NCBI GenBank assembly: GCA_016207905.1 | Contig: JACQZC010000084.1 | Span: 1-62,022 of the forward strand | Length of the DNA: 62,022 nucleotides | Direction of reading: 5' to 3' | Source of the DNA: Nitrospirota bacterium | GTDB taxonomy: Bacteria; Nitrospirota; Thermodesulfovibrionia; Thermodesulfovibrionales; JdFR-86 | Position numbers and translations under genes: made by a program | Shown: positions 1 to 62,022 of the stretch, one piece after another | Position numbering within the stretch: position 1 is the first letter of the stretch | Layout of the letters: each line of letters begins with the position of its first letter | The notes under the pieces: model-generated | The model's database searches: none | Seen by the model: only the letters and a program-made list of their open reading frames with translations | What the model was told of the DNA's origin: nothing

Positions 1-154
1 CTCCCGCAAGGGGAGAGGGTAATTAAAAGGAAGCAAAAACCTGTCCTGTAAGGAAAAATGCGATTTGCTTTATCGACCCCACCCTTGATGGGAGGGGTTA
101 GGGGAGGGTGATTTAATTGACGCATTCAGTCTCACATGTATCTGAACTTATTCA
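1..154 (-). repeat. MITE-like repeat element, copy A (minus orientation, truncated by window edge)
   Basis: Reverse complement aligns nearly base-for-base with 12214-12392 and 47666-47871. It includes the end ttattca/gtatctgaac and the internal palindromes cccctcccatcaagggtgggg and ccctctccccttgcgggag. Confidence 0.8.
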
Positions 155-197
155 GTAGGGTTTAGACATTTAACCCATCAATCCTTTATAATTCAAT

Positions 198-1736
198 ATG
201 CAAAAAGACAGGATTCTGGTATTGGATTTTGGCTCTCAGTATACACAGCTCATAGCAAGAAGAATCAGGGAATTAAGCGTTTATTCCGAGATAATGCCTT
301 TTAATGCACCTCTAAAGAGGATAAGGGAATTTGAACCCCTCGGCATCGTGCTTTCAGGAGGGCCCTCAAGCGTATATGACAGAGATGCTCCTATGCTCGA
401 TATGGCGGTCTTTAAGCTCGGCATCCCTATCCTTGGAATCTGCTATGGAATGCAGATTATGGCACATATGCTTAAAGGTAAGGTGGCAAAGGCTCAGAGA
501 AGGGAATACGGAAAGGCAGAGCTTATCAGTGACAAACCAACCGTGCTTTTTAATGGCATTAAAAAAACCTCCTCTGTGTGGATGAGCCATGGCGATAGGA
601 TCGAGAAACTCCCCCATGACTTCGAAAAACTTGCACATACAGAGAACTCCCCTATTGCAGTAATAGGAGACAAAAAAAGAAACCTCTATGCCCTTCAGTT
701 TCATCCTGAGGTGGTTCATACGGAAAGCGGAAAACAGATATTGAAGAACTTTGTTATGAAGGTCTGCCATGCCAAACCCACATGGACTATGCGCTCCTTC
801 GTAGAGACTGCAAAAGAAGACATAAGTTCGATGGTTGGCAAAGGCAATGTCATCTGTGGAATAAGCGGAGGAGTGGATTCCTCTGTAACTGCCGTTTTAG
901 TGCATGAGGCAATAGGAGATAACCTTACATGTATATTCGTTGACAATGGTCTCCTGAGGGAAGGAGAGGCTAAAAAAGTGGAAACTACCCTGAGAAAGAA
1001 CTTTCATATGAAGATACAGTGTGTTGATGCCGAAGAAAGATTCTTGAGAAAGCTTAAGGGAATCACTGACCCCGAAAGAAAAAGAAAGATTATTGGCAAT
1101 GAATTCATCCGTGTCTTCGAGGAAGAGGCAAGAAAGCTCAAGGGTGTTTCATTTCTTGCACAGGGAACCCTTTATCCTGATGTCATAGAGTCTGTCTCAT
1201 TCAAAGGACCCTCTGCTACCATTAAGAGCCATCATAATGTAGGAGGGCTTCTTAAAAGAATGAGGCTTAAATTAATAGAGCCCCTGAGGGAGCTTTTTAA
1301 AGACGAGGTAAGGGTTTTGGGCAAGGAGCTTGGTATGCCTGATGAGATACTGAAGAGGCATCCCTTCCCGGGTCCAGGGCTTGCTATAAGGATCATAGGA
1401 GATGTTACAAAACCGAGGCTTGATATTCTTAGGAAGGCAGACTCTATAGTTCTTGAGGAGATTAAAAGGGCAGGGCTTTATCAAGAATTGTGGCAGGCAT
1501 TTGCAGTTCTCCTTCCTGTAAAGAGCGTTGGTGTGATGGGTGATGAAAGGACTTATGAGAATGTCATAGCTCTCAGGGCAGTTAATTCTGTTGATGGAAT
1601 GACTGCTGACTGGGCAAAACTTCCTTACGATATTTTGGGGAAGATCTCAAATAGGATTATAAACGAAGTAAGGGGGATAAACAGGGTTGTCTTTGACATA
1701 TCCTCAAAGCCCCCAAGCACGATTGAGTGGGAGTGA
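198..1736 (+). CDS. guaA: GMP synthase (glutamine-hydrolysing)
   Basis: 512 aa. N-terminal GATase (GICYGMQ, HPE) and ATP-PPase SGGVDSS motif. C-terminus ends PPSTIEWE as in GuaA. Confidence 0.97.
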
Positions 1737-2932
1737 AGGTAGTGACAAAAAAGAGTAGAAAGAATCCTAAAACTATTAAAGGTCTAAGAATAAAGTCTAT
1801 TACGGGGATAGCTGAAGACGCCGAGGCTTATGGAAAGAACCATGATAAATGGCTTTACTCAAAGAAGTCTTCAGCTACTGATGCTATAGAAGCAAAGGAT
1901 TACAGAGATAGGAGTTATCTTTCTGCTATTGAAGCTGCCACTTATTTACATACATCCGTTAGCGGTATTCATAACTTAGTTCGTAAAGGCATCATTAAGG
2001 CAAAGATTGCTGTAAGCGGACAGATGCGATTTGACCTAAAAGACTTAAAAAAACTCACTTTGACATTAATAGTCCCTTCAAAAAGAAAACCCATAGTTGA
2101 TAAGTTTTCAGAATTAAATATTAATGAAACGGTTCAAAGAATATTTATAAAGAATTCTATGAAAATGGAGGCTCTAAAGTCCGAGTCAATTCATCTAATG
2201 ATAACTTCGCCTCCTTATTTTAATACCAAGATGTATTCTAAAGAGCATATTGATGGAGACTTAAGTGATATTCATGATATAGAAGAGTGGTTTGAGAAGA
2301 TCGGCGCGGTTTGGAGCGAGGTTTTCAGGGTTTTGCAACCGGGTAGAAAAGCCTTTATAAATATAATGAATTTACCGATAAGAGAAAGACATGGTTTTAG
2401 GACATTAAATCTGGCTGGAAGAACCATAGACCTGTGCGAAAAAATAGGCTTTATTTTTAAGCGTGATATTATATGGCATAAAACCAATGCTGTGAGGGCA
2501 CATTTTGGAACATATCCTTATCCAGGAGGGATTTTAATCAACAATATGCATGAATTCATATTGGAGTTTAATAAGCCTGAAAAGAAAGGATTTAGTAAAT
2601 ATGGACATCTTACTAAAGAGCAGAAAGAGCAGTCCAAACTTGACAAGGGATTCTGGATAGAAATCAAAAAGAGTGATGTATGGGTTATGAAACCACAAGG
2701 AAGCGGAGACAGGAGAAATCATATCGCACCATTTCCTTATGAGCTTCCATTTAGACTGGTAAAGGCATTTAGCTATATTGGAGAAACGGTTTTTGACCCT
2801 TTTATGGGTTCCGGGACGACTCTGATAGCTGCAGCTGATTTAAAAAGGAATGGTGTAGGGTATGAGATTAACCCTGAGATTGCTTCTGAGGCAGTAAGGA
2901 ATCTAAGAAACTATCAAACAAGGTTGATATAA
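1727..2932 (+). CDS. DNA methyltransferase, beta-class N4-C/N6-A type, with N-terminal excisionase/MerR-like HTH
   Basis: Motif IV ITSPPY precedes motif [10 protein letters not shown] (IV then I order indicates beta class). An HTH-like segment ([21 protein letters not shown]) lies upstream. GTG start overlaps the guaA stop by 10 nt; exact start uncertain. Confidence 0.85.
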
Positions 2933-4060
2933 ATGAAATTGGATGCGAAGACGATATACGCCCAATCCAGCGATATAAAATCCCGCACCTATTTAGAATA
3001 TCGCAGAGACATGAAGAAAAAGGCAATTGCCGAATTAGAGGTGCTTGAATGGTTAGAAGGTAAAATTAAAGGATTATATCCTAAAAAGAAGGTGCTGGTT
3101 TATAAGTCAGGTGGTGATAGGTTTTTATGGTTTTTAAGGAAGGGTGGTGTTTCAAGAGAGCCTGACTTTATTGCAGAGGTAAATGGCAGCAAGATAGAAT
3201 TTGAGTTTCAGTATGCTGAAAAAGCAGATTTAGAATTTTATGATTTCAAGATATCTAAGGTTGCTAAAAAGAAGGGTGGTAAACAAGAGCCTATAGAGAA
3301 TAAATTCTTTGCTTATATTCATAAGCCACTACAAAAATACGCAATATTTAAACCTGAATGGATTGTCAAGAACGGTGAGTATGGAATGGTTGAGGCATGG
3401 AGAACTTATGCATTTAGGATTTCAAAAGACAGGTTTGAAAGAGTGCTTAAGCCAGACTTTACTTTAGAAAAGCTCTGCCAACTGATAGATGCTAAAAATT
3501 TTATTCTTAACTTTCAGCATAAATTAGTCGACATACATAAAGAGAAACTTTCGCATCTTCTTCAGGGCGTAGTGGATGAAAATAAAGTCATTAAAATTAT
3601 ACCTAAGGACTTAGATAGCTTCTTCAAGGTTTGCTTTATCTTAGATAATCTAAGTAAGATTCCTCAGAATGCCAATCTCTGGCTTATTTATCTTTTAAGT
3701 TACATTAGCGACAATATCTCGCTGGAGGATGTATCTAAAATCACTTACTGTATTGACTTTCTTTATTCTAAGATTGAGTTGAAACAAAACGAACTCACCC
3801 GATTAGTTGATAGTACTAAGGGATTACTTGCTAAAGTTAAAATGTATTACAATGGAGATGGCTCCTATAGGTCATCATTAAGCGAAAGCCCTTTAAATGA
3901 GACGAGGTATGCGTTATTCTCAATAAATCTTCTTGAGGATTTAATTCAGGATATAATCTTTTATTACCCTGCCACCGAGTTAAAGCCGATAAAGAAGATA
4001 TATGAGAATGTAGAGGATGTTGGAAAGACAGTTAGGTTGCTTAAAGGTATAATCCAATGA
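2933..4060 (+). CDS. Hypothetical protein, candidate cognate restriction endonuclease or other partner of the methyltransferase
   Basis: 375 aa. Starts on the nucleotide after the MTase stop and overlaps the ispA start by 4 nt. Possible PD-(D/E)xK-like segment EPDFIAEV...IEFEFQYAEK. No family recognised. Confidence 0.4.
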   Translation: MKLDAKTIYAQSSDIKSRTYLEYRRDMKKKAIAELEVLEWLEGKIKGLYPKKKVLVYKSGGDRFLWFLRKGGVSREPDFIAEVNGSKIEFEFQYAEKADLEFYDFKISKVAKKKGGKQEPIENKFFAYIHKPLQKYAIFKPEWIVKNGEYGMVEAWRTYAFRISKDRFERVLKPDFTLEKLCQLIDAKNFILNFQHKLVDIHKEKLSHLLQGVVDENKVIKIIPKDLDSFFKVCFILDNLSKIPQNANLWLIYLLSYISDNISLEDVSKITYCIDFLYSKIELKQNELTRLVDSTKGLLAKVKMYYNGDGSYRSSLSESPLNETRYALFSINLLEDLIQDIIFYYPATELKPIKKIYENVEDVGKTVRLLKGIIQ

Positions 4061-4950
4061 AAAAGACATTTGATATAAAGCCCTATCTTAACGAAAAAAA
4101 ATCCCTTATTGACTCCTTCTTAAGGTCTTATTTCAGAAAGCCATTTAAGCCTTTAATCCTGAGGGAATCAATGCGTTATTCCCTTCTTGCAGGAGGAAAA
4201 AGGCTAAGACCCATACTTGCACTTGCCTCTTATGAGGCATGTGGAAAAGACCCGAAAGACATAATTCCTTATGCATCGGCATTAGAGTTCATACACACAT
4301 ATTCCCTCATACATGATGACCTTCCTTCCATGGACAATGACGACCTGAGAAGGGGAAAGCCAACAAATCACAAGGTGTTTGGAGAGGCAATTGCAATACT
4401 TGCAGGAGATGCCCTTCTTACAGAGGCATTTACCATACTTTCAACACCTACAAAAAAAATAAAAGGCACTGCACATCTTCGGGCAGTCAATGAGGTTTCA
4501 TGTTATGCAGGTATAAAAGGCATGGTTTCTGGTCAGGCAGAAGACATCCTGTCAGAAGGCTCTATGCCTGAGCCAAAGACCCTTTCCTTTATTCACATGT
4601 ATAAGACAGCCTCTCTCATAACTGCATCCGTAAGGCTGGGCGCAATACTTGGAAATGCCTCTAAGCCTAAACTGAACTGCCTAACAGTATATGCCCGAAA
4701 CCTCGGACTTGCCTTTCAGATAGTAGATGATATACTTGATATTAAAGGCTCTACGGAACAAATGGGCAAAACCACAGGCTCTGATATAAGAAAAAAGAAG
4801 ATGACATATCCAACCCTTTATGGCATCGAGAAATCCGAAAGCAAGGCACATAGCCTTATAGGCTCAGCAGTTCATGCCATTAAAGATTTAGACAGAAAGG
4901 CAGAGCCTCTGAGGGAGATAGCAAGATACATTCTGGTGAGAAAAAATTGA
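4057..4950 (+). CDS. ispA: Farnesyl/geranyl diphosphate synthase (polyprenyl synthetase)
   Basis: 297 aa. First Asp-rich motif LIHDDLPSMDNDDLRRG and second motif FQIVDDILD. Confidence 0.93.
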   Translation: MKKTFDIKPYLNEKKSLIDSFLRSYFRKPFKPLILRESMRYSLLAGGKRLRPILALASYEACGKDPKDIIPYASALEFIHTYSLIHDDLPSMDNDDLRRGKPTNHKVFGEAIAILAGDALLTEAFTILSTPTKKIKGTAHLRAVNEVSCYAGIKGMVSGQAEDILSEGSMPEPKTLSFIHMYKTASLITASVRLGAILGNASKPKLNCLTVYARNLGLAFQIVDDILDIKGSTEQMGKTTGSDIRKKKMTYPTLYGIEKSESKAHSLIGSAVHAIKDLDRKAEPLREIARYILVRKN

Positions 4951-6797
4951 TTGAATATATAAAATCCCCTGATGATCTGAAAAGACTTACTATCGACCAA
5001 CTCAGCCTCCTTGCAGAGGAACTCAGAGAGACAATAATAAAGGCAGTGTCTTTTTCAGGCGGGCATCTTGCCTCAAACCTTGGGGTTATAGAGCTTTCTA
5101 TAGCACTTCATTATGTCTTTGATTCTCCTAAAGACAAGCTCATCTGGGATGTGGGACATCAATCCTATGCCCATAAGCTCCTTACAGGAAGATATGAAAG
5201 GTTTCACACCCTTAGAAAGCTAAGCGGAATATCCGGGTTTCCGAAGGTAAGCGAAAGCCCTTATGATGCGTTTGGCACAGGTCATAGCTCAACATCCATA
5301 TCAGCAGGAACCGGGATGATAGAGGCGAGGGACATAAAAGGCGAGGATTTTAAGGTTATCTCGGTCATAGGAGATGGTGCTATGACAGCAGGGTTAGCCT
5401 TTGAGGGACTTAACCATGCAGGGCATCTTAAGAAAGACCTCATAGTAGTGCTTAACGACAACGAGATGTCTATATCGAGAAATGTTGGTGCGCTCTCTGG
5501 ATATCTAAACAGAATTCTCACAGGCGACCTTTATCGGAGGTTTAAGAAAGACACAAAAAGCCTTATAGAAAGCATCCCACGGTTTGGTAGCCATTTCTCG
5601 AAATTTGCCCAGAGGATTGAGGAGTCATTAAAAGGGCTTTTCCTTCCAGGGGCGCTCTTCGAAGAATTAGGCTTTAATTATGTAGGTCCGATAGATGGTC
5701 ATAACATTCCGCTTCTCATAGAGACATTCAGAAAGATTAAGAATCAAAAGACCCTTTCGTTAATCCATGTGATAACAAAGAAGGGCAAGGGCTATGAGCA
5801 TTCCGAGAAAGACCCTGAGCAGTTTCATGGCATAGGGCCATTTGAGCCAGAGACAGGCTTTCCTCTATCAGGCGCCGTTACATATAGCGATATATTCGGA
5901 CAGGCACTGCTTGAGCTTGCTGGGTCTGACCCTAAGATAGTTGCCGTATCAGCTGCAATGAAGGATGCCACAGGGCTTGGACCGTTTGCCGATAAATACC
6001 CAGACAGGTTTTACGATGTGGGCATTGCAGAGCCCCATGCAGTGACATTTTCAGCAGGTCTTGCAATAGGGGGCTTAAGACCTGTTGTTGCCATATACTC
6101 AACCTTTATCCAGAGGGCATATGACGAGATAATACACGATGTATGTCTTCAAAACTTACCTGTTATATTTGCCATTGACAGGGCAGGCATAGTTGGACAA
6201 GACGGCCCAACACACCACGGGGTTTTCGATATATCCTTTCTAAGGCATATACCCAATCTCATAGTCATGTCCCCAAAGGATAAAGATGAGCTCAGGGCAA
6301 TGCTTGAGCTTAGCCTTAAACATAATGGCCCCTCTGTAATTCGGTATCCAAGAGCAAAGGCAGAGGAAATCTCTTCATCTACATCGTTTGGTATCGGTGA
6401 AGGCGAAATCCTCAAGGAAGGTAAAGACATAGCCCTTCTTTCAATTGGAGGCACTGTTACATCGGCACTTTCCGCATCAAAGAGACTCCAATCCGAGGGT
6501 ATAGATGTAATGGTTATCAATATGAGGTTCATAAAGCCTCTGGATAAAAAACTCATTATCTATGCGGCTACTCTTACAGGAAGGATTATAACGGTTGAGG
6601 ACAATGTCCTTCAGGGAGGGTTTGGAAGTGCGGTGCTTGAGTGTCTGAATGAGGCAGGCATGGAAAATGTCAAGGTAAAAACCCTCGGCATACCGGATGA
6701 GTTTGTAGAGCATGGAACACAGGCAGAGCTTAAAAGAAGATATGGAATAGATGAGGATGGGATTTATACTTTAGTGCACCAGCTCCTTGCATTCTGA
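4947..6797 (+). CDS. dxs: 1-deoxy-D-xylulose-5-phosphate synthase
   Basis: 616 aa. GGHLASNLGVIEL, DVGHQSYAHKLLTGR and the ThDP motif GDGAMTAG...NDNEMSI. 4-nt overlap with ispA. Confidence 0.97.
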   Translation: MIEYIKSPDDLKRLTIDQLSLLAEELRETIIKAVSFSGGHLASNLGVIELSIALHYVFDSPKDKLIWDVGHQSYAHKLLTGRYERFHTLRKLSGISGFPKVSESPYDAFGTGHSSTSISAGTGMIEARDIKGEDFKVISVIGDGAMTAGLAFEGLNHAGHLKKDLIVVLNDNEMSISRNVGALSGYLNRILTGDLYRRFKKDTKSLIESIPRFGSHFSKFAQRIEESLKGLFLPGALFEELGFNYVGPIDGHNIPLLIETFRKIKNQKTLSLIHVITKKGKGYEHSEKDPEQFHGIGPFEPETGFPLSGAVTYSDIFGQALLELAGSDPKIVAVSAAMKDATGLGPFADKYPDRFYDVGIAEPHAVTFSAGLAIGGLRPVVAIYSTFIQRAYDEIIHDVCLQNLPVIFAIDRAGIVGQDGPTHHGVFDISFLRHIPNLIVMSPKDKDELRAMLELSLKHNGPSVIRYPRAKAEEISSSTSFGIGEGEILKEGKDIALLSIGGTVTSALSASKRLQSEGIDVMVINMRFIKPLDKKLIIYAATLTGRIITVEDNVLQGGFGSAVLECLNEAGMENVKVKTLGIPDEFVEHGTQAELKRRYGIDEDGIYTLVHQLLAF

Positions 6798-9700
6798 AAA
6801 AGCTTTAGCCATGGCGATTCCTTAAGGGTTTTTTTCCATTCGAGGGGCATCCACTGCCACTGCCAATTAAGAAATGTCCTTTCAGGATGAGGCATCATGG
6901 CAAGGTGTCTTCCATCAGGACTACATAATGCGGCTATGCCCTCTAAAGAGCCATTTGGATTAAAAGGATATGCCTCTGTAGGGTTTCCTTTGTCATCCAC
7001 ATATCTTATTGGTGAAAGTCCCATATCCATGACCCTCTTATAAACCCCTTTGTCCGGGAAATATGCCCTGCCCTCACCATGCGAAACCCATATGCCTAAG
7101 ACAGAGCCTTCCATTCCCTTAAGCATAATCGATTGGCTTTGAAGTATTTTTACTGTCGAGAACCTCGATTCGAATCTTCCTGATTTATTCTGTATAAAAC
7201 GAGGCTGTTTTTTACCATCTAAGCCTGCCTCGGACAACCAGCCCAAAAGTGCCATAAGCTGACAGCCATTACACACACCAAGGCTGAATGTATCTTGCCT
7301 TTCATAAAAACCCTCGAACTCTTCTTTAAGCCTTTTATTGAACCTGATGCTTCCTGCCCAGCCCTTTGCCGAGTCAAGCACATCTGCAAAGCTAAAGCCT
7401 CCAACGAATGCAATGCCCCTCATCTCCTTAAGACTTATTCTTTCCTCTATCAGGTCTGTCATTGTGACATCGTATGTATTAAACCCTGCCATATAAAAGG
7501 CAGATGCCATCTCCCTGTCTCCATTACTTCCTTCCTGCCTGACGATTGCCACATTTGGCATTATAGATTTCTCCTTTAGAGCCGAGATTTGTGGGTAAAA
7601 TGTGAGAACATATTCAGGTGCTTGCCTTTCATATATATTTTTCTTTTCTTCTTCTATGCACTCAGGGTTTGTCTGAAGCCTGTCAAGCTGATAGCTTGTT
7701 TCCTCCCAGATAGCTCTTAACGAAGGCATATCCTCATCGAGGAGGGTATTGCCGCTTGCCATAACCCTAATCCTATTGCTAAGTGTGCTTTCTCCGATAA
7801 CCTTAAACTTCACATTCGAGGTATCTAAGAGAGCCTCTATCTTGTTTTCATCCTCAGGCATATACTCAATGATAAGTCCTGCCTCTTCGGCAAAAAGAAA
7901 TGCTGATGGGTCAGAGACATCTCCGATATTAATATCAATGCCCTTATTGCCTGAAAATGCCATCTCGAGCACTGTTACAATTAGACCTCCATCGCTAATG
8001 TCATGTCCTGAAAGGAGAAGGTCTTTGGAGATTAGGCTCTGAATTGCATCAAAAGCCCTTTTAAGGAGCAAGGCATCTTCTATGTCAGGGGATTCATTGC
8101 CAATTTGTCCAAATACCTGTGCGAGGGCACTTCCGCCGAGTCTTTTTCTTTCATCTCCCAGGTCTATGTAAAGCAGTCTGCTATTGGGCATCTTAATGTC
8201 AGGTGTAATGACCTTTGTTATGTCAGGCATGGTCGCATATGCAGATATGACAAGCGTTGGAGGGGATTTAACTACCTCGCCTGTTTGGGGTAAAACCGCT
8301 GCCATAGAGAGACTGTCTTTACCTCCGTCAACTGCAATTCCAAGCTCAAGCATTATGTCTCTCATTGCCATAGAGGCATCATAAATGAGCGCACCTTCGC
8401 CCGGTAGTTTTGCAGGCCACATCCAATTAGCAGAGCATCTTATATCCTCAAGCCGTGTTATCTTTGCCCAAACCATGTTCGTCAGTGCCTCGGCAACGGA
8501 CATGCGTGCCATTCCAGAGGGGCTTATCAGACCCTTTATTGGTTGTTCTCCTATCGATATTGCCGCACCAGTCAGACCAAAATGGCTTTGGCTAATGACT
8601 GCCACATCCGACACAGTAAGCCCTAATGGACCTGCACACTGCTGTCTTGCTATAAGTCCTGTTACGGACCTATCGACCTTGCTCGTAAGAAACCTCTTTG
8701 AGCCAACGGATAAAAGCCGTAAAACCCTTTTGAGGCTATCTTTTACATTTAGTCCCTCTAAAAGTCTAAGAGGCTTAAGTGTCTTGGGAATGCGGGTTAT
8801 ACTAAATGTCTTTCTTGGCATCTCACCTAAGACCTTTTTGAGGTCCAAGTCCACTGGGGTTGAGCCATCATGGCTGTCATAAAGAGTAACCCTTCCACTA
8901 CCTGTTATCTCGCCTACGAATGAAACTGGGACATTTTCCCTACTACAAAGCCCTTTAAACATTTCTGCGTTTTCGGGCTTTATAAGAAGTGCATTCTGCT
9001 CTTGATATTCAGCACTCCATATCTCGAGGGTCGAGAGGGTTTTATCCCCAATCTGAATGTTTCTAAGGTCTATCCTTGCGCCCTCTGGATATATGAGCTC
9101 TTTAAGGACATTTGAGTTTCCCCCTGCCCCTTGGTCATGAATGCTTATTATGGGATTATCCATTCCCATCTCAACGCATGCCCTTATGACCCTGTTTAGC
9201 TTTTGCTCCATCTCTGCATCTCCTCGCTGGACTGCATTGAAGTCAAGCTCCTCTACATTTTCTCCCTGAATCATGCTCGATGCCGCACCTCCGCCCACGC
9301 CGATTCTATATGCAGGACCTCCTACTTTTACAATGAGCATCCCCTTTTCAGGAGGGCATTTCTCCGTATGCCTTTCATCCATCTGTCCTATTCCGCCTGT
9401 AAACATTATTGGCTTGAGCCACTCCCTTCTTTCCGATGTATTTACAGACATTCCGAATGACCTTGTAAAACCCTGTATTACAGGCTCTCCGAATTTATTT
9501 CCATAATCCGATGCACCATTACTTGCCTCTATCTCTATCTCAAGAGGGCTTGCAAGATTGGATGGATAAAGAAACCCCTTATCTTCCCATGGCAGTTCAT
9601 ACCCGGGTATAAGGAGGTTTCCAACGCAATAGCCTGTTGTGCCTGCAACTGTAATGCCTCCCCTTCCAACTGCCTGAACATCCCTGATTCTTCCACCTGT

Positions 9701-10651
9701 TCCTGTCTCTGCGCCGGGAAATGGGGCAACACCAGATGGGAAATTATGTGTCTCTGCAGTAAATATGATGTTGTATCCGACATCCTTTGAGATAAACCTC
9801 GATGGTCTTCCCGGATACTCAGGCAGGATTGTCTTTATCTCATACCCTCTGATGGAGCTTGAGTTATCCTTGAAGGCTATGACACTATTACCCGGGCTTG
9901 CCTCGTAAGGCGCCCTGACGATTTCCATAAGGCTCTGGGGAATCTCTTTTCCATCGATTACCAATTTCCCCTTAAAGAACCAGTGTCTTGAGTGCTCGCT
10001 GTTTGACTGTCCTAAGTCAAAGCATTCGACATTAGTTGGGTTTCTTTCCATTTCCTTGACAAACAGTCTGTAGTAATAATCCATGTCCCATTCATCGAGA
10101 CCAAGACCCATCTGGATGTTTATCTCTTTAAGGGCAGATATACCCTTCTCTATAAGCGGAACTCTAAATACAGGCTCGGGCTTGAGCCCTGTTTCAAAGG
10201 TCATTAGGCTCTGGGGATAAGGGCATTCTGTCATCTTGTCATGAAGCGTAAAAAGCACATCTTTAATAGCAGACTCCGTGATTACACCTTTAAAGATGTA
10301 TCTCCTTGAGCGCTCTATGCGATTGACTTTTTTAATGCCAACTGCATGACAGATAGAAACTGCATTCGTAGACCATGCAGTCTGAAAGCTCAACCTCGGG
10401 CCTACTTCTATAACCCCATCTTTAAGAAACGGCAATTCCCCGAAGCCCTCGGGCTCGAATGTCTCCGAAAGAAGCCACATGAGGGTATCAAGCTCGTCTT
10501 TGGTTAACGGCTCTGTAAGCTCTATATTGAAACAATACTCTGCCTCTATGTCCTGAATGTCAGGGGAGACCTTCTGCCTCAAGGCGTAAAGCAGTGCGTT
10601 TTTCTTAGCCTCAGAAAACCCGGGTGTTCTATAGAAATGAAGAAGGTGCAT
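6764..10651 (-). CDS. purL: Phosphoribosylformylglycinamidine synthase, single-chain large form
   Basis: 1295 aa. FGAM synthase layout with a C-terminal GATase (GVCNGCQ...HPE). Its 3' end overlaps the convergent dxs 3' end by 34 nt. Confidence 0.96.
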   Translation of the reverse strand: MHLLHFYRTPGFSEAKKNALLYALRQKVSPDIQDIEAEYCFNIELTEPLTKDELDTLMWLLSETFEPEGFGELPFLKDGVIEVGPRLSFQTAWSTNAVSICHAVGIKKVNRIERSRRYIFKGVITESAIKDVLFTLHDKMTECPYPQSLMTFETGLKPEPVFRVPLIEKGISALKEINIQMGLGLDEWDMDYYYRLFVKEMERNPTNVECFDLGQSNSEHSRHWFFKGKLVIDGKEIPQSLMEIVRAPYEASPGNSVIAFKDNSSSIRGYEIKTILPEYPGRPSRFISKDVGYNIIFTAETHNFPSGVAPFPGAETGTGGRIRDVQAVGRGGITVAGTTGYCVGNLLIPGYELPWEDKGFLYPSNLASPLEIEIEASNGASDYGNKFGEPVIQGFTRSFGMSVNTSERREWLKPIMFTGGIGQMDERHTEKCPPEKGMLIVKVGGPAYRIGVGGGAASSMIQGENVEELDFNAVQRGDAEMEQKLNRVIRACVEMGMDNPIISIHDQGAGGNSNVLKELIYPEGARIDLRNIQIGDKTLSTLEIWSAEYQEQNALLIKPENAEMFKGLCSRENVPVSFVGEITGSGRVTLYDSHDGSTPVDLDLKKVLGEMPRKTFSITRIPKTLKPLRLLEGLNVKDSLKRVLRLLSVGSKRFLTSKVDRSVTGLIARQQCAGPLGLTVSDVAVISQSHFGLTGAAISIGEQPIKGLISPSGMARMSVAEALTNMVWAKITRLEDIRCSANWMWPAKLPGEGALIYDASMAMRDIMLELGIAVDGGKDSLSMAAVLPQTGEVVKSPPTLVISAYATMPDITKVITPDIKMPNSRLLYIDLGDERKRLGGSALAQVFGQIGNESPDIEDALLLKRAFDAIQSLISKDLLLSGHDISDGGLIVTVLEMAFSGNKGIDINIGDVSDPSAFLFAEEAGLIIEYMPEDENKIEALLDTSNVKFKVIGESTLSNRIRVMASGNTLLDEDMPSLRAIWEETSYQLDRLQTNPECIEEEKKNIYERQAPEYVLTFYPQISALKEKSIMPNVAIVRQEGSNGDREMASAFYMAGFNTYDVTMTDLIEERISLKEMRGIAFVGGFSFADVLDSAKGWAGSIRFNKRLKEEFEGFYERQDTFSLGVCNGCQLMALLGWLSEAGLDGKKQPRFIQNKSGRFESRFSTVKILQSQSIMLKGMEGSVLGIWVSHGEGRAYFPDKGVYKRVMDMGLSPIRYVDDKGNPTEAYPFNPNGSLEGIAALCSPDGRHLAMMPHPERTFLNWQWQWMPLEWKKTLKESPWLKLFQNARSWCTKV

Positions 10652-10680
10652 AGATTATTATTTATAGTATAATAGAATCC

Positions 10681-11100
10681 GTGAAGAAAATCCTGCTTAT
10701 ATCAGGCATTATCCTTCTCCTTTCATCCTGCGAAAAGGAGGCGGTTAAGCCTCCTTCAGAGGACTCCCTGATAGCTCAGGAGGCATTTGGGCTTGCAGAT
10801 TCTTTAAGGTCTCTATATGAAGGAAAGGATTTTGAAGGGCTTAAAGACTACGCTACCGAGCAAGGCTATAATGACATTAAAAAGGACCTCGCGGAATTCA
10901 AAGGCGTTTCGCTTTCATTCACACCGAGACTGGTTGAGATAAAGGCAGAGGCAGTTTATCTCAATATCTCATGGCAGGCAAGCTGGAGCATTAACGGTAA
11001 AGTTAAGGAAGCAAAAGGCATGGCTGTTTTTGAGCTAACAGGAAGTCCTCTTAAGCTAAACCGTATTATAAGGGCAAGCCCATTTAAGATTCCAGATTAA
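10681..11100 (+). CDS. Lipoprotein of unknown function
   Basis: 139 aa. GTG start; signal peptide with lipobox LLLSSC. Confidence 0.6.
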   Translation: MKKILLISGIILLLSSCEKEAVKPPSEDSLIAQEAFGLADSLRSLYEGKDFEGLKDYATEQGYNDIKKDLAEFKGVSLSFTPRLVEIKAEAVYLNISWQASWSINGKVKEAKGMAVFELTGSPLKLNRIIRASPFKIPD

Positions 11101-11106
11101 AGTGGT

Positions 11107-12129
11107 TTAACCCTTTGATATGAGGTTTAAATCGTGTCTGACCATTATGCTCACAAGCTCCCTGAATGTTGTCTTTGGAGACCATCCAAGTTTTTTCTTT
11201 GCCTTTGAGTAATCTCCCTTGAGAACATCGACCTCAGCAGGTCTAAAAAACTGTGGGTCTATCTTAACGAGGGTATGCCCTGTTTTCTTATCTATGCCCT
11301 TTTCCTTTATGCCTTTTCCCGACCATCCTATGTCAAAACCTGCCACTTTAAATGCAGTCTCGACAAACTCCCTTACGCTATGGGGCTCACCTGTGGCTAT
11401 AACATAATCATCGGGCTTAGACTGCTTGAGCATGAGCCACATAGCAGTCACATACTCGGGTGCATAGCCCCAGTCCCGCTTGGAATCTAAATTTCCAAGC
11501 ATAAGGCAGTCCTTTAAACCATGCTTAATCTTTGCTACGGTATTAGTTATCTTTCTTGTAACAAACTCCAGTCCCCTCAAAGGGGATTCGTGATTAAAGA
11601 GTATTCCTGAGCAGGCAAACATGCCATAGGATTCCCTGTAATTGACTGTCATCCAGTGTGCAAAAAGCTTTGATGCCGCATAAGGGCTTCTTGGATAAAA
11701 CGGGGTCTTTTCGTTCTGGGGTGTTTCTCTTACCTTCCCAAACATTTCAGAGGACGATGCCTGATAGAACCTTATCTTTGGATTTACAGCCCTTATTGCC
11801 TCAAGAACCCTGAGAGGACCAATGGCAGTTACATCTGCCGTGAATACAGGCTCTTCAAATGAAAGTGCAACAAAGCTCTGTGCACCGAGATTGTATATCT
11901 CATCAGGCTTCACCTTTTCTATTGCCCGATGAATGTTTGTGAACTCAAGAAGCTCGAGGGGAAGAAACTCTATCTGGTCTTCTATGCCTAAGAATTTTAA
12001 CCTGTTCACATGAAGGTCAGATGTCCTTCTGAATGCCCCATAAACACGGTAGCCTTTTTCAAGAAGAAGCTTAGAAAGATATGCTCCGTCCTGTCCTGTT
12101 ATGCCTGTGATAAAAGCCTTTTTGGGCAT
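11107..12129 (-). CDS. gmd: GDP-mannose 4,6-dehydratase
   Basis: 340 aa. GITGQDGAYL Rossmann motif, SPYAASK catalytic motif, NHESPLRG as in Gmd. Confidence 0.95.
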   Translation of the reverse strand: MPKKAFITGITGQDGAYLSKLLLEKGYRVYGAFRRTSDLHVNRLKFLGIEDQIEFLPLELLEFTNIHRAIEKVKPDEIYNLGAQSFVALSFEEPVFTADVTAIGPLRVLEAIRAVNPKIRFYQASSSEMFGKVRETPQNEKTPFYPRSPYAASKLFAHWMTVNYRESYGMFACSGILFNHESPLRGLEFVTRKITNTVAKIKHGLKDCLMLGNLDSKRDWGYAPEYVTAMWLMLKQSKPDDYVIATGEPHSVREFVETAFKVAGFDIGWSGKGIKEKGIDKKTGHTLVKIDPQFFRPAEVDVLKGDYSKAKKKLGWSPKTTFRELVSIMVRHDLNLISKG

Positions 12130-12213
12130 TGCCCCTCCAATCTAATCCAGAAGCATCGGGATTAGATTATAACATACAATCCCATTTTCCTTATGCAAGG
12201 GGATACTTCATCT

Positions 12214-12392
12214 TGAATAAGTTCAGATACATATGAGACCCTCCCCTAACCCCTCCCGTCAAGGGAGGGGTAAAGCAAATCGCATTTTTCCTTACAGGAC
12301 AGGTCTTTACTCCTTTTAATTACCCTCTCCCCTTGCGGGAGAGGGCGAGGGTGAGGGGGATATAACTGTCTCATATGTGTTGAACCCATACA
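12214..12392 (+). repeat. MITE-like repeat element, copy B
   Basis: Ends tgaataagttcagatacatatgagac ... gtctcatatgtgttgaacccataca form imperfect roughly 26-nt terminal inverted repeats. Internal palindromes cccctcccgtcaagggagggg and ccctctccccttgcgggagaggg. Confidence 0.8.
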
Positions 12393-12449
12393 TCTCTTGC
12401 CTAAAACCTTAGAAAGTGAGATAATTGGGTAAATTAAGGAGGTGGCAAG

Positions 12450-13091
12450 ATGAACTATAAAACTCCTTTCGTTATCTTAACCCTGCTATCCATAGCATTT
12501 AGCCCATTCGGCAAAGAGGCAATTGCCGAGGATAAATCCTATTACACCCTGCTTGATAAGGTAAAGAGTTTTGACCGCTCGGTTGATTTTAAGGCGCTAA
12601 GGCTTTCCTACACAGAGACATCTGAGTATGACCCTTATAATGAAAATACCAGTGAAACAATGGCAATGTTTAATGCCTTGAATAGCAAACAATATAAGGA
12701 AGCTATTAAAAATGCCCTGTCCATATTAGAGAGCAGTTATGTTAACATTCCTGCCCATATCGTCTTAAGCATCTCTTACCGTGCAATAGGGGATTCGGGA
12801 AAATCCGATTTCCACGACTTTGTCGTAAAAGGGCTTCTTGACTCCATCTTTGACTCAGGACAGGGCAGGTCTCCTGAGTCTGCATATCAGGTAATCAGCA
12901 TAAAAGAGGAATATGTGATTCTTGATGTCTTAGGCCTTGAGAAAAAAATCCAAAGCCTGATAGTCTCAGGTGGCCATAGTTATGACCGTATAGAGGCAAC
13001 AAACCCGAAAACAGGCAAGACAGAGGTTTTTTATTTCAATGTGGATATACCATTAGGATGGTTAAATAAACAATTCCAAAAGGACAAATAA
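12450..13091 (+). CDS. Secreted hypothetical protein (possibly DUF4919-like)
   Basis: 213 aa with an N-terminal signal peptide. Family assignment is from memory only. Confidence 0.5.
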   Translation: MNYKTPFVILTLLSIAFSPFGKEAIAEDKSYYTLLDKVKSFDRSVDFKALRLSYTETSEYDPYNENTSETMAMFNALNSKQYKEAIKNALSILESSYVNIPAHIVLSISYRAIGDSGKSDFHDFVVKGLLDSIFDSGQGRSPESAYQVISIKEEYVILDVLGLEKKIQSLIVSGGHSYDRIEATNPKTGKTEVFYFNVDIPLGWLNKQFQKDK

Positions 13092-13111
13092 AAGACAGGT
13101 TATAATTTTCC

Positions 13112-13148
13112 GTGACAATATATGCAAATATTGTTATATTTGCATATA
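13112..13148 (+). promoter_or_regulatory. Candidate promoter (-35 gtgaca, 17-nt spacer, -10 tatatt) overlapped by a perfect 13-4-13 palindrome
   Basis: tatatgcaaatat tgtt atatttgcatata at 13119-13148, about 20 nt upstream of the DsrE start codon and covering the -10 element. Confidence 0.5.
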
Positions 13149-13166
13149 AAGCAGGAAGGAGGTCTT

Positions 13167-13523
13167 ATGGCAAAGACATTTACGATTCTCTTAGGGACAT
13201 CTCCCTATGCATCGGAAAACACACTTACTGCCTTACGCATTTCTGACTCGGCACTTAAGGGAGGTCACACAGTCAATCTTATAGCATCAGGAGACGGAGT
13301 TTACTGCTTCCTAAAGGGACAGAAGGCAAAAGGCATAAAAAATGCCTCTGAGGAGTTCTCATCGCTCATTGAAAGGGGCTTGAAAGTCTTTCTCTGAGGT
13401 GGATGCCTGAATTTTCGCCGTGCAGCGAAAGACGACTACCTCGAAGGCACAGATGTTGGCACCCTTAAAGGCTTGTTTAAGACAATGGGTGAAACGGATA
13501 CATGGCTCAACCTCACAAATTAA
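13167..13523 (+). CDS. dsrE: DsrE/TusD-like sulfur relay protein, predicted selenoprotein (TGA 13395-13397 read as Sec)
   Basis: The ORF track stops at TGA after ...GLKVFL. The same frame continues GGCLNFRRAAKDDYLEG... to TAA at 13521-13523. The U-GGCLNFRRA segment mirrors the DsrE/TusD active-site C-xxxxx-RRG. RBS ggaaggagg precedes ATG 13167. selA is in the window. Confidence 0.75.
13396..13442 (+). promoter_or_regulatory. SECIS-like hairpin immediately 3' of the in-frame UGA
   Basis: Lower stem gaggtgg (13396-13402) pairs with ctacctc (13436-13442). Upper stem tttcgc (13413-13418) pairs with gcgaaa (13425-13430). The 6-nt apical loop cgtgca contains GU. Confidence 0.55.
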
Positions 13524-13547
13524 GGGGTTAAGAGGGATGGAGGATAT

Positions 13548-13901
13548 ATGAAGAAAATCGCAATAATCTCAAGAAAACAGCCTTACGGTGACATTAATTC
13601 GGCAGAGGCAGTCAGACATGCACTTGGTGCTGTTTCAGATGAGCTTATCACCGTGCTCATAATGGTGGATGGAGGTGTGCTTCTTGCAAAGAAAACTCAG
13701 GATGTCGGAGACACAGGCTTTACAAACCTTGCCGAAACTCTAAAGGACTGCACTGATATGGGTGTTGGAGTCTATGTGGATAAGCCCTCTCTTAGGGAGC
13801 AACATCTTGAGCCAGAAGACCTTGTGGAAGGCGTAAGAATCATCAATAGCTCTGAAATAGCAGGGCTCATCAAAGAGGCAGATGTCTCTTTGATTTTCTA
13901 A
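13548..13901 (+). CDS. dsrF: DsrF/TusC-like protein
   Basis: 117 aa. DsrE/F fold-like sequence, second gene of an E-F-H triplet with an RBS. Confidence 0.65.
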   Translation: MKKIAIISRKQPYGDINSAEAVRHALGAVSDELITVLIMVDGGVLLAKKTQDVGDTGFTNLAETLKDCTDMGVGVYVDKPSLREQHLEPEDLVEGVRIINSSEIAGLIKEADVSLIF

Positions 13902-13915
13902 AATGAGGAGGTATT

Positions 13916-14191
13916 ATGCTCGTACTGATTAAAAGTGCACCAGATACAGCTGATGGCAAAAGGGCAGTCAAGCTCGCAAGGGATATGGCAGGAGACCTCG
14001 TGCTTATGCAAAATGCAGTTTATTTTGCGGAAAAAGAGCGTTTAGAGGGCTTCTGCGGAACAATATATGCTCTCGATGAGGATATATTGCTAAGGGGTAT
14101 CACAGAGACAGAAAAGGGCATAAAGACCCTAAGCTATGATGAGCTCATAGAGATAATGGCAGAAAACAATAAGGTAGTAGGCGCTTTTTAG
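13916..14191 (+). CDS. dsrH: DsrH/TusB-like protein
   Basis: 91 aa. Size, position and N-terminal MLVLIKSAP pattern are consistent with DsrH/TusB. Confidence 0.6.
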   Translation: MLVLIKSAPDTADGKRAVKLARDMAGDLVLMQNAVYFAEKERLEGFCGTIYALDEDILLRGITETEKGIKTLSYDELIEIMAENNKVVGAF

Positions 14192-14217
14192 GGGCTCTAA
14201 GACCCCGGGGAGATAAC

Positions 14218-15405
14218 ATGGCAAAAATAGTAATACTTGGAGGCTCATTTGGAGGACTTACATCCGCATATGAGCTTAAGAGGCTTCTTGGAGACAAAGC
14301 AGATATAACGGTTGTTTCGGACTCCGATAGATTCGTCTTCATACCTTCGCTTCCATGGCTCAGTTTTGGATGGCGAAAGGCAGAAGACATAACGCTTTCC
14401 ATTAAACCTATCTTAGAAAGAAAAGGCATCGCATTTATTCATGAGGAGGCAAAGGGAGTCGATGCCGACTCCTCTAAGGTTATTACTGCATCTAAAGAGC
14501 TGACCTATGACTATCTCGTTATAGCCACAGGACCTTATCTTGCCTTCGAAGAGGTTCCTGGACTTGGACCTAAAAAGGGACATACAGAGTGCATATTCAC
14601 GATCTCTCAGGCTGAAAGGGCAAAAAAGGCATGGGATAGGTTTCTTGAGGCTCCAGGGCCAATAGCAGTAGGCTCTGTTCAGGGAGTAAGCTGTTTTGGA
14701 CCTCCGTATGAATATGCTTTCGAAGCTGATGCAGAACTCAGAAAAAGAAAGCTCAGACATAAGTCACCTATATATTTCATAACCTCTGAGCCATATATCG
14801 GGCATTTCGGCATAGGAGGTTTCGGAGCATCGAAGAGCTGGCTCGAGGATGAGTTTGCGTGGAAAGACATAAGGGTGCTTTCGAATCAGGCAGTGGAAGA
14901 GTTCACACAATCAGAGGTAAGGCTAAAAGACGGAACAAAGATACCGTATAAACTCAGCATGTTTGCACCTCCCATGAAGGGTGTGCCTGCTGTAACTCAT
15001 TTAGGAAACCCCCGTGGATTTATCCCTGTTGACGATACCATGAGACACAAAACTCACAAGAACATCTTCTGTATTGGCGTTGCAGTTGCCATAGCACCTC
15101 CAGAGCCAACTCCCATCCCAACTGGTGTTCCAAAAACAGGTTACATGACAGTGAAAATGGCGCTTACTGCCGCAAAAGCCATAGCCTCTGAAATCACTGA
15201 TAAGGGCTATGTTGCCCCATACGAGATGGATGTCATATGTCTTATGGATATGGGTGAGACAGCGGCATACATGAGGGCAAAACCGCTTCTTTCGCCAAGG
15301 CAGGAGATAATACTTAAAAAAGCCAAATGGGCTAAGTGGCTAAAGGTATGGTTCGAGAAGTATTTCCTTTTCAAGATGAGACATGGCATCCCGAACTGGC
15401 CATGA
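14218..15405 (+). CDS. sqr: Sulfide:quinone oxidoreductase-like FAD-dependent disulfide oxidoreductase
   Basis: 395 aa. N-terminal FAD motif IVILGGSFGG. Conserved Cys contexts GVSCFGPPYEYA and VICLMDMG typical of SQR. Confidence 0.8.
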   Translation: MAKIVILGGSFGGLTSAYELKRLLGDKADITVVSDSDRFVFIPSLPWLSFGWRKAEDITLSIKPILERKGIAFIHEEAKGVDADSSKVITASKELTYDYLVIATGPYLAFEEVPGLGPKKGHTECIFTISQAERAKKAWDRFLEAPGPIAVGSVQGVSCFGPPYEYAFEADAELRKRKLRHKSPIYFITSEPYIGHFGIGGFGASKSWLEDEFAWKDIRVLSNQAVEEFTQSEVRLKDGTKIPYKLSMFAPPMKGVPAVTHLGNPRGFIPVDDTMRHKTHKNIFCIGVAVAIAPPEPTPIPTGVPKTGYMTVKMALTAAKAIASEITDKGYVAPYEMDVICLMDMGETAAYMRAKPLLSPRQEIILKKAKWAKWLKVWFEKYFLFKMRHGIPNWP

Positions 15406-15428
15406 TGCCATGCAGATGGAGGTGAGCT

Positions 15429-15854
15429 ATGGGAGAGAAGATAAGAAAAAAAGTCTCGATAATGTGCTTTCATGACGAGCTATGCCAGGTCTTTAATGCC
15501 CTTATGACTGCATTAAGCCTTCTAAGGGAAGGCTCTGAGGTTACAATATTCTTTGGCTCAAGGGGAGTAAATGCAATCCATAAGGACAAGGTAAAAGAGC
15601 TTAAGTGTATGCCTGATGCCCCAAAAGAGGTGAGCGATAGAGTTATGAAGAAGATGGAGGAGATGGAACTGCCCTCTGTAGAGGACATGTTCATAATGCT
15701 CATAGCCGAGGGTGCAACAGTGCTTGCATGTCCCTTGAATACATCGTTGTTTGAGATGACACCTTCTGACCTTGTAGATGGCGTCAAGATTGCAGACCCT
15801 ACAAGATACTATAAAGAAGTAGTTATTCGGGCTGATATGAACTTGACCTTTTAG
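15429..15854 (+). CDS. DsrE2/DsrE-F-like family protein
   Basis: 141 aa. DsrE_2-like pattern (TIFFGSRGVNAI ... ATVLACPLN). The start may instead be Met12 at 15462. Confidence 0.6.
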   Translation: MGEKIRKKVSIMCFHDELCQVFNALMTALSLLREGSEVTIFFGSRGVNAIHKDKVKELKCMPDAPKEVSDRVMKKMEEMELPSVEDMFIMLIAEGATVLACPLNTSLFEMTPSDLVDGVKIADPTRYYKEVVIRADMNLTF

Positions 15855-15916
15855 AAGAAATATGCTAAAACCTCTTGAAAGGAGGTCTATATCTCTATAT
15901 TCTAATATTAGAAGCT

Positions 15917-16249
15917 ATGAAAAAAATGAAAAAACTCATATTCACCTATCAGGCAGACATATGCAAGACATTGGGGAATCCCAAAAGGCTTGAGATTATA
16001 GAAGCCCTCTCCAATGGGGAGCTAAATGTTACGGAACTGGCAGAGCGGCTTGGGATTCGAAAGGCAAATGCATCGCAACACCTATCTGTTTTGCGCTCAA
16101 AAGGGCTGATTATTGCACGGAGAGAAGGTCTTAACATCTACTACAGCATAGCAAACCCAAAGATAATTACGGCATGCGGGATGATGCGGGAAGTTCTTTT
16201 GGAACAGCTTGAAAAAGGGGGGAAACTGGTAAGGAGATTCCGGTCGTGA
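15917..16249 (+). CDS. ArsR/SmtB-family transcriptional regulator
   Basis: Winged HTH: LGNPKRLEIIEAL...VTELAERLGIRKANASQHLSVLRSKGLI. Two Cys (ORF positions 30 and 101). Start uncertain (TTG 15875, ATG 15917 or ATG 15926). Confidence 0.85.
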   Translation: MKKMKKLIFTYQADICKTLGNPKRLEIIEALSNGELNVTELAERLGIRKANASQHLSVLRSKGLIIARREGLNIYYSIANPKIITACGMMREVLLEQLEKGGKLVRRFRS

Positions 16250-16295
16250 ATATATATTTTTTTCGAAAGTATATTCATATCTTTGAATATTCAGA
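16247..16295 (+). promoter_or_regulatory. TGAATAT-type inverted repeats, candidate ArsR-family operator(s) upstream of the rhodanese gene
   Basis: tgaatatata (16247-16256) pairs with gtatattca (16269-16277). A second palindrome is tttgaatattcaga (16282-16295). TGAA..TTCA cores resemble ArsR/SmtB operators. Confidence 0.4.
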
Positions 16296-16368
16296 TAAAG
16301 GAGGTGATAAGTAAATTTTTATCCGATTATAACATGTAGTATTATCCCAGTTGCTAAAGGAGGCAAAT

Positions 16369-17604
16369 ATGAAGAAAGGATTAATTGTAGGGGTTGTTGT
16401 TGTTATCCTCGGCTTCCTTGTGGTATACAGCCAGTCAGGCATTCCAGAAGGGGCAAAGGAGAAAAAGCCTGAGGCAGGCGGATATGGCGGCACAATCAGT
16501 CCAAGAACACCTATGATTGAGTATGTGGATACGCCTGCCTCTCCAGATGAAGAAAAACTGGCATTAAAAGGAGCAAACCTACACCTTTTAGTGCAACCTG
16601 CGGACATGGAGAAGAACTTAGGGAAATGGACTGTCGTTGACTGCCGTCCAAAAGACCTATACGACGAGGGGCACATACCAACTGCAATACACCTTGGTGA
16701 GACCTGTAATGACTTCTTTAGAGATGACCTTGTAGTAGAAGGGATAGGGATGATTGAAGACCTCAAACTTGGAGATGTAGGAGAGCTTGAGAAAAAGTTG
16801 AGCAAGGTTGGAATCAGCATGGATAAGACCATCCTCTTCTATGACCAGAGGGAAGACCCCGGAGAGACCAGCAAAGGAAGGTATTACGGTCAATTCGCAG
16901 GCTATGTCTTTGTGCCATTCTGGTATATGGAATATATGGGGCATAAGGATGTCCGGGTGCTTGACGGCGGTATCGGTGCATGGAAGGCAGAAGGCAAGCC
17001 CATCGAGCAGAAGGCAAACAAACTGCCACCCACTCAATTCAAAGCAGATGTCCAAAGAAACAGGCTTGCAACCACAGAGGAAGTGCTGAAGATAGCTCAG
17101 AAAGAAGAAGATGCACAGCTCGTTGATAACAGGACAATGGATGAATATCTGGGTGAACACCAATCACCACCAAAACACTTTCTTGAGGGTAAGGTAAGAA
17201 GAATGGGTCGTATACCAAACACGAAACTCAATGTCCCGCACTATTTTCAGTTCATTGACCCAAATACAGCCAAGCTCAGACCCACATACCAGCTTGCGAG
17301 GCTCTACCAGTCTCTAAACAAAGACAAGAGGACTGTCCTTTATTGCTACATAGCAAACCGAATCTCTCTTTCTTACTTCGTGCTTAGGTTGTTAGGATTC
17401 AATGACCCAGCCATATATCACGATAGTTGGATTGTCTGGGGGAGTGACCTGAGCCTGCCTGTGGAGGAGATGAAAATGGTTGCAGAGGTCATACCTGGAG
17501 ATGTTGATATAGGGAAAAGAAGTAAAATCCCAGTTAAAACAAAGGCACCTGCTAAAAAGCCAACAAAACCTAAGAAGGAACAGGGTGAAGCAGGGGGGTA
17601 TTAA
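16369..17604 (+). CDS. Rhodanese-domain sulfurtransferase, membrane-anchored or secreted, two rhodanese domains
   Basis: RBS aaggagg lies 7 nt before ATG 16369. N-terminal hydrophobic segment; active-site loop CYIANR; Lys/Pro-rich C-terminal tail. Confidence 0.8.
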   Translation: MKKGLIVGVVVVILGFLVVYSQSGIPEGAKEKKPEAGGYGGTISPRTPMIEYVDTPASPDEEKLALKGANLHLLVQPADMEKNLGKWTVVDCRPKDLYDEGHIPTAIHLGETCNDFFRDDLVVEGIGMIEDLKLGDVGELEKKLSKVGISMDKTILFYDQREDPGETSKGRYYGQFAGYVFVPFWYMEYMGHKDVRVLDGGIGAWKAEGKPIEQKANKLPPTQFKADVQRNRLATTEEVLKIAQKEEDAQLVDNRTMDEYLGEHQSPPKHFLEGKVRRMGRIPNTKLNVPHYFQFIDPNTAKLRPTYQLARLYQSLNKDKRTVLYCYIANRISLSYFVLRLLGFNDPAIYHDSWIVWGSDLSLPVEEMKMVAEVIPGDVDIGKRSKIPVKTKAPAKKPTKPKKEQGEAGGY

Positions 17605-17638
17605 TTCAGGGGTTGCTGTTTCAGGAGGTGTAAATAAA

Positions 17639-17666
17639 GGGCAGGGGCTCAGCCCCTGCCTTTATA
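17639..17666 (+). terminator. Rho-independent terminator after the rhodanese gene
   Basis: Hairpin gggcaggggc-tc-agcccctgcc followed by tttat. Confidence 0.6.
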
Positions 17667-17675
17667 CAGGAAAGA

Positions 17676-17704
17676 TTGCTTAGAAGGGTAATCAGTGCTA
17701 TACT
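17676..17704 (+). promoter_or_regulatory. Sigma70-like promoter for the MMPL operon
   Basis: -35 ttgctt, 17-nt spacer, -10 tatact. Confidence 0.45.
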
Positions 17705-17740
17705 GCTAATAATTCTTACTAACTTTTTCAGGAGGAACCC

Positions 17741-20044
17741 TTGAGGAAACATTCTTTAGTTAAATTCTCTGTAGAGCATCCAAAACTAATCGTTGTCCTG
17801 ACTATCGCTATATCTTTAATCTTCATGACCCAGTTCCCGAAGATAAAGACGGATACGAACCCCAAAAACATGCTTCCTGCCACTTCAGATGTGAGGGTAT
17901 GGAATGACGGTGTAGAGAAAACCTTCGGCCTTTACGAAGACATGCTCGTACTTGGAATAGTTAACGACAAAGGTATTCTTAATAAAGGTACACTCGGAAA
18001 GATTAAAAGGCTCACCGATGAGATATTGAAAATCAAAGGTGTTGCGGCAAGGGATGTAAACAGTTTTACCACTATTACGAATGTATCAGCAGAGAAAGGG
18101 GTTTTAAGGGTAGCTCCCCTTATGACAGAGACTCCCCGAACCGACGAGGAGATACATGCCCTTAGAAAGATGCTCTACGAAAATCCACTTTTTATCAATA
18201 GGATTATCTCAGAGGACGGAAAAACCACCGCAATATATGTCCCTCTTGAGGAAGGCGCAAATGGAAAAGAAATAGCAGACAGGATAAGAGAGATAGTAAA
18301 GAAACAAGAGGGGGACGAAAAATACTATGTTGCAGGGGACCCTGTTTCAAGAGACACATTCGGAGCAGAGATGTTCAAGCTCATGGCTATCTTTGCACCA
18401 ATTGCTGGAATGGTCATGCTTTTTGTCAGGTATCTCATGTTTAGGGACCTATTTCTTTCCATCACCCTGATGATGGATGCCATGGTGAGCATCGTCTGGA
18501 GCATGGGACTTCTTATTGGACTTGGATTTCCAATTCATATTATGAGCTCCATGGCACCTGTATTCCTGATGGCAATAGCTACGGACAGCATGCACATATT
18601 TAACGAGTTTTACTTCCGCTTCAGAGAGACAAGAAACAAAAAAACCGCAATAATTGAGACAATGCAAGCAGTAGGTCGGCCTGTAAGATACACTGCCCTC
18701 GCAACTGCAGTAGGCTTTGCTGTCTTGATGTTCATGCACATCATTCCTGTTAAGGTCTTTGGCGGGCTTGTGGCATTTGGAACAATAGTTTTAAGGCTCT
18801 TGAGCTTCAGCTTCATACCTGCCATGTTTACCTTTGTTAAAGAAGAAAAGATTGCTAAAATCTCTCATGCAGAAGACATCGGCATAAGCAAGGGCTCACA
18901 GTTTCTGAGAAAACTTGCTGGATTCGGCACGCATAAGCCAAAGATGACTGTTACTATCGGTCTTTTGCTTTTTGTAACTGCAATCTTCGGCATAACGAAA
19001 ACAGTTGTCAATAACAATATGGTGGAGTGGTTCAAGAAGGATTCTGAGGTGCGCACTGCCGATAGGGTTATGAATCAGGCACTCGGAGGGACATCCCTCG
19101 GTTATGTTGTTGCAATCTCAGAGAAAGACGACTATATCAAAACCCCTGAGGCAATGCGTTACATAGAAAACCTTCAGAGGCATCTTGAAAAACTCCATGT
19201 TGTTGGAAAGACGACCTCTGTTTCAGATTATGTTAAACGAATCAACCGTGTCCTTCATGACGACGACCCGAGATACGACACCGTTCCTGAGACAAAAGAG
19301 ACGATTGGCCAGTATCTATTCCTATTTTCGATGTCTGCAAAGCCCTCTGATCTGGATAATGTTGTAGACTATCCATTTCAGAAGGCAAATATATGGGTTC
19401 AGCTCAAGACATGGGATGCTCAGGCAATGAGGGATGTGATAAAGGCAGTAGAAGAATACAAAAAGTCGCATCCTGTCATTATGGAATTTAAGCCTTCAGG
19501 CATCGCCTATTTCAATCTCGTATGGAACAATGCGGTTCTTTTTGACATGCTCAAGGGCTTCATCATTGCACTTATTGTAGTTTTTGTCATCCTTGCCTTT
19601 AACTTCCGTTCGATAAAATGGGCGATTGTTGGCTACATGCCACTTCTTTTTACAATCCTTCTTATATATGGAGTTGTCGGCTTTATCGGTAAAGACTTTG
19701 ACATGCCTATCTCTGTATTAAGCTGTCTATCGCTTGGCATGGCAGTGGACTTCGCTATACATTTTGTAAGCAGGCTCAGGCAGAGGCTGAATGAGGCATC
19801 AGGGGAATCTCTGAGCGATGCACTTCTTTGGACTGCCGCACGACCGGGCAAGGGGATTATGAGGAATGCTATTCTTTTTGCCGCCTCATTCGCTGTGATG
19901 CTTTTTGCCCCTCTTACGCCTTATATCACAGTAGGGGCATTCATCGTAAGTATGATGCTCTTCAGTGCATTAATGACGATAATCTATCTGCCAGCCCTGA
20001 TTACATTGATGCAGAGTTGGCTTTTTAAAGGAGGTCTAAGATGA
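17741..20044 (+). CDS. MMPL/RND-superfamily exporter
   Basis: 767 aa. Two bundles of about six TM helices separated by soluble loops, typical MMPL/HpnN-like architecture. TTG start. Confidence 0.8.
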   Translation: MRKHSLVKFSVEHPKLIVVLTIAISLIFMTQFPKIKTDTNPKNMLPATSDVRVWNDGVEKTFGLYEDMLVLGIVNDKGILNKGTLGKIKRLTDEILKIKGVAARDVNSFTTITNVSAEKGVLRVAPLMTETPRTDEEIHALRKMLYENPLFINRIISEDGKTTAIYVPLEEGANGKEIADRIREIVKKQEGDEKYYVAGDPVSRDTFGAEMFKLMAIFAPIAGMVMLFVRYLMFRDLFLSITLMMDAMVSIVWSMGLLIGLGFPIHIMSSMAPVFLMAIATDSMHIFNEFYFRFRETRNKKTAIIETMQAVGRPVRYTALATAVGFAVLMFMHIIPVKVFGGLVAFGTIVLRLLSFSFIPAMFTFVKEEKIAKISHAEDIGISKGSQFLRKLAGFGTHKPKMTVTIGLLLFVTAIFGITKTVVNNNMVEWFKKDSEVRTADRVMNQALGGTSLGYVVAISEKDDYIKTPEAMRYIENLQRHLEKLHVVGKTTSVSDYVKRINRVLHDDDPRYDTVPETKETIGQYLFLFSMSAKPSDLDNVVDYPFQKANIWVQLKTWDAQAMRDVIKAVEEYKKSHPVIMEFKPSGIAYFNLVWNNAVLFDMLKGFIIALIVVFVILAFNFRSIKWAIVGYMPLLFTILLIYGVVGFIGKDFDMPISVLSCLSLGMAVDFAIHFVSRLRQRLNEASGESLSDALLWTAARPGKGIMRNAILFAASFAVMLFAPLTPYITVGAFIVSMMLFSALMTIIYLPALITLMQSWLFKGGLR

Positions 20045-20838
20045 GAATCTTTTCATCGGTAATAGCGGTATTGGCAGTTCTATTCATATCTTCCAGTTCA
20101 TTTGCCCTAAGCGCCGAAGAGATGATGAAAAAATCTCAGGCTGCATTCCTATATGCAGGGAAGGATTTCAAGGCTCGTGTGATGATGAAGCTCATAAGTA
20201 AAGGTGGTCAGGAAAGGACAAGGGAACTCACGATGCTCAGGAAAAACTACGGAGAGCCAGGCGAAGAGCAGAAATATTTCATGTACTTTTTTCAGCCTGC
20301 TGATGTCAAAGACATGACATTCATGGTCTACAAATATCCAAAGAAAGACGATGACAGGTGGCTTTTTGTGCCTTCGATTAATATGGTAAGAAGAATAGCC
20401 GCACAGGACAAACTCTCAAGCTTTGTGGGCTCTGACTTTACATACGAGGATATCTCAGGAAGGGATATAGAGGACGATACTCATGCACTTGTAAAGGAAG
20501 AAAAGCTTGGTGACAAGAACTGTTATGTAATAAAGAGCACTCCTAAGACTGCTGATGTGGATTATAGCTATAAGCTCTCATGGGTTGACAAGGCAAGCTA
20601 CCTTCCTGTCAAGGAAGAATATTATGACAGAAAAGGAGAACTTTACAAGGTCTTCACTGCTGATGAGATAAAGGATATAAAGGGATTCCCAACGGTCACA
20701 AAAAGGACGATGAAGAACCTTCAGAGCGGACATACGACGACGGTCGCTTATTTGAAGGTGGACTATGACATTGGCATCGAGGACAGCCTTTTTTCGGAGA
20801 GATACCTGAGAAAGCCTCCTAAGAAATGGATTGAATGA
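20041..20838 (+). CDS. Outer-membrane lipoprotein-sorting (LolA-like) protein
   Basis: 265 aa with a signal peptide. 4-nt overlap with the MMPL gene. The family commonly partners MMPL transporters. Confidence 0.6.
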   Translation: MRIFSSVIAVLAVLFISSSSFALSAEEMMKKSQAAFLYAGKDFKARVMMKLISKGGQERTRELTMLRKNYGEPGEEQKYFMYFFQPADVKDMTFMVYKYPKKDDDRWLFVPSINMVRRIAAQDKLSSFVGSDFTYEDISGRDIEDDTHALVKEEKLGDKNCYVIKSTPKTADVDYSYKLSWVDKASYLPVKEEYYDRKGELYKVFTADEIKDIKGFPTVTKRTMKNLQSGHTTTVAYLKVDYDIGIEDSLFSERYLRKPPKKWIE

Positions 20839-20905
20839 ATCCGCCATCTGAAAGCCCATCTGAGGAAACAGCGATAAATAATCTTTCCAAAGGAGCTGGG
20901 TTCGT

Positions 20906-22114
20906 ATGCATGCTTGCAAGAAAGAACTATTAATCACTGTTTCGTTAATACTTCTAATGCTGAACACTGCATACGGAGGAGATGTCTCCATTCATGGCTT
21001 CATACAGGGAAACTACTCTGTTAATACGGACAGGGAAAATCCAGATGGAGGTGATTTCAAATGGGCAGAAGAAAGGGTGCAGTTAAAGCTCGATGTGGAT
21101 AAGGAGCTGTTCAGGCTCTTCCTCAAGGCAGATGCCTTCTATGACCATATAGATGATGAAGCAGGTGTTGAGCTCAGAGAGGGGTATGCGGATTACACTG
21201 CCAGTAAATGGGACATTAGAGCAGGAAGACAGGTCATCACATGGGGTATTGGAGACATGCTTTTCATAAACGATGTCTTCCCTAAAGATTACGAGGCATT
21301 CTATTCAGGAAGACCCATAGAATATCTAAAGAAAGCCGTTGATGGAGTAAAATTAGGTCTTTATCCATCTGCTATGAACTTTGAATTAGTGCTAATCCCG
21401 TTTTTTGAGCCTAATACCTATCCGAGAGGAGAGAGGTTTCACTCCTCTTCGGACATTAAAGGCGATGAGCCAGCAGTAACCTTTGACAACACTGAGTTTA
21501 GCCTGAGGGCATATCGTAGCCTCAGTGGTTTTGACACATCGGTTTATATTTATAAGGGTTTTTTCAGGGCACCTTCTATGCAATCAGGAGGAGGATTTTT
21601 TTATCCTGAGCTCTCTGTATTTGGCGGAAGCATCGAAGGCTCTATAGGAGAAGGCATACTTGGGCTGGAGGCAGGATATTATGACTCAAAAGACGACAGG
21701 GCTGGAGCTAATCCATCCTTACCTAATTCCACAAGCAGGCTGATTACATCTTATAAAAGACAGCTTATGGAGGACTTTAACATTGGGCTTCAATTCTACA
21801 TGGAGTATATGCACAGGTATTCGGAATATGAAAAAAACCTGCCCTTTAGTATGTCCAAGGAAGACAAACTCTATGAGCTTATAACAGTAAGGCTCACAAG
21901 GCTTCTCATGCACCAGAATCTGACACTTTCTCTTTTTACCTTTTATAGCCCCTCTGATGCCGACTGGATGCTTAACCCTGAAGTAAAATATAAATTTACC
22001 GATAACCTCGGGGCATCCTTAGGTGGAAATATCTTTGAAGGCAATATGAAGGGACGATGGGGAGGGCTTAAGAAAAACGACAATGCCTATTTCCAGATGA
22101 GATATGAATTTTAG
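20906..22114 (+). CDS. Putative outer-membrane beta-barrel protein
   Basis: 402 aa. Signal peptide, alternating-residue beta-strand pattern, C-terminal ...YFQMRYEF aromatic terminus. Confidence 0.55.
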   Translation: MHACKKELLITVSLILLMLNTAYGGDVSIHGFIQGNYSVNTDRENPDGGDFKWAEERVQLKLDVDKELFRLFLKADAFYDHIDDEAGVELREGYADYTASKWDIRAGRQVITWGIGDMLFINDVFPKDYEAFYSGRPIEYLKKAVDGVKLGLYPSAMNFELVLIPFFEPNTYPRGERFHSSSDIKGDEPAVTFDNTEFSLRAYRSLSGFDTSVYIYKGFFRAPSMQSGGGFFYPELSVFGGSIEGSIGEGILGLEAGYYDSKDDRAGANPSLPNSTSRLITSYKRQLMEDFNIGLQFYMEYMHRYSEYEKNLPFSMSKEDKLYELITVRLTRLLMHQNLTLSLFTFYSPSDADWMLNPEVKYKFTDNLGASLGGNIFEGNMKGRWGGLKKNDNAYFQMRYEF

Positions 22115-22190
22115 GGGTCTGCTTTTAAGATATTATTCTGATTTGTTTAGAGTATAAGCAAATAATGAAAGACTTTTTTAATAGGTCACT

Positions 22191-22487
22191 ATGAAATATC
22201 GCATAGGATACTCTCCAGAAACAGAAGGGCATTTACAGGCACTAACGAGGCGTCAGCAGGTGATTGTGTTGGACACCGTAGAAAAACAACTGCAATACCA
22301 GCCTGCTGTGGAGACCATGAACCGGAAACTCATGAGGCCAAATCCGATAGCTCCGTGGGAACTTCGTATCAGGAGCCTTAGAGTTTATTATGATGTTGAT
22401 GAGGGCGAGTATGCTGTTTATATCTTGGCAGTTGGCGTCAAAGAAAGGAATAATGTTAAAATTGGAAAAGAGGTGATAAAACTATGA
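22191..22487 (+). CDS. RelE/ParE-superfamily toxin
   Basis: 98 aa. The ...WELRIRSLRVYYDVDEGEYAVYILAVGVK pattern is typical of RelE/ParE-like toxins. Confidence 0.7.
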   Translation: MKYRIGYSPETEGHLQALTRRQQVIVLDTVEKQLQYQPAVETMNRKLMRPNPIAPWELRIRSLRVYYDVDEGEYAVYILAVGVKERNNVKIGKEVIKL

Positions 22488-22741
22488 GGACTGTCGAAGC
22501 AGCAAAAGCTAAACCGCTTGCGGAGTACGCAGAAAAGGTAAAGAAAGAGCCATTAGTGGTTACTTCTGAAGGCAAGCCTGTAGCTGTTTTGGTAGGCATC
22601 AAGAATGCTGACATGGAGACTGTCTCTTTAAGCAATAATCCGCGATTTCTTGCCCTAATCGAGCGCTCGCGCACAAGGAGAAAATTGAAGGTTGGGATTT
22701 CCACGGAAGAAATGCGCCGCCGGCTGAAAATAGGCTCGTAA
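22484..22741 (+). CDS. Phd/YefM-like antitoxin
   Basis: 85 aa. N-terminal ...KKEPLVVTSEGKPVAVLVGI pattern. 4-nt ATGA overlap with the upstream toxin gene. Confidence 0.65.
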   Translation: MRTVEAAKAKPLAEYAEKVKKEPLVVTSEGKPVAVLVGIKNADMETVSLSNNPRFLALIERSRTRRKLKVGISTEEMRRRLKIGS

Positions 22742-22827
22742 GATTATCTCTAACCTAAGAAGCCTCTCAGTTCCGTAGAGGGGTAAGGTTTTTTTAATCC
22801 TATCGGCAGATTTAGGTTTCCCTGATT

Positions 22828-22909
22828 ATCTGAACTTATTCAGGTCATGGATTTTTGTTAATTTGGGGTTTCACCCCAAACCCTAGCCCTCTCCCGCAAG
22901 GGGAGAGGG
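22828..22909. repeat. Composite REP-like repeat (solo MITE end plus two short palindromes)
   Basis: atctgaacttattca matches the MITE terminus. atttggggtttcaccccaaaccc recurs inverted at 44131-44153. ccctctcccgcaaggggagaggg matches the MITE internal palindrome. Confidence 0.7.
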
Positions 22910-23260
22910 AAATGAAAACCATAGTTCATTTTTTACTCGACAAATAGATTTCAATAGTTTATTATCTAACTATAGTTTATAGGGAAGGATAAATATGAAA
23001 AAGGATTACACATACCCCTCTTAATAGAAAGAGTAAAGCAAAAGTAAAGGAAAAGTAAACAAGTAAACATGGGAATCTTTAAAAGTCAATGGGTTATGAA
23101 GACACCCCCCCTCCCCAGTAAACTAAACTTAGGAAGGGAAAAGTAGAATGAACGCTTGAACACTCAAAAAGATGATAAAACTATTGAATTAAAAGAGAAA
23201 ATCCCTGAAAACAGAGCTAAAGAATGAACATATAAAAAAAGGAGAGCGATACAAGACCTT

Positions 23261-23289
23261 TTGACAACTGTGTTGAGAGGTATTATACT
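23261..23289 (+). promoter_or_regulatory. Near-consensus sigma70 promoter upstream of phasin-like/ubiB
   Basis: ttgaca, 17 nt, tatact, located about 45 nt upstream of ATG 23332. Confidence 0.6.
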
Positions 23290-23331
23290 CTTATCATGGA
23301 AAATCTCGATAAAACCTGAAAGGAGGCTTAT

Positions 23332-23637
23332 ATGGCAGTATTCGATGTCGTAAGAAAGGCATTGCTTGCAGGCGTTGGCGCACAAGAAAAGGTCAAGGAC
23401 TTGATAGAAGAGTTCATAAAAAAAGGTGAGCTCAGTGAGTCTCAGGGCGCAAAGCTCGTGAAGGAATGGACATCTCAGGCAGAGAAAAGCACAACAGAGC
23501 TTAGCAAAAGCATCTCGGATGCAGTTACAAAGGCAATGGAAAAATTGAATCTTCCAAAAAAGGATGATATTGACAAGCTCTCCGAAAAGCTCACGACACT
23601 TTCAGAGAGGGTTAAAAAGATAGAAGAAAGGCAGTAG
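23332..23637 (+). CDS. Phasin-like small coiled-coil protein
   Basis: 101 aa, helical, charged. Directly precedes ubiB, as in many genomes. Confidence 0.5.
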   Translation: MAVFDVVRKALLAGVGAQEKVKDLIEEFIKKGELSESQGAKLVKEWTSQAEKSTTELSKSISDAVTKAMEKLNLPKKDDIDKLSEKLTTLSERVKKIEERQ

Positions 23638-25335
23638 TTGAACTTCCATAGACTAACGAGAACATATAAGACGGCAAGAAGACTCCAACAGATAATCAAT
23701 GTCTTTCTGAGGCATGGCTTTGGCAGGATTATAGACCAGATTCACTTAGGCAGGTATATACCTTTTAGAAAGAGGCTAAAGACATTTGGTCAGTGGCCTG
23801 TCCTGAAGGGACCCACTGTCCCCGAAAGACTGAGGATGGCATTTGCCGAATTAGGACCATCTTTTATAAAACTTGCCCAGCTTCTTTCGGCAAGGCCAGA
23901 CCTGATTACAGCCCGATACGCAGATGAGTTCAAGAAGCTTCAGGACGAGGTTCCTCCGTTTTCAGAGGAAGAGGCAATAAGGATTATCTCAGAGGAGATT
24001 AAAATGCCAATCGAAGGTGTATTCTTGGATTTTCATCCTGTTCCTACAGCCGCGGCATCTATTGCGCAGGTGCATCATGCAACACTCCTTAATGGACAGA
24101 AGGTTGTGGTGAAGGTCCAGAGACCTGCCATCAAAGAACAACTCGAAACCGACATCAGCATGCTCACAACGCTTTCAAATATGATGGAGAAATATATTCC
24201 TGAAAGTAGGTTTTTTAATCCATCTGGAATAGTTCAGGAGTTTTCAAAAACAGTAAGAAGGGAATTAGATTTCAGGGAAGAGGCAAGAAACTGTAATCGT
24301 TTCAGGAGGAATTTCGAGAGTAACCCGGATATATGCATCCCGAAGGCATACACCGAGTTTCTAACAGAAAAGGTTTTAGTCCTCGAGAGGATAGAGGGCG
24401 TGAGGATTGACGATATAGCAGGCATAGAGGCATTATGCCTTGACAGAAAGAGGCTTGCCAAACTGGGTGTAGATGCTTATTTCAAGATGATATTAGAGGA
24501 TGGCTTTTTCCATGCAGACCCTCATCCGGGAAACATCTTTGCCATGCCAGATGGCAGAATAGGCTTCATGGACTTTGGCATAGTTGGCAGGGTCTCGGAT
24601 GAGCTGAAAGAAACAATGGCTCATACATTTCTTGCCCTTATAAACAAGGACTTCGATAAGCTGATAGACCAGTATATAGAGCTTGGATTGGTATCCGAGG
24701 ATATAGATATAGATGTCTTCAGAAAGGAGTTTAAGGCAGACCTCACGGACTTCCTCGAGCCTATCTACGGAATGACACTCGGTGAGATTAACTTTAGCGA
24801 ATACCTTGGCACTATAATACATCTTGCAATGAAGCACAATATGAAGATACCTTCTGACCTTCTGCTTATCAACAAGGCAATGCTCATACTGGAAAACCTT
24901 GGGGTTCAGCTTGACCCTGACTTTGACTTTATCTCTTCTGCCGAGCCTTATGCCTCTAAGCTTGCAAGAAAAAGACTAAGCCCATTAAGGCTATACCGCA
25001 ATCTAAGCAAAAACATATCAGAGGCAGGCGAGTTTATTTTTCTTTTCCCAAAGCAGATGAAAAAGCTCACAAGGAAGCTCCTGAGGGACGACTTCCATAT
25101 GAAGCTCACACATATAGGACTTGAGCAATTCATAAAGGACATGGACCGCTCTTCTAACAGGATTGCCTTTGCAATGATTATAAGCTCAATTATCGTCAGC
25201 TCTGCAATAATGCATGCAACTGGCGTTGGTCCAAAGATATACGGCATGTCCATATTAGGGTTTCTTGCATTTGGCTTTGCATCCTTCCTCGGCATATGGC
25301 TTATAATATCCATAATCAGGTCAGGCAGGCTCTGA
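23638..25335 (+). CDS. ubiB: UbiB/ABC1-family atypical kinase
   Basis: 565 aa. ELGPSFIKLAQLLSARPDL, AAASIAQVH, HADPHPGN motifs. C-terminal TM helices. TTG start directly after the upstream stop. Confidence 0.9.
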   Translation: MNFHRLTRTYKTARRLQQIINVFLRHGFGRIIDQIHLGRYIPFRKRLKTFGQWPVLKGPTVPERLRMAFAELGPSFIKLAQLLSARPDLITARYADEFKKLQDEVPPFSEEEAIRIISEEIKMPIEGVFLDFHPVPTAAASIAQVHHATLLNGQKVVVKVQRPAIKEQLETDISMLTTLSNMMEKYIPESRFFNPSGIVQEFSKTVRRELDFREEARNCNRFRRNFESNPDICIPKAYTEFLTEKVLVLERIEGVRIDDIAGIEALCLDRKRLAKLGVDAYFKMILEDGFFHADPHPGNIFAMPDGRIGFMDFGIVGRVSDELKETMAHTFLALINKDFDKLIDQYIELGLVSEDIDIDVFRKEFKADLTDFLEPIYGMTLGEINFSEYLGTIIHLAMKHNMKIPSDLLLINKAMLILENLGVQLDPDFDFISSAEPYASKLARKRLSPLRLYRNLSKNISEAGEFIFLFPKQMKKLTRKLLRDDFHMKLTHIGLEQFIKDMDRSSNRIAFAMIISSIIVSSAIMHATGVGPKIYGMSILGFLAFGFASFLGIWLIISIIRSGRL

Positions 25336-25338
25336 GGC

Positions 25339-26736
25339 ATGGCTAAGAAAGAAGCCCTAAAAAAACTTCCTTCTGTTGATGAGGTATTAAAAAGCCCCTA
25401 TGGCGAGAAGTGGCTTAAGGCTTATCCGAGAAGGTTTGTCCTTGAATCGGTAAGAGAGCTCATCGACAGAAAAAGAAGGCTTATCCTTTCAGGCGAGACA
25501 GTCTCATCCTTAGATATGGAGACACTATCGCCTGAAATAAATTCCCTTATAGAGCAGTTATCCTCTTACAGCCTTATGCCCCTTATCAATGCAACAGGCA
25601 TAGTCATACACACTAATTTAGGCAGGGCTATACTTTCTAAAAGTTCAATCCAGCATATTTTGGAAACTGCCTCAAGGTATTCAAACCTCGAATATGAGCT
25701 TAAAACAGGCAGTAGGGGAAAACGCTATAGCCACATAAAAAGACTTTTAAGAGACACAACTGGCGCAGAAGACGGAATTGTAGTAAACAACAATGCAGGC
25801 GCAGTTCTCGTTTGCCTTTCAAGCCTTGCAAAGGGTAAAGAGGTGATAGTCTCAAGAGGCGAGCTTGTGGAAATCGGAGGCTCCTTTAGAATCCCCGATG
25901 TCATGCAGGCAAGTAGTGCAGTCTTAAAGGAAGTAGGAACAACAAACAAAACCCATCTTTACGATTATGAAAATGCAGTAGGCAAAGACACAGCCCTCAT
26001 ACTCAAGGTGCATCAGTCAAACTATAGGATAACGGGCTTTACAGAGGATGTGCCCATAGAGGCACTTTCCCTGCTTGGGAAGAAACATGGATTACCTGTG
26101 ATGTATGACATGGGAAGCGGATGTCTCATCGATTTAACGCCATACGGAATACAAGGAGAGCCGATTGTGGCAGATGCATTGTCAAAGGGTGCAGACATTG
26201 TGACATTTAGCGGAGATAAACTCCTCGGTGGGCCACAGGCAGGCATTATCGTTGGCAAGAAGGACTACATAGCGAGGATAGAGAAGAACCCACTTCTGAG
26301 GGCACTGAGAATAGACAAGCTTACTCTTTCTGCGCTTGAGGCAACGCTCATGGAATATATGGATGAGGATAAGGCAAAAAGGAACATCCCGTGCCTGAGG
26401 ATGCTGATTGAGCCTCCTTCCTCCATAAAGGAAAGGGCAAAAAAGGTTTCAGGAATGCTCAAAAGATATATAAAGGATGCGGATATAGATGTCATGGAGG
26501 ACTTCTCGCAAGCAGGCGGAGGTGCACTTCCCGAGGTTAATCTTAAGACATATGTGGTCTCGATAAGCACGAGAGTCCTTACACCAAACAAATTAGAAGA
26601 AAGACTAAGAAAATGTAATCCGCCTGTTATAGGAAGAATCAAGGAGAATGCACTTTTGCTCGATATGAGGACTGTAAATGGCTCTGAGATAAAACCACTC
26701 ATCAGCTCTCTAAGGACTGCCTTGAGCCAAAGCTAA
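25339..26736 (+). CDS. selA: L-seryl-tRNA(Sec) selenium transferase
   Basis: 465 aa. Collinear with E. coli SelA: INATGIVIHTNLGRA, VVNNNAGAVL, VSRGELVEIGGSFRIPDV, FSGDKLLGGPQAGIIVGKK. Confidence 0.95.
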   Translation: MAKKEALKKLPSVDEVLKSPYGEKWLKAYPRRFVLESVRELIDRKRRLILSGETVSSLDMETLSPEINSLIEQLSSYSLMPLINATGIVIHTNLGRAILSKSSIQHILETASRYSNLEYELKTGSRGKRYSHIKRLLRDTTGAEDGIVVNNNAGAVLVCLSSLAKGKEVIVSRGELVEIGGSFRIPDVMQASSAVLKEVGTTNKTHLYDYENAVGKDTALILKVHQSNYRITGFTEDVPIEALSLLGKKHGLPVMYDMGSGCLIDLTPYGIQGEPIVADALSKGADIVTFSGDKLLGGPQAGIIVGKKDYIARIEKNPLLRALRIDKLTLSALEATLMEYMDEDKAKRNIPCLRMLIEPPSSIKERAKKVSGMLKRYIKDADIDVMEDFSQAGGGALPEVNLKTYVVSISTRVLTPNKLEERLRKCNPPVIGRIKENALLLDMRTVNGSEIKPLISSLRTALSQS

Positions 26737-26738
26737 CC

Positions 26739-27038
26739 TTATTTTTTTAGCTTATTCAAAAGCAATATCGAAATCTGGTAATTTGCTCCTTCTTCCCTTC
26801 TTACGGTCTGATAGAAGTCGCAGAGCTCGCAGTTTTTGTATTTCTGTGCAAATGAGCCTTGAACATCTCCACCACACCATGTGCCTGCCACAACCCAACA
26901 TGCCCTTCCTGCGTTTTTTCCTCCATGAATGCCATTAAGCTTTGCCTCTGTAGTGGCAGGACAGATTCCATTTTGTTTTTCTCTTTTTCCACCCGGCTGT
27001 CTTCCACAACCCTTAAATTCCCAGCAGTTCCTCTTCAT
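26739..27038 (-). CDS. Small Cys-rich protein (two-CW-domain-like)
   Basis: 99 aa. NCWEFKGCG and ACWVVAGTWCGG motifs plus CELCDF. Family name recalled, not verified. Confidence 0.5.
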   Translation of the reverse strand: MKRNCWEFKGCGRQPGGKREKQNGICPATTEAKLNGIHGGKNAGRACWVVAGTWCGGDVQGSFAQKYKNCELCDFYQTVRREEGANYQISILLLNKLKK

Positions 27039-27135
27039 TTGTTACCTCCAGTTTTTCTCCCTGCCCTCTTATTATTTTATTTTGGGTCTTCGGAGATTAT
27101 ATTATATTTTATATCAACCTTTAAATTTTTTCTCA

Positions 27136-28542
27136 TCAGAATGCAAATCCCATCTGGTGTAACTTCTCTCCCGGGAAGCTTATTGGATAGTGATTATCAA
27201 AACATGCTGTACAGTAATTTTCAGGGTTTGGCACAATGTCTTTGAGTCCACCGAGATTTAGATATGAAAGGGAATCCGCTGTAATGTATTTTTTTATCTC
27301 ATCTATGGAGTGCGTGGTTGCAATTAGCTCCTGCCGTGTGGGAGTGTCTATGCCGTAAAAACATGGCCCTATATTAGGCGGAGAGCTGATTCTCATATGA
27401 ACCTCTTTTGCTCCTCCTCCTTCTCTTAGCATTTTTACGATTTTCTTACTTGTCGTGCCCCTTACTATGGAGTCATCCACCACTATGACCCTTTTGCCCG
27501 AAAGAAGCTCTTTGACAGGGTTTAGTTTTATCTTCACGCCGAAATGCCTTATGCTCTGTCTGGGCTCTATGAATGTCCTTCCAATGTAGTGGCTTCTTAT
27601 AAGTCCAAAATCGAAATGTATTCCGCTTTCCTCTGAAAACCCAATTGCCGCAGGCACTCCCGAGTCAGGCACTGGTATAACGATGTCTGCATCGACAGGG
27701 GATTCTTTTGCAAGAAGTCTTCCGAAGTTTTTCCTCAGCTGATTGACATTGTTTCCGCCAAAGATATAGCTGTCAGGACGGGAAAAATATATAAACTCAA
27801 ATATGCAGAAAGCCCTTCTTGGGCTTGAAAGGGTTTTTATCGACCTTATGCCATTGTCGTTAATAATCAGCATCTCTCCTGGCTCTACATCCCTAAGGTA
27901 TGTGCCTCCTATAAGGTCAAATGAGCATGTCTCCGAGGCAACTGCATATGTGCCATCGACCCGACCGATACAAAGAGGTCTTACGCCATAAGGGTCTCTG
28001 ACTGCTATAATCTCCTTTTCCATTAAAAGGAGGAGGCTGTATGCACCACTTACAGCCTTGAGGGCATCTAATATTCTTTCGTATACATCTTCGTTTTTTG
28101 AGTGGGCTATAAGATGAATAATGACCTCGCTGTCTGATGTGGACTGAAATATTGCGCCATCTGCCTCTAACTTTTCCCTTAACTCCTTTGCATTGACGAG
28201 GTTGCCATTATGTGCGATAGCAAGCATTCCTAAGGCAAAGTTGGCAACTATTGGCTGGACATTCTTAAGAACGCTTGAGCCTGCTGTGGAATACCTGTTA
28301 TGTCCGATGGCTATATTGCCTGGGAGGCGCTTGAGCCTCTTTTCGCTAAAAATGTCTGCCACTAATCCCATGCCTTTTTCAGTGTAAAGGTGTCTGCCGT
28401 CTGATGAAGATATTCCTGAGCCTTCTTGACCCCTGTGCTGAAGGGCATATAAGCCTAAATAGACAAGGTTTGCCGCCTCCTCGTGTCCATAGACACCGAA
28501 GATACCGCATTCCTCATGAAGTTTGTCTAATTCCATCTTCAT
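27136..28542 (-). CDS. purF: Amidophosphoribosyltransferase
   Basis: The mature N-terminal CGIFGVYG follows a short propeptide. PRTase motif [13 protein letters not shown]. Start trimmed to Met21 of the track ORF. Confidence 0.95.
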
Positions 28543-28626
28543 TGCAAACAAGTGATGAGAGCATAATATTTTAACATAGATTCGGGTAATTGGTCGTGTC
28601 AACCATTTTCCGTATTTTACGCTACC

Positions 28627-29832
28627 CTATTCATATCTTAAGGCAACTATCGTGTCCTGAAAGGATGCCTTTCTTGCAGGATACACGCCAAAAAACACGC
28701 CCACTGCAAATGAAAATAAAAATGCAACCACAACCGACCACCATGTGAGATGTGCTGGAAGGAATTCCACGAAATAAGGGATTCCCAAAGACATCCCTCC
28801 TCCAAATATGATTCCGCATATACCACCTATGAGACTCAGTGCAACTGCCTCTATGAGAAACTGAAACAGTATATCCCTGTTCTTTGCACCCAATGCCTTT
28901 CTTATGCCAATCTCCCTTGTCCTCTCCCTCACCGAGACAAGCATTATGTTCATTATTCCGATTCCACCTACAATCAGAGATATTGCCGCAATGCCTGCAA
29001 GGACAGCAGTCATTATATTAAGTATCTTGCTCATAACGGCAATCATCTCGTCCTGACTCAGGATTGTAAAATCCTCCTTGCCTGCATGCCTTCTTATAAG
29101 CAGTCCCCTGATGTCCTCCTTAGCAGATGGAATCTGCTCTGCGTTTTTGACCTTCACCGTTATATTAAAGAGCCAGTCAGTGTCAAAGAGCTCTCTGGCA
29201 GAGCTGACCGGTATGAAGACAACATCGTCTACATCAAAGCCTAATGCAACCCCTTTTAGCTCCATAACTCCCACTATCCTGTATTTCGTATCCGTAAGCG
29301 TTACCTTTGCGCCAAGAGGGTTTTTGTCTCCCATGAGCTCTCTTTTTACTGTTCTTCCTAAAACCGCAACGCGCCTTGCATCATCCACATCGGATGCACT
29401 GATTGCCCTTCCAACGGCAATCCTCAAGTTTCTTATATTAAAATAAGCATCTCCAACGCCTACTACATAAGTGTCCCTGCTTTTGCCTTCATGTTTTATC
29501 TTTGATGTGCCGACAATAATAGGCACTGCGTAAAGTATATTTTGGGAGCGCTTCTCTATAAGGACGGCATCCTCGTATGTGAGTTTTCTTACGGCAGATG
29601 TGCCCATGTGCATTCCGCCTTCTCTGGATGTCTTTCCGGGCACAACGACAAGAATGTTAGAGCCAAGCTCCCCAAGCTCTTTCCGGATATATCTTCTTGC
29701 CCCCTCGCCTATTGCAACAAGAAGAATTACTGCCGACACTCCGATGACTACGCCAAGCATAGTGAGGGCAGACCTCACCTTGTTTGTATAAAGTGAGTCC
29801 TTTGCTGTCCTCAGTGTCTCAATAACATCCAT
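28627..29832 (-). CDS. ABC transporter permease (MacB/FtsX-like)
   Basis: 401 aa. N-terminal TM helix, large periplasmic domain, C-terminal FtsX 3-TM bundle. Confidence 0.85.
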   Translation of the reverse strand: MDVIETLRTAKDSLYTNKVRSALTMLGVVIGVSAVILLVAIGEGARRYIRKELGELGSNILVVVPGKTSREGGMHMGTSAVRKLTYEDAVLIEKRSQNILYAVPIIVGTSKIKHEGKSRDTYVVGVGDAYFNIRNLRIAVGRAISASDVDDARRVAVLGRTVKRELMGDKNPLGAKVTLTDTKYRIVGVMELKGVALGFDVDDVVFIPVSSARELFDTDWLFNITVKVKNAEQIPSAKEDIRGLLIRRHAGKEDFTILSQDEMIAVMSKILNIMTAVLAGIAAISLIVGGIGIMNIMLVSVRERTREIGIRKALGAKNRDILFQFLIEAVALSLIGGICGIIFGGGMSLGIPYFVEFLPAHLTWWSVVVAFLFSFAVGVFFGVYPARKASFQDTIVALRYE

Positions 29833-30499
29833 TGTAACAGACCCCGTCTTTTAGGGTGATTACCCTTTCGGCAGTACTTGCAATGTCTTTTTCGTGTGTG
29901 ACCATTATGATGGTCACACCCTCTTCCTTGAGCCTTGAGAATATATTCATAATCTCTACGCCCGAATGGCTGTCTAAGTTTCCAGTGGGCTCATCGGCAA
30001 GGATTACCGAAGGATTATTTATAAGTGCCCTCGCAATGGCAACCCTCTGCTGTTCGCCGCCTGAAAGCTCAGATGGCGTATGACCTGCCCTGTCAGAAAG
30101 ACCAAGTTTTTCAAGGGTCTGGTAAGTCTTTTCCTGCCTTTCGTGTGAGGAGACCCCGCTATAAAGAAGCGGTAGCTCCACATTCTTCCATGCAGAAAAT
30201 CTCGGAAGGAGATTGAAGCCCTGAAACACAAAGCCAATCTTTCTGTTTCTAATCTCTGCAAGCTCATTGTCGGTTTTGCCGCTTATATCGGTGCCTGAAA
30301 ACAGATATAGCCCTGATGTGGGTCTGTCAAGACAGCCTATTATATGAAGGATGGTTGACTTGCCAGAGCCAGATGGTCCCATTATTGTAACGAACTCCCC
30401 TTCTTTGACCTCAAGGTCTATGCCCCTCAGCACCTCTATAGAAATCCTTGGAAGGGAATAGGATTTCTCAACTCTTTTGAGTTCAATGATCAGACTCAC
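29819..30499 (-). CDS. ABC transporter ATP-binding protein (MacB/LolD-like)
   Basis: Walker [10 protein letters not shown], signature [15 protein letters not shown], Walker [12 protein letters not shown]. Confidence 0.93.
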
Positions 30500-31721
30500 T
30501 GGTTTTTATCCTTACGCTGTCTTTTAGACCTGGGGTGTCAGGATTGATTAAAACCTCAGCGCCTTCTTTTATGCCTGAGATTATCTGAGTATATGTCCAG
30601 TTAAAAAGCCCTATCTTGACCTCCTTGAGTCTTGCCCTTGTGCCTTCTTTCACATAGAGATGTTTTTTCCCATCTTTTTCAACCACTGCCTGAGACGGAA
30701 CTACAATGGCATCACCTGCCGTCGAGACAACTATCTCTATGTCTGCCGACATTCCGGGCTTCACCTGAATGTCTTTTCCCTTAAACCTGCTTCTTACTTC
30801 AAATGACCTTGTCTCTTGTTTTCCACCCAAAACCACAGGAGATATTGCATATAGCCTGCCAGAAAATGTTTTTTCTGGATAAGCATCCAGAGATATATGG
30901 ACATCCTGACCTATTTTTACCTTTCCCACATCCGCCTCATCTATAAATGCCTCTATGTAAAACGAGTCTATTTTGGTAACAGTGGCAATGAGGGCTCCCT
31001 TTATAACAGTCTCGCCCAGCTTCACAGGTCGGGCCGACACAACACCTGAGATGGGCGATTTTATAAATGAGTATTTATAATTCAGCTCCGCAAGTGCCAG
31101 TTGATTGACCGCCTCTTTTATGGTTGCCTCCTGTGCCTTAATCTTGCCTTTCTTTGCATTAAGCCTGTCTTTTCCCGAAAGTGCAAAGTCGTAGTTTGCC
31201 TTTGAGACATCGTAATTCAACTCTGCGGAGTCAAGCTCGGTTTCCGAAACAAAGCCCTCTCCCTTAAGGTCTTTAAGCCTTTTAAGCCTTTTATTAGCCT
31301 CCTTGAGATTAGCCTCTGCCTTTTGAATGCCTGTCTCTACCTCTACCTTTAAAGCCTCAATCGCAGTCTTCATCTCCTCAAGCAGTGCCTTAGCTTTTTC
31401 ATGTGATGCCTTGGCTATTTGAACTGAAAGATATGCCTCCTCAGAGTCAAGCTCTGCAATGGTTTCGCCTGCCTTTACAATGTCACCTTCCTCGACTAAG
31501 AGTCTTGAAATCCTTCCTATTCTCTGGGCAGTGACCTTTACCTCCATATCGGATTTTATGGTTCCTGTTGCAATGCCCGACACTGTAAGCTCGATAGACT
31601 GTCGGCTTGCTATCTGTGTCTTCACCTCGATAGATGTAAATCTCTTTTTTAAAGCAAAAAATAAAACTGCTGATACCAAAATTAGGATGAGCCAGAAGGA
31701 TACCCTTTTATAAAATATCAT
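30483..31721 (-). CDS. Efflux periplasmic adaptor (HlyD/MacA family)
   Basis: 412 aa. N-terminal TM helix, long coiled-coil hairpin, beta-barrel C-terminal part. Confidence 0.85.
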
Positions 31722-32464
31722 CTTGTCTTTTCTACCTCGCCAACCATTGGGACAAAAGAAACTGGTCCCATCTGGGTAAGCTCTATCTCTGCCTTTTTCT
31801 TGGTTACAAGCGTAAGGGTCTGGTAATAAAGAGTGCTTCCAAGCGGAACAATGAGTCTTCCGCCTTCTTTAAGCTGTTTGATAAGAGGCGGAGGGATATG
31901 GTTTGCAGAGGCAGTTATGATTATGGCATCGAATGGTGCATACTCCTGCCAGCCAAAATATCCATCTGCATGTTTGACCTTGATGTTCCTGTAGCCCATC
32001 TCCTTAAGCCTCCTTTCAGCCTCCTCTGAAAGCCCCTTTCTTATCTCTATCGTATAGACCTCTTTGACGAGCTCGGCAAGCACTGCGGCTTGATACCCTG
32101 AGCCTGTCCCTATCTCGAGGACCCTGTCAGTTGGGCTAAGCATTAGTGCCTCTGTCATAAGTGCAACCACATATGGCTGCGATATTGTCTGACCCTCTCC
32201 TATAGGAAGCGGATAATCGCCATATGCCTTATCCATATAATGCCTCGGCACAAAGAGATGTCTTGGAATAGCTCTCATTGCCTTTAAAACCAGTTCATCT
32301 CTAATTCCCTTTGCCAATATGTCCTCCTCCACCATCTGCCTTCGCCTTTCGCTATAGATGTCACTAACCTCTGCCGAGGTCACAGAAAACAAAAGACATG
32401 CGGTAAGGAAAATAATATATCTAACCATATTTAATATTACAGCAAAAAACCTTAAAATGAACAT
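31718..32464 (-). CDS. pcm: Protein-L-isoaspartate O-methyltransferase
   Basis: [15 protein letters not shown] and [16 protein letters not shown] motifs. Has an N-terminal hydrophobic leader. Confidence 0.9.
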
Positions 32465-32532
32465 AATAATTCATATCTATCGATACCGGTTGGATTGACT
32501 TTTATATAGAGGGTATTTTATAAAACACTTAT

Positions 32533-32605
32533 GCGGGCGTAACTCAGTTGGTAGAGTGCCTGCTTCCCAAGCAGGTTGTCGCGGGTTCAAGTCCCGTCGC
32601 CCGCT
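32533..32605 (+). tRNA. tRNA-Gly (anticodon CCC)
   Basis: Hand-folded cloverleaf: acceptor gcgggcg/cgcccgc, anticodon stem cctgc/gcagg, loop ttCCCaa, T-loop ttcaagt, discriminator U. No encoded CCA. Confidence 0.9.
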
Positions 32606-32700
32606 CTTTCTGATATTTTTCCCTTGAAATATTTTATTAAAAATTTTAGAGTATAACCAGAATTATATTGGAATTATAATTTCAATAAAGGGAGGTCATT

Positions 32701-33357
32701 ATGCCTGAGTTTAAAAGTCGTGAGGAATACGAGGAGTGGAAGGCTAAAAGGGCGGCAGAGGCTAAGGAGAAAATAGCAACAGGAGACATAAGGAAACCCA
32801 GTGTAGGACCTGTAGATACAAGTGAAAGTAAAGGAGAGACAAGAATGGGGATTAAAAAATTCTCACCTGTAATTTTCGGGATTATCATTATTTGTTTTTT
32901 CCTTCCGTTTATGCATCTTTCCTGTCAGGGGCAGAAGGTTGGCAAAAGCATTTCTGGTTTTCAGCTAATCACAGGCACAACCATAGACATGGACATGCCG
33001 GATATGAGCCAGATGATGCAGCAACAGCCAGGAGGCATGCCTGGGCAGGAGCCAACCGCGAAGGCTGGTCAGAAAGTAGAGATACAGCCATTTGCAATTG
33101 CGGCATTAGCAGTGGCAGTTTTAGGATTGGTCTTGAGCTTTCTTAGGGGCAATAAGAGTGCTATTGCACCTGCAATCTTAGGTGTAGTGGGATTGGTCAT
33201 GATTCTGCTTTTAAAATCAAAGCTCGATGGCGATATCACAAAGGAAGCAAGCGGAATGGTTCGGGTGGAATATGAGTTTGGTTTCTGGATTACAGCTGCG
33301 TTTTTCCTCTTAGCCGCAGGTCTGAACATATTTGTTTTCCTTAAAAAAGAAGAGTAG
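32701..33357 (+). CDS. Membrane protein of unknown function
   Basis: 218 aa. Charged N-terminus, about 4 TM helices, Met/Gln/Pro-rich loop. RBS gggagg. Confidence 0.55.
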   Translation: MPEFKSREEYEEWKAKRAAEAKEKIATGDIRKPSVGPVDTSESKGETRMGIKKFSPVIFGIIIICFFLPFMHLSCQGQKVGKSISGFQLITGTTIDMDMPDMSQMMQQQPGGMPGQEPTAKAGQKVEIQPFAIAALAVAVLGLVLSFLRGNKSAIAPAILGVVGLVMILLLKSKLDGDITKEASGMVRVEYEFGFWITAAFFLLAAGLNIFVFLKKEE

Positions 33358-33359
33358 GG

Positions 33360-33884
33360 CTGAGACACATCGTTATAGGAGTAGGAGGAAGCCAAAGCAA
33401 GGCAGGGAAGACAGAAGTTGCCTGTAACCTTTTAAAAAGGCTAAAAGGCTGGGCCGCTATAAAATACACTAAGACAAACCTTTATAGCTCTATCATAGAT
33501 GACCCTGAGGTTCTGCGGCAGAAAGGCAAAGACACAGAAAGACTCCTTAGGGCAGGTGCCGAAGAGGTCCTATGGGTTTCATCCCCAAAAGAGGCTCTTA
33601 AAGAAATCCTTTCAATGGCAATAGATAGGCTTTCCCATCTTAAGGGCATTATCATCGAGGGCAATAGTGCGATTGAGGTTTTAATGCCTGATATTGTAAT
33701 ATTTGTATATAAAGGCGGATTTAAAAAATCTGCGGAAAACACCTTAAAGATGGCTGATGTTATTATAGGAGACAGAGGGCTCAAGCTAAAGGGAAAACCG
33801 GTGTTTTCTCCTGAGGACGAAGAAGGCTATATAAGCTTTATCATAGGACTTATAGATGGATACAAGGATAAAAGAGGTGCTTAA
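33360..33884 (+). CDS. P-loop NTPase-like protein (MobB-like?), no canonical start codon
   Basis: The open frame runs from the TAA at 33342 and encodes IVIGVGGSQSKAGKTEVA... upstream of the track ORF (33615). No ATG, GTG or TTG occurs before 33615. Candidate starts are CTG 33360 or ATC 33369. Confidence 0.4.
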   Translation: MRHIVIGVGGSQSKAGKTEVACNLLKRLKGWAAIKYTKTNLYSSIIDDPEVLRQKGKDTERLLRAGAEEVLWVSSPKEALKEILSMAIDRLSHLKGIIIEGNSAIEVLMPDIVIFVYKGGFKKSAENTLKMADVIIGDRGLKLKGKPVFSPEDEEGYISFIIGLIDGYKDKRGA

Positions 33885-34026
33885 AGAGAAGTCATCCGAA
33901 GGCAGGATTAGCTGTGCCATGGCAAGGCAGATTGCAGAGACCTATAAGGTTTCTTACGGAGAGGTTGGAAGAGCCGCAGATGAGCTCAGGATAAAGATTA
34001 CAGACTGCGAGCTTGGGTGCTTTTGA
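33856..34026 (+). CDS. Small Cys-containing protein (56 aa), unknown function
   Basis: MDTRIKEVLKEKSSEGRISCAMARQIAETYKVSYGEVGRAADELRIKITDCELGCF. Below the track cutoff. Overlaps both neighbouring genes. Confidence 0.4.
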   Translation: MDTRIKEVLKEKSSEGRISCAMARQIAETYKVSYGEVGRAADELRIKITDCELGCF

Positions 34027-34847
34027 TGGACACAGGCACCCTCTCATTTGAGCTTGCACTGACGCTTTATCTCGCCGCAGTACTTATAGGTATCATAGAG
34101 CTTTTCAAAAGCACAAAGACGACATCCCGTTTCATGCTTGTTATAGCAGGCTTTGGTTTCTTTAGCCACAGCATAAGCATCATCTACAGGTATGTCATCG
34201 CAGGGCACATACCAATATCGAATGCGCATGAGGCAACATCGTTTTTTTCATGGTGTATCGTTTTCATGTTTTTTATCATAGAATTCAGATACAGGATTGG
34301 CCTTCTGGGGTCTTTCATAATGCCGATTGTATTTGTCCTCATGCTTTCATCCTCCATGCTTCCAAGAGAGATTAAGGACCTGAGTCCTATGCTTCAGAGC
34401 AATTGGCTTGGAATACACACTGTGTTTGCGTTTTTAGGGAATGCCGCATTTGCCATGGCATTTGGCATCGGAGTCATGTATCTTGTGCAGGAGCGATTTG
34501 TAAGGTCAAAGCACATAGGGGACCTCTTCAGGAGGCTTCCATCTCTTCAGAGCCTCGATGAGATTAACTACAGGCTTATCACATGGGGATTCCCGCTTTT
34601 TACCTTAGCCATAATAACAGGCTCTTTGTGGGCAAACACTGCATGGGGCTCATACTGGAGATGGGACCCAAGGGAGGTCTGGTCACTCGTAACATGGCTC
34701 ATCTATGCCACAATCCTCCATGCAAGGCTCCTCGCAGGCTGGAGAGGAAAAAGGGCCGCAATTCTTTCGATAATAGGCTTCCTTACGATACTCATTGCCT
34801 TCTTTGGCATAAAACTTCTTGAAAAGGGAAGGCATGTATTCCTATGA
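34017..34847 (+). CDS. ccsA: Cytochrome c assembly protein CcsA/HemX-like
   Basis: 276 aa polytopic protein. Trp-rich motif WGSYWRWDPREVW. Located upstream of hemA as in hemAX operons. Confidence 0.8.
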   Translation: MLLMDTGTLSFELALTLYLAAVLIGIIELFKSTKTTSRFMLVIAGFGFFSHSISIIYRYVIAGHIPISNAHEATSFFSWCIVFMFFIIEFRYRIGLLGSFIMPIVFVLMLSSSMLPREIKDLSPMLQSNWLGIHTVFAFLGNAAFAMAFGIGVMYLVQERFVRSKHIGDLFRRLPSLQSLDEINYRLITWGFPLFTLAIITGSLWANTAWGSYWRWDPREVWSLVTWLIYATILHARLLAGWRGKRAAILSIIGFLTILIAFFGIKLLEKGRHVFL

Positions 34848-36106
34848 ACATCCTTGTCGTTGGACTGAACCATAAGATTGCCGATGTCGAGGTAAGGGAA
34901 AAGCTTGCCTTTGAAGGTCCAAGGCTTCATGAGGGGCTCATGGGGTTGAAAGGGCTTCCGGGCTTTTTAGAGGCAGTGGTGCTTTCTACTTGTAACAGGG
35001 TTGAGATTTACACGAATGTATTGGACAAAGATGAAGCATCGGATGCCATTAAGGGATTCATATCGGAGTTTCACGGAATAAAAAGCCATCTCCTTGAGTC
35101 CGCACTTTATTTCCTGAGCGGAAAAGATGCAGTAAGGCATATCTTCAGGGTTGCCTCTTCTTTAGACTCTATGATTGTCGGCGAGCCCCAGATATTAGGT
35201 CAGCTTAAGGATGCATTCGAGTTTGCCCTACTTAAAAAGACAACAGGGGTGCTTCTTAATAAGCTCATGAAAAAGGCAATCTCCGTTGCAAAGAGGGTAA
35301 GAACAGAGACCAAGATTGCAGAGAATGCTGTCTCGATAAGTTTTGCGGGAGTGGAGCTCGCAAGAAAGATTTTTACGGATATCTCCGAAAAGTCGGTCAT
35401 GCTTCTCGGAGCAGGCGAGATGGCAGAGCTTGCCGCAAGACATCTCGTCTCCTCTGGTGTCAGGGAGATTGTGGTTGCAAACAGGACTTTTGAGCGAGGG
35501 GTGGAGCTTGCTAAAGAATTCGGAGGCAGGGCAGTAAGGTTCAATGAGTTCCTTCATGAGATGAGGCACACAGACATAGTAATATGCTCCACAGGAGCAC
35601 CAACATATGTTGTCACAAAGGCAGAGATGCATGCAGTCATGAAGGAAAGAAAACAAAAACCTGTATTCATAATAGACATATCGGTCCCAAGGAACATAGA
35701 CCCTGAGATAAACAGGATGGAAAATGTATTCCTCTACGATGTGGATGACTTACAGGGCGTGATTGACACAAACATGCTCGAAAGGAAAAAAGAGGCTGAA
35801 AAGGCAGAAGGCATTATAGCAGAGGAAGTGGAGACATTCCTCAGATGGTTTGAGTCTCTGGATGCAGTGCCTGCAATCGTAGCCCTAAGAGAGATGGCAG
35901 AGGGCATAAAAAAGGAGGAGATAGAAAGGCTTCTTAATAGACTTCCTGAATTGGGAGAAAAAGAAAGAAAGGCAGTCGAATATATGGCAACTGCAATAGT
36001 CAATAAACTTATACACTCTCCGACAGTTGCCCTAAAAGAGGACTCGGAAGACAAAGAGTTTCTCATCGCAACCATAAAAAGGCTTTACGGCATAAACGGG
36101 CAGTGA
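34844..36106 (+). CDS. hemA: Glutamyl-tRNA reductase
   Basis: 420 aa. [11 protein letters not shown] active-site Cys motif and NADPH motif LLGAGEMAE. Confidence 0.95.
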
Positions 36107-37044
36107 AATCTAAAGTCATAATTGGCACACGCGGAAGCAAGCTTGCCCTATGGCAGTCAGAATGGGTGATGTCCAATCTTCAGAGACTTAACCCCAAGCT
36201 TCATGTTGTGCTTTTAAAAATAAAGACAACAGGGGATAAGATTCTGGATGTGCCTCTTTCAAAGGTTGGGGGCAAAGGGCTTTTTGTTAAAGAGATAGAA
36301 GAGGCACTACTAAAAGGCAAGGCTGACCTTGCGGTTCATAGCATGAAGGATGTCCCAACTGACCTGCCAGAGGGGCTTCACCTCAGTGCAGTCTTAGAAA
36401 GGGAAGACCCAAGAGATGCATTCATTGCAAAAAAAGGAATAAGCTCTTTTCAGAGCCTTCCTCATAATAGCCACATAGGCACATCGAGTCTCAGGCGCTC
36501 ATGTCAGCTCCTTAGCTTGAGGCCTGATTTGGAGATAACCTCCTTAAGGGGTAATCTCGACACACGCTTAAGAAAGCTCGACGAAGGACGATTCGATGCA
36601 ATAATCCTTGCACTGGCAGGCGTAAAAAGGCTCGGGTTTGAAAATGTAATTACAGAAATCCTTTCTCCAGAGATAAGCCTTCCTGCCATAGGACAGGGTG
36701 CGATAGGCATAGAATGCAGGGTAAAGGATGAATTCATAAACAGGCTACTGTCTTCGTTAAACCACACAGAGACAGCACTATGCGTTAAGGCAGAGAGGGC
36801 TATGCTCAGGAGGCTTGAAGGCGGCTGTCAGGTGCCAATAGCCGCACATGCAAGACTTCTAAAGAAAGAGCTTTTTATTCGAGGGCTTGTTGGAAGCATC
36901 TCAGGAGATATGATAATTAGGTCTGAGATAAAAGGAAGCCCTGAGGATGCAGATGCCTTAGGTATAAGGCTTGCCGAAGACCTCCTTACAAAGGGCGCAA
37001 GGGAGATATTAGATGAGGTCTATGGAAGAAAATATAGCCTGTAA
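36103..37044 (+). CDS. hemC: Hydroxymethylbilane synthase (porphobilinogen deaminase)
   Basis: 313 aa. [29 protein letters not shown] motifs. Confidence 0.95.
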
Positions 37045-37121
37045 ACGGCGAGATTGCAAGTTGACTTATAGCTCCCTTCGATTGCTTTTTAAAAAGAGGA
37101 AATGGTATAAAATGTAGTGCC

Positions 37122-37571
37122 ATGATAGATGGTGTTGTGATAAAACCTTTAAGAAAGATACCTGATGAGCGGGGCTGTATATATCACATGCTCAGGGCAG
37201 ATGACCCTGAGTTTGAGAAGTTTGGCGAGATATATTTTTCCACAGTCTATCCCAATGTAATCAAAGGATGGCACATCCATAAGAGGATGACTCTAAACTA
37301 TGCAGTCATACAGGGAATGATAAAACTTGTGCTTTACGATGAGCGAAAGGACTCGGCAACCAAAGGCGAACTTATGGAGCTTTTTATGGGAGAGGAAAAC
37401 TATGTGCTTGTAAAAATCCCTCCAATGGTATGGAACGGAACAAAAGGCATAGGCATTAAGCCTGCGATTATTGCAAACTGTGCCACCCTTCCTCATGACC
37501 CTGAGGAGATTGAAAGGCTCGAGCCATTCGACAAAAGAATTCCCTATGACTGGAGCCTTAAACATCGCTGA
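37122..37571 (+). CDS. RmlC-like cupin (dTDP-4-dehydrorhamnose 3,5-epimerase family, short form)
   Basis: 149 aa. The pattern DERGCIYHM ... GWHIHKRMT is typical of sugar epimerase/isomerase cupins. Confidence 0.65.
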   Translation: MIDGVVIKPLRKIPDERGCIYHMLRADDPEFEKFGEIYFSTVYPNVIKGWHIHKRMTLNYAVIQGMIKLVLYDERKDSATKGELMELFMGEENYVLVKIPPMVWNGTKGIGIKPAIIANCATLPHDPEEIERLEPFDKRIPYDWSLKHR

Positions 37572-37588
37572 GATTTAATTAACACATC

Positions 37589-38521
37589 ATGCCTCTTGTA
37601 AGCGTCATAATGAACTGCTATAACAGCTCGAAGTATCTTCGGGAGGCGATTGACAGTATCTATAGCCAGACATTCACGGACTGGGAGATTATCTTCTACG
37701 ATAACCTCTCGACAGACGAAAGCCCAGACATTGCAAAAAGCTATGACAGCAGGCTTAAATACTTCAGAGGCACGGAGTTTCTTCCACTTGGTGTAGCTCG
37801 GAACAAGGCATTCGAGAAGGCAAGCGGTAATTTCGTTTCATTTCTCGATTGCGATGATGTGTGGATGCCAGAGCACCTAAGCTCTCACCTTAATGCATTT
37901 CAAAAAGACACGATTGTCGTTTACGGCAATTTCCTGATAAGGGACATGGCATCCAATAAGGAGTATGTCCCTTTTGACCCTGAAGGGGAATTCCACTCAG
38001 GCAGTATCACAAGGCATCTATGTAAGAAAAACTTCATATGGCTTCAGTCTGCTTTGGTAAAAAGGGATGCCGTAGAGAAACTCGAGTATCCATTTGACCC
38101 TGTGATGCTTGCCGAAGAGGACTTTGACCTTATGCTCAGGCTTTCCGAGATAGGGGAATTCAGATATATACCTGAGCCAACATTTATTTATAGGATGCAC
38201 GAAGGCAGTTGGACTTCCCTAAGAAGACATATCTTTGCACACGATGCCTCTTATCTTTTGGGGAAATACAAGGTAAGATTTCAAAAAGGCATGGTCAGGG
38301 ACTTAGCAAGACAGTATCTTATGACAGTTCGTCTTGACCTAAGTGAGTCAGGCTTCAGGGTATTCCCATTTCTCAGACTCGGATTCAATCTAAGGCAGAT
38401 AGGCATCTCGCTTTTATTTTTGCTTTTTCCGGGAAAAAATATATGGGCACTAAAGGCAAAACTGCGGAAACCCCTCAAAATCCTGAATTCCTTCTTGAGC
38501 CTTTTCAGAAAAGGAAAATGA
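37589..38521 (+). CDS. Family 2 glycosyltransferase
   Basis: VSVIMNCYNSSKYLREAIDSIYSQTF and DCDD motifs. Confidence 0.88.
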   Translation: MPLVSVIMNCYNSSKYLREAIDSIYSQTFTDWEIIFYDNLSTDESPDIAKSYDSRLKYFRGTEFLPLGVARNKAFEKASGNFVSFLDCDDVWMPEHLSSHLNAFQKDTIVVYGNFLIRDMASNKEYVPFDPEGEFHSGSITRHLCKKNFIWLQSALVKRDAVEKLEYPFDPVMLAEEDFDLMLRLSEIGEFRYIPEPTFIYRMHEGSWTSLRRHIFAHDASYLLGKYKVRFQKGMVRDLARQYLMTVRLDLSESGFRVFPFLRLGFNLRQIGISLLFLLFPGKNIWALKAKLRKPLKILNSFLSLFRKGK

Positions 38522-38553
38522 GTTATATGTCAATAATAGTGGTAAATTAAGGT

Positions 38554-39801
38554 ATGCATCTATTTAGATATAAAGGAAACGAGCTTTATGCAGAGGATGT
38601 TCCTGTAAAGACACTTGCGGACAGGTATGGAACTCCTTTATATGTCTATAGCTCAAACACCCTCCTCAGGCATTTAAATGCATATCAGGATGCATTCGAT
38701 GGTTTTCCAAATATCATCTGTTTTGCCCTGAAGGCAAACTCAAATCTCTCGATACTCAGGCTTCTCGGGAAAAACGGCTCAGGCGCAGACATAGTCTCAG
38801 GAGGAGAGCTTTATAGGGCACTTAAGGCAGGCATCCCTGCCAAAAGGATAGTCTATGCAGGGGTCGGAAAGACAGAGGATGAGATAAGATACGCCATTGA
38901 TGCAGGAATACTCATGTTTAATGTAGAGTCCTTCTCCGAACTTATGGAGATAGACAGGATTGCACGGGTGATGAAAAAAAAGGCTTGCATTGCCCTCAGG
39001 GTCAACCCTGATATAGACCCGGAAACGCATCCTTATATTGCAACAGGACTTAAGAGCCAGAAATTCGGCATACCAATAGAGGATGCGATTGAACACTACA
39101 AGTCTGCCGCAAGGCTCAAAGGCATTAACATTATAGGTATCCATAAGCATCTTGGCTCTCAGATAACAAAGGTCTCTCCTTTTGTCGAGGGGCTTAGAAG
39201 AACGCTTCTTCTTGTGGATAAGCTTGATGCATCGGGAATCGACATTCGTTACCTCGATATTGGTGGAGGGCTTGGTATTACCTATGACACCGAAACTCCA
39301 CCTCATCCGAAAGAGCTTGCAAGGCATATAATCCCTCTTCTTAATGGAAGGCAGGGACTAACGCTCATAGTAGAGCCCGGCCGTTCTATTTCGGGTAACG
39401 CAGGAATCCTTGTCTCAAGAGCCCTATATATCAAAAAAACACAGGACAAGGAGTTTCTCATCGTGGATGCGGGAATGAACGACCTCATGAGGCCATCCCT
39501 CTATGGAGCTTATCACAGGATTATCCCTGTGATAAGGACAGGACGGCGTAATCGCATTCAGGACATAGTAGGACCTATATGCGAGTCAGGGGATTTCCTT
39601 GCAAAGGAAAGAGAGCTTCCGAGGATTCGTCCAGGAGAGCACATTGCAGTGATTGGTGCAGGTGCATACGGGTTTTCAATGAGTTCAAACTACAATTCAA
39701 GACCGCTTCCTGCCGAGGTCATGGTAAAAGGTAAAAGACACTTCCTCATTCGTAAAAGGCAGACATACGAAGACCTCATAGCAGGCGAAAGACTTCTGTG
39801 A
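38554..39801 (+). CDS. lysA: Diaminopimelate decarboxylase
   Basis: 415 aa. FALKAN PLP-Lys motif, GGGLGI, EPGRSI, CESGD. Confidence 0.95.
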   Translation: MHLFRYKGNELYAEDVPVKTLADRYGTPLYVYSSNTLLRHLNAYQDAFDGFPNIICFALKANSNLSILRLLGKNGSGADIVSGGELYRALKAGIPAKRIVYAGVGKTEDEIRYAIDAGILMFNVESFSELMEIDRIARVMKKKACIALRVNPDIDPETHPYIATGLKSQKFGIPIEDAIEHYKSAARLKGINIIGIHKHLGSQITKVSPFVEGLRRTLLLVDKLDASGIDIRYLDIGGGLGITYDTETPPHPKELARHIIPLLNGRQGLTLIVEPGRSISGNAGILVSRALYIKKTQDKEFLIVDAGMNDLMRPSLYGAYHRIIPVIRTGRRNRIQDIVGPICESGDFLAKERELPRIRPGEHIAVIGAGAYGFSMSSNYNSRPLPAEVMVKGKRHFLIRKRQTYEDLIAGERLL

Positions 39802-40619
39802 CGAGCATCGGATTTACAAAGATGCATGCCCTCGGAAATGACTTTATAGTGATAGATGTCAGGGAATCTATCCCAGAGGGCATTACCGAGCTTTCAAAAA
39901 GGCTCTGCCATAGACGGCTTGGCATTGGTGCTGACCAGCTCATTCTGCTTTTGAAATCCGATATCGGAGACCTGAGAATGAGGATATTCAATTCAGATGG
40001 TGGAGAGGTTGAGATGTGCGGAAACGGCATAAGGTGCCTTGCAAAATACATCTGGGACAGGGGGATTTCCGAAAAAGATACCCTTAATATAGAGACATTG
40101 GCAGGCATAATAAAGCCCTCTAAGGCAGGCAGTCTCGTCTCTGTGGATATGGGGGTCCCTATACTTGAAGGAAAAGACATACCTGTCAATATCTCTGGAA
40201 GGGTGATTGATTACCCATTGGAGATTCAAGATAGGCTGTTTAACATCACATGCGTCTCGATGGGAAATCCCCATGCAGTTATATTCGTTAAGTCGGTTTC
40301 AGGATTCCCTGTAAGCCATTATGGTCCCCTGATAGAGCGGCATCAGCTTTTCCCAAAAAGAACGAATGTAGAGTTCGTAGAGGTCCTCACGCCTACCCAC
40401 ATTAAGATGAGGGTATGGGAAAGGGGCTCAGGCGAGACCCCTGCCTGCGGAACAGGTGCATCGGCATCTGTTGTTGCAGGTATACTTAAAGGGCTTACAG
40501 AGAGAAATGTCAGGGTAGAGCTTCAATACGGAGACTTGTTCATAGAGTGGACATCCGAGAGTCCTGTCTATATGACAGGTCCTGCTGAAGAGGTCTTTGA
40601 AGGACAGATAGATATATAA
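39798..40619 (+). CDS. dapF: Diaminopimelate epimerase
   Basis: 273 aa. FTKMHALGNDF, NSDGGEVEMCGNG, SGETPACGTG catalytic Cys motifs. Confidence 0.95.
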   Translation: MTSIGFTKMHALGNDFIVIDVRESIPEGITELSKRLCHRRLGIGADQLILLLKSDIGDLRMRIFNSDGGEVEMCGNGIRCLAKYIWDRGISEKDTLNIETLAGIIKPSKAGSLVSVDMGVPILEGKDIPVNISGRVIDYPLEIQDRLFNITCVSMGNPHAVIFVKSVSGFPVSHYGPLIERHQLFPKRTNVEFVEVLTPTHIKMRVWERGSGETPACGTGASASVVAGILKGLTERNVRVELQYGDLFIEWTSESPVYMTGPAEEVFEGQIDI

Positions 40620-40927
40620 CATGCTTTGGTAGTCTAAAATCTTCTGTGTAAAATCTTCTGAAATCGTTGCCATCTCCTTTTTTTATAGGTTCAATTTGAA
40701 TTCCCTAAGTGCTTGAATTATCTTCATTTTTATCGTTAGAGTGTTCAATCATGTTCAATTTGTTCAAATCAGCTCTGTTGTCATCCTTTACTTTCTCACC
40801 CTCGATGAGCCTTGCCTTGTCCATGAGTATTGCAGAGGCAATAACCTTGAAACACATCCTTTTTTTCTTTTGAGATTTTTTTATTCATATGTCGCACTAT
40901 ATCAGTAAAAGATGGAAGCAGTCAATA

Positions 40928-40969
40928 TGAAATGTTTCACTTGAAATGTTTCACCTGAAATAGTTCACC
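40928..40969. repeat. Three tandem 13-nt direct repeats (iteron/operator-like)
   Basis: tgaaatgtttcac (40928), tgaaatgtttcac (40942), tgaaatagttcac (40957). Spacing is 14-15 nt. Confidence 0.6.
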
Positions 40970-40984
40970 TAAGACATTTCCACA

Positions 40985-41346
40985 TTCGTCATTCCTGTGA
41001 AAACAAGAATCCAGCCCTTGTTACCTTTCCCTCTCTCCTTGCTCTGCCATTATACTGTTACCCATGTCCATAGGTTAATGTGTTACCTATGTTAGCAGGT
41101 TGCAACTCCGTTTCCCCTCCCCCTTGAGGGGGGAGGGCGAGGGTGGGGGTGATTGGACTTTTCTGTTCACCCTCTCCAAACCCCTCCCCTCAAGGGAGGG
41201 GATTTTTTTAGATACTCTGCAGATTGCTTGTGGGGATTACTAATTTTCCCCTCGACAGAAAAAAAGTAGTTTTAAGAAACAGTTTCGCTCCTGAGGAGCC
41301 TTTGTCATTCTGCACTTCTTGTCATTCTCCGGCTTGACCGGAGAAT
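40985..41346. repeat. Cluster of short palindromic REP-like repeats in a ~1-kb noncoding gap
   Basis: cccctcccccttgaggggggaggg (41114-41137), cccctcccctcaagggagggg (41181-41201), hairpin attctccgg-N5-ccggagaat (41324-41346), and duplicated ttgtcattct. Confidence 0.65.
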
Positions 41347-41612
41347 CCAAGTTTTCTTTAAAAGCAAAAGGGGATTACTCCTGCTCTGTGTTCCCCTTGA
41401 CAGAGAAAGGATGCCTGCTTAAGATGATGTAACTGTCCCGATACTTCGGGATTTGTTTAAACTATTGAGAATTATACCCTTTTTCATATTTGCAAAATTC
41501 ATTTTGGACTGCCAGATACCAGACTCTATCGGACAGGTAGAGGAGTTCAATAGGCTGTTAGAGATAGCAGGAATAACACTTGAAATTTCGGCAGAAAATA
41601 AGTAAAACTTAA

Positions 41613-43028
41613 GTGACCAAACAAATGTTGACTGCGACATCTATAAAACTTAATGACATTGACAAGCTTAACAGGGAAGCCGAACTACAATGGGCGACCA
41701 GAATTCAGATTGATAGCTCACTCACGCGCGCACTTGTGAGTTTTCAGGCTAATAAAGGCAAAGCGGTTTATCGTTGGTTCAAATACAAGGAAGCATTTTT
41801 TGCTGACCTCATTGAGCATTTGTTAAGGAGACATCGAATTACAAGTGGCATTGTGCTCGACCCATTTGCAGGCAGTGGGACGGCATTATTTGTAGCGGGT
41901 GGGCTTGGAATGAGTGCCGAAGGCGTTGAGTTACTTCCGATAGGCCGTACTATCATCAAGACGAGGCAGATCATTGAAGATGGGTTGGAAGATAAGGTTA
42001 TCGAGCGGTTAGTCTCTTGGCGCGACACATGTCTTTGGCGTCAAATCACGATGGAGAAGCCTATTATTGAACTTCGTATTACTCGCGGTGCATATCCGGC
42101 AGAGACGCTTGGGGCGATAGGGCGTTTCCTCAAGGCGGCGGAACAAGAGGAAGAAAGAATAAAGGCTATCCTGCTATTTGCTTTGCTATGCGTTCTTGAG
42201 AATGTCAGCTACACACGAAAAGACGGGCAATATCTCCGATGGGACTACCGCGCCGGGCGACGCCAAGGAAAGAAGTTTTTCGACAAAGGCGAGATTTTGA
42301 GTTTCGACAGGGCCATAACATCTAAACTACATGAAATCGTTACCGATTTGCGTTCTGCTGAACTGCCTGAAGATTTATTTGCTACAACTCGCTCTAAGGC
42401 AGATGTCCGTCTTTACGGTGGCTCTTGCTTGGAAATCTTGCCTCATCTCTCAACCGAATCCTATGATTGCCTGATTACCTCACCGCCCTATTGTAATCGC
42501 TACGATTACACACGCACTTACGCTCTGGAACTCGCGCTACTTGGCGTTGATGAGGGAGAACTGCTCAAACTCAGGCAAGAAATGTTAAGTTGCACTGTTG
42601 AAAACCGAGCCAAAGACCTTCTGGTACTGAATCCAAAATGGAAACAAGCCATTCTTGCTGCTGACCAACAAACGCTACTGCAAAACATCCTCGAATACTT
42701 AGATTCGCAAAAGAATCTCGGCCTGCTCAACAATAATGGAATCCCTCGGATGGTGCGCGGCTACTTTTATGAGATGGCTTGCGTTATTTTTGAGTCAGCG
42801 AGAGTACTGAAGAGAGGAGCGCCACTCATCATGGTCAACGACAACGTGCGATACGCTGGAGCTAGTATAGCCGTAGACATCATTCTTTCGGAAATTGCCG
42901 AGCAGTTGGGTTTTAGGACAGAGCAGATTCTGGCACTTCCGAACGGCAAAGGAAACAGCAGCCAGCAAATGGGCGCGCATGGACGCGAAGCACTGCGCAA
43001 ATGCGTATATGTCTGGCGAAAGGAATAA
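41613..43028 (+). CDS. DNA methyltransferase (motif I then motif IV order; N6-A or N4-C)
   Basis: 471 aa. LDPFAGSGTALF (motif I) near the N-terminus and ITSPPYCNRYDY (motif IV) about 200 aa later. Visibly GC-richer than the flanks. GTG 41613 or ATG 41625 start. Confidence 0.85.
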   Translation: MTKQMLTATSIKLNDIDKLNREAELQWATRIQIDSSLTRALVSFQANKGKAVYRWFKYKEAFFADLIEHLLRRHRITSGIVLDPFAGSGTALFVAGGLGMSAEGVELLPIGRTIIKTRQIIEDGLEDKVIERLVSWRDTCLWRQITMEKPIIELRITRGAYPAETLGAIGRFLKAAEQEEERIKAILLFALLCVLENVSYTRKDGQYLRWDYRAGRRQGKKFFDKGEILSFDRAITSKLHEIVTDLRSAELPEDLFATTRSKADVRLYGGSCLEILPHLSTESYDCLITSPPYCNRYDYTRTYALELALLGVDEGELLKLRQEMLSCTVENRAKDLLVLNPKWKQAILAADQQTLLQNILEYLDSQKNLGLLNNNGIPRMVRGYFYEMACVIFESARVLKRGAPLIMVNDNVRYAGASIAVDIILSEIAEQLGFRTEQILALPNGKGNSSQQMGAHGREALRKCVYVWRKE

Positions 43029-43031
43029 CGA

Positions 43032-43985
43032 ATGGCGAAGCCATATTTACAACACTTAAAATCCAGTAAGAGTCTTGAGACCAGCTATGAGGCAGTGCGA
43101 GCAGGTTTCGTTGCCCTTGCACTTGAAAAAAATCGACGTGCAACGCCGTTTGTCGCTCAGGCACGTGCTTTGAAGGCTGCCGCGAGCAAAGCCAAATCGG
43201 CCGATGATCTTCTAAAGATTCAAGAGATTCAACCTGCATTGCTGACGGCAGCTGGAGTATCGGACAAAGCGATAAACCATCTGCAAGATTCTGATAAGCA
43301 TGAAGCCGTCGGTGGCCTTATCAAGAACTTTCTTGAACCAGCAGGCACTAATTTTGTCGAGGAACTTGTCTTTCGCTTCCTTCTAACTCGCGGCGACACC
43401 CTCGGCGATTCTATGCGAAATATCGGTGGCTTTATAGCGCAAAAGAAGATTACACGGGCTATTATTGCTTACTTAAAACTTACTGAACATAAATGTCAAT
43501 GGCTTCCCAATAAAACCACCTCATGGACTGAGTTGCCGAAGGATGATGCCGATATTGAGTTGTCGTTAAGGGGTCTTAGCTGGAATACTGGCAATGGGCC
43601 GCGTACACTCTTTTATAATGTAACTGTTCCGCTTTTCAAAAACAATGTTGATTTGGTTCTCTTCAACTGTTCCGCCCAAGACCTGACGCGTGAAATCATC
43701 AAAACGCCTTCCGCTTACATCGCACTTGGAGAACTCAAAGGAGGCATTGACCCGGCAGGAGCGGATGAACATTGGAAAACGGCTCGCACTGCGCTCAACC
43801 GAATTCACGAGGCATTTTCAAAGAAGAAACTCAAACCGCATACCTTTTTCATCGGAGCGGCCATTGAAACCAAGATGGCCGCGGAGATTTGGGAAATGCT
43901 CACCCAATCTATTTTGGAGAACGCCGCGAACCTTACCGACGAAGATCAGATTGCTTCTATTTCACAATGGCTATGTTCTATCTGA
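43032..43985 (+). CDS. Candidate type II restriction endonuclease (partner of the 41613 MTase)
   Basis: 317 aa. Starts 3 nt after the MTase stop. Possible nuclease core ...VDLVLF...ALGELKGG (D...ExK-like). No family recognised. Confidence 0.45.
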
Positions 43986-44060
43986 GGTATATCTGGAAAC
44001 TATACTCAACACGGCAGTTGAAGGAACGCCACTAATAGTGAGCATATTTAAAAACCCACC

Positions 44061-44153
44061 GATCCCCCCTTACCCCCTTTTCATGGGTGCATTCTTTTGG
44101 TTACTTTTCTTGGGCATGAAGAAAAGCAACTGGGGTTTGGGGTGAAACCCCAA
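44061..44153. repeat. REP-like repeats downstream of the R-M-like pair
   Basis: gatccccccttaccccctttt resembles the arm of the tgt-internal repeat. ggggtttggggtgaaaccccaaat is the inverted copy of 22861-22883. Confidence 0.6.
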
Positions 44154-44205
44154 ATAAGAAATGAATTTACACAAAATAATTGATATTACCCCACATAATT
44201 TTTTC

Positions 44206-44234
44206 TTGACAATTCTGGTTTTGATCGGTAAAAT
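44206..44234 (+). promoter_or_regulatory. Near-consensus sigma70 promoter for the tetR-tolC operon
   Basis: ttgaca, 17 nt, taaaat. Confidence 0.55.
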
Positions 44235-44243
44235 TGTAAGTAA

Positions 44244-44852
44244 GTGCTAACAAACAAAACTTCTATGAAAAGAAAAGACACAAGACAGAGACTCATCGAT
44301 GCAGGGCTTAAGCTTTTCTCGGAAAGGGGCTACCTCGGTGCCGTAACAAAGGACATTGCCAAAGAGGCAGGCATAGCAGAGGTTACGCTTTTCAGATATT
44401 TCCCTTCGAAGGAGAGCCTTCTCGAAGAGGTCATAAAGACATATTCTTTTCTTCCTGCCCTTAAAGGTCTTCTCAGAGAAATAGATGCCCTTCCATATAA
44501 GGATGCACTTACAAAGATTGCAGAAAGGTTTCTTAGCACCCTATCGGAAAGAAAAGAGCTCATCAGGATAATGCACTCCGAGATTCCAAAGTATCCATCT
44601 AAGACAAGGCAGATATACCATGGCTTGATTAATGAAACCTTCACTACCCTTGCCTCTTATTTCAGCGAGCAAGAGAAAAAGGGCGTCCTGAGACGGTTCG
44701 AGCCAAGATACGGAGCAAGGGCATTCCTCGGAATGTTCTTTTCCCTTTTTACCTCACAGGAGTTAATGCTGAGGAAAAAATTAAGCAAGCAGGAATCCAA
44801 AAAGATTATAGCGGAGCTTGTAGAGATATTTGCAAAGGGGACATTGAAATGA
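44244..44852 (+). CDS. TetR/AcrR-family transcriptional regulator
   Basis: N-terminal HTH RQRLIDAGLKLFSERGYLGAVTKDIAKEAGIAEVTLFRYF. The start may be ATG 44265. Confidence 0.9.
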   Translation: MLTNKTSMKRKDTRQRLIDAGLKLFSERGYLGAVTKDIAKEAGIAEVTLFRYFPSKESLLEEVIKTYSFLPALKGLLREIDALPYKDALTKIAERFLSTLSERKELIRIMHSEIPKYPSKTRQIYHGLINETFTTLASYFSEQEKKGVLRRFEPRYGARAFLGMFFSLFTSQELMLRKKLSKQESKKIIAELVEIFAKGTLK

Positions 44853-46156
44853 AAAAGGCAATCGGGTTTTTATGTCTATTTCTCTTTATTTATCAGGGCA
44901 TCTCATCTGCTGAGGAGTATACCCTCAAGGACATTTTTTCACTTGCCCTTCAGCGCTCCGAGCAGATAAGGATTTCCGAGGAAGAATTCCGCATCTCAGA
45001 GGCAGGAAAGGATAAGGCATCTTCTTTTCTTATTCCAAAGCTCTCTTTATTCGGAGAACTCAGAAGATACAAAGAGGGGAAGGTCATACCCGGTGGTCAG
45101 ATTCTTCAGCCTGAAACATCCTCGCTATGGGGGATAAGGCTTGACCAGTCCATTTCCATAGGAGGCAATGAGTTTATATCGCTGGGGATTTCTAAGGACA
45201 ATATAGAGAAAAACCGTTATGAGATTTATCGCATCAAAGAGGAATATCTTTATGGTGTTGCGGTGCAATACTACAATGTGCTTAGTGCCGAAAGGGCATT
45301 GGAGATTGGCCAGTCAAATGTTGCCCGTCTAAAGAGTCACAGGGATGCTGCGGCTTTAAGACTCAAGGTGGGTGAGGTAACAAAGACAGTGCTACTAAGG
45401 GCAGAGGCAGAGCTCGAGGGCGCTTATTCGGACCTTGTGCGCATGCAAAACAACCTCGCCATTGCAAAGGTTACCTTAATCAGACTTGTGGGGGTAAATG
45501 AGGATTTTACCCTCAAGGAATCCGAGGATGAACTGGCAGAGACCCTGTCAATAGAGGCATTAAAAGAAATAGCATATGCCGAAAGGCCTGAGCTCAGAGG
45601 CATTATGATTCAGAATGAGATTGCCAAAAAGCAGGTCAGATATTCGAGAGGCTTTTTCTTACCCACCGTGTCGGTGGAGGCAGTCTTTACTCAAAGGGAC
45701 GATGAACCTGAATCGGATTTGTTTATGGAGGAGAGTTTCTATGGAGGCATAAAGCTGAGTTTCCCATTTTTTGAGGGAGGACTAAGAAAGGCAGAGCTCA
45801 GGGAATCTCTGTCCAGACTGAGACAGGCAGAGCTTGCCATTTCAGACATTAAAAAGACTATCGAGGTCGAGGTTCAGAGTGCTTATTTAGATGTTATTGC
45901 AAATCAGGCAGTTATCGAAAAGCTCGATGCCCAACTGAATTATGCAAAGGAAAATTATGGGGCAGTCTCAAAACAATTTGACTACGGCTTGGCAACGAGC
46001 CTCGATGTAATGGATGCCAATAATCTTCTTACTACCACTGAAAAACAGCTATCCGATGAGAAGGCAACCTATAGGTTATCCCTGCTCAGGCTTAAAAAGG
46101 CAACTGGAACACTCGTTAAATCGGTGCTTGGAGAAAATAAAGGAGGAATTCAGTGA
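44849..46156 (+). CDS. TolC-family outer-membrane efflux protein
   Basis: 435 aa. Signal peptide and duplicated coiled-coil/beta-barrel repeat pattern. Confidence 0.85.
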   Translation: MKKAIGFLCLFLFIYQGISSAEEYTLKDIFSLALQRSEQIRISEEEFRISEAGKDKASSFLIPKLSLFGELRRYKEGKVIPGGQILQPETSSLWGIRLDQSISIGGNEFISLGISKDNIEKNRYEIYRIKEEYLYGVAVQYYNVLSAERALEIGQSNVARLKSHRDAAALRLKVGEVTKTVLLRAEAELEGAYSDLVRMQNNLAIAKVTLIRLVGVNEDFTLKESEDELAETLSIEALKEIAYAERPELRGIMIQNEIAKKQVRYSRGFFLPTVSVEAVFTQRDDEPESDLFMEESFYGGIKLSFPFFEGGLRKAELRESLSRLRQAELAISDIKKTIEVEVQSAYLDVIANQAVIEKLDAQLNYAKENYGAVSKQFDYGLATSLDVMDANNLLTTTEKQLSDEKATYRLSLLRLKKATGTLVKSVLGENKGGIQ

Positions 46157-46646
46157 GTCCAACCGTTCAAAGGGGCATCTCGGTTTTGGTATCTATATTT
46201 GTGCTTTTGTTCGTAGGGGGCTGTAAGGAAAAAGAGGCACGAAAGCCCAAGGAAAAGGTTATTAGGGTAGAGGTTCGGGAAGTATCTAAAAAGGCACTGA
46301 AGCCATATATCGAGGCAGTCGGGACATTGGATGCCTACGATGAGGTGATTGTTAGTGCAGAGGCCGAGGGCATACTCAAATCCGTTAAAGTGAAGGAGGG
46401 CTCGCATGTCAGAAATGGCCAGCTCATTGCAGGTATTCAGGATGTGGAGTTTGACCTTGAGGTAAAACGGGGAGAGGCAAGCCTCAAGCAGGCTCAAGCA
46501 AGCCTACTTAATATCCAGCTTGAATACGAAAGAAAATCTGCCCTTATCAAAGACGAGCTTATTACGAAACAGCAGTTTGACGATGTCTCCACGCGCCTTG
46601 CCCTGGCACAGGCATAGGTTGACAGTGCAAAAGCCACGCTTCAGCT
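46153..46646 (+). pseudogene. Efflux adaptor (MFP) N-terminal remnant with in-frame TAG
   Basis: Lipobox FVGGC and the MFP lipoyl/hairpin start. TAG at 46615-46617 interrupts ...RLALAQA*VDSAKATLQL. Homology ends near 46646. Confidence 0.75.
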
Positions 46647-46978
46647 TCATCGGATTAATCCTTCTCATGGGACTTGTCAAGAAAAACGCAATACTCATCG
46701 TAGACTACACAAACACATTAAGGAGTCGTGGTATCAGCCGAAGAGAGGCAATACTTCAGGCAGGCCCTGTAAGGCTAAGGCCTATCCTTATGACCACATT
46801 TGCAATAGTATTCGGAATGCTTCCCATTGCACTTGGAGTTGGAGAGGGTGCTGAGACACGGGCTCCGATGGCAGTGGCAACCATAGGCGGGCTTCTTACC
46901 TCTTTATTTCTTACATTAGTTGTGGTGCCGGTTGCTTATGATTTATTAGATGAAATAAAGGAGCGAAATTCTTTATAA
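46640..46978 (+). pseudogene. RND permease (AcrB-like) C-terminal remnant
   Basis: FSFIGLILLMGLVKKNAILIVDY...RLRPILMTTFAIVFGMLPIAL...VVVPVAY is only the last TM helices (about 112 aa) of a roughly 1000-aa pump. It is in a different frame from the MFP remnant. Confidence 0.8.
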
Positions 46979-46992
46979 TATTAAACTCTTCT

Positions 46993-47079
46993 GGAGGGGT
47001 GGCCGAGTGGTTGAAGGCGACGGTCTTGAAAATCGTTGTAGGGGCAACTCTACCGTGAGTTCGAATCTCACCCCCTCCG
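46993..47079 (+). tRNA. tRNA-Ser (anticodon UGA)
   Basis: Acceptor ggagggg/cccctcc, anticodon loop ctTGAaa, long variable arm, T-arm gtgag-ttcgaat-ctcac, discriminator G. Confidence 0.9.
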
Positions 47080-47095
47080 TTTTAATTAAGAATAA

Positions 47096-47416
47096 GTGAT
47101 AAATATTAACGATATAATAGAGTCTATCAGAAATGGTAAAATTAGAATAACAGACCATGCTGATGAAGAAGCACAGGCTGACAATCTTTCTTTTAAGGAG
47201 ATACTAAGCTCGGTGCAGATAGGTGAAATAATAGAGCAATATCCAAAAGATAAACCATATCCAAGCTGTTTGATTTTAGGAAGGAATCTTAGAAACGAGC
47301 CAATTCATAGTGTATGGGCTTATAATTCGGAAACCGAGGCAAGCGTTTTAATAACAGTATATCGTCCAGACCCACTGAGGTGGATGGAAGACTTCAAGAC
47401 AAGGAGGAAACAATGA
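47096..47416 (+). CDS. DUF4258-family putative toxin
   Basis: 106 aa. ITDHADEE...GEIIEQYPKDKPYPSCLILG...PIHSVWAY...ITVYRPDP pattern. Confidence 0.7.
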   Translation: MININDIIESIRNGKIRITDHADEEAQADNLSFKEILSSVQIGEIIEQYPKDKPYPSCLILGRNLRNEPIHSVWAYNSETEASVLITVYRPDPLRWMEDFKTRRKQ

Positions 47417-47661
47417 GACTTTTTAAAAAGTGCCCTCTCTGTGAAGGCGAGCTTGTAGATAAAGAGGTTGAAAAACTCCTTAAAGGTAATGGAAATACTG
47501 CTATTGTCAGAGTAAAAGCAGAAGCATGTATCCATTGTGGAGAAAGGCTATATTCTCCTGAAGTGGTGGAAAAGTTTGAGGTCATAAGAAAGAAACTCAA
47601 AGAAGGAAAAACAGAAGATTTCATTACAATTGGCAAAAGCTATCAGGTTGTTACAGATTAA
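47413..47661 (+). CDS. YgiT/MqsA-type zinc-finger protein (putative antitoxin)
   Basis: CPLCEG...CIHCGE zinc ribbon. ATGA overlap with the DUF4258 gene. Start trimmed to Met12 of the track ORF. Confidence 0.7.
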   Translation: MRLFKKCPLCEGELVDKEVEKLLKGNGNTAIVRVKAEACIHCGERLYSPEVVEKFEVIRKKLKEGKTEDFITIGKSYQVVTD

Positions 47662-47665
47662 ACTG

Positions 47666-47871
47666 TGAATAAGTTCAGATACATATGAGACAAAATGCGT
47701 CAATTAAATCACCCTCCCCTAACCCCTCCCATCAAGGGAGGGGTCGATAAAGCAAATCGCATTTTTTCCTTACAGGACAGGTCTTTACTCCTTTTAATTA
47801 CCCTCTCCCCTTGTGGGAGAGGGTCAGGGTGAGGGGGATATAACTTGTCTCATATGTGTTGAACCCATACA
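47666..47871 (+). repeat. MITE-like repeat element, copy C (full length, ~206 bp)
   Basis: Same termini and internal palindromes as copies A and B. Carries a roughly 25-nt segment (aaaatgcgtcaattaaatca) shared with copy A but absent from copy B. Confidence 0.8.
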
Positions 47872-48034
47872 AACTGTTGGCAAAAGATTCAAAATAGTGT
47901 AAGTTATTATTGGTAATCAACTATGGGGAATATAGAGCGTTTCCTGACTAATATACAAATTCCGATATTATCGGGACGGTTTCCGTCTAATAACTGGTTA
48001 TACGCATAAATGAGAATAATATAGAGGCATCAAA

Positions 48035-48769
48035 TTGACAAAAGTAGAACAAGACCAACTTGCTAATAGATCTAATGATGAACAGGAAATAGCTGTTCAT
48101 CTGAAAGAATACGAAATGCTTGCGGCATCAATAAGAACGGACATAGCACGTATAGACAAAATAATTGGAATTTATGCCATCGCTGTTTTTGGTATTATCG
48201 GTTTCTTTTTGAAAACTGCAAATTTCAATGAATTCATAAAGAACATTGATGAACAGACTGAATTGATCGGATTAGTTCTTGCTATTCCTATAATAAATGC
48301 GATCCTTTTAATTCATGCTGTTTCTTCTTTTCAAGTCATACTTGTTAAGGCTCGTTGTGCAACTTATGTAATTGGCGAGCGGTTATGCAGTCTTCTTCAG
48401 CGGGATGTTTTATTATTTGATAAAATTTATGATCTGGATAAGCAAGCTTGGCTCAACCAGAGAACTACCGTCGGCATATTTTACTGCCTTCTTTCTTCTG
48501 CCATTTCCCTTCTTATACTTTATCGGTATTCTTATGTATTACTGCTTTCACGGGGTATTTCCGTTTTTATACTATGGATTATAAGTTGCTTCACTGTTTC
48601 TTTATCTCTTTCTTTTCTTGCAAGACATCAATTTATCAATAAACATTTTGCAACTCTTCATAAGACACCAATTAGAGAGCCTTTTCTTTTAAAGCTTTGG
48701 ATTCTTACAAGCTTATGTTTTATTGTTCTGTTTGGCTTATTTAGATTTTTTGGCTATAGGACATGTTGA
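48035..48769 (+). CDS. Polytopic membrane protein, unknown function (cassette-borne)
   Basis: 244 aa. TTG start, charged N-terminal helix then about 5-6 TM segments. Visibly AT-rich. attC begins 25 nt after the stop. Confidence 0.55.
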   Translation: MTKVEQDQLANRSNDEQEIAVHLKEYEMLAASIRTDIARIDKIIGIYAIAVFGIIGFFLKTANFNEFIKNIDEQTELIGLVLAIPIINAILLIHAVSSFQVILVKARCATYVIGERLCSLLQRDVLLFDKIYDLDKQAWLNQRTTVGIFYCLLSSAISLLILYRYSYVLLLSRGISVFILWIISCFTVSLSLSFLARHQFINKHFATLHKTPIREPFLLKLWILTSLCFIVLFGLFRFFGYRTC

Positions 48770-48793
48770 TCTGATATAAAAATGAAAAACAAT

Positions 48794-48881
48794 GCCTAAC
48801 AAAAAAATCAACCCGACTGGTGATAAGCCTGTTTTGGTTTTCAAAGGGCAGTTCACCATCGGGTTATTTATCTCGTTAGAC
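48794..48881 (+). repeat. Integron-type attC site 1
   Basis: R'' GCCTAAC ... R' GTTAGAC. Arms aaaaaaatcaacccgaCtggtga / tcaccatcgggttatttatctc pair with one bulged base. 88 bp. Confidence 0.75.
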
Positions 48882-48906
48882 AGAGATAATTATAAAGGAG
48901 GAAATT

Positions 48907-49122
48907 ATGAAGCAAAATAAGGAAGAAGTAGATCACTATCACGTCTCTTCCAAAACTTGGGGAGGGATTAGATCTATTGATATTTATTTAGATCACAAGC
49001 TGAGAGAAGCGCGTATCATCGATAGTTATAATTCTGAGAATCGTATTACAATTTCAGCAGATGATTGGAATAAGTTAATCAGCCAAATAAAGAAAAACCA
49101 AATTGGTAAAATAGGAGCTTAG
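48907..49122 (+). CDS. Small soluble protein, unknown function (cassette-borne)
   Basis: 71 aa. RBS aaaggagg 6 nt upstream. Followed 4 nt later by the next ORF. Confidence 0.5.
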   Translation: MKQNKEEVDHYHVSSKTWGGIRSIDIYLDHKLREARIIDSYNSENRITISADDWNKLISQIKKNQIGKIGA

Positions 49123-49126
49123 AGAG

Positions 49127-49579
49127 ATGGTCAGCTTAGCCATTGCATCTGGAAGTTTTCTATTGGTCTCTATTGTGACGTTTCTTAACTTTTATCGGCA
49201 GTCACCAACCTTAAGTAAAAAGAGAGATGAGGGAATCAATCGTATACTTAAAAATCACATTATGCATAATCCGCCTTTAACAGCCTCAGGACTTTTGAAT
49301 CTGCTTACAGATGAATTAGGTTTTCCACGCCTAAAACTTGTTTTGGCTGAGGTGGAGCCAAATGGTTTCAAGAAATCCATGATTTTCTTTGGAATCGCAA
49401 CCCTTATTGCATTACTCTCAATTATTTTGCCAGAAAATATTTTGACAATTTTACCATATAAATGGATTCCCGGGGTCATATGGTCTCTTATCTTCTCAGT
49501 TGGAATATTCTTTTTTATAGACGATTCCAGATTCTATTATCATCTTTACAAGATGGAACGACTAATAGACAATAAATGA
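49127..49579 (+). CDS. Membrane protein, unknown function (cassette-borne)
   Basis: 150 aa with about 3 TM segments. attC begins 17 nt after the stop. Confidence 0.5.
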   Translation: MVSLAIASGSFLLVSIVTFLNFYRQSPTLSKKRDEGINRILKNHIMHNPPLTASGLLNLLTDELGFPRLKLVLAEVEPNGFKKSMIFFGIATLIALLSIILPENILTILPYKWIPGVIWSLIFSVGIFFFIDDSRFYYHLYKMERLIDNK

Positions 49580-49595
49580 ATAAGGATATATGATT

Positions 49596-49684
49596 GTCTA
49601 ACGAATCACTCAAGCCGACCAGGAACAACGCTGGTTTGATTTTGGCAAAGGCTTGTGGCCGGGCGGCTTAGCTCATTGTTGAAC
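49596..49684 (+). repeat. Integron-type attC site 2
   Basis: GTCTAACGAATCACTCAAGCCGACC...GGCCGGGCGGCTTAGCTCATTGTTGAAC. Closely resembles the aadA1 59-be (GTCTAACAATTCGTTCAAGCCGAC...GCGGCTTAACTCAAGCGTTAGAT, recalled from memory). Confidence 0.8.
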
Positions 49685-49763
49685 CATAGTTTTTAGACAG
49701 GCTCTGTGTCTCTATTTATTTTCGATAGCTTGTCACAACCGTTTGATGTTAAAATAAAACTGT

Positions 49764-50006
49764 ATGAGTCCTTCAATTTTTAGGGAAAGGGGATACAGAT
49801 TTTATTTTCTTTCAAATGAAGAGGATAGAATCCATATCCATGTTACATGCGAGGACGGGGAGGCTAAGTTTTGGCTGGAACCCATAATATCATTAGCTAT
49901 ATCTCATGGGTTAAATCCAAGAAAGTTGAACGAAATTCAAAAAATCGTAGAGGAGCATAAAAATGAAATCATTAAAGCATGGCGAACACATTTCAGTAAG
50001 CGTTGA
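49764..50006 (+). CDS. DUF4160-family protein (TA-like pair with DUF2442)
   Basis: 80 aa. ...RIHIHVTCEDGEAKFWLEPI... pattern. Confidence 0.7.
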   Translation: MSPSIFRERGYRFYFLSNEEDRIHIHVTCEDGEAKFWLEPIISLAISHGLNPRKLNEIQKIVEEHKNEIIKAWRTHFSKR

Positions 50007-50271
50007 AAATATAACGCCTTTTGGTATCTGGCTGTATGTAAAAGAAAAAGAATATTTTCTAAGCTATAAGGACTATCCTTATTTTAAGGACCAGACATTG
50101 AGTTCCATACAAAATGTTCAATTACTTCATGGCTATCATTTGTATTGGCCTGAATTGGATGTTGACTTGGAAATTGACAATCTTGAAAATCCAGAAAAAT
50201 ACCCCCTAAAATTTGAATCAAAGAAACATCTAACGAGTCATTCAACGGGACGGCGAGTAGCCGCCCGTTAA
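49963..50271 (+). CDS. DUF2442-family protein
   Basis: 102 aa. ...IQNVQLLHGYHLYWPELDVDLEIDNL pattern. The C-terminal tail and stop codon lie inside attC 3. Confidence 0.7.
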   Translation: MKSLKHGEHISVSVENITPFGIWLYVKEKEYFLSYKDYPYFKDQTLSSIQNVQLLHGYHLYWPELDVDLEIDNLENPEKYPLKFESKKHLTSHSTGRRVAAR

Positions 50272-50285
50272 TTCAGGCGTTGAAC
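50228..50285 (+). repeat. Integron-type attC site 3
   Basis: ATCTAAC gagtcattcaacgggAcggc gagta gccgcccgttaattcaggc GTTGAAC. 58 bp with a bulged A. Confidence 0.8.
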
Positions 50286-50607
50286 CATAGTTTTTAGACA
50301 GGCTACACTTTCCATATTCTTGAGTATGACTTCTTGAAACAAACCCTTGCCCCTGCCTTCGATAAAAAAATCTTCAATGAGCTTGTAATCAAAATTCATG
50401 ACAGGCCGCAAAGGACTAAATTATAGTTCCCTTTAACATCCCTGTAAAGGGCTTAACTGTTAAATTCCACAATAGCCGGGGCAGGCTTCTAAGACAAGAA
50501 GCAGTCCTGTTTTCGAATCTCACCCCGCCCCGAAAGAGCAGTTTTTATTCCTACAAATAAACTCTGTTGCAAAGCATCGTTCCGACAAAAACTGGTATAA
50601 TAAAGCC

Positions 50608-50817
50608 ATGATTAAAAACGCAAAGCTCCTTTCTGAATTTGAAGACAGGCTTCTAAGACAAGAAAGGCTCTCTTATAAAGAGGCATTGAAGCTCTTTGAG
50701 GCAATGTGGAAGGAGGCAGTGAGCTTTGGAGTCCTGCCTTTAAAAGACCCTATGGAAGACCTTGAGGCAGATATTGCACTTGCAAAGGTGTTAAATTCGT
50801 GTTTGAAAAACTCTTAG
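50608..50817 (+). CDS. Small helical protein, unknown function (partner of the downstream NTase-fold gene)
   Basis: 69 aa. Overlaps the next ORF by 19 nt. Confidence 0.45.
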   Translation: MIKNAKLLSEFEDRLLRQERLSYKEALKLFEAMWKEAVSFGVLPLKDPMEDLEADIALAKVLNSCLKNS

Positions 50818-51359
50818 CAAAGGTAGCTTTTTCACTCAAAAGGCACAACATTCCCTATATGGTCATTGGTGGCCAGGCAGTTCTTCTTTATGGAGCACCG
50901 CGGCTTACAAAAGACATAGACATAACTCTCGGAGTCGGCATAGACAAACTCTCTGATGTGGTCAATACAGTCAAAGACGCGGGGCTGGAAATTCTTCCGA
51001 AAGATTCTGAAGGCTTTGTGAAAAAAACCTTTGTCCTGCCCACAAGGGATAGGAAAAGCAAAATGAGAGTGGATTTCATTTTTTCCTTTACCCCGTATGA
51101 AAGGCAGGCGATTTCAAGGGTAAGGGACATAGTCATTTCTGGCACTAAGATTAAATTTGCCTCTTTAGAGGATATTATCATCCATAAAGTCTTCTCATGC
51201 CGTGCAAGGGATTTAGAGGATGTCAGGTCAATGCTCATAAAAAACCCTGACTACGATATGGCTTATATAAAGAAATGGCTTGGAGAGTTTGATAAGCTAT
51301 CAGAAGAGAAAAAGTTTACCAGCACTTTTAAGAATATACTTAAAACCCTGAAACATTGA
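50799..51359 (+). CDS. Nucleotidyltransferase-fold protein (MNT/AbiEii-like)
   Basis: 186 aa. VIGGQAVLLYGAPRLTKDIDI is a minimal-NTase G-x-...-D-x-D type motif. GTG start. Confidence 0.55.
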   Translation: MFEKLLAKVAFSLKRHNIPYMVIGGQAVLLYGAPRLTKDIDITLGVGIDKLSDVVNTVKDAGLEILPKDSEGFVKKTFVLPTRDRKSKMRVDFIFSFTPYERQAISRVRDIVISGTKIKFASLEDIIIHKVFSCRARDLEDVRSMLIKNPDYDMAYIKKWLGEFDKLSEEKKFTSTFKNILKTLKH

Positions 51360-51404
51360 GTCCGAATCTCACCCCCTCCGCCAGCATGCCTTTTTTTATA
51401 AAAA

Positions 51405-51476
51405 AGCCGGGGATGGGGGTTGAACCCACGACCTGCTGATTACGAATCAGCTGCTCTACCACTGAGCTACCCCGGC
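51405..51476 (-). tRNA. tRNA-Thr (anticodon CGU)
   Basis: Reverse complement: gccggggtagctcagtggtagagcagctgattCGTaatcagcaggtcgtgggttcaacccccatccccggct. Cloverleaf folds by hand. Confidence 0.88.
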
Positions 51477-51508
51477 ATGCACTAAAATATTTTATGCTAT
51501 TTTCCTGT

Positions 51509-53589
<2,081 letters not shown>

Positions 53590-53897
53590 TTAGTATAATA
53601 TGGATTATACTAAAAAAGGCGGAAGGCAGGTTTCTAATAGTTGTCTTTGAATTGAAAAAGGGTGTGTGAGTCCATCAAAAAGATAGATTGATAAGTAGGC
53701 TGTTCTTGGCAAGGTGGTTTTGCTTCTGAAACACTGCATCCGTATATTCGTATTCATACTGATCCGTTTGCCCCAAGCAGGATAGGGCTTACTGCTCAGT
53801 GGTTCTTTTAATTCATGCGGGAGTTCTTGAAAGGGACAAAAAAGAAAGTTTTGTTTATGGTTGCCACTTAATGTTTTCTTCCTTCAGAATAATCACA

Positions 53898-54146
53898 TCA
53901 GGCTATTTCTGTTACCAACTCTGAAGCATGAGTGACTAACATTTCACGGGCGATACGAACTGCTTCTGCTATTGCCTCTTTTGTTAATACGCCGCGCCAT
54001 TCATCAATAATCGCTTCCCAGACCATACCGCTTGCCACCTGTTCCAATATATCGGCAACCAGAATGCGAGTGCCGCGAAAAACAGGTTTGCCATGACAAA
54101 TCTTAGGGTCAGCGATAATATACCGACCTAAACTTTTGGCTCTCAT
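53898..54146 (-). CDS. DUF433-family protein (antitoxin-like)
   Basis: 82 aa. ...DPKICHGKPVFRGTRILVADIL... is the DUF433 signature. Confidence 0.7.
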   Translation of the reverse strand: MRAKSLGRYIIADPKICHGKPVFRGTRILVADILEQVASGMVWEAIIDEWRGVLTKEAIAEAVRIAREMLVTHASELVTEIA

Positions 54147-54286
54147 AAAGCTATCCTCCCATATACTATATATAATACTATATTATGACAAAATTGCGCC
54201 TAACCTTCAAGGCGGGGAAAAAGCCCGAAAGGTTTTGGATGTTAGTCTTTTGTTTTATGTTAATGGATTTCCATGATACTATATCA

Positions 54287-55030
54287 TCACCTTTGGGAAC
54301 GCACTGCCAGAGCATAGAGGCCATTGTACTGGGGGAATGTCTCATCGCATCTGTAAGCTCCCTCGCTGCCGCTTTGGAAATTGAAAATCCACGCTGATGA
54401 TGAATCGTCTTTATATAACTCCGATGACCATGCCCGAATTCTCGCCCCTTTCCCCCATTCGCCCCCCTTATAAACAAGTTTGTCACCAACGCCACAGCCG
54501 GTTTTACCTGTCTCATATAATCCTCTGAGTTCAACTCGTGTCGGAAGCCTCCAACCTCCTCCGGCAAGGCTCAGGCTTTGAACATACTGATTCGCCTCAT
54601 ACCAATTCATATTTTCGCTGGATGCAGAAACCCATTCAAGTCTGGTTCTCGAATCGGTTACAACACCTTCATTAGAAACTTGAAATGGTGAGAACTTTAA
54701 TACAATATGGTCGTTAAGCATCTTCGTCTCACCCGCAGGCCCGGTGTCTATCTCTTTTTTTGCATTATTACACTGTCCACCTTCGGGTAAAAGGTAATAT
54801 GTGGATTTAGGATAGAGACCTTTAAATACAAATGTTCCATCGCCCTTAGTCTTAGTTTCAAACTTCTCATAACCCTTAAGAGTCTCTTCCTGTATAGCCA
54901 CTACTTTTACGCCAGAGAGCGGATTGCCGTAGATGTCAACTACCTTCCCTTCAATGTTCGTTCCTTTTTTGCCCGCCTCGCAGGCAACACTTACAAAAAC
55001 TAAAATCAAAGTAACTGAAAATAAAATCAA
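54287..55030 (-). CDS. Lipoprotein with carboxypeptidase-regulatory-like and DUF1566 (Lcl C-terminal) domains
   Basis: 247 aa. Signal peptide/lipobox VSVAC, GKVVDIYGNPLSGVKV, then LEW...MNWYEANQY...GGWRLPTRVEL...AWIFNF...VRSQR. Confidence 0.65.
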   Translation of the reverse strand: MILFSVTLILVFVSVACEAGKKGTNIEGKVVDIYGNPLSGVKVVAIQEETLKGYEKFETKTKGDGTFVFKGLYPKSTYYLLPEGGQCNNAKKEIDTGPAGETKMLNDHIVLKFSPFQVSNEGVVTDSRTRLEWVSASSENMNWYEANQYVQSLSLAGGGWRLPTRVELRGLYETGKTGCGVGDKLVYKGGEWGKGARIRAWSSELYKDDSSSAWIFNFQSGSEGAYRCDETFPQYNGLYALAVRSQR

Positions 55031-55149
55031 TACCTTCTTTATGTTGTTTATCCTCCTTTCAATCCCCCTAAAACTACACCCTCCATTTTCTTTTCAGGCA
55101 TTATCCTTCAACATTTTTATGATATGCCTTGCAAGATTTTCATTTTTTT

Positions 55150-55356
55150 TCAAGCTACTTCCAGTTCAGCAACCTTACGAACACAAGGGATTACACCGCT
55201 TGATAGTTCTTTATGCAAGTCTTTTAGATTTTCTTTCAGCTCATCTAATGTTTCGCCTTGTGTCATGTAGTCCGGATATTCTTCCAGATGCCCGAGCCAC
55301 ACATTGCTATCCTGCCAGTATACAAACTTTATGGTTTCCATAACCTTCTCCTTCAT
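55150..55356 (-). CDS. HicB-like (UPF0150) antitoxin-type protein, no recognisable HicA partner
   Basis: 68 aa. ...YWQDSNVWLGHLEEYPDYMTQGETLDELKENLKD... is typical of the HicB N-domain. Confidence 0.6.
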   Translation of the reverse strand: MKEKVMETIKFVYWQDSNVWLGHLEEYPDYMTQGETLDELKENLKDLHKELSSGVIPCVRKVAELEVA

Positions 55357-55770
55357 CGGTTCTTATTATCTATTTTATAATATTCTTTTTACAATAAAAA
55401 GTCAGTTCATTCCCTTCCGTGTCAAATTCTTGCCTTGCTCACGACGCTTACGATTACTCTGCTTTTTAGCGTCAACCTTCCGCCCCCAGTAAGAACCACA
55501 ACCCTTTTTAGGGCCTGAATGCTCTGTCTTTTTTCCTTCGTATCCCATACCTTTTATTTCTTAATGACAACCAGCATGCCCTTAAAACTACACCTTCCAA
55601 AACACCCCTGTCAAGAGAAAATCACACACTCCTCGCTGTCACTTCCTTACACCTTTTAGGTTTATCCCTCGTTACTCCTGCCGCATGGACAGCCAGAGCC
55701 AATGCCCAAAACTTATCCGCCAAAAAATTAGAATAAGGCATGGCTTCCCTCTAATTGCTTAGAATAGGTT

Positions 55771-56226
55771 TTAGCTGAGCAGTTTCATTACATTTGAGAC
55801 TGCCTCTTTTGCATCCTTTGCCTTTATGACGCCTTTTATATCCCATGTCTTTATCCCGATGACAGGCTTTCCCATCTGAAGGGCAAATGCAATCTCAGAG
55901 AGCGTTCCGTATTCTCCTCCTATTGCTATGACTGCATCTGCAGTGCGTGCTATGATTGCGTTTCTTGCAATGCCAATGCCAGTGGCAATGGGGATTGAGA
56001 CGTATTCGTTTGCAGAGCCTTTGTGCTCCTGCGGAAGTATTCCAACTGTAATTCCTCCATGAGAGTGTGCACCTTTTGAGACAGCTCGCATAACTCCGCT
56101 TAAGCCTCCTGTAATCAGGATGAAGCCTTTTTTGGCGATAAGCCTTCCCAGTGCTTCTGCCTCCTTAAGAAGAGGCTTTCCCTCGTGTCTTCCACCTATG
56201 ACTGCTATGAGATTTTTACTCATCAT
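55771..56226 (-). CDS. TIGR00725/LOG-like Rossmann-fold protein
   Basis: 151 aa. IAVIGG...ITGGLSGVM...PGGYGTLSE-like (GGEYGTLSE) motifs. Confidence 0.75.
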   Translation of the reverse strand: MMSKNLIAVIGGRHEGKPLLKEAEALGRLIAKKGFILITGGLSGVMRAVSKGAHSHGGITVGILPQEHKGSANEYVSIPIATGIGIARNAIIARTADAVIAIGGEYGTLSEIAFALQMGKPVIGIKTWDIKGVIKAKDAKEAVSNVMKLLS

Positions 56227-56307
56227 GCCCTGTCTGATGACCTTACTTCCTACACTTCATAGGAAACCTCCCTGAGAAGCATTGTAAATTTTACCATATG
56301 CCTATTA

Positions 56308-57030
56308 CTACATTTCTGCCCTCGCAAGCACAACCACGGTTACCCTGCTTCCGCCTGCCTTAATCAGCTCCTTAGAGCACTCCTTTACAGTTGCACCTGT
56401 TGTCATAACATCATCCACAAGAAGAACCTCTTTGTCATCGAGCCTTCTTTTTACTCCGAATGCATCCTTAAGGTTCACTGCCCTCTCGCTTGCACTGAGT
56501 CCTATCTGTGGCAGGGTCCTTCTTTTTTTATAAAGCACATCCTGAAACAAGGGGATTTTCAATGCCTGTGAGAGTTCCTTTGCAATGAGAAGGCTCTGGT
56601 TAAATCCCCTTTCCTTGAGCCCATGGATTTCGAGCGGGACAGGGATGATGCAGTCTGCCTTTGGGATGTTTAGCCCACTAAGCAATCCTCCGAGAGGCTT
56701 TGAAAGCCTCCTGATGCCTGAAAACTTAAACAAACCGATTGCCTCTTTAAGTGTGCCTTTGTAAATGCCAAAGCTAATGACCTTTGAAAACACTGGACGC
56801 TCCTTTAGGCATTCACCGCAAGAGCCTGCCTGAGGAGCAGGAAGGGGCGTTGCACATGACCTACATGAGTTCCCTTCATAGGAGGACATTCCGTTCCAGC
56901 AGTCAATGCATATAGGTGAGTGTAGAAACCTATTAGAGTCTTTCCCGCACACAGGGCATTTTGACGGGTATATGAGATTTACTATGGCAGGGGCTAATTT
57001 ATCTTTAAGCCACTTTTGCAGTTCCCGCAC
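56308..57030 (-). CDS. comF: ComF-family phosphoribosyltransferase-like protein
   Basis: 240 aa. N-terminal CxxC zinc-finger motifs and PRTase loop LLVDDVMTTGAT. Confidence 0.8.
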   Translation of the reverse strand: MRELQKWLKDKLAPAIVNLIYPSKCPVCGKDSNRFLHSPICIDCWNGMSSYEGNSCRSCATPLPAPQAGSCGECLKERPVFSKVISFGIYKGTLKEAIGLFKFSGIRRLSKPLGGLLSGLNIPKADCIIPVPLEIHGLKERGFNQSLLIAKELSQALKIPLFQDVLYKKRRTLPQIGLSASERAVNLKDAFGVKRRLDDKEVLLVDDVMTTGATVKECSKELIKAGGSRVTVVVLARAEM

Positions 57031-57455
57031 CTTGGACCCATATGGAGTTTTGCTTTTGGCACCTTATTTTTAGTCCCGCATGAAATACAGAACACTATCA
57101 GGAACTCTTGCTCACCCTGCTTGCCTGTCTGAGTCGTATCCGACAATGTGGATGCCTTGACAAAATTCATGTAGTTTGCATCTATATCTGTGAGCTCGAT
57201 TCCCATTCCGTTTTTAACGATAACCGAGTCTGTCTTCACTATCTTTCTAACAATCCCTTTCAGTCGTGATGTCTTTCCGTCAGGTAGGTAAATCGTAATG
57301 TTAAGCGTACTGCCTGGTGCAAGTCCGTGGTGGGTTCTTATAAATATTCCTCTTTCGGAAAGGTCGGAAGATATGCCCCTGTAATTTTTCTCTCCCGAGG
57401 AGAACTCGACCTCAAGCCTTCTTGTGAATCTTTCAAAAGCCCTTTTGTCTTCCAT
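56994..57455 (-). CDS. PilZ-domain protein with C-terminal zinc ribbon
   Basis: RAFERF...ISSDLSERGIFI PilZ signature. C-terminal CISCGTKN...CGNCKS. Overlaps comF by 37 nt. Confidence 0.7.
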   Translation of the reverse strand: MEDKRAFERFTRRLEVEFSSGEKNYRGISSDLSERGIFIRTHHGLAPGSTLNITIYLPDGKTSRLKGIVRKIVKTDSVIVKNGMGIELTDIDANYMNFVKASTLSDTTQTGKQGEQEFLIVFCISCGTKNKVPKAKLHMGPRCGNCKSGLKIN

Positions 57456-58744
57456 CAGAATTGCTCTTTAATGGTGATTAGCTTTTCCCGCTCCTTGCCA
57501 GTAGATATCATATGGACATTTACCTTTAGCAGTTTCTCTATAGCCTTAATGTATTTCTGGGCTGAAGAAGGCAGTGTCTTGAACTCCCTTATACCTGCTG
57601 TGCTTTCTGACCATCCGCTCATGATTTCATAAACAGGCTCTGCGGATTCAAGCAAAGCTATCTCCTTTGGGAATTCCTCGACAACCCTTCCATTACACTT
57701 ATATGAGGTGCATACCTTTATTGTCTCAAGCCCATCTAATATGTCAAGTTTTGTAATGGCAATGCCTGTAATGCCGTTAACCCTGATTGAGTGTCTGAGA
57801 GACACAATGTCAAGCCATCCGCATCTTCTCGGTCTTCCTGTTGTTGCACCGTACTCTCCGCCTTTTTCCCTAATTATATCACCTAAGGGCTCTTTTATCT
57901 CAGTAGGAAATGGGCCACTGCCAACCCTCGTTGTATATGCCTTTACAACACCCAAGACCTTGTTTATCTTTGTGGGGCCAACTCCAAGCCCTGTGCATAC
58001 ACCACCTGCGGACGAAGAGGAGGATGTAACATATGGGTATGAGCCATGGTCTACATCGAGCAGTGTGCCCTGTGCACCCTCAAACAAGACATTTCTGCCT
58101 TCATCTATTATTTTATTTATAACTATGTCTGTGTCTTCTATGTGGCTCGATAGCAGTTCTCCGCATTCCATGAACTGTCTGTATATCTCTTCGGAACTGC
58201 TAAGTTCAGTGCTACTGCCCAATGCCTTGAGAAGGATATCTACATACCTGAGATTCCTTTGGAGTTTTTCTCTGAAGACCTCCGGATAAAGGAGGTCTCC
58301 GACCCTTATGCCTGTTCTTGCCATTTTATCCACATAGGCAGGGCCAATGCCTCTTCCTGTTGTTCCAATCTTCTTAGAGCCCTTGAGGTTTTCGGATGCC
58401 TCCTCTATAGCCATATGATAGGGCATAATGAGATGTGCGGACTTGCTTAAAAGAAGGTTTCTTTTGACCTCTATGCCTTTTTCCCTGAGTCCTAAGATTT
58501 CCCTTAAAAGGTAGAAGGGGTCGACAACAGTGCCATTTCCAATGATGCAGAGCTTTCCTCTGTGCAGTATTCCCGATGGCACAAGATGAAGTATGAATTT
58601 TTCGTTTCCAATGACGACTGTGTGCCCTGCATTGTGGCCGCCCTGATAGCGTGCAACCACATCCGCCTTTTCCGTAAGAAAGTCAACTAACTTTCCCTTT
58701 CCCTCATCTCCCCACTGGGCACCAACTATAACTACCGTTGACAT
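57455..58744 (-). CDS. purA: Adenylosuccinate synthase
   Basis: 429 aa. GAQWGDEGKGK, GHNAGHTV, TTGRGIGPAY motifs. Confidence 0.97.
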   Translation of the reverse strand: MSTVVIVGAQWGDEGKGKLVDFLTEKADVVARYQGGHNAGHTVVIGNEKFILHLVPSGILHRGKLCIIGNGTVVDPFYLLREILGLREKGIEVKRNLLLSKSAHLIMPYHMAIEEASENLKGSKKIGTTGRGIGPAYVDKMARTGIRVGDLLYPEVFREKLQRNLRYVDILLKALGSSTELSSSEEIYRQFMECGELLSSHIEDTDIVINKIIDEGRNVLFEGAQGTLLDVDHGSYPYVTSSSSSAGGVCTGLGVGPTKINKVLGVVKAYTTRVGSGPFPTEIKEPLGDIIREKGGEYGATTGRPRRCGWLDIVSLRHSIRVNGITGIAITKLDILDGLETIKVCTSYKCNGRVVEEFPKEIALLESAEPVYEIMSGWSESTAGIREFKTLPSSAQKYIKAIEKLLKVNVHMISTGKEREKLITIKEQF

Positions 58745-60321
58745 TAAAGGTAAACCTGCTTGACAGAGAGGATATTGGGAAGTCTTCTTATCTCTTCTAA
58801 TTGCTCAGGGGTAACGGGGTTGTCTATGTTGACAACAGATATTGCCCTTCCGCCTACGGATTCCCTTCCAAAGTGCATCCTTGCTATGTTTATATTGTAT
58901 TTCCCAAGCAGAGAGCCTATGTTTCCTATAACGCCTGGCTTGTCGTTATTGAACATGAAAAGCATGTTCCCTTCTGGGACAATCTCCACATGGAAGCCAT
59001 CTATCCGAATTATTCGTGGGTCTTTTCTGCTAAATAGGGTGCCTGAGATGTAGGTTTCCCTTTCAGGGGCTTTTAGCCTTAGACAGAGCATACTCTGGTA
59101 GTCGCCTGCCTCTTTGCTTTTAGTCTCCTTGACCTCGATGCCACGGTCTTTTGCTATAAGTGGTGCATTGACAAAGTTCACTGTCTCCTCGAGGATAGGG
59201 GTAAGAATGCCTTTGAGTGCAGAAATCGTAATTGGTGCGGTGTTGAGCTCCATTGCCTCGCCCCTGTATTCTATTGTAACCTCTGTGATGCCTGCCTCGA
59301 ATGTCTGTGAGGCAAAGCTTCCCATTTTCTCGGCAAGAAGAAGATAAGGCTGAAGCATTGGAATCTGCTCTTTTGGGATTGATGGGAAATTCACGGCATT
59401 TCTTATAATTCCGTGTATGAGATAGTCAACGACCTGCTCTGAGATGGCAAGGGCTACATTTTCCTGTGCCTCCTCTGTTGCGGCTCCAAGATGAGGGGTG
59501 CTGACAACATTTTCGAGGCTTACGAGGGAGTAGTCAACCAAAGGCTCTTTTTCAAAGACATCCACTGCGGCTCCAGCAACCTTGCCTGTTTTTAGGGCAT
59601 CATACAGGTCTTTTTCATTAACTATTCCGCCCCTTGCACAGTTAATAATCATTATACCATCCTTCATCATCTTAATAGTCTCTTTATTTATAAGGTTTTT
59701 TGTCTCGGCTGTAAGAGGCGTGTGTATGGTAATGAAATCAGAGCGGCTGAAGACTTCTTCGATGCCTACCTTCTGAACCCCTATTGCCTTTGCCTTTTCC
59801 TCGCTAAGAAAAGGGTCAAAGGCTATTACATTCATCTGAAGAGCCTGTGCCCTTTTTGCAACCTGACCTCCTATATTTCCGATTCCAATAATACCCAGTG
59901 TTTTTCCGAAAAGCTCAACCCCAATGAATTTCTTTTTCTCCCACTTATGTGCTTTCATCAAGGCATCTGCCTGCGGGATTTGTCTTGCGAGGGCAAACAT
60001 GAGGGCTATCGTGTGCTCGGCAGTCGTTATTGTGTTTCCCCCCGGGGTGTTCATGACAACTATGCCTTTTTTCGATGCAGAAGTCCTATCCACATTGTCC
60101 AGTCCTGAGCCTGCCCTTCCTATGACCTTGAGGTTTTCAGCATGCTCTATGACATCGGCAGTAACCTTTGTTGCGCTTCTTATAATAAGTCCATGATATT
60201 GACCAACGCATGCCTTAAGCTCCTCAGGGGTCATTCCGGGCTTCACATCGACCTCAAGCCCTGCCCTCCTCAGAATCTCGATGCCTCTCGGAGAAAGCTT
60301 ATCGCTTACAAGAACCTTCAT
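58744..60321 (-). CDS. serA: D-3-phosphoglycerate dehydrogenase (long form with ACT domain)
   Basis: 525 aa. NAD motif GIIGIGNIGGQVA, catalytic ...NCARGG...TPHLGA, C-terminal ASB/ACT region. Confidence 0.93.
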   Translation of the reverse strand: MKVLVSDKLSPRGIEILRRAGLEVDVKPGMTPEELKACVGQYHGLIIRSATKVTADVIEHAENLKVIGRAGSGLDNVDRTSASKKGIVVMNTPGGNTITTAEHTIALMFALARQIPQADALMKAHKWEKKKFIGVELFGKTLGIIGIGNIGGQVAKRAQALQMNVIAFDPFLSEEKAKAIGVQKVGIEEVFSRSDFITIHTPLTAETKNLINKETIKMMKDGIMIINCARGGIVNEKDLYDALKTGKVAGAAVDVFEKEPLVDYSLVSLENVVSTPHLGAATEEAQENVALAISEQVVDYLIHGIIRNAVNFPSIPKEQIPMLQPYLLLAEKMGSFASQTFEAGITEVTIEYRGEAMELNTAPITISALKGILTPILEETVNFVNAPLIAKDRGIEVKETKSKEAGDYQSMLCLRLKAPERETYISGTLFSRKDPRIIRIDGFHVEIVPEGNMLFMFNNDKPGVIGNIGSLLGKYNINIARMHFGRESVGGRAISVVNIDNPVTPEQLEEIRRLPNILSVKQVYL

Positions 60322-61463
60322 CTGTCCACCATCAGGACTTCCTCTGCTGCCGCCACACCCTGTCCCAGCTTGACAGGATAGCCCATTGCCTTAAGCACCA
60401 TCTCTATGCCTGAGATTGCGGTTATGACATCGAATGTGTCAGCGTATCCAAGATGCGCAATTCTGAAGATTTTTCCTTTTGCCCTATCCTGACCTCCTGC
60501 GCCTGTAATGCCGTATTTGTCCCTAAGGTTTTTGTACATCGCCTGTGCATCTATGCCCTCGGGTGACTCGATTGCAGTAACGGAATTGCTTGGGCTTTCC
60601 TTTGCATAAAGCTTGAGTCTAAGAGCGACTATAGCCTTTCTTGTTGCATCGGCAAGCCTTCTATGCCTTTTGAAGATATTTTCAAGTCCTTCTTTTTGAA
60701 GAAGCTTTATTGCCTCATTAAGTGCTACAACGAGGGTTACGGGAGATGTAAAGTTAGTCTGATTCTTAACGAGGTTTTCCCTTTCTTTTTTGAGGTTAAA
60801 GTAAAACCTTGGGATGGTCGATGTCTCGTTTTTCTTCCATGCCTTTTCGCTTACGCTTATAAATGCCATTCCAGGGGGGGTCATGAGGCCCTTCTGAGAG
60901 CCTCCAACCATTACATCCACTCCCCACTCATCTGTTTTGAGGTCATGGGCAACGAGGGCCGATATTGCATCCACTATGAAAATCGTATCTCTATGCCTCG
61001 AAACTATCCTTGCAAGAGCCTCTATGTCATGGTAGATGCCTGTTGATGTCTCGCATGCCTGAACGAATACGCCTTTTATCTCTGGCTCTTCCTTAAGAGC
61101 CTTCTCAACATCCTCTGATTTCACTGCATAGCCCCACTCAACAATTATTTCCCTTACCTTCAGTCCGTAAGCCTGACATATCTTTGTCCACCTTTCGCCA
61201 AACTTTCCACTGTTTATCACTAAGACACTGTCTCCTGGGGAAAAGAAGTTATTCACAGCAGAGACCATCCCTCCTGTGCCTGAGGAGGAAAGGACAAGCA
61301 CATCGTTTTTTGTCTGATAGAGCCATTTTAGTCCTTCCCTAACAGAGGCAAGCACAGGGATGAAATCCGAAGACCTGTGATGGATTATGGGAGCCGCCAT
61401 GCTCAAAAGGACCTCTGGTGGAACAGGTGTTGGCCCTGGTGCAAGAAGATACCGTTTTAACAT
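60318..61463 (-). CDS. Class-V aminotransferase (serine-pyruvate / phosphoserine aminotransferase type)
   Basis: LLAPGPTPVP N-terminus and PLP-Lys context GGSQKGLM. Start trimmed to Met36 (ATG 61463), preceded by ggaggtg. 4-nt overlap with serA. Confidence 0.85.
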   Translation of the reverse strand: MLKRYLLAPGPTPVPPEVLLSMAAPIIHHRSSDFIPVLASVREGLKWLYQTKNDVLVLSSSGTGGMVSAVNNFFSPGDSVLVINSGKFGERWTKICQAYGLKVREIIVEWGYAVKSEDVEKALKEEPEIKGVFVQACETSTGIYHDIEALARIVSRHRDTIFIVDAISALVAHDLKTDEWGVDVMVGGSQKGLMTPPGMAFISVSEKAWKKNETSTIPRFYFNLKKERENLVKNQTNFTSPVTLVVALNEAIKLLQKEGLENIFKRHRRLADATRKAIVALRLKLYAKESPSNSVTAIESPEGIDAQAMYKNLRDKYGITGAGGQDRAKGKIFRIAHLGYADTFDVITAISGIEMVLKAMGYPVKLGQGVAAAEEVLMVDR

Positions 61464-61640
61464 TATTCGCACCTCCAGTTTTCGCTTTTCCTTTAGAAAA
61501 AAGCAGAAGATTAAAATTACCATATAACCACATGTATGGTCAATACACGAAAAACCCTGTCCTACCAAAATAGGACATTTCTATTTTGGCTTGACCTGTC
61601 CAATTCGTGCCCTTGACTCTTCTGGAACAGGAATAATATA

Positions 61641-61810
61641 ATCTATTCGGTTTCAGCATCCCGGAACACGGTGCGAATCCGTGGCGGACCCGCCGCTGTA
61701 ATCGGCGAGGCTCCTCACTTAAGGCGAGAGCCGGCCACTGGTCGAATAGACCGGGAAGGCCGTGAGGAGCTGACGACCCGAGAGCCAGAAGACCTGCTGA
61801 TGCCTTGTAT
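61641..61810 (+). promoter_or_regulatory. Cobalamin (B12) riboswitch
   Basis: Conserved core ggaacacggtgcgaatccgtggcggacccgccgctgtaa, gccactgg...gggaaggc, and B12 box agccagaagacctgc (61783-61797). Confidence 0.85.
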
Positions 61811-61828
61811 CGGGAATCTGATGGCAAA

Positions 61829-61869
61829 GGGTTCCGACAGACTTTTGAAGTCTGTCAGAACCCTTTTTT
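61829..61869 (+). terminator. Riboswitch expression-platform terminator
   Basis: gggttccgacagactt-ttg-aagtctgtcagaaccc followed by tttttt. Confidence 0.7.
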
Positions 61870-61899
61870 ATTGATTTAAAAACAAAAGAGGAGGCAGAA

Positions 61900-62022
61900 A
61901 TGAAAGACAAGAAGAAGACCGAGAAAGAGAGCGGGAAAAAGGACGTAATCGCCTACCGTAAGGCCTGCAAGGCCGAGGGGACCGGACTTTCCCACTACAT
62001 CCTCATGGACAGAAAAAAGAAG
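61900..62022 (+). CDS. Partial ORF under B12-riboswitch control, unknown function (truncated by window)
   Basis: RBS aagaggagg precedes ATG 61900. MKDKKKTEKESGKKDVIAYRKACKAEGTGLSHYILMDRKKK...; 41 codons visible. Confidence 0.5.
   Translation, partial: MKDKKKTEKESGKKDVIAYRKACKAEGTGLSHYILMDRKKK

Follow-up and report, generated by a model that had tools for sequence, protein, structure and literature searches.

The window analysed here, that is, the whole 62,022-nucleotide stretch of Nitrospirota DNA, carries a dsrE-like gene with an in-frame TGA, followed by dsrF- and dsrH-like genes and by a gene for a sulfide:quinone oxidoreductase (SQR). The features on which this analysis rests are the following.

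13112-13140, plus strand: promoter-like site GTGACA-17-TATATT, overlapped by the palindrome at 13120-13147
13120-13147, plus strand: perfect 12-4-12 palindrome ATATGCAAATAT-TGTT-ATATTTGCATAT, a candidate operator that overlaps the promoter-like -10 region
13167-13523, plus strand: dsrE(Sec) coding sequence, DsrE/YchN-like, 118 aa, with a predicted selenocysteine (Sec) at residue 77 in U-G-G-C
13395-13397, plus strand: in-frame UGA, predicted Sec codon U77, from its conservation, its Cys homologues and its alignment with the Cys78 column
13413-13430, plus strand: SECIS-like upper stem-loop (UUUCGC / CGUGCA / GCGAAA), with a two-tier extension at 13395-13443 in the window
13548-13901, plus strand: DsrF/TusC-like gene (PF02635, E 6.7e-15; TIGR03010, 40.6 bits against a cutoff of 94.15)
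13916-14191, plus strand: DsrH/TusB-like gene (PF04077, E 8e-10; TIGR03011, 45.4 bits against a cutoff of 49.2)
14218-15405, plus strand: SQR, with the Aquifex and Acidithiobacillus enzymes as its nearest PDB relatives (3hyv, E 4e-97)
15429-15854, plus strand: DsrE2-like, sulfur-carrier-like gene (PF13686), found at the same position in about 17 relatives
15875-16249, plus strand: ArsR/SmtB-family regulator (PF01022, E 2.5e-14), putatively regulating the cluster
25339-26736, plus strand: selA, L-seryl-tRNA(Sec) selenium transferase (TIGR00474, 615.3 bits against a cutoff of 267.9, positions 1-454 of 455)

The dsrE-like reading frame continues through a TGA codon

The initial annotation had noticed that the open reading frame of the ORF track closes at TGA 13395-13397 and that the same frame stays open for 41 further codons, giving a protein of 118 aa. 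The sequence bears this out: beyond the TGA the frame runs to a TAA stop at 13521-13523, and the readthrough product reads ...GLKVFL-U-GGCLNFRRAAKDDYLEGTDVGTLKGLFKTMGETDTWLNLTN. The coding sequence starts at ATG 13167, which is preceded by GGAAGGAGG at 13154-13162. The start that the ORF track places at 13122 is probably wrong, as judged from the alignment of orthologues, in which the ATG equivalent to 13167 is the start in 46 of the 47 sequences covering that codon. The Pfam DsrE model (PF02635, 116 positions) matched residues 4-114 of the product with an E-value of 1.8e-16 and 60.8 bits against a cutoff of 22.7, and the match therefore spans the TGA.

Because TGA is the terminator of 24 of the 44 long ORFs in the window, a reassigned genetic code is excluded and the code is standard. 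A scan of the window for other genes with an in-frame TGA returned none that was convincing. The stretch containing the TGA was identical in contigs from four groundwater metagenome runs; these belong to one study and are probably the source samples, so that they rule out a one-off assembly slip and do not count as independent biology.

The TGA and the frame behind it are conserved in Thermodesulfovibrionia

A scan with one genome per species yielded 51 related loci, all from Nitrospirota/Thermodesulfovibrionia metagenome-assembled genomes (MAGs), at 66-78% amino acid identity. Results showed that TGA is kept at the position of the Sec codon in all 51 and is never replaced by TAA or TAG. The orthologues do not terminate there without a conserved frame behind it: the downstream sequence GGC[LMV]N[FY]RRA...W[LI]N is conserved in 50 of the 51, with a stop 40-42 codons on. 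The mean pairwise divergence at codon positions 1, 2 and 3 was 0.18, 0.13 and 0.59 upstream of the TGA and 0.17, 0.08 and 0.51 downstream of it, and synonymous sites in the alignment of the relatives were saturated on both sides. Conservation of the downstream frame in the face of saturated synonymous sites indicates that the 41 downstream codons are translated and are under purifying selection. Within the clade the U77-G-G-C80 motif is invariant, including the second cysteine, C80.

The sole loss of the downstream frame among the 51 was seen in a groundwater Nitrospirae MAG (L051:4446-4480), where a deletion or frameshift lies right behind the TGA; the gene is either a true pseudogene or misassembled. 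A further peculiarity concerns codon 76 (13392-13394), the Leu codon just before the UGA: 41 of 50 sequences use CTC, and the entropy of 0.85 compares with about 2.2 at other Leu codons. This preference may reflect an influence of codon context on the decoding of Sec.

Two more distant Sec-type relatives (L057/L058 and L059), entered as truncated proteins of 75-76 aa, also have a TGA at the same column, and their frames continue after the TGA as GTCFSFRGL... or GSCLRFRGI.... Since the TGA of L057 and L059 occupies the same column, Sec forms occur in several clades. These two loci (L057:2004-2360 and L059:682-1035) share some 35-47% identity, carry U-GTC and U-GSC, have a hairpin of their own and are followed by F/H-like genes.

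The UGA occupies the active-site cysteine column of the DsrE/YchN fold

Cysteine at the homologous column is the classic partner of selenocysteine. An exhaustive HMMER search recovered full-length relatives, 116-122 aa long and at most 51% identical: the U77 column holds Cys in 24 of 25 aligned full-length homologues, mostly as CxxC, and Ser in the remaining one (P0132). Cys homologues at the UGA column, for which the initial annotation had called, are thus present. When the profile of the homologue alignment was compared with PDB sequences, the best match was YchN (1jx7, 80 bits, E 1e-21), followed by DsrE (2hy5_A, 53 bits) and TusD (2d1p_A, 41 bits). Counted on the printed profile alignments, the U77 column corresponds to Cys78 of both DsrE (2hy5_A) and TusD (2d1p_A), as the placement of the UGA at the catalytic Cys had supposed, and to the first Cys of the CKTC motif of YchN. 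Cys78 of DsrE is described as the sulfur-binding residue (Stockdreher et al. 2012, as cited in PMC13047784). The C-x5-RRG pattern that had been proposed for this site stood only in part: the arginine is indeed found downstream, and the exact spacing is not as given. U-x6-R is the actual motif and corresponds to C78-x6-R85 in DsrE, and the RR pair is shifted by one residue relative to the RRG of DsrE.

An AlphaFold (AF2) model of the 118-aa product had a pLDDT of 91.8 and a pTM of 0.86. In the model, strand 73-77 ends at U77 and helix 78-83 begins after it, which places U77 at a strand-to-helix junction. Two of the five core strands, along with two helices, come from the C-terminal 41 residues; a 76-aa product would thus be an incomplete fold. 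Foldseek matched the model to YchN, DsrF and DsrE with TM scores of 0.82-0.86, the value of 0.86 being reached with YchN and DsrE.

A SECIS-like hairpin lies directly downstream of the UGA

The minimum free energy fold of 13395-13445 comprises a lower stem (13395-13402 with 13436-13443) and an upper stem (13414-13418 with 13425-13429), to which the centroid fold adds the pair 13413:13430; the loop is CGUGCA. The folding energy was -15.6 kcal/mol (z = -2.1) and was equalled by 4 of 200 shuffled sequences. The two-tier hairpin at the UGA described in the initial annotation is therefore reproduced by the fold of the window, as is its GU in the apical loop, whereas the 7-bp lower stem turned out to be specific to the window and is interrupted in relatives, one pair being unpaired in 47 of 51. 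The GU-containing apical loop lies 24-29 nt past the U of the UGA, a distance that fits bSECISearch-type rules.

The upper stem UUUCGC/GCGAAA and a CGUGCN loop are conserved across the 51 relatives. Pairing was kept in 86.5% of cells for the upper helix and in 83.8% for the whole two-helix structure, compared with 46-57% for slid controls. Because the NFRRAAK peptide encoded here is itself conserved, which confounds conservation of the stem, we examined the synonymous sites. The codon for Arg84 was CGC in 51 of 51 sequences (H = 0), that for Arg85 was CGT in 45 of 50 (H = 0.54) and that for Ala87 was GCG in 47 of 47 (H = 0). At Arg24, by comparison, five different codons are used, and entropies of 1.5-2.0 bits are typical of the other Arg and Ala codons. 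No further codons of the gene are synonymously frozen, the remaining degenerate ones being saturated. The frozen codons 84, 85 and 87 coincide exactly with the core of the stem and the G-U of the loop, a pattern in the alignment that argues for a constraint at the RNA level on top of the protein constraint at these codons.

Neither RNAalifold nor pair counting found compensatory covariation in the hairpin among the 51 sequences, and the consensus predicted only a 3-bp CGC/GCG core. A search of 13300-13600 against Rfam matched no family, and permissive E-values gave noise only. The candidate thus resembles bacterial SECIS elements (the E. coli fdhF type and the bSECISearch model) in starting within about 20 nt of the UGA and in lying inside the coding region, and departs from these models in its lack of covariation within the clade, its unconserved lower stem and the missing Rfam match. 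In the distant Sec forms L057 and L059, a strong hairpin lies equally far from the UGA, and both its sequence and the residues encoded there differ. Hairpins also folded in all three Cys-form genes examined, in which the stretch is GC-rich, and use of the hairpin to discriminate Sec from Cys forms was dropped for that reason.

The window contains an intact selA

The initial annotation had placed selA about 12 kb away, and we found it intact at 11.9 kb from dsrE(Sec), identified by TIGR00474. selA is not known to have a role beyond the synthesis of Sec-tRNA. Genes for selB, selC and selD were absent from the window, and neither ARAGORN nor Rfam detected a tRNA-Sec in it; none was found in the 51 related loci either. 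According to PMC13188914, selC may lie inside selB in Nitrospirae.

dsrE(Sec) heads a conserved cluster with dsrF, dsrH and SQR

As had been noted from the sequence, the gene heads a DsrE/F/H-like triplet adjoining SQR, and this arrangement is syntenic across the relatives: the order dsrE(U)-dsrF-dsrH-SQR is kept in nearly all of them, with the DsrF/TusC-like gene in place in 51 of 51 loci, the DsrH-like gene in 49 of 51 and SQR in most. The DsrF-like protein has no Cys at the active-site column, where it reads ...VYVDKPSLRE.... The best PDB match of the DsrH-like protein was TM0979, and its first Cys is residue 47, the first 46 residues having none. In the SQR, the GVSCFGP motif and the C-terminal Cys motifs align with those of 3hyv. 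The best NCBIfam match of this SQR was NF049943 (type III SQR, selenoprotein subtype), and SQR as a second selenoprotein was considered and rejected: the score was 113 bits against a cutoff of 525, and the Cys residues are present.

No terminator-like sites were found on the plus strand between the genes of the cluster, which is consistent with a single operon. Downstream of the DsrE2-like gene and the ArsR-family regulator, the neighbours include a double rhodanese gene. In relatives the cluster often continues with a DsrE2-like gene, an ArsR regulator, an HAE3/MMPL transporter and a 265-aa protein, and an ArsR homologue lies near the cluster in many of them, either upstream or downstream. 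In the window, the HAE3/MMPL-type RND transporter and the 265-aa protein, which has no NCBIfam match, occupy 17741-20838; the pair trails the sulfur cluster in most relatives.

The palindrome in front of dsrE(Sec) is unique in the window, where none is expected by chance. Several contigs from the four metagenome runs break at it or share just some 30 nt of it, with different flanks. The breaks and the shared stretch with differing flanks suggest that the palindrome recurs in the genome or the community, and it seems to be either the operator of a regulon or a REP-like repeat.

An equivalent operon of E-F-H genes and a flavoprotein gene accompanies the Cys-form relative P0124. At this locus (L054:3610-8523) the order is ArsR-rhodanese fusion, methyltransferase, DsrE(Cys), DsrF-like, DsrH-like, methyltransferase and SQR/FCSD-like flavoprotein. 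The two SAM methyltransferases beside the Cys-form dsrE are a separate observation on this cluster.

Relation to known DsrE-type proteins

A selenoprotein family called "DsrE-like protein" (PF02635, UxxC) was predicted in Desulfovibrio vulgaris and in the Sargasso Sea metagenome (PMC1794560; Zhang, Fomenko and Gladyshev 2005, PMC1088965), and reviews of 2022 and 2026 list it with WP_014524487.1 as representative and as functionally uncharacterised (PMC9312934, PMC13188914). The earlier remark that DsrE-like selenoproteins had already been reported thus agrees with the literature, in which the prediction dates from 2004/2005 (PMC1088965, PMC1794560). Since the UxxC family has been listed from that time, the kind of protein is known, and what is new is the member and its clade. 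By domain and motif, dsrE(Sec) belongs with this family: it shares PF02635, a UxxC motif with Sec in first position, Cys homologues and a SECIS-type hairpin right after the UGA. Unlike the published members, it represents a Nitrospirota/Thermodesulfovibrionia clade that is apparently Sec-only and in which the gene heads a dsrEFH-like and SQR operon. Our literature search found no published description of a large Thermodesulfovibrionia Sec clade with such an operon.

DsrEFH and TusBCD are alpha2-beta2-gamma2 heterohexamers that transfer sulfur to DsrC or TusE. The triplet in the window is similar to them in its three-gene E-F-H order, in its fold (TM 0.83-0.86), in the alignment of U77 with Cys78 and in an F subunit that lacks that Cys. 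It differs in having Sec instead of Cys, in an extra Cys that creates the UxxC motif, and in its linkage to SQR and not to dsrAB/dsrC or tRNA thiolation genes. All three proteins failed the NCBIfam equivalog test, with 16.9 bits against 89.25 for TIGR03012 (TusD), 40.6 against 94.15 for TIGR03010 (TusC) and 45.4 against 49.2 for TIGR03011 (TusB). As for DsrH, Cys20 is the conserved residue of the A. vinosum protein; the DsrH-like protein here, whose first Cys comes at residue 47, was aligned to TM0979 only. Given the sub-cutoff scores and the absence of an early Cys in DsrH, the triplet should not be filed as canonical DsrEFH. E. coli YchN (PDB 1JX7) is the best match in both sequence and fold (TM 0.86), with CxxC over UxxC; it is, however, a stand-alone homohexamer that uses Cys, whereas dsrE(Sec) uses Sec and always has F- and H-type genes behind it.

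A probable selenoprotein in a putative sulfur relay

The best explanation of these data, to which we assign a probability of roughly 0.88, is that 13167-13523 encodes a 118-aa protein of the DsrE/YchN fold whose reactive residue is a Sec in U-G-G-C at the position of DsrE/TusD Cys78. Read from sequence comparisons, the in-frame "stop" at 13395-13397 is almost certainly an active-site selenocysteine codon.

With the established bacterial pathway as a model, a ribosome arriving at UGA 13395-13397 would meet the hairpin directly downstream, whose core spans 13413-13430. Serving as a bacterial SECIS, the hairpin would recruit SelB-GTP-Sec-tRNA(Sec), the tRNA(Sec) having been charged via SelA, whose gene lies 12 kb away. 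Sec would then be inserted and translation would proceed through the 41 remaining codons, adding two of the five core beta-strands. The product may form the E subunit of a DsrEFH/TusBCD-like complex with the products of the next two genes. In this complex the Sec77 selenolate could accept sulfane sulfur from the probably co-transcribed SQR to form an Se-S adduct, and the sulfur might subsequently be passed to, or resolved by, Cys80 or partners such as the DsrE2-like protein, the rhodanese or DsrC. The insertion of Sec, the heteromeric complex and the flow of sulfur from SQR are all steps that we infer, and the proposed functional link between dsrE(Sec) and SQR is drawn from synteny.

The E-F-H arrangement, the Cys-less F and the neighbouring genes point to a DsrEFH/TusBCD-like relay coupled to SQR, while the invariant UxxC and the closeness to YchN would also suit a selenol/thiol redox role, for instance the resolution of an Se-S adduct via Cys80. 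The protein could accordingly be a genuine selenoprotein and yet act as a UxxC selenol/thiol oxidoreductase nearer to YchN, for example one that reduces persulfides or polysulfides through an Se-S bond with Cys80, instead of serving as a relay subunit that delivers sulfur to DsrC/TusA-type partners. YchN comes out first in both sequence and fold, with U-G-G-C aligned over C-K-T-C, C80 is invariant in the clade, and the family was classed as having a UxxC redox motif in selenoproteome surveys (PMC1088965). The scores of the subunits below the TusBCD/DsrEFH equivalog cutoffs and the lack of a Cys in the first 46 residues of the DsrH-like protein agree with such a role. It accounts less well for the E-F-H order with a Cys-less F, which is the hallmark of the DsrEFH/TusBCD relay, for the coincidence of the U77 column with the persulfide-carrying Cys78, and for neighbours that are sulfur carriers (the DsrE2-like protein and the rhodanese). 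We regard a purely oxidoreductive function as rather unlikely; the oxidoreductase and relay roles are in any case not mutually exclusive.

Readthrough of the UGA without Sec, by a near-cognate tRNA (Trp or Cys) or under a reassigned code, is very improbable. It would suit the absence of tRNA-Sec from the window, but it conflicts with the standard code, in which TGA closes 24 of the 44 long ORFs, with the intact selA, with Cys at the homologous column and with a hairpin that has frozen synonymous sites at SECIS distance. Least probable of all is that the TGA is a genuine stop producing a 76-aa truncated DsrE fragment, with the 41 downstream codons a decaying or separately translated remnant of a pseudogene or split gene: every gene caller closes the ORF at the TGA, none of the 120 homologues listed is full length and a separate 38-aa ORF from Met81 is called in some relatives (P0140, P0218), yet purifying selection acts on the downstream frame in 50 of 51 species, third positions being saturated, no downstream start codon or RBS is conserved (residue 81 is L, M or V), two core strands and two helices of the AF2 model would be missing from a product of 76 aa, and the codon is specifically TGA, never TAA or TAG, in all 51.

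To return to the selenoprotein reading, a DsrE-type carrier encoded next to SQR and bearing a selenolate where the persulfide is carried would make the use of selenium in sulfur trafficking open to experiment. We tentatively propose a wider reading, which is possible but less than even in our estimate: the supposedly missing dsrE of Thermodesulfovibrionia, most of which have DsrAB of the reductive type, would be this selenoprotein, part of a selenium-dependent DsrEFH-like relay hard-wired to SQR, with Sec77 as the direct acceptor of sulfane sulfur. If this were true, selenium supply would gate sulfide oxidation, detoxification or sulfur disproportionation in subsurface Nitrospirota.

Truncated database entries and the reported absence of dsrE

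The dsrEFH genes serve as a marker for telling sulfur oxidisers and sulfate reducers apart. In a survey of Nitrospirota from aquifers, published in 2024, most Thermodesulfovibrionia with reductive dsrAB were reported to have dsrFH and to lack dsrE (PMC11033732). The reported absence is probably a result of truncation at the Sec UGA, and metabolic inference is affected accordingly, as the dsrE gap in Thermodesulfovibrionia likely arises at this codon. Nearly all of the 120 database homologues listed are 76 aa long and the rest are 77-90 aa; every listed homologue closer than about 65% identity is cut at about 76 aa. No NCBIfam model recognises the dsrE(Sec) product, and there is none to rescue the fragments; the clade is systematically mis-annotated. 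Where residue 81 of a relative is Met (P0140 and P0218), the part behind the UGA is annotated as a separate 38-aa protein, and the selenoprotein consequently stands in the databases as two unrelated small ORFs.

What the first reader, a model, noticed from the sequence alone, without database searches (positions are those of the whole stretch)
48794..50285. Integron-type attC sites define a small gene-cassette array with no integrase in view (CALIN-like)
Three imperfect palindromes each sit just 3' of an ORF or ORF pair, all in the same orientation. Each starts with an RYYYAAC box and ends with a GTTRRRY box: GCCTAAC...GTTAGAC (48794-48881), GTCTAAC...GTTGAAC (49596-49684) and ATCTAAC...GTTGAAC (50228-50285). 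Lengths are 88, 89 and 58 bp. The inner arms pair with single bulged bases. Site 2 is strikingly similar to the classical aadA1 59-base element (GTCTAACAATTCGTTCAAGCCGAC...), which I recall from memory. This is the architecture of integron cassettes (ORF followed by attC). No intI or attI is recognisable in the window, so the locus looks like a cluster of attC sites lacking an integrase. An ORF-based annotation would miss it entirely.
Basis: partly seen in the sequence, partly recalled or inferred. Interest (0 to 1): 0.85.

Follow-up and report, generated by a model that had tools for sequence, protein, structure and literature searches.

The report
Integrase-less integron cassette array (CALIN)
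Three genuine integron recombination sites (attC) mark off three mobile gene cassettes with no integrase in 62 kb of a Nitrospirota contig, a known kind of element (CALIN) whose cassettes are shared almost unchanged with bacteria of other phyla.

Summary
The observation and the interpretation both hold. The three sites lie exactly at 48794-48881, 49596-49684 and 50228-50285 (+). A motif-plus-stem scan finds only these three in the window, against 0.01 expected from shuffles. A covariance model built from attC sites chosen independently of the window hits exactly these coordinates (45.1, 41.7 and 31.0 bits; next best E 0.44). It gives no hit in 769 kb of control DNA.

All three sites share the aadA1 attC layout, including the extrahelical bases on the bottom strand. 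Cassettes 1 and 3 recur at 84-91% nucleotide identity in other genomes, and the identity stops at the G|TT crossover. In two Nitrospirota MAGs the same attC types sit beside decayed intI genes. The cassettes are 47998-48875, 48876-49678 and 49679-50279.

The window holds no intI or intI pseudogene, so this is a CALIN.

Two points are new. The array lies in a 4.3-kb low-GC islet bounded by tRNA-Ser and a 23/24 repeat of its 3' end. The neighbouring ~210-bp palindrome is a dispersed MITE-like repeat, not an attC site.

The origin of the array is unresolved. This is a new member of a known kind, of modest interest.

The parts
46992..47080 (+). tRNA-Ser(tga). Its last 24 nt (47056-47079) form the left copy of the direct repeat that bounds the islet.
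   Evidence: ARAGORN, Rfam tRNA 59.7 bits, repeat family D1.
47096..47661 (+). Overlapping two-gene module with a toxin-antitoxin-like layout: DUF4258 protein (47096-47416) and a YgiT/MqsA-type zinc-finger protein (47380-47661). No attC follows it.
   Evidence: Pfam DUF4258 E 1e-25. NCBIfam YgiT_finger E 3.7e-7. The covariance model finds no site here.
47666..47877 (.). MITE-like palindromic dispersed repeat of about 210 bp. It is not an attC site.
   Evidence: Copies of about 94% identity lie at window 1-154 (-) and 12214-12391, with partial copies at 41167-41201 and 22827-22918. A short flanking duplication is present (AACTG). The covariance model gives only 9.3 bits, E 5.3.
47997..48003 (+). 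Left junction of the array, GTTATAC. Cassette 1 begins after the G. The sequence upstream is neither an attC nor a recognisable attI.
   Evidence: Nucleotide homology to L053, L054 and L055 (about 91%) starts exactly at 47997. That position aligns with the G of GTTATGC, the R' of the upstream attC in L053 (4549-4607).
47998..48875 (+). Cassette 1 (878 bp). It carries a 244-aa predicted membrane protein (ORF 48035-48769) with no family match.
   Evidence: Only 21 homologues exist in 5.8 billion proteins, one at 90% identity named as from a Bacteroidota MAG. The homologues in L053 and L054/L055 are each followed by an attC, and L053 also has one upstream.
48794..48881 (+). attC site 1 (88 nt). 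R'' is GCCTAAC and R' is GTTAGAC. The L box is AAT-C-AACCCGA / TCGGGTT-ATT.
   Evidence: Covariance model R1: 41.7 bits, E 5.9e-8, full length; the minus strand scores only 13.7 bits. The bottom-strand hairpin has z -4.3.
48876..49678 (+). Cassette 2 (803 bp). It carries a 71-aa ORF (48907-49122) and a 150-aa predicted membrane protein (49127-49579).
   Evidence: The first six bases, TTAGAC, are the exact complement of the cassette's own R'' (GTCTAA), as expected for a unit that was once circular. The 150-aa protein has only 2 homologues (57% and 62% identity), and the 71-aa plus roughly 150-aa gene pair is conserved in L140-L142.
49596..49684 (+). attC site 2 (89 nt). R'' is GTCTAAC and R' is GTTGAAC. 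The arms resemble those of the aadA1 attC.
   Evidence: R1: 31.0 bits, E 2.4e-5. With its own R' restored, the bottom strand folds into a complete R/L hairpin with bulges. Related sites occur in L019, L033, L035, L039 and L041.
49679..50279 (+). Cassette 3 (601 bp). It carries a DUF4160 (DhiT-like toxin, 49764-50006) and DUF2442 (49963-50271) toxin-antitoxin pair.
   Evidence: Pfam E 7e-18 and 1.4e-14. NCBIfam toxin_DhiT is a weak match (E 6e-5, 23.6 bits against a cut-off of 100). dhiTA is an experimentally shown TA system (PMC8198452). The cassette is 84-91% identical at nucleotide level in L012, L015, L020, L023, L024, L027 and L032, and the identity ends at 50276-50282.
50228..50285 (+). 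attC site 3 (58 nt). R'' is ATCTAAC and R' is GTTGAAC. It has the same topology as the aadA1 attC.
   Evidence: R1: 45.1 bits, E 8.9e-9. With its R' set to the complement of its own R'' (as found at the cassette start in L027), the bottom-strand fold has an 8-bp R stem, an internal loop, then 3 bp, a bulged G, 6 bp, a bulged T and 4 bp, matching the aadA1 fold.
50279..50304 (+). Second copy of a 26-nt exact repeat (GTTGAACCATAGTTTTTAGACAGGCT). The first copy lies at 49678-49703, at the start of cassette 3.
   Evidence: Repeat family D3. It is probably the stump of a tandem second copy of cassette 3; this is inference.
50427..50461 (+). Possible vestige of a fourth attC (CTTTAAC...GGGCTTAACTGTTAAAT). 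Unresolved.
   Evidence: Read by eye. R1 gives only 8.9 bits, E 6.5, at 50451-50465.
50508..50531 (+). Degenerate inner copy (19/24) of the tRNA-Ser 3' end.
   Evidence: Repeat family D1.
50608..51359 (+). Two-gene module: a 69-aa ORF and a DUF6036/AbiEii-like nucleotidyltransferase (50799-51359).
   Evidence: Pfam DUF6036 E 4e-10 and AbiEii E 1.4e-5. PADLOC AbiEii E 2e-4.
51357..51380 (+). Right-hand direct repeat (23/24) of the tRNA-Ser 3' end. It marks the distal border of the 4.3-kb islet.
   Evidence: The islet has GC 0.371 against 0.438 for the rest of the window.
51405..51476 (-). tRNA-Thr(cgt), just beyond the islet.

Best explanation
The three palindromes are genuine integron attC sites. 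Together with a left junction at 47997 (G|TTATAC), they delimit three gene cassettes: a 244-aa membrane protein, a 71-aa plus 150-aa pair, and a DhiT/DUF2442 toxin-antitoxin pair. No integron integrase or attI lies nearby, so the locus is a CALIN.

Mechanism, from established integron biology (inferred here, not shown). When the bottom strand of an attC becomes single-stranded it folds into a hairpin. The R box, the unpaired spacer, the L box and the extrahelical G and T bases are then recognised by IntI. IntI cuts between the A and C of the bottom-strand AAC, which is G|TT on the top strand. Recombination between two neighbouring attC sites releases a circular cassette, which can re-enter at an attI site, another attC or a secondary genomic site. 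In this locus the cassettes are stranded unless an IntI is supplied in trans, from elsewhere in the genome or from an incoming element. The TA cassette would tend to hold the array in place.

Shown here: site anatomy, model scores, boundaries at G|TT, cross-phylum sharing of cassettes 1 and 3, and absence of intI in 62 kb.

Inferred: recombination competence, and the way the array arose. I lean towards IntI-mediated insertion at a non-att site, or arrival as cargo of the tRNA-Ser islet. I think in-place loss of an adjacent intI is less likely, because no intI remnant is left.
For: Motif-plus-stem scan: 3 observed against 0.01 expected. Independent covariance model R1 was built from 7 class-1 cassette attCs and 11 chromosomal attCs that did not match my search pattern. 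With filters off it gives exactly three full-length hits on the + strand at 45.1, 41.7 and 31.0 bits; the next best hit has E 0.44. R1 gives 0 hits at E<=1 in 769 kb of unrelated metagenome DNA. The bottom-strand folds have the same topology and the same bulged G and T as aadA1. Cassette 3 is 84-91% identical in 7 MAG loci labelled Nitrospirae/Nitrospirota, Thermodesulfovibrionales, Deltaproteobacteria, Armatimonadetes and Ca. Brocadia, and the identity ends at the GTT of R'. Homology of cassette 1 starts exactly at the G of an upstream attC R' in L053, and its homologues are followed by attCs in arrays with different neighbours. Cassette 2 begins with TTAGAC, the complement of its own R''. 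In L023 and L033 the same attC types lie next to intI fragments whose best NCBIfam match is TIGR02249, integron integrase. In 30 sites aligned to the model, the L box is 95% paired and 7 of its 9 pairs covary. The outer R-box positions are often unpaired, as expected when R' is a hybrid with the next cassette. No Phage_integrase domain occurs in 40 ORFs, and tblastn with IntI1 and with Nitrospirota IntI fragments gives no hit better than E 0.79.
Against: The model used was mine, not the IntegronFinder attC model, and its calibration is rough. Site 2 scores lowest, and its natural MFE fold does not close the R box, because its R' is a hybrid. The starts of cassette 1 (TTATAC) and cassette 3 (TTGAAC) do not complement their own R'' boxes. 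Homologues of cassette 2 in L140 and L143 have no convincing attC next to them. No recombination was observed, and the rest of the genome could not be searched for intI.
Confidence: 0.9

Rival explanations
1. The array is the remnant of a once complete chromosomal integron at this spot, whose intI and attI were deleted or overwritten.
For: Nitrospirota relatives carry small integrons with decaying intI next to the same attC types (L023, L033). Cury et al. 2016 list loss of intI as one route to CALINs. A MITE-like repeat sits just upstream of the array.
Against: No intI fragment is detectable anywhere in the 62 kb (best tblastn E 0.79). The genes upstream of the array are on the same strand and run up to a tRNA, leaving no room for a divergent intI. 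Cury et al. found that 95% of CALINs lack a nearby intI pseudogene.
Confidence: 0.25
2. The cassettes were inserted one after another at a secondary genomic site (attG, GWT) by an IntI encoded elsewhere in the genome or on a transient element.
For: The left junction, G|TTATAC at 47997, is preceded by sequence that is neither attC nor intI-linked. IntI-mediated insertion into GWT sites is experimentally documented and has been proposed as a source of small CALINs and SALINs (bioRxiv 10.1101/2022.09.11.507474). Cassette 2 carries an intact complement between its start and its own R''.
Against: No intI is known for this organism. attC x attC insertion downstream of the first cassette is less favoured than insertion at attI. 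The 26-nt duplication around cassette 3 is not what a simple insertion predicts.
Confidence: 0.35
3. The whole 4.3-kb segment (47081-51380) arrived as a tRNA-Ser-targeting genomic islet that already carried the cassettes. Its own tyrosine integrase was later lost or acts in trans.
For: A 23/24 direct repeat of the tRNA-Ser 3' end lies at the distal border, with a 19/24 inner copy. The islet has GC 0.371 against 0.438 for the rest of the window. TA-like modules sit at both ends.
Against: There is no integrase in the islet. No empty-site comparison was possible: the nearest czcD relatives are at most 64% identical and none of the 80 loci has a tRNA, and the contig of the 86%-PurA relative ends too early. 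The repeat could date from an older event unrelated to the cassettes.
Confidence: 0.25
4. The palindromes are generic REP or terminator elements and resemble attC by chance.
For: The window does contain a dispersed palindromic repeat right next to the array. Site 2 contains a terminator-like hairpin.
Against: The three sites occur nowhere else in the window. They match an independent attC model at E 2e-5 to 9e-9. They have asymmetric bulges that make one strand score 28 bits higher than the other. They mark the break-points of homology between genomes.
Confidence: 0.02

Closest known systems
attC (59-base element) of the aadA1 cassette and other class 1 integron cassettes
   Same: The order R''-spacer-L''...L'-spacer-R' is the same. 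The spacers are 5 nt on the left and 5-6 nt on the right. The L box is 3 bp, a bulged G, then 6 bp, followed by a second bulge. Site 2 matches 20 of the first 24 nt of aadA1, and site 3 has an identical bottom-strand topology.
   Different: The central parts are unrelated. Sites 1 and 2 are 88-89 nt against 60 nt for aadA1. The second extrahelical base of site 1 is G, not T. There are no resistance genes, no class 1 5'-CS or 3'-CS, and no intI1.
[quoted passage not shown] 2016, PMC4889954; IntegronFinder 2.0, PMC9024848)
   Same: There are at least 2 attC sites less than 4 kb apart on one strand, and no intI or intI pseudogene nearby. The array is small and its cassettes are of unknown function. 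CALINs have already been reported in Nitrospira (two in Ca. Nitrospira inopinata).
   Different: The host is a Thermodesulfovibrionales-like Nitrospirota lineage known only from metagenomes. The array is embedded in an islet bounded by a repeat of a tRNA 3' end.
Small chromosomal integrons with decaying intI in Nitrospirota MAGs (JBFLWF010000006 = L023; JACQXD010000109 = L033)
   Same: They carry the same attC types. In L023 the same DUF4160/DUF2442 cassette is present at about 88% nucleotide identity.
   Different: Those loci keep intI fragments divergent from the array and lie elsewhere in the genome (L023 between prfA and prmC). The window has no intI trace.
SALIN/attG route: IntI-mediated cassette insertion outside att sites (bioRxiv 10.1101/2022.09.11.507474)
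   Same: The first cassette abuts non-att DNA at a G|TT junction.
   Different: There are three cassettes rather than one, and no experimental link. The attG consensus (GWT) is too short to test.
dhiTA toxin-antitoxin system of Dickeya dadantii (PMC8198452)
   Same: Cassette 3 encodes DUF4160 followed by an overlapping DUF2442 gene, toxin first, as in dhiTA.
   Different: The relationship is distant: NCBIfam DhiT scores 23.6 bits against a cut-off of 100. Here the pair is an integron cassette whose antitoxin gene runs into the attC.

Membership tests
attC site (integron cassette recombination site) | Inverse core R'' RYYYAAC at the 5' end and core R' GTTRRRY at the 3' end | tested here: met
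   GCCTAAC/GTTAGAC, GTCTAAC/GTTGAAC and ATCTAAC/GTTGAAC.
attC site (integron cassette recombination site) | L''/L' imperfect inverted repeat, set off from the R box by an unpaired spacer, with extrahelical bases on the bottom strand | tested here: met
   The spacers are 5 nt on the left and 5-6 nt on the right. A bulged bottom-strand G lies in the L box of all three sites. The second bulge is T in sites 2 and 3 and G in site 1. The folds have the same topology as aadA1.
attC site (integron cassette recombination site) | Significant score with an attC covariance model, on one strand only | tested here: met
   My own model R1, built from independent attCs, gives 45.1, 41.7 and 31.0 bits. The opposite strand scores at most 13.7 bits. 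The model gives 0 hits in 769 kb of control DNA. The IntegronFinder model itself was not available.
attC site (integron cassette recombination site) | Lies at the 3' end of an ORF or ORF pair in the same orientation, so that cassette borders fall at G|TT | tested here: met
   Homology with other genomes starts at 47997 and ends at 50276-50282, at GTT in both cases.
attC site (integron cassette recombination site) | Recombined by an integron integrase as a folded bottom strand | not testable with these tools
   This needs an in vivo or in vitro recombination assay.
CALIN | [quoted passage not shown] | tested here: met
   Three sites lie within 1.5 kb, all on the + strand.
CALIN | No integron integrase within 4 kb and no intI pseudogene within 10 kb | tested here: met
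   No Phage_integrase domain occurs in 40 ORFs. tblastn with IntI1 and with Nitrospirota IntI fragments over all 62 kb gives a best E of 0.79.
Complete integron | intI, attI and Pc adjacent to the first cassette | tested here: not met
   None is present in the window. Whether an intI lies elsewhere in the genome could not be tested, because only short Logan contigs of this organism are on record.
tRNA-targeted genomic island | Direct repeat of the tRNA 3' end at the distal border, and deviant base composition | tested here: met
   23/24 repeat at 51357-51380. GC 0.371 against 0.438.
tRNA-targeted genomic island | A tyrosine integrase gene of its own | tested here: not met
   No integrase lies between 47081 and 51380.
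tRNA-targeted genomic island | Absent from the same site in related genomes | tested here: inconclusive
   No close relative covers the site.
   The three sites have no other copy in the window. The criterion is met only by the separate ~210-bp palindrome at 47666-47877.

The most novel reading that the evidence does not exclude
The cassette array may be cargo of a small, integrase-less islet that targets the 3' end of tRNA-Ser and is moved by a tyrosine integrase supplied in trans. Integron cassettes would then have a second vehicle between genomes that does not depend on IntI. That could help explain why CALINs so often lack any intI remnant, and how near-identical cassettes reach different phyla.
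Probability: 0.15. Interest if true: 0.55.

Novelty: new member of a known kind. Interest (0 to 1): 0.35.

Why it matters
The locus shows that a raw-sequence reader can recognise attC sites that gene-based annotation misses. It adds a well-delimited CALIN from an uncultured Thermodesulfovibrionales-like Nitrospirota lineage. Two of its cassettes are 84-91% identical at nucleotide level to copies in MAGs labelled Deltaproteobacteria, Armatimonadetes, Ca. Brocadia and Bacteroidota. This is direct evidence of recent cassette traffic between phyla in environmental communities. The position of the array inside a tRNA-bounded islet without any integrase bears on the open question of how CALINs arise. 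None of this changes the known picture of integron biology.

Tried and rejected
- Rfam has no attC family. It returned only the two tRNAs and chance hits.
- My strict-motif scan recovered only one class 1 attC type (aacA4) from the first four real class 1 integron loci, so it is specific but insensitive. I therefore built a covariance model.
- The ~210-bp palindrome ending in GTTGAAC (47666-47877) was considered as a long attC. I rejected this: it is a dispersed MITE-like repeat and scores 9.3 bits.
- The 120 nt between that repeat and cassette 1 were examined as a degenerate attC or attI. There is no model hit and no pairing, so this stays unresolved.
- Exact-protein look-ups to find the source genome gave only short Logan contigs from SRR12113399, SRR12113402 and SRR12113406.
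- The empty-site comparison failed. The metagenome scan with the czcD-like protein gave relatives of at most 64% identity, with no tRNA in any of the 80 loci. The contig of the 86%-PurA relative ends before the locus.
- Homologues of cassette 2 (L140-L143) showed no convincing attC beside the gene pair.
- PADLOC found no defence-system match except a weak AbiEii hit.
- The viral-contig scan gave one unrelated high-GC attC array and two chance hits.
- A literature search for CALINs in tRNA islands found nothing specific.
Full report
**Observation.** Each follows an ORF or ORF pair of the same orientation. These are a 244-aa ORF, a 71-aa plus 150-aa pair, and a DUF4160 plus DUF2442 pair whose second gene runs 44 nt into site 3.

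I scanned both strands for RYYYAAC...GTTRRRY, 50-160 nt apart, with an inner stem of at least 9 bp and at most two bulges. The scan finds exactly these three in 62 kb, against a mean of 0.01 in 100 dinucleotide shuffles. Relaxing the boxes to AAC...GTT changes nothing.

**Anatomy.** All three sites share one layout:
- R'' of 7 nt, then a 5-nt spacer.
- L'' made of 3 nt, one extra base, 6-7 nt, then one more extra base.
- A variable centre, then L', a 5-6-nt spacer, and R'.

The extra bases lie in the 5' half of the top strand. On the bottom strand they are therefore a bulged G inside the L box, plus a second bulge that is T in sites 2 and 3 and G in site 1.

I read the aadA1 attC from a public plasmid record (JF274991). 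Site 3 was folded as bottom-strand DNA with its R' set to the complement of its own R''. It then has the same dot-bracket topology as aadA1: R stem, internal loop, 3 bp, bulge, 6 bp, bulge, short stem-loop. Site 2, with the R' it would have as a circle, also closes both boxes. In the array, the R boxes of sites 2 and 3 are only partly complementary. This is expected, because the last six bases of R' belong to the next cassette.

**Covariance-model test.** Rfam has no attC family, so I built a model. I fetched class 1 integrons from plasmids using IntI1 as query and took seven cassette attCs: aadA1, dfrA14, aacA4, arr-3, blaVIM-2, aac(6')-29a and dfrA27. I added eleven chromosomal attCs from arrays in other genomes that did not match the pattern I had derived from the window.
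- On this alignment the R box and L box are 89% paired with clear covariation.
- The next hit is the minus strand of site 1 at 13.7 bits (E 0.44). Everything else has E > 5.
- In 769 kb of unrelated metagenomic DNA the model gives no hit at E <= 1.

The calibration is rough and this is not IntegronFinder's own model. Even so, the separation between signal and background is large.

**Comparative evidence.** I scanned one genome per species for TCTAACGANTCANTCAANNNGAC. This gave 35 loci, rich in Nitrospirota/Thermodesulfovibrionales and Xanthomonadales.

*Cassette 3.*
- Site 3, together with the end of the DUF2442 gene, recurs almost unchanged in MAGs labelled Deltaproteobacteria, Nitrospirae, Armatimonadetes and Ca. 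Brocadia.
- The whole cassette is 84-91% identical at nucleotide level in seven loci, and the identity stops at window 50276-50282, the GTT of R'.
- In L027 the cassette starts with TTAGAT, the complement of its own R''.

*Cassette 1.*
- Its 244-aa gene has only 21 homologues among 5.8 billion proteins, one at 90% identity from a Bacteroidota MAG.
- In L053 and L054/L055 the gene is about 91% identical at DNA level.
- It is followed by an attC, and in L053 also preceded by one. Its neighbours differ from those in the window.
- The homology begins exactly at window 47997, which aligns with the G of the upstream attC's R' in L053.

The cassettes are therefore 47998-48875, 48876-49678 and 49679-50279.

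*Cassette 2.* It begins with TTAGAC, the exact complement of its own R'' (GTCTAA). Its 150-aa protein has two homologues only. Their contexts have no convincing adjacent attC, so mobility of this cassette rests on its own anatomy.

*Family-wide structure.* In 30 sites aligned to the model, the L box is 95% paired and seven of its nine pairs covary. The outer R-box positions are often unpaired, which is the mark of hybrid R' boxes in arrays. These counts lean towards the structure, because the alignment was fitted to the model.

**Integrase.**
- Pfam scans of 40 ORFs across the window show no tyrosine recombinase.
- tblastn with IntI1, whose sequence I verified as 100% identical to plasmid records, gives nothing better than E 0.79. 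The same holds for IntI fragments from Nitrospirota loci.
- By contrast, L023 has the same DUF4160/DUF2442 cassette directly beside a broken intI.
- L033 has a site-2-type attC array beside a 210-aa internally deleted intI.
- The best NCBIfam match of these fragments is TIGR02249, integron integrase.

The window thus meets the published definition of a CALIN (PMC4889954 and PMC9024848).

**Surroundings.**
- *Host.* It is a Thermodesulfovibrionales-like Nitrospirota lineage. PurA is 75% identical to a Thermodesulfovibrionales MAG and about 70% identical to many Nitrospirota MAGs. The organism is on record only as short Logan contigs.
- *Islet.* The array lies between tRNA-Ser(tga) (46992-47080) and tRNA-Thr(cgt) (51405-51476, minus strand). 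The last 24 nt of tRNA-Ser recur at 51357-51380 (23/24) and, degraded, at 50508-50531 (19/24). The enclosed 4.3 kb has GC 0.371 against 0.438 elsewhere. This is the signature of a tRNA-targeted islet, but no integrase is present in it.
- *Other genes in the islet.* It also holds a DUF4258 plus YgiT-zinc-finger pair and a 69-aa plus DUF6036/AbiEii-like nucleotidyltransferase pair.
- *Neighbouring palindrome.* The ~210-bp palindrome at 47666-47877 ends in GTTGAAC and could be mistaken for an attC. It is a dispersed MITE-like repeat, with copies at 1-154 and 12214-12391 and a short flanking duplication.

**Open points.**
- The 26 nt that start cassette 3 (49678-49703) are repeated exactly after site 3 (50279-50304). 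The simplest integron-style reading is a tandem second copy of cassette 3 that was later truncated. This is inference.
- A 35-nt stretch at 50427-50461 looks like the stump of another attC, but it scores only 8.9 bits.
- The starts of cassettes 1 and 3 do not complement their own R'' boxes.
- How the array arose cannot be settled. I weigh insertion at a non-att site by an IntI acting in trans at about 0.35; that route is documented experimentally (bioRxiv 10.1101/2022.09.11.507474). Import with the tRNA islet is about 0.25, and in-place loss of intI about 0.25.
- An empty-site comparison failed for lack of close relatives.

**Verdict.** The finding is correct. It is a new member of a known kind, a CALIN. 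The useful extras are the cross-phylum cassette sharing and the tRNA-bounded islet. Interest is modest.

Noticed in passing
window 47666-47877; also 1-154 (-), 12214-12391, 41167-41201, 22827-22918: A palindromic, MITE-like dispersed repeat of about 210 bp. It has terminal inverted repeats (TGAATAAGTTCAGATACATATGAGAC...) and internal CCCTCTCCCC/GGGAGAGGG-type hairpins. Copies are about 94% identical and show a short flanking duplication.
   Followed up: partly
window 47056-47079, 50508-50531, 51357-51380: The 3' end of tRNA-Ser is repeated twice downstream, at 19/24 and 23/24. The repeats bound a 4.3-kb low-GC islet that has no integrase.
   Followed up: partly
window 46153-46978: The RND efflux operon (TetR 44244-44852, outer-membrane factor 44849-46156) is broken. 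A 154-aa N-terminal fragment of the membrane-fusion protein overlaps a 152-aa C-terminal fragment of AcrB, which implies an internal deletion of several kb just upstream of tRNA-Ser.
   Followed up: no
window 49678-49703 and 50279-50304: An exact 26-nt repeat begins at the GTT of attC sites 2 and 3. It may be the stump of a duplicated cassette.
   Followed up: partly
window 50482-50500 and 50646-50664: An exact 19-nt repeat (CAGGCTTCTAAGACAAGAA). One copy lies inside the 69-aa ORF. The other sits next to the degenerate tRNA-like repeat, which suggests a truncated older copy of that module.
   Followed up: no
window 1727-4060 and 41613-43985: Two likely restriction-modification pairs. One is an N6/N4 methylase plus a 375-aa ORF with no family match. 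The other is a methylase plus a BsoBI-type endonuclease (Pfam E 8.5e-149).
   Followed up: no
L059 4330-5166; L140 7629-8319: More distant homologues of the cassette 1 and cassette 2 genes sit without an adjacent attC among defence-type genes. In L059 these are an MmeI-like enzyme, an OLD-family/UvrD pair and a TIR protein. In L140 they are AAA_15 plus PycTM and a methylase. The unknown cassette proteins may therefore be defence-related.
   Followed up: no
L054 1-223: The homologue of cassette 1 is preceded by non-attC sequence ending in GTTATGC. This could be an attI site at the edge of a short contig.
   Followed up: no
L147 398-7837: An IMG/VR 'viral' contig (GC about 0.65) carries eight attC hits with the model. 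It is a cassette array on a putative viral or misclassified contig.
   Followed up: no
L060-L139: None of the 80 metagenome loci around czcD homologues (769 kb) contains a tRNA gene, either with ARAGORN or by BLAST with the window's tRNAs. About ten would be expected from average tRNA density.
   Followed up: partly
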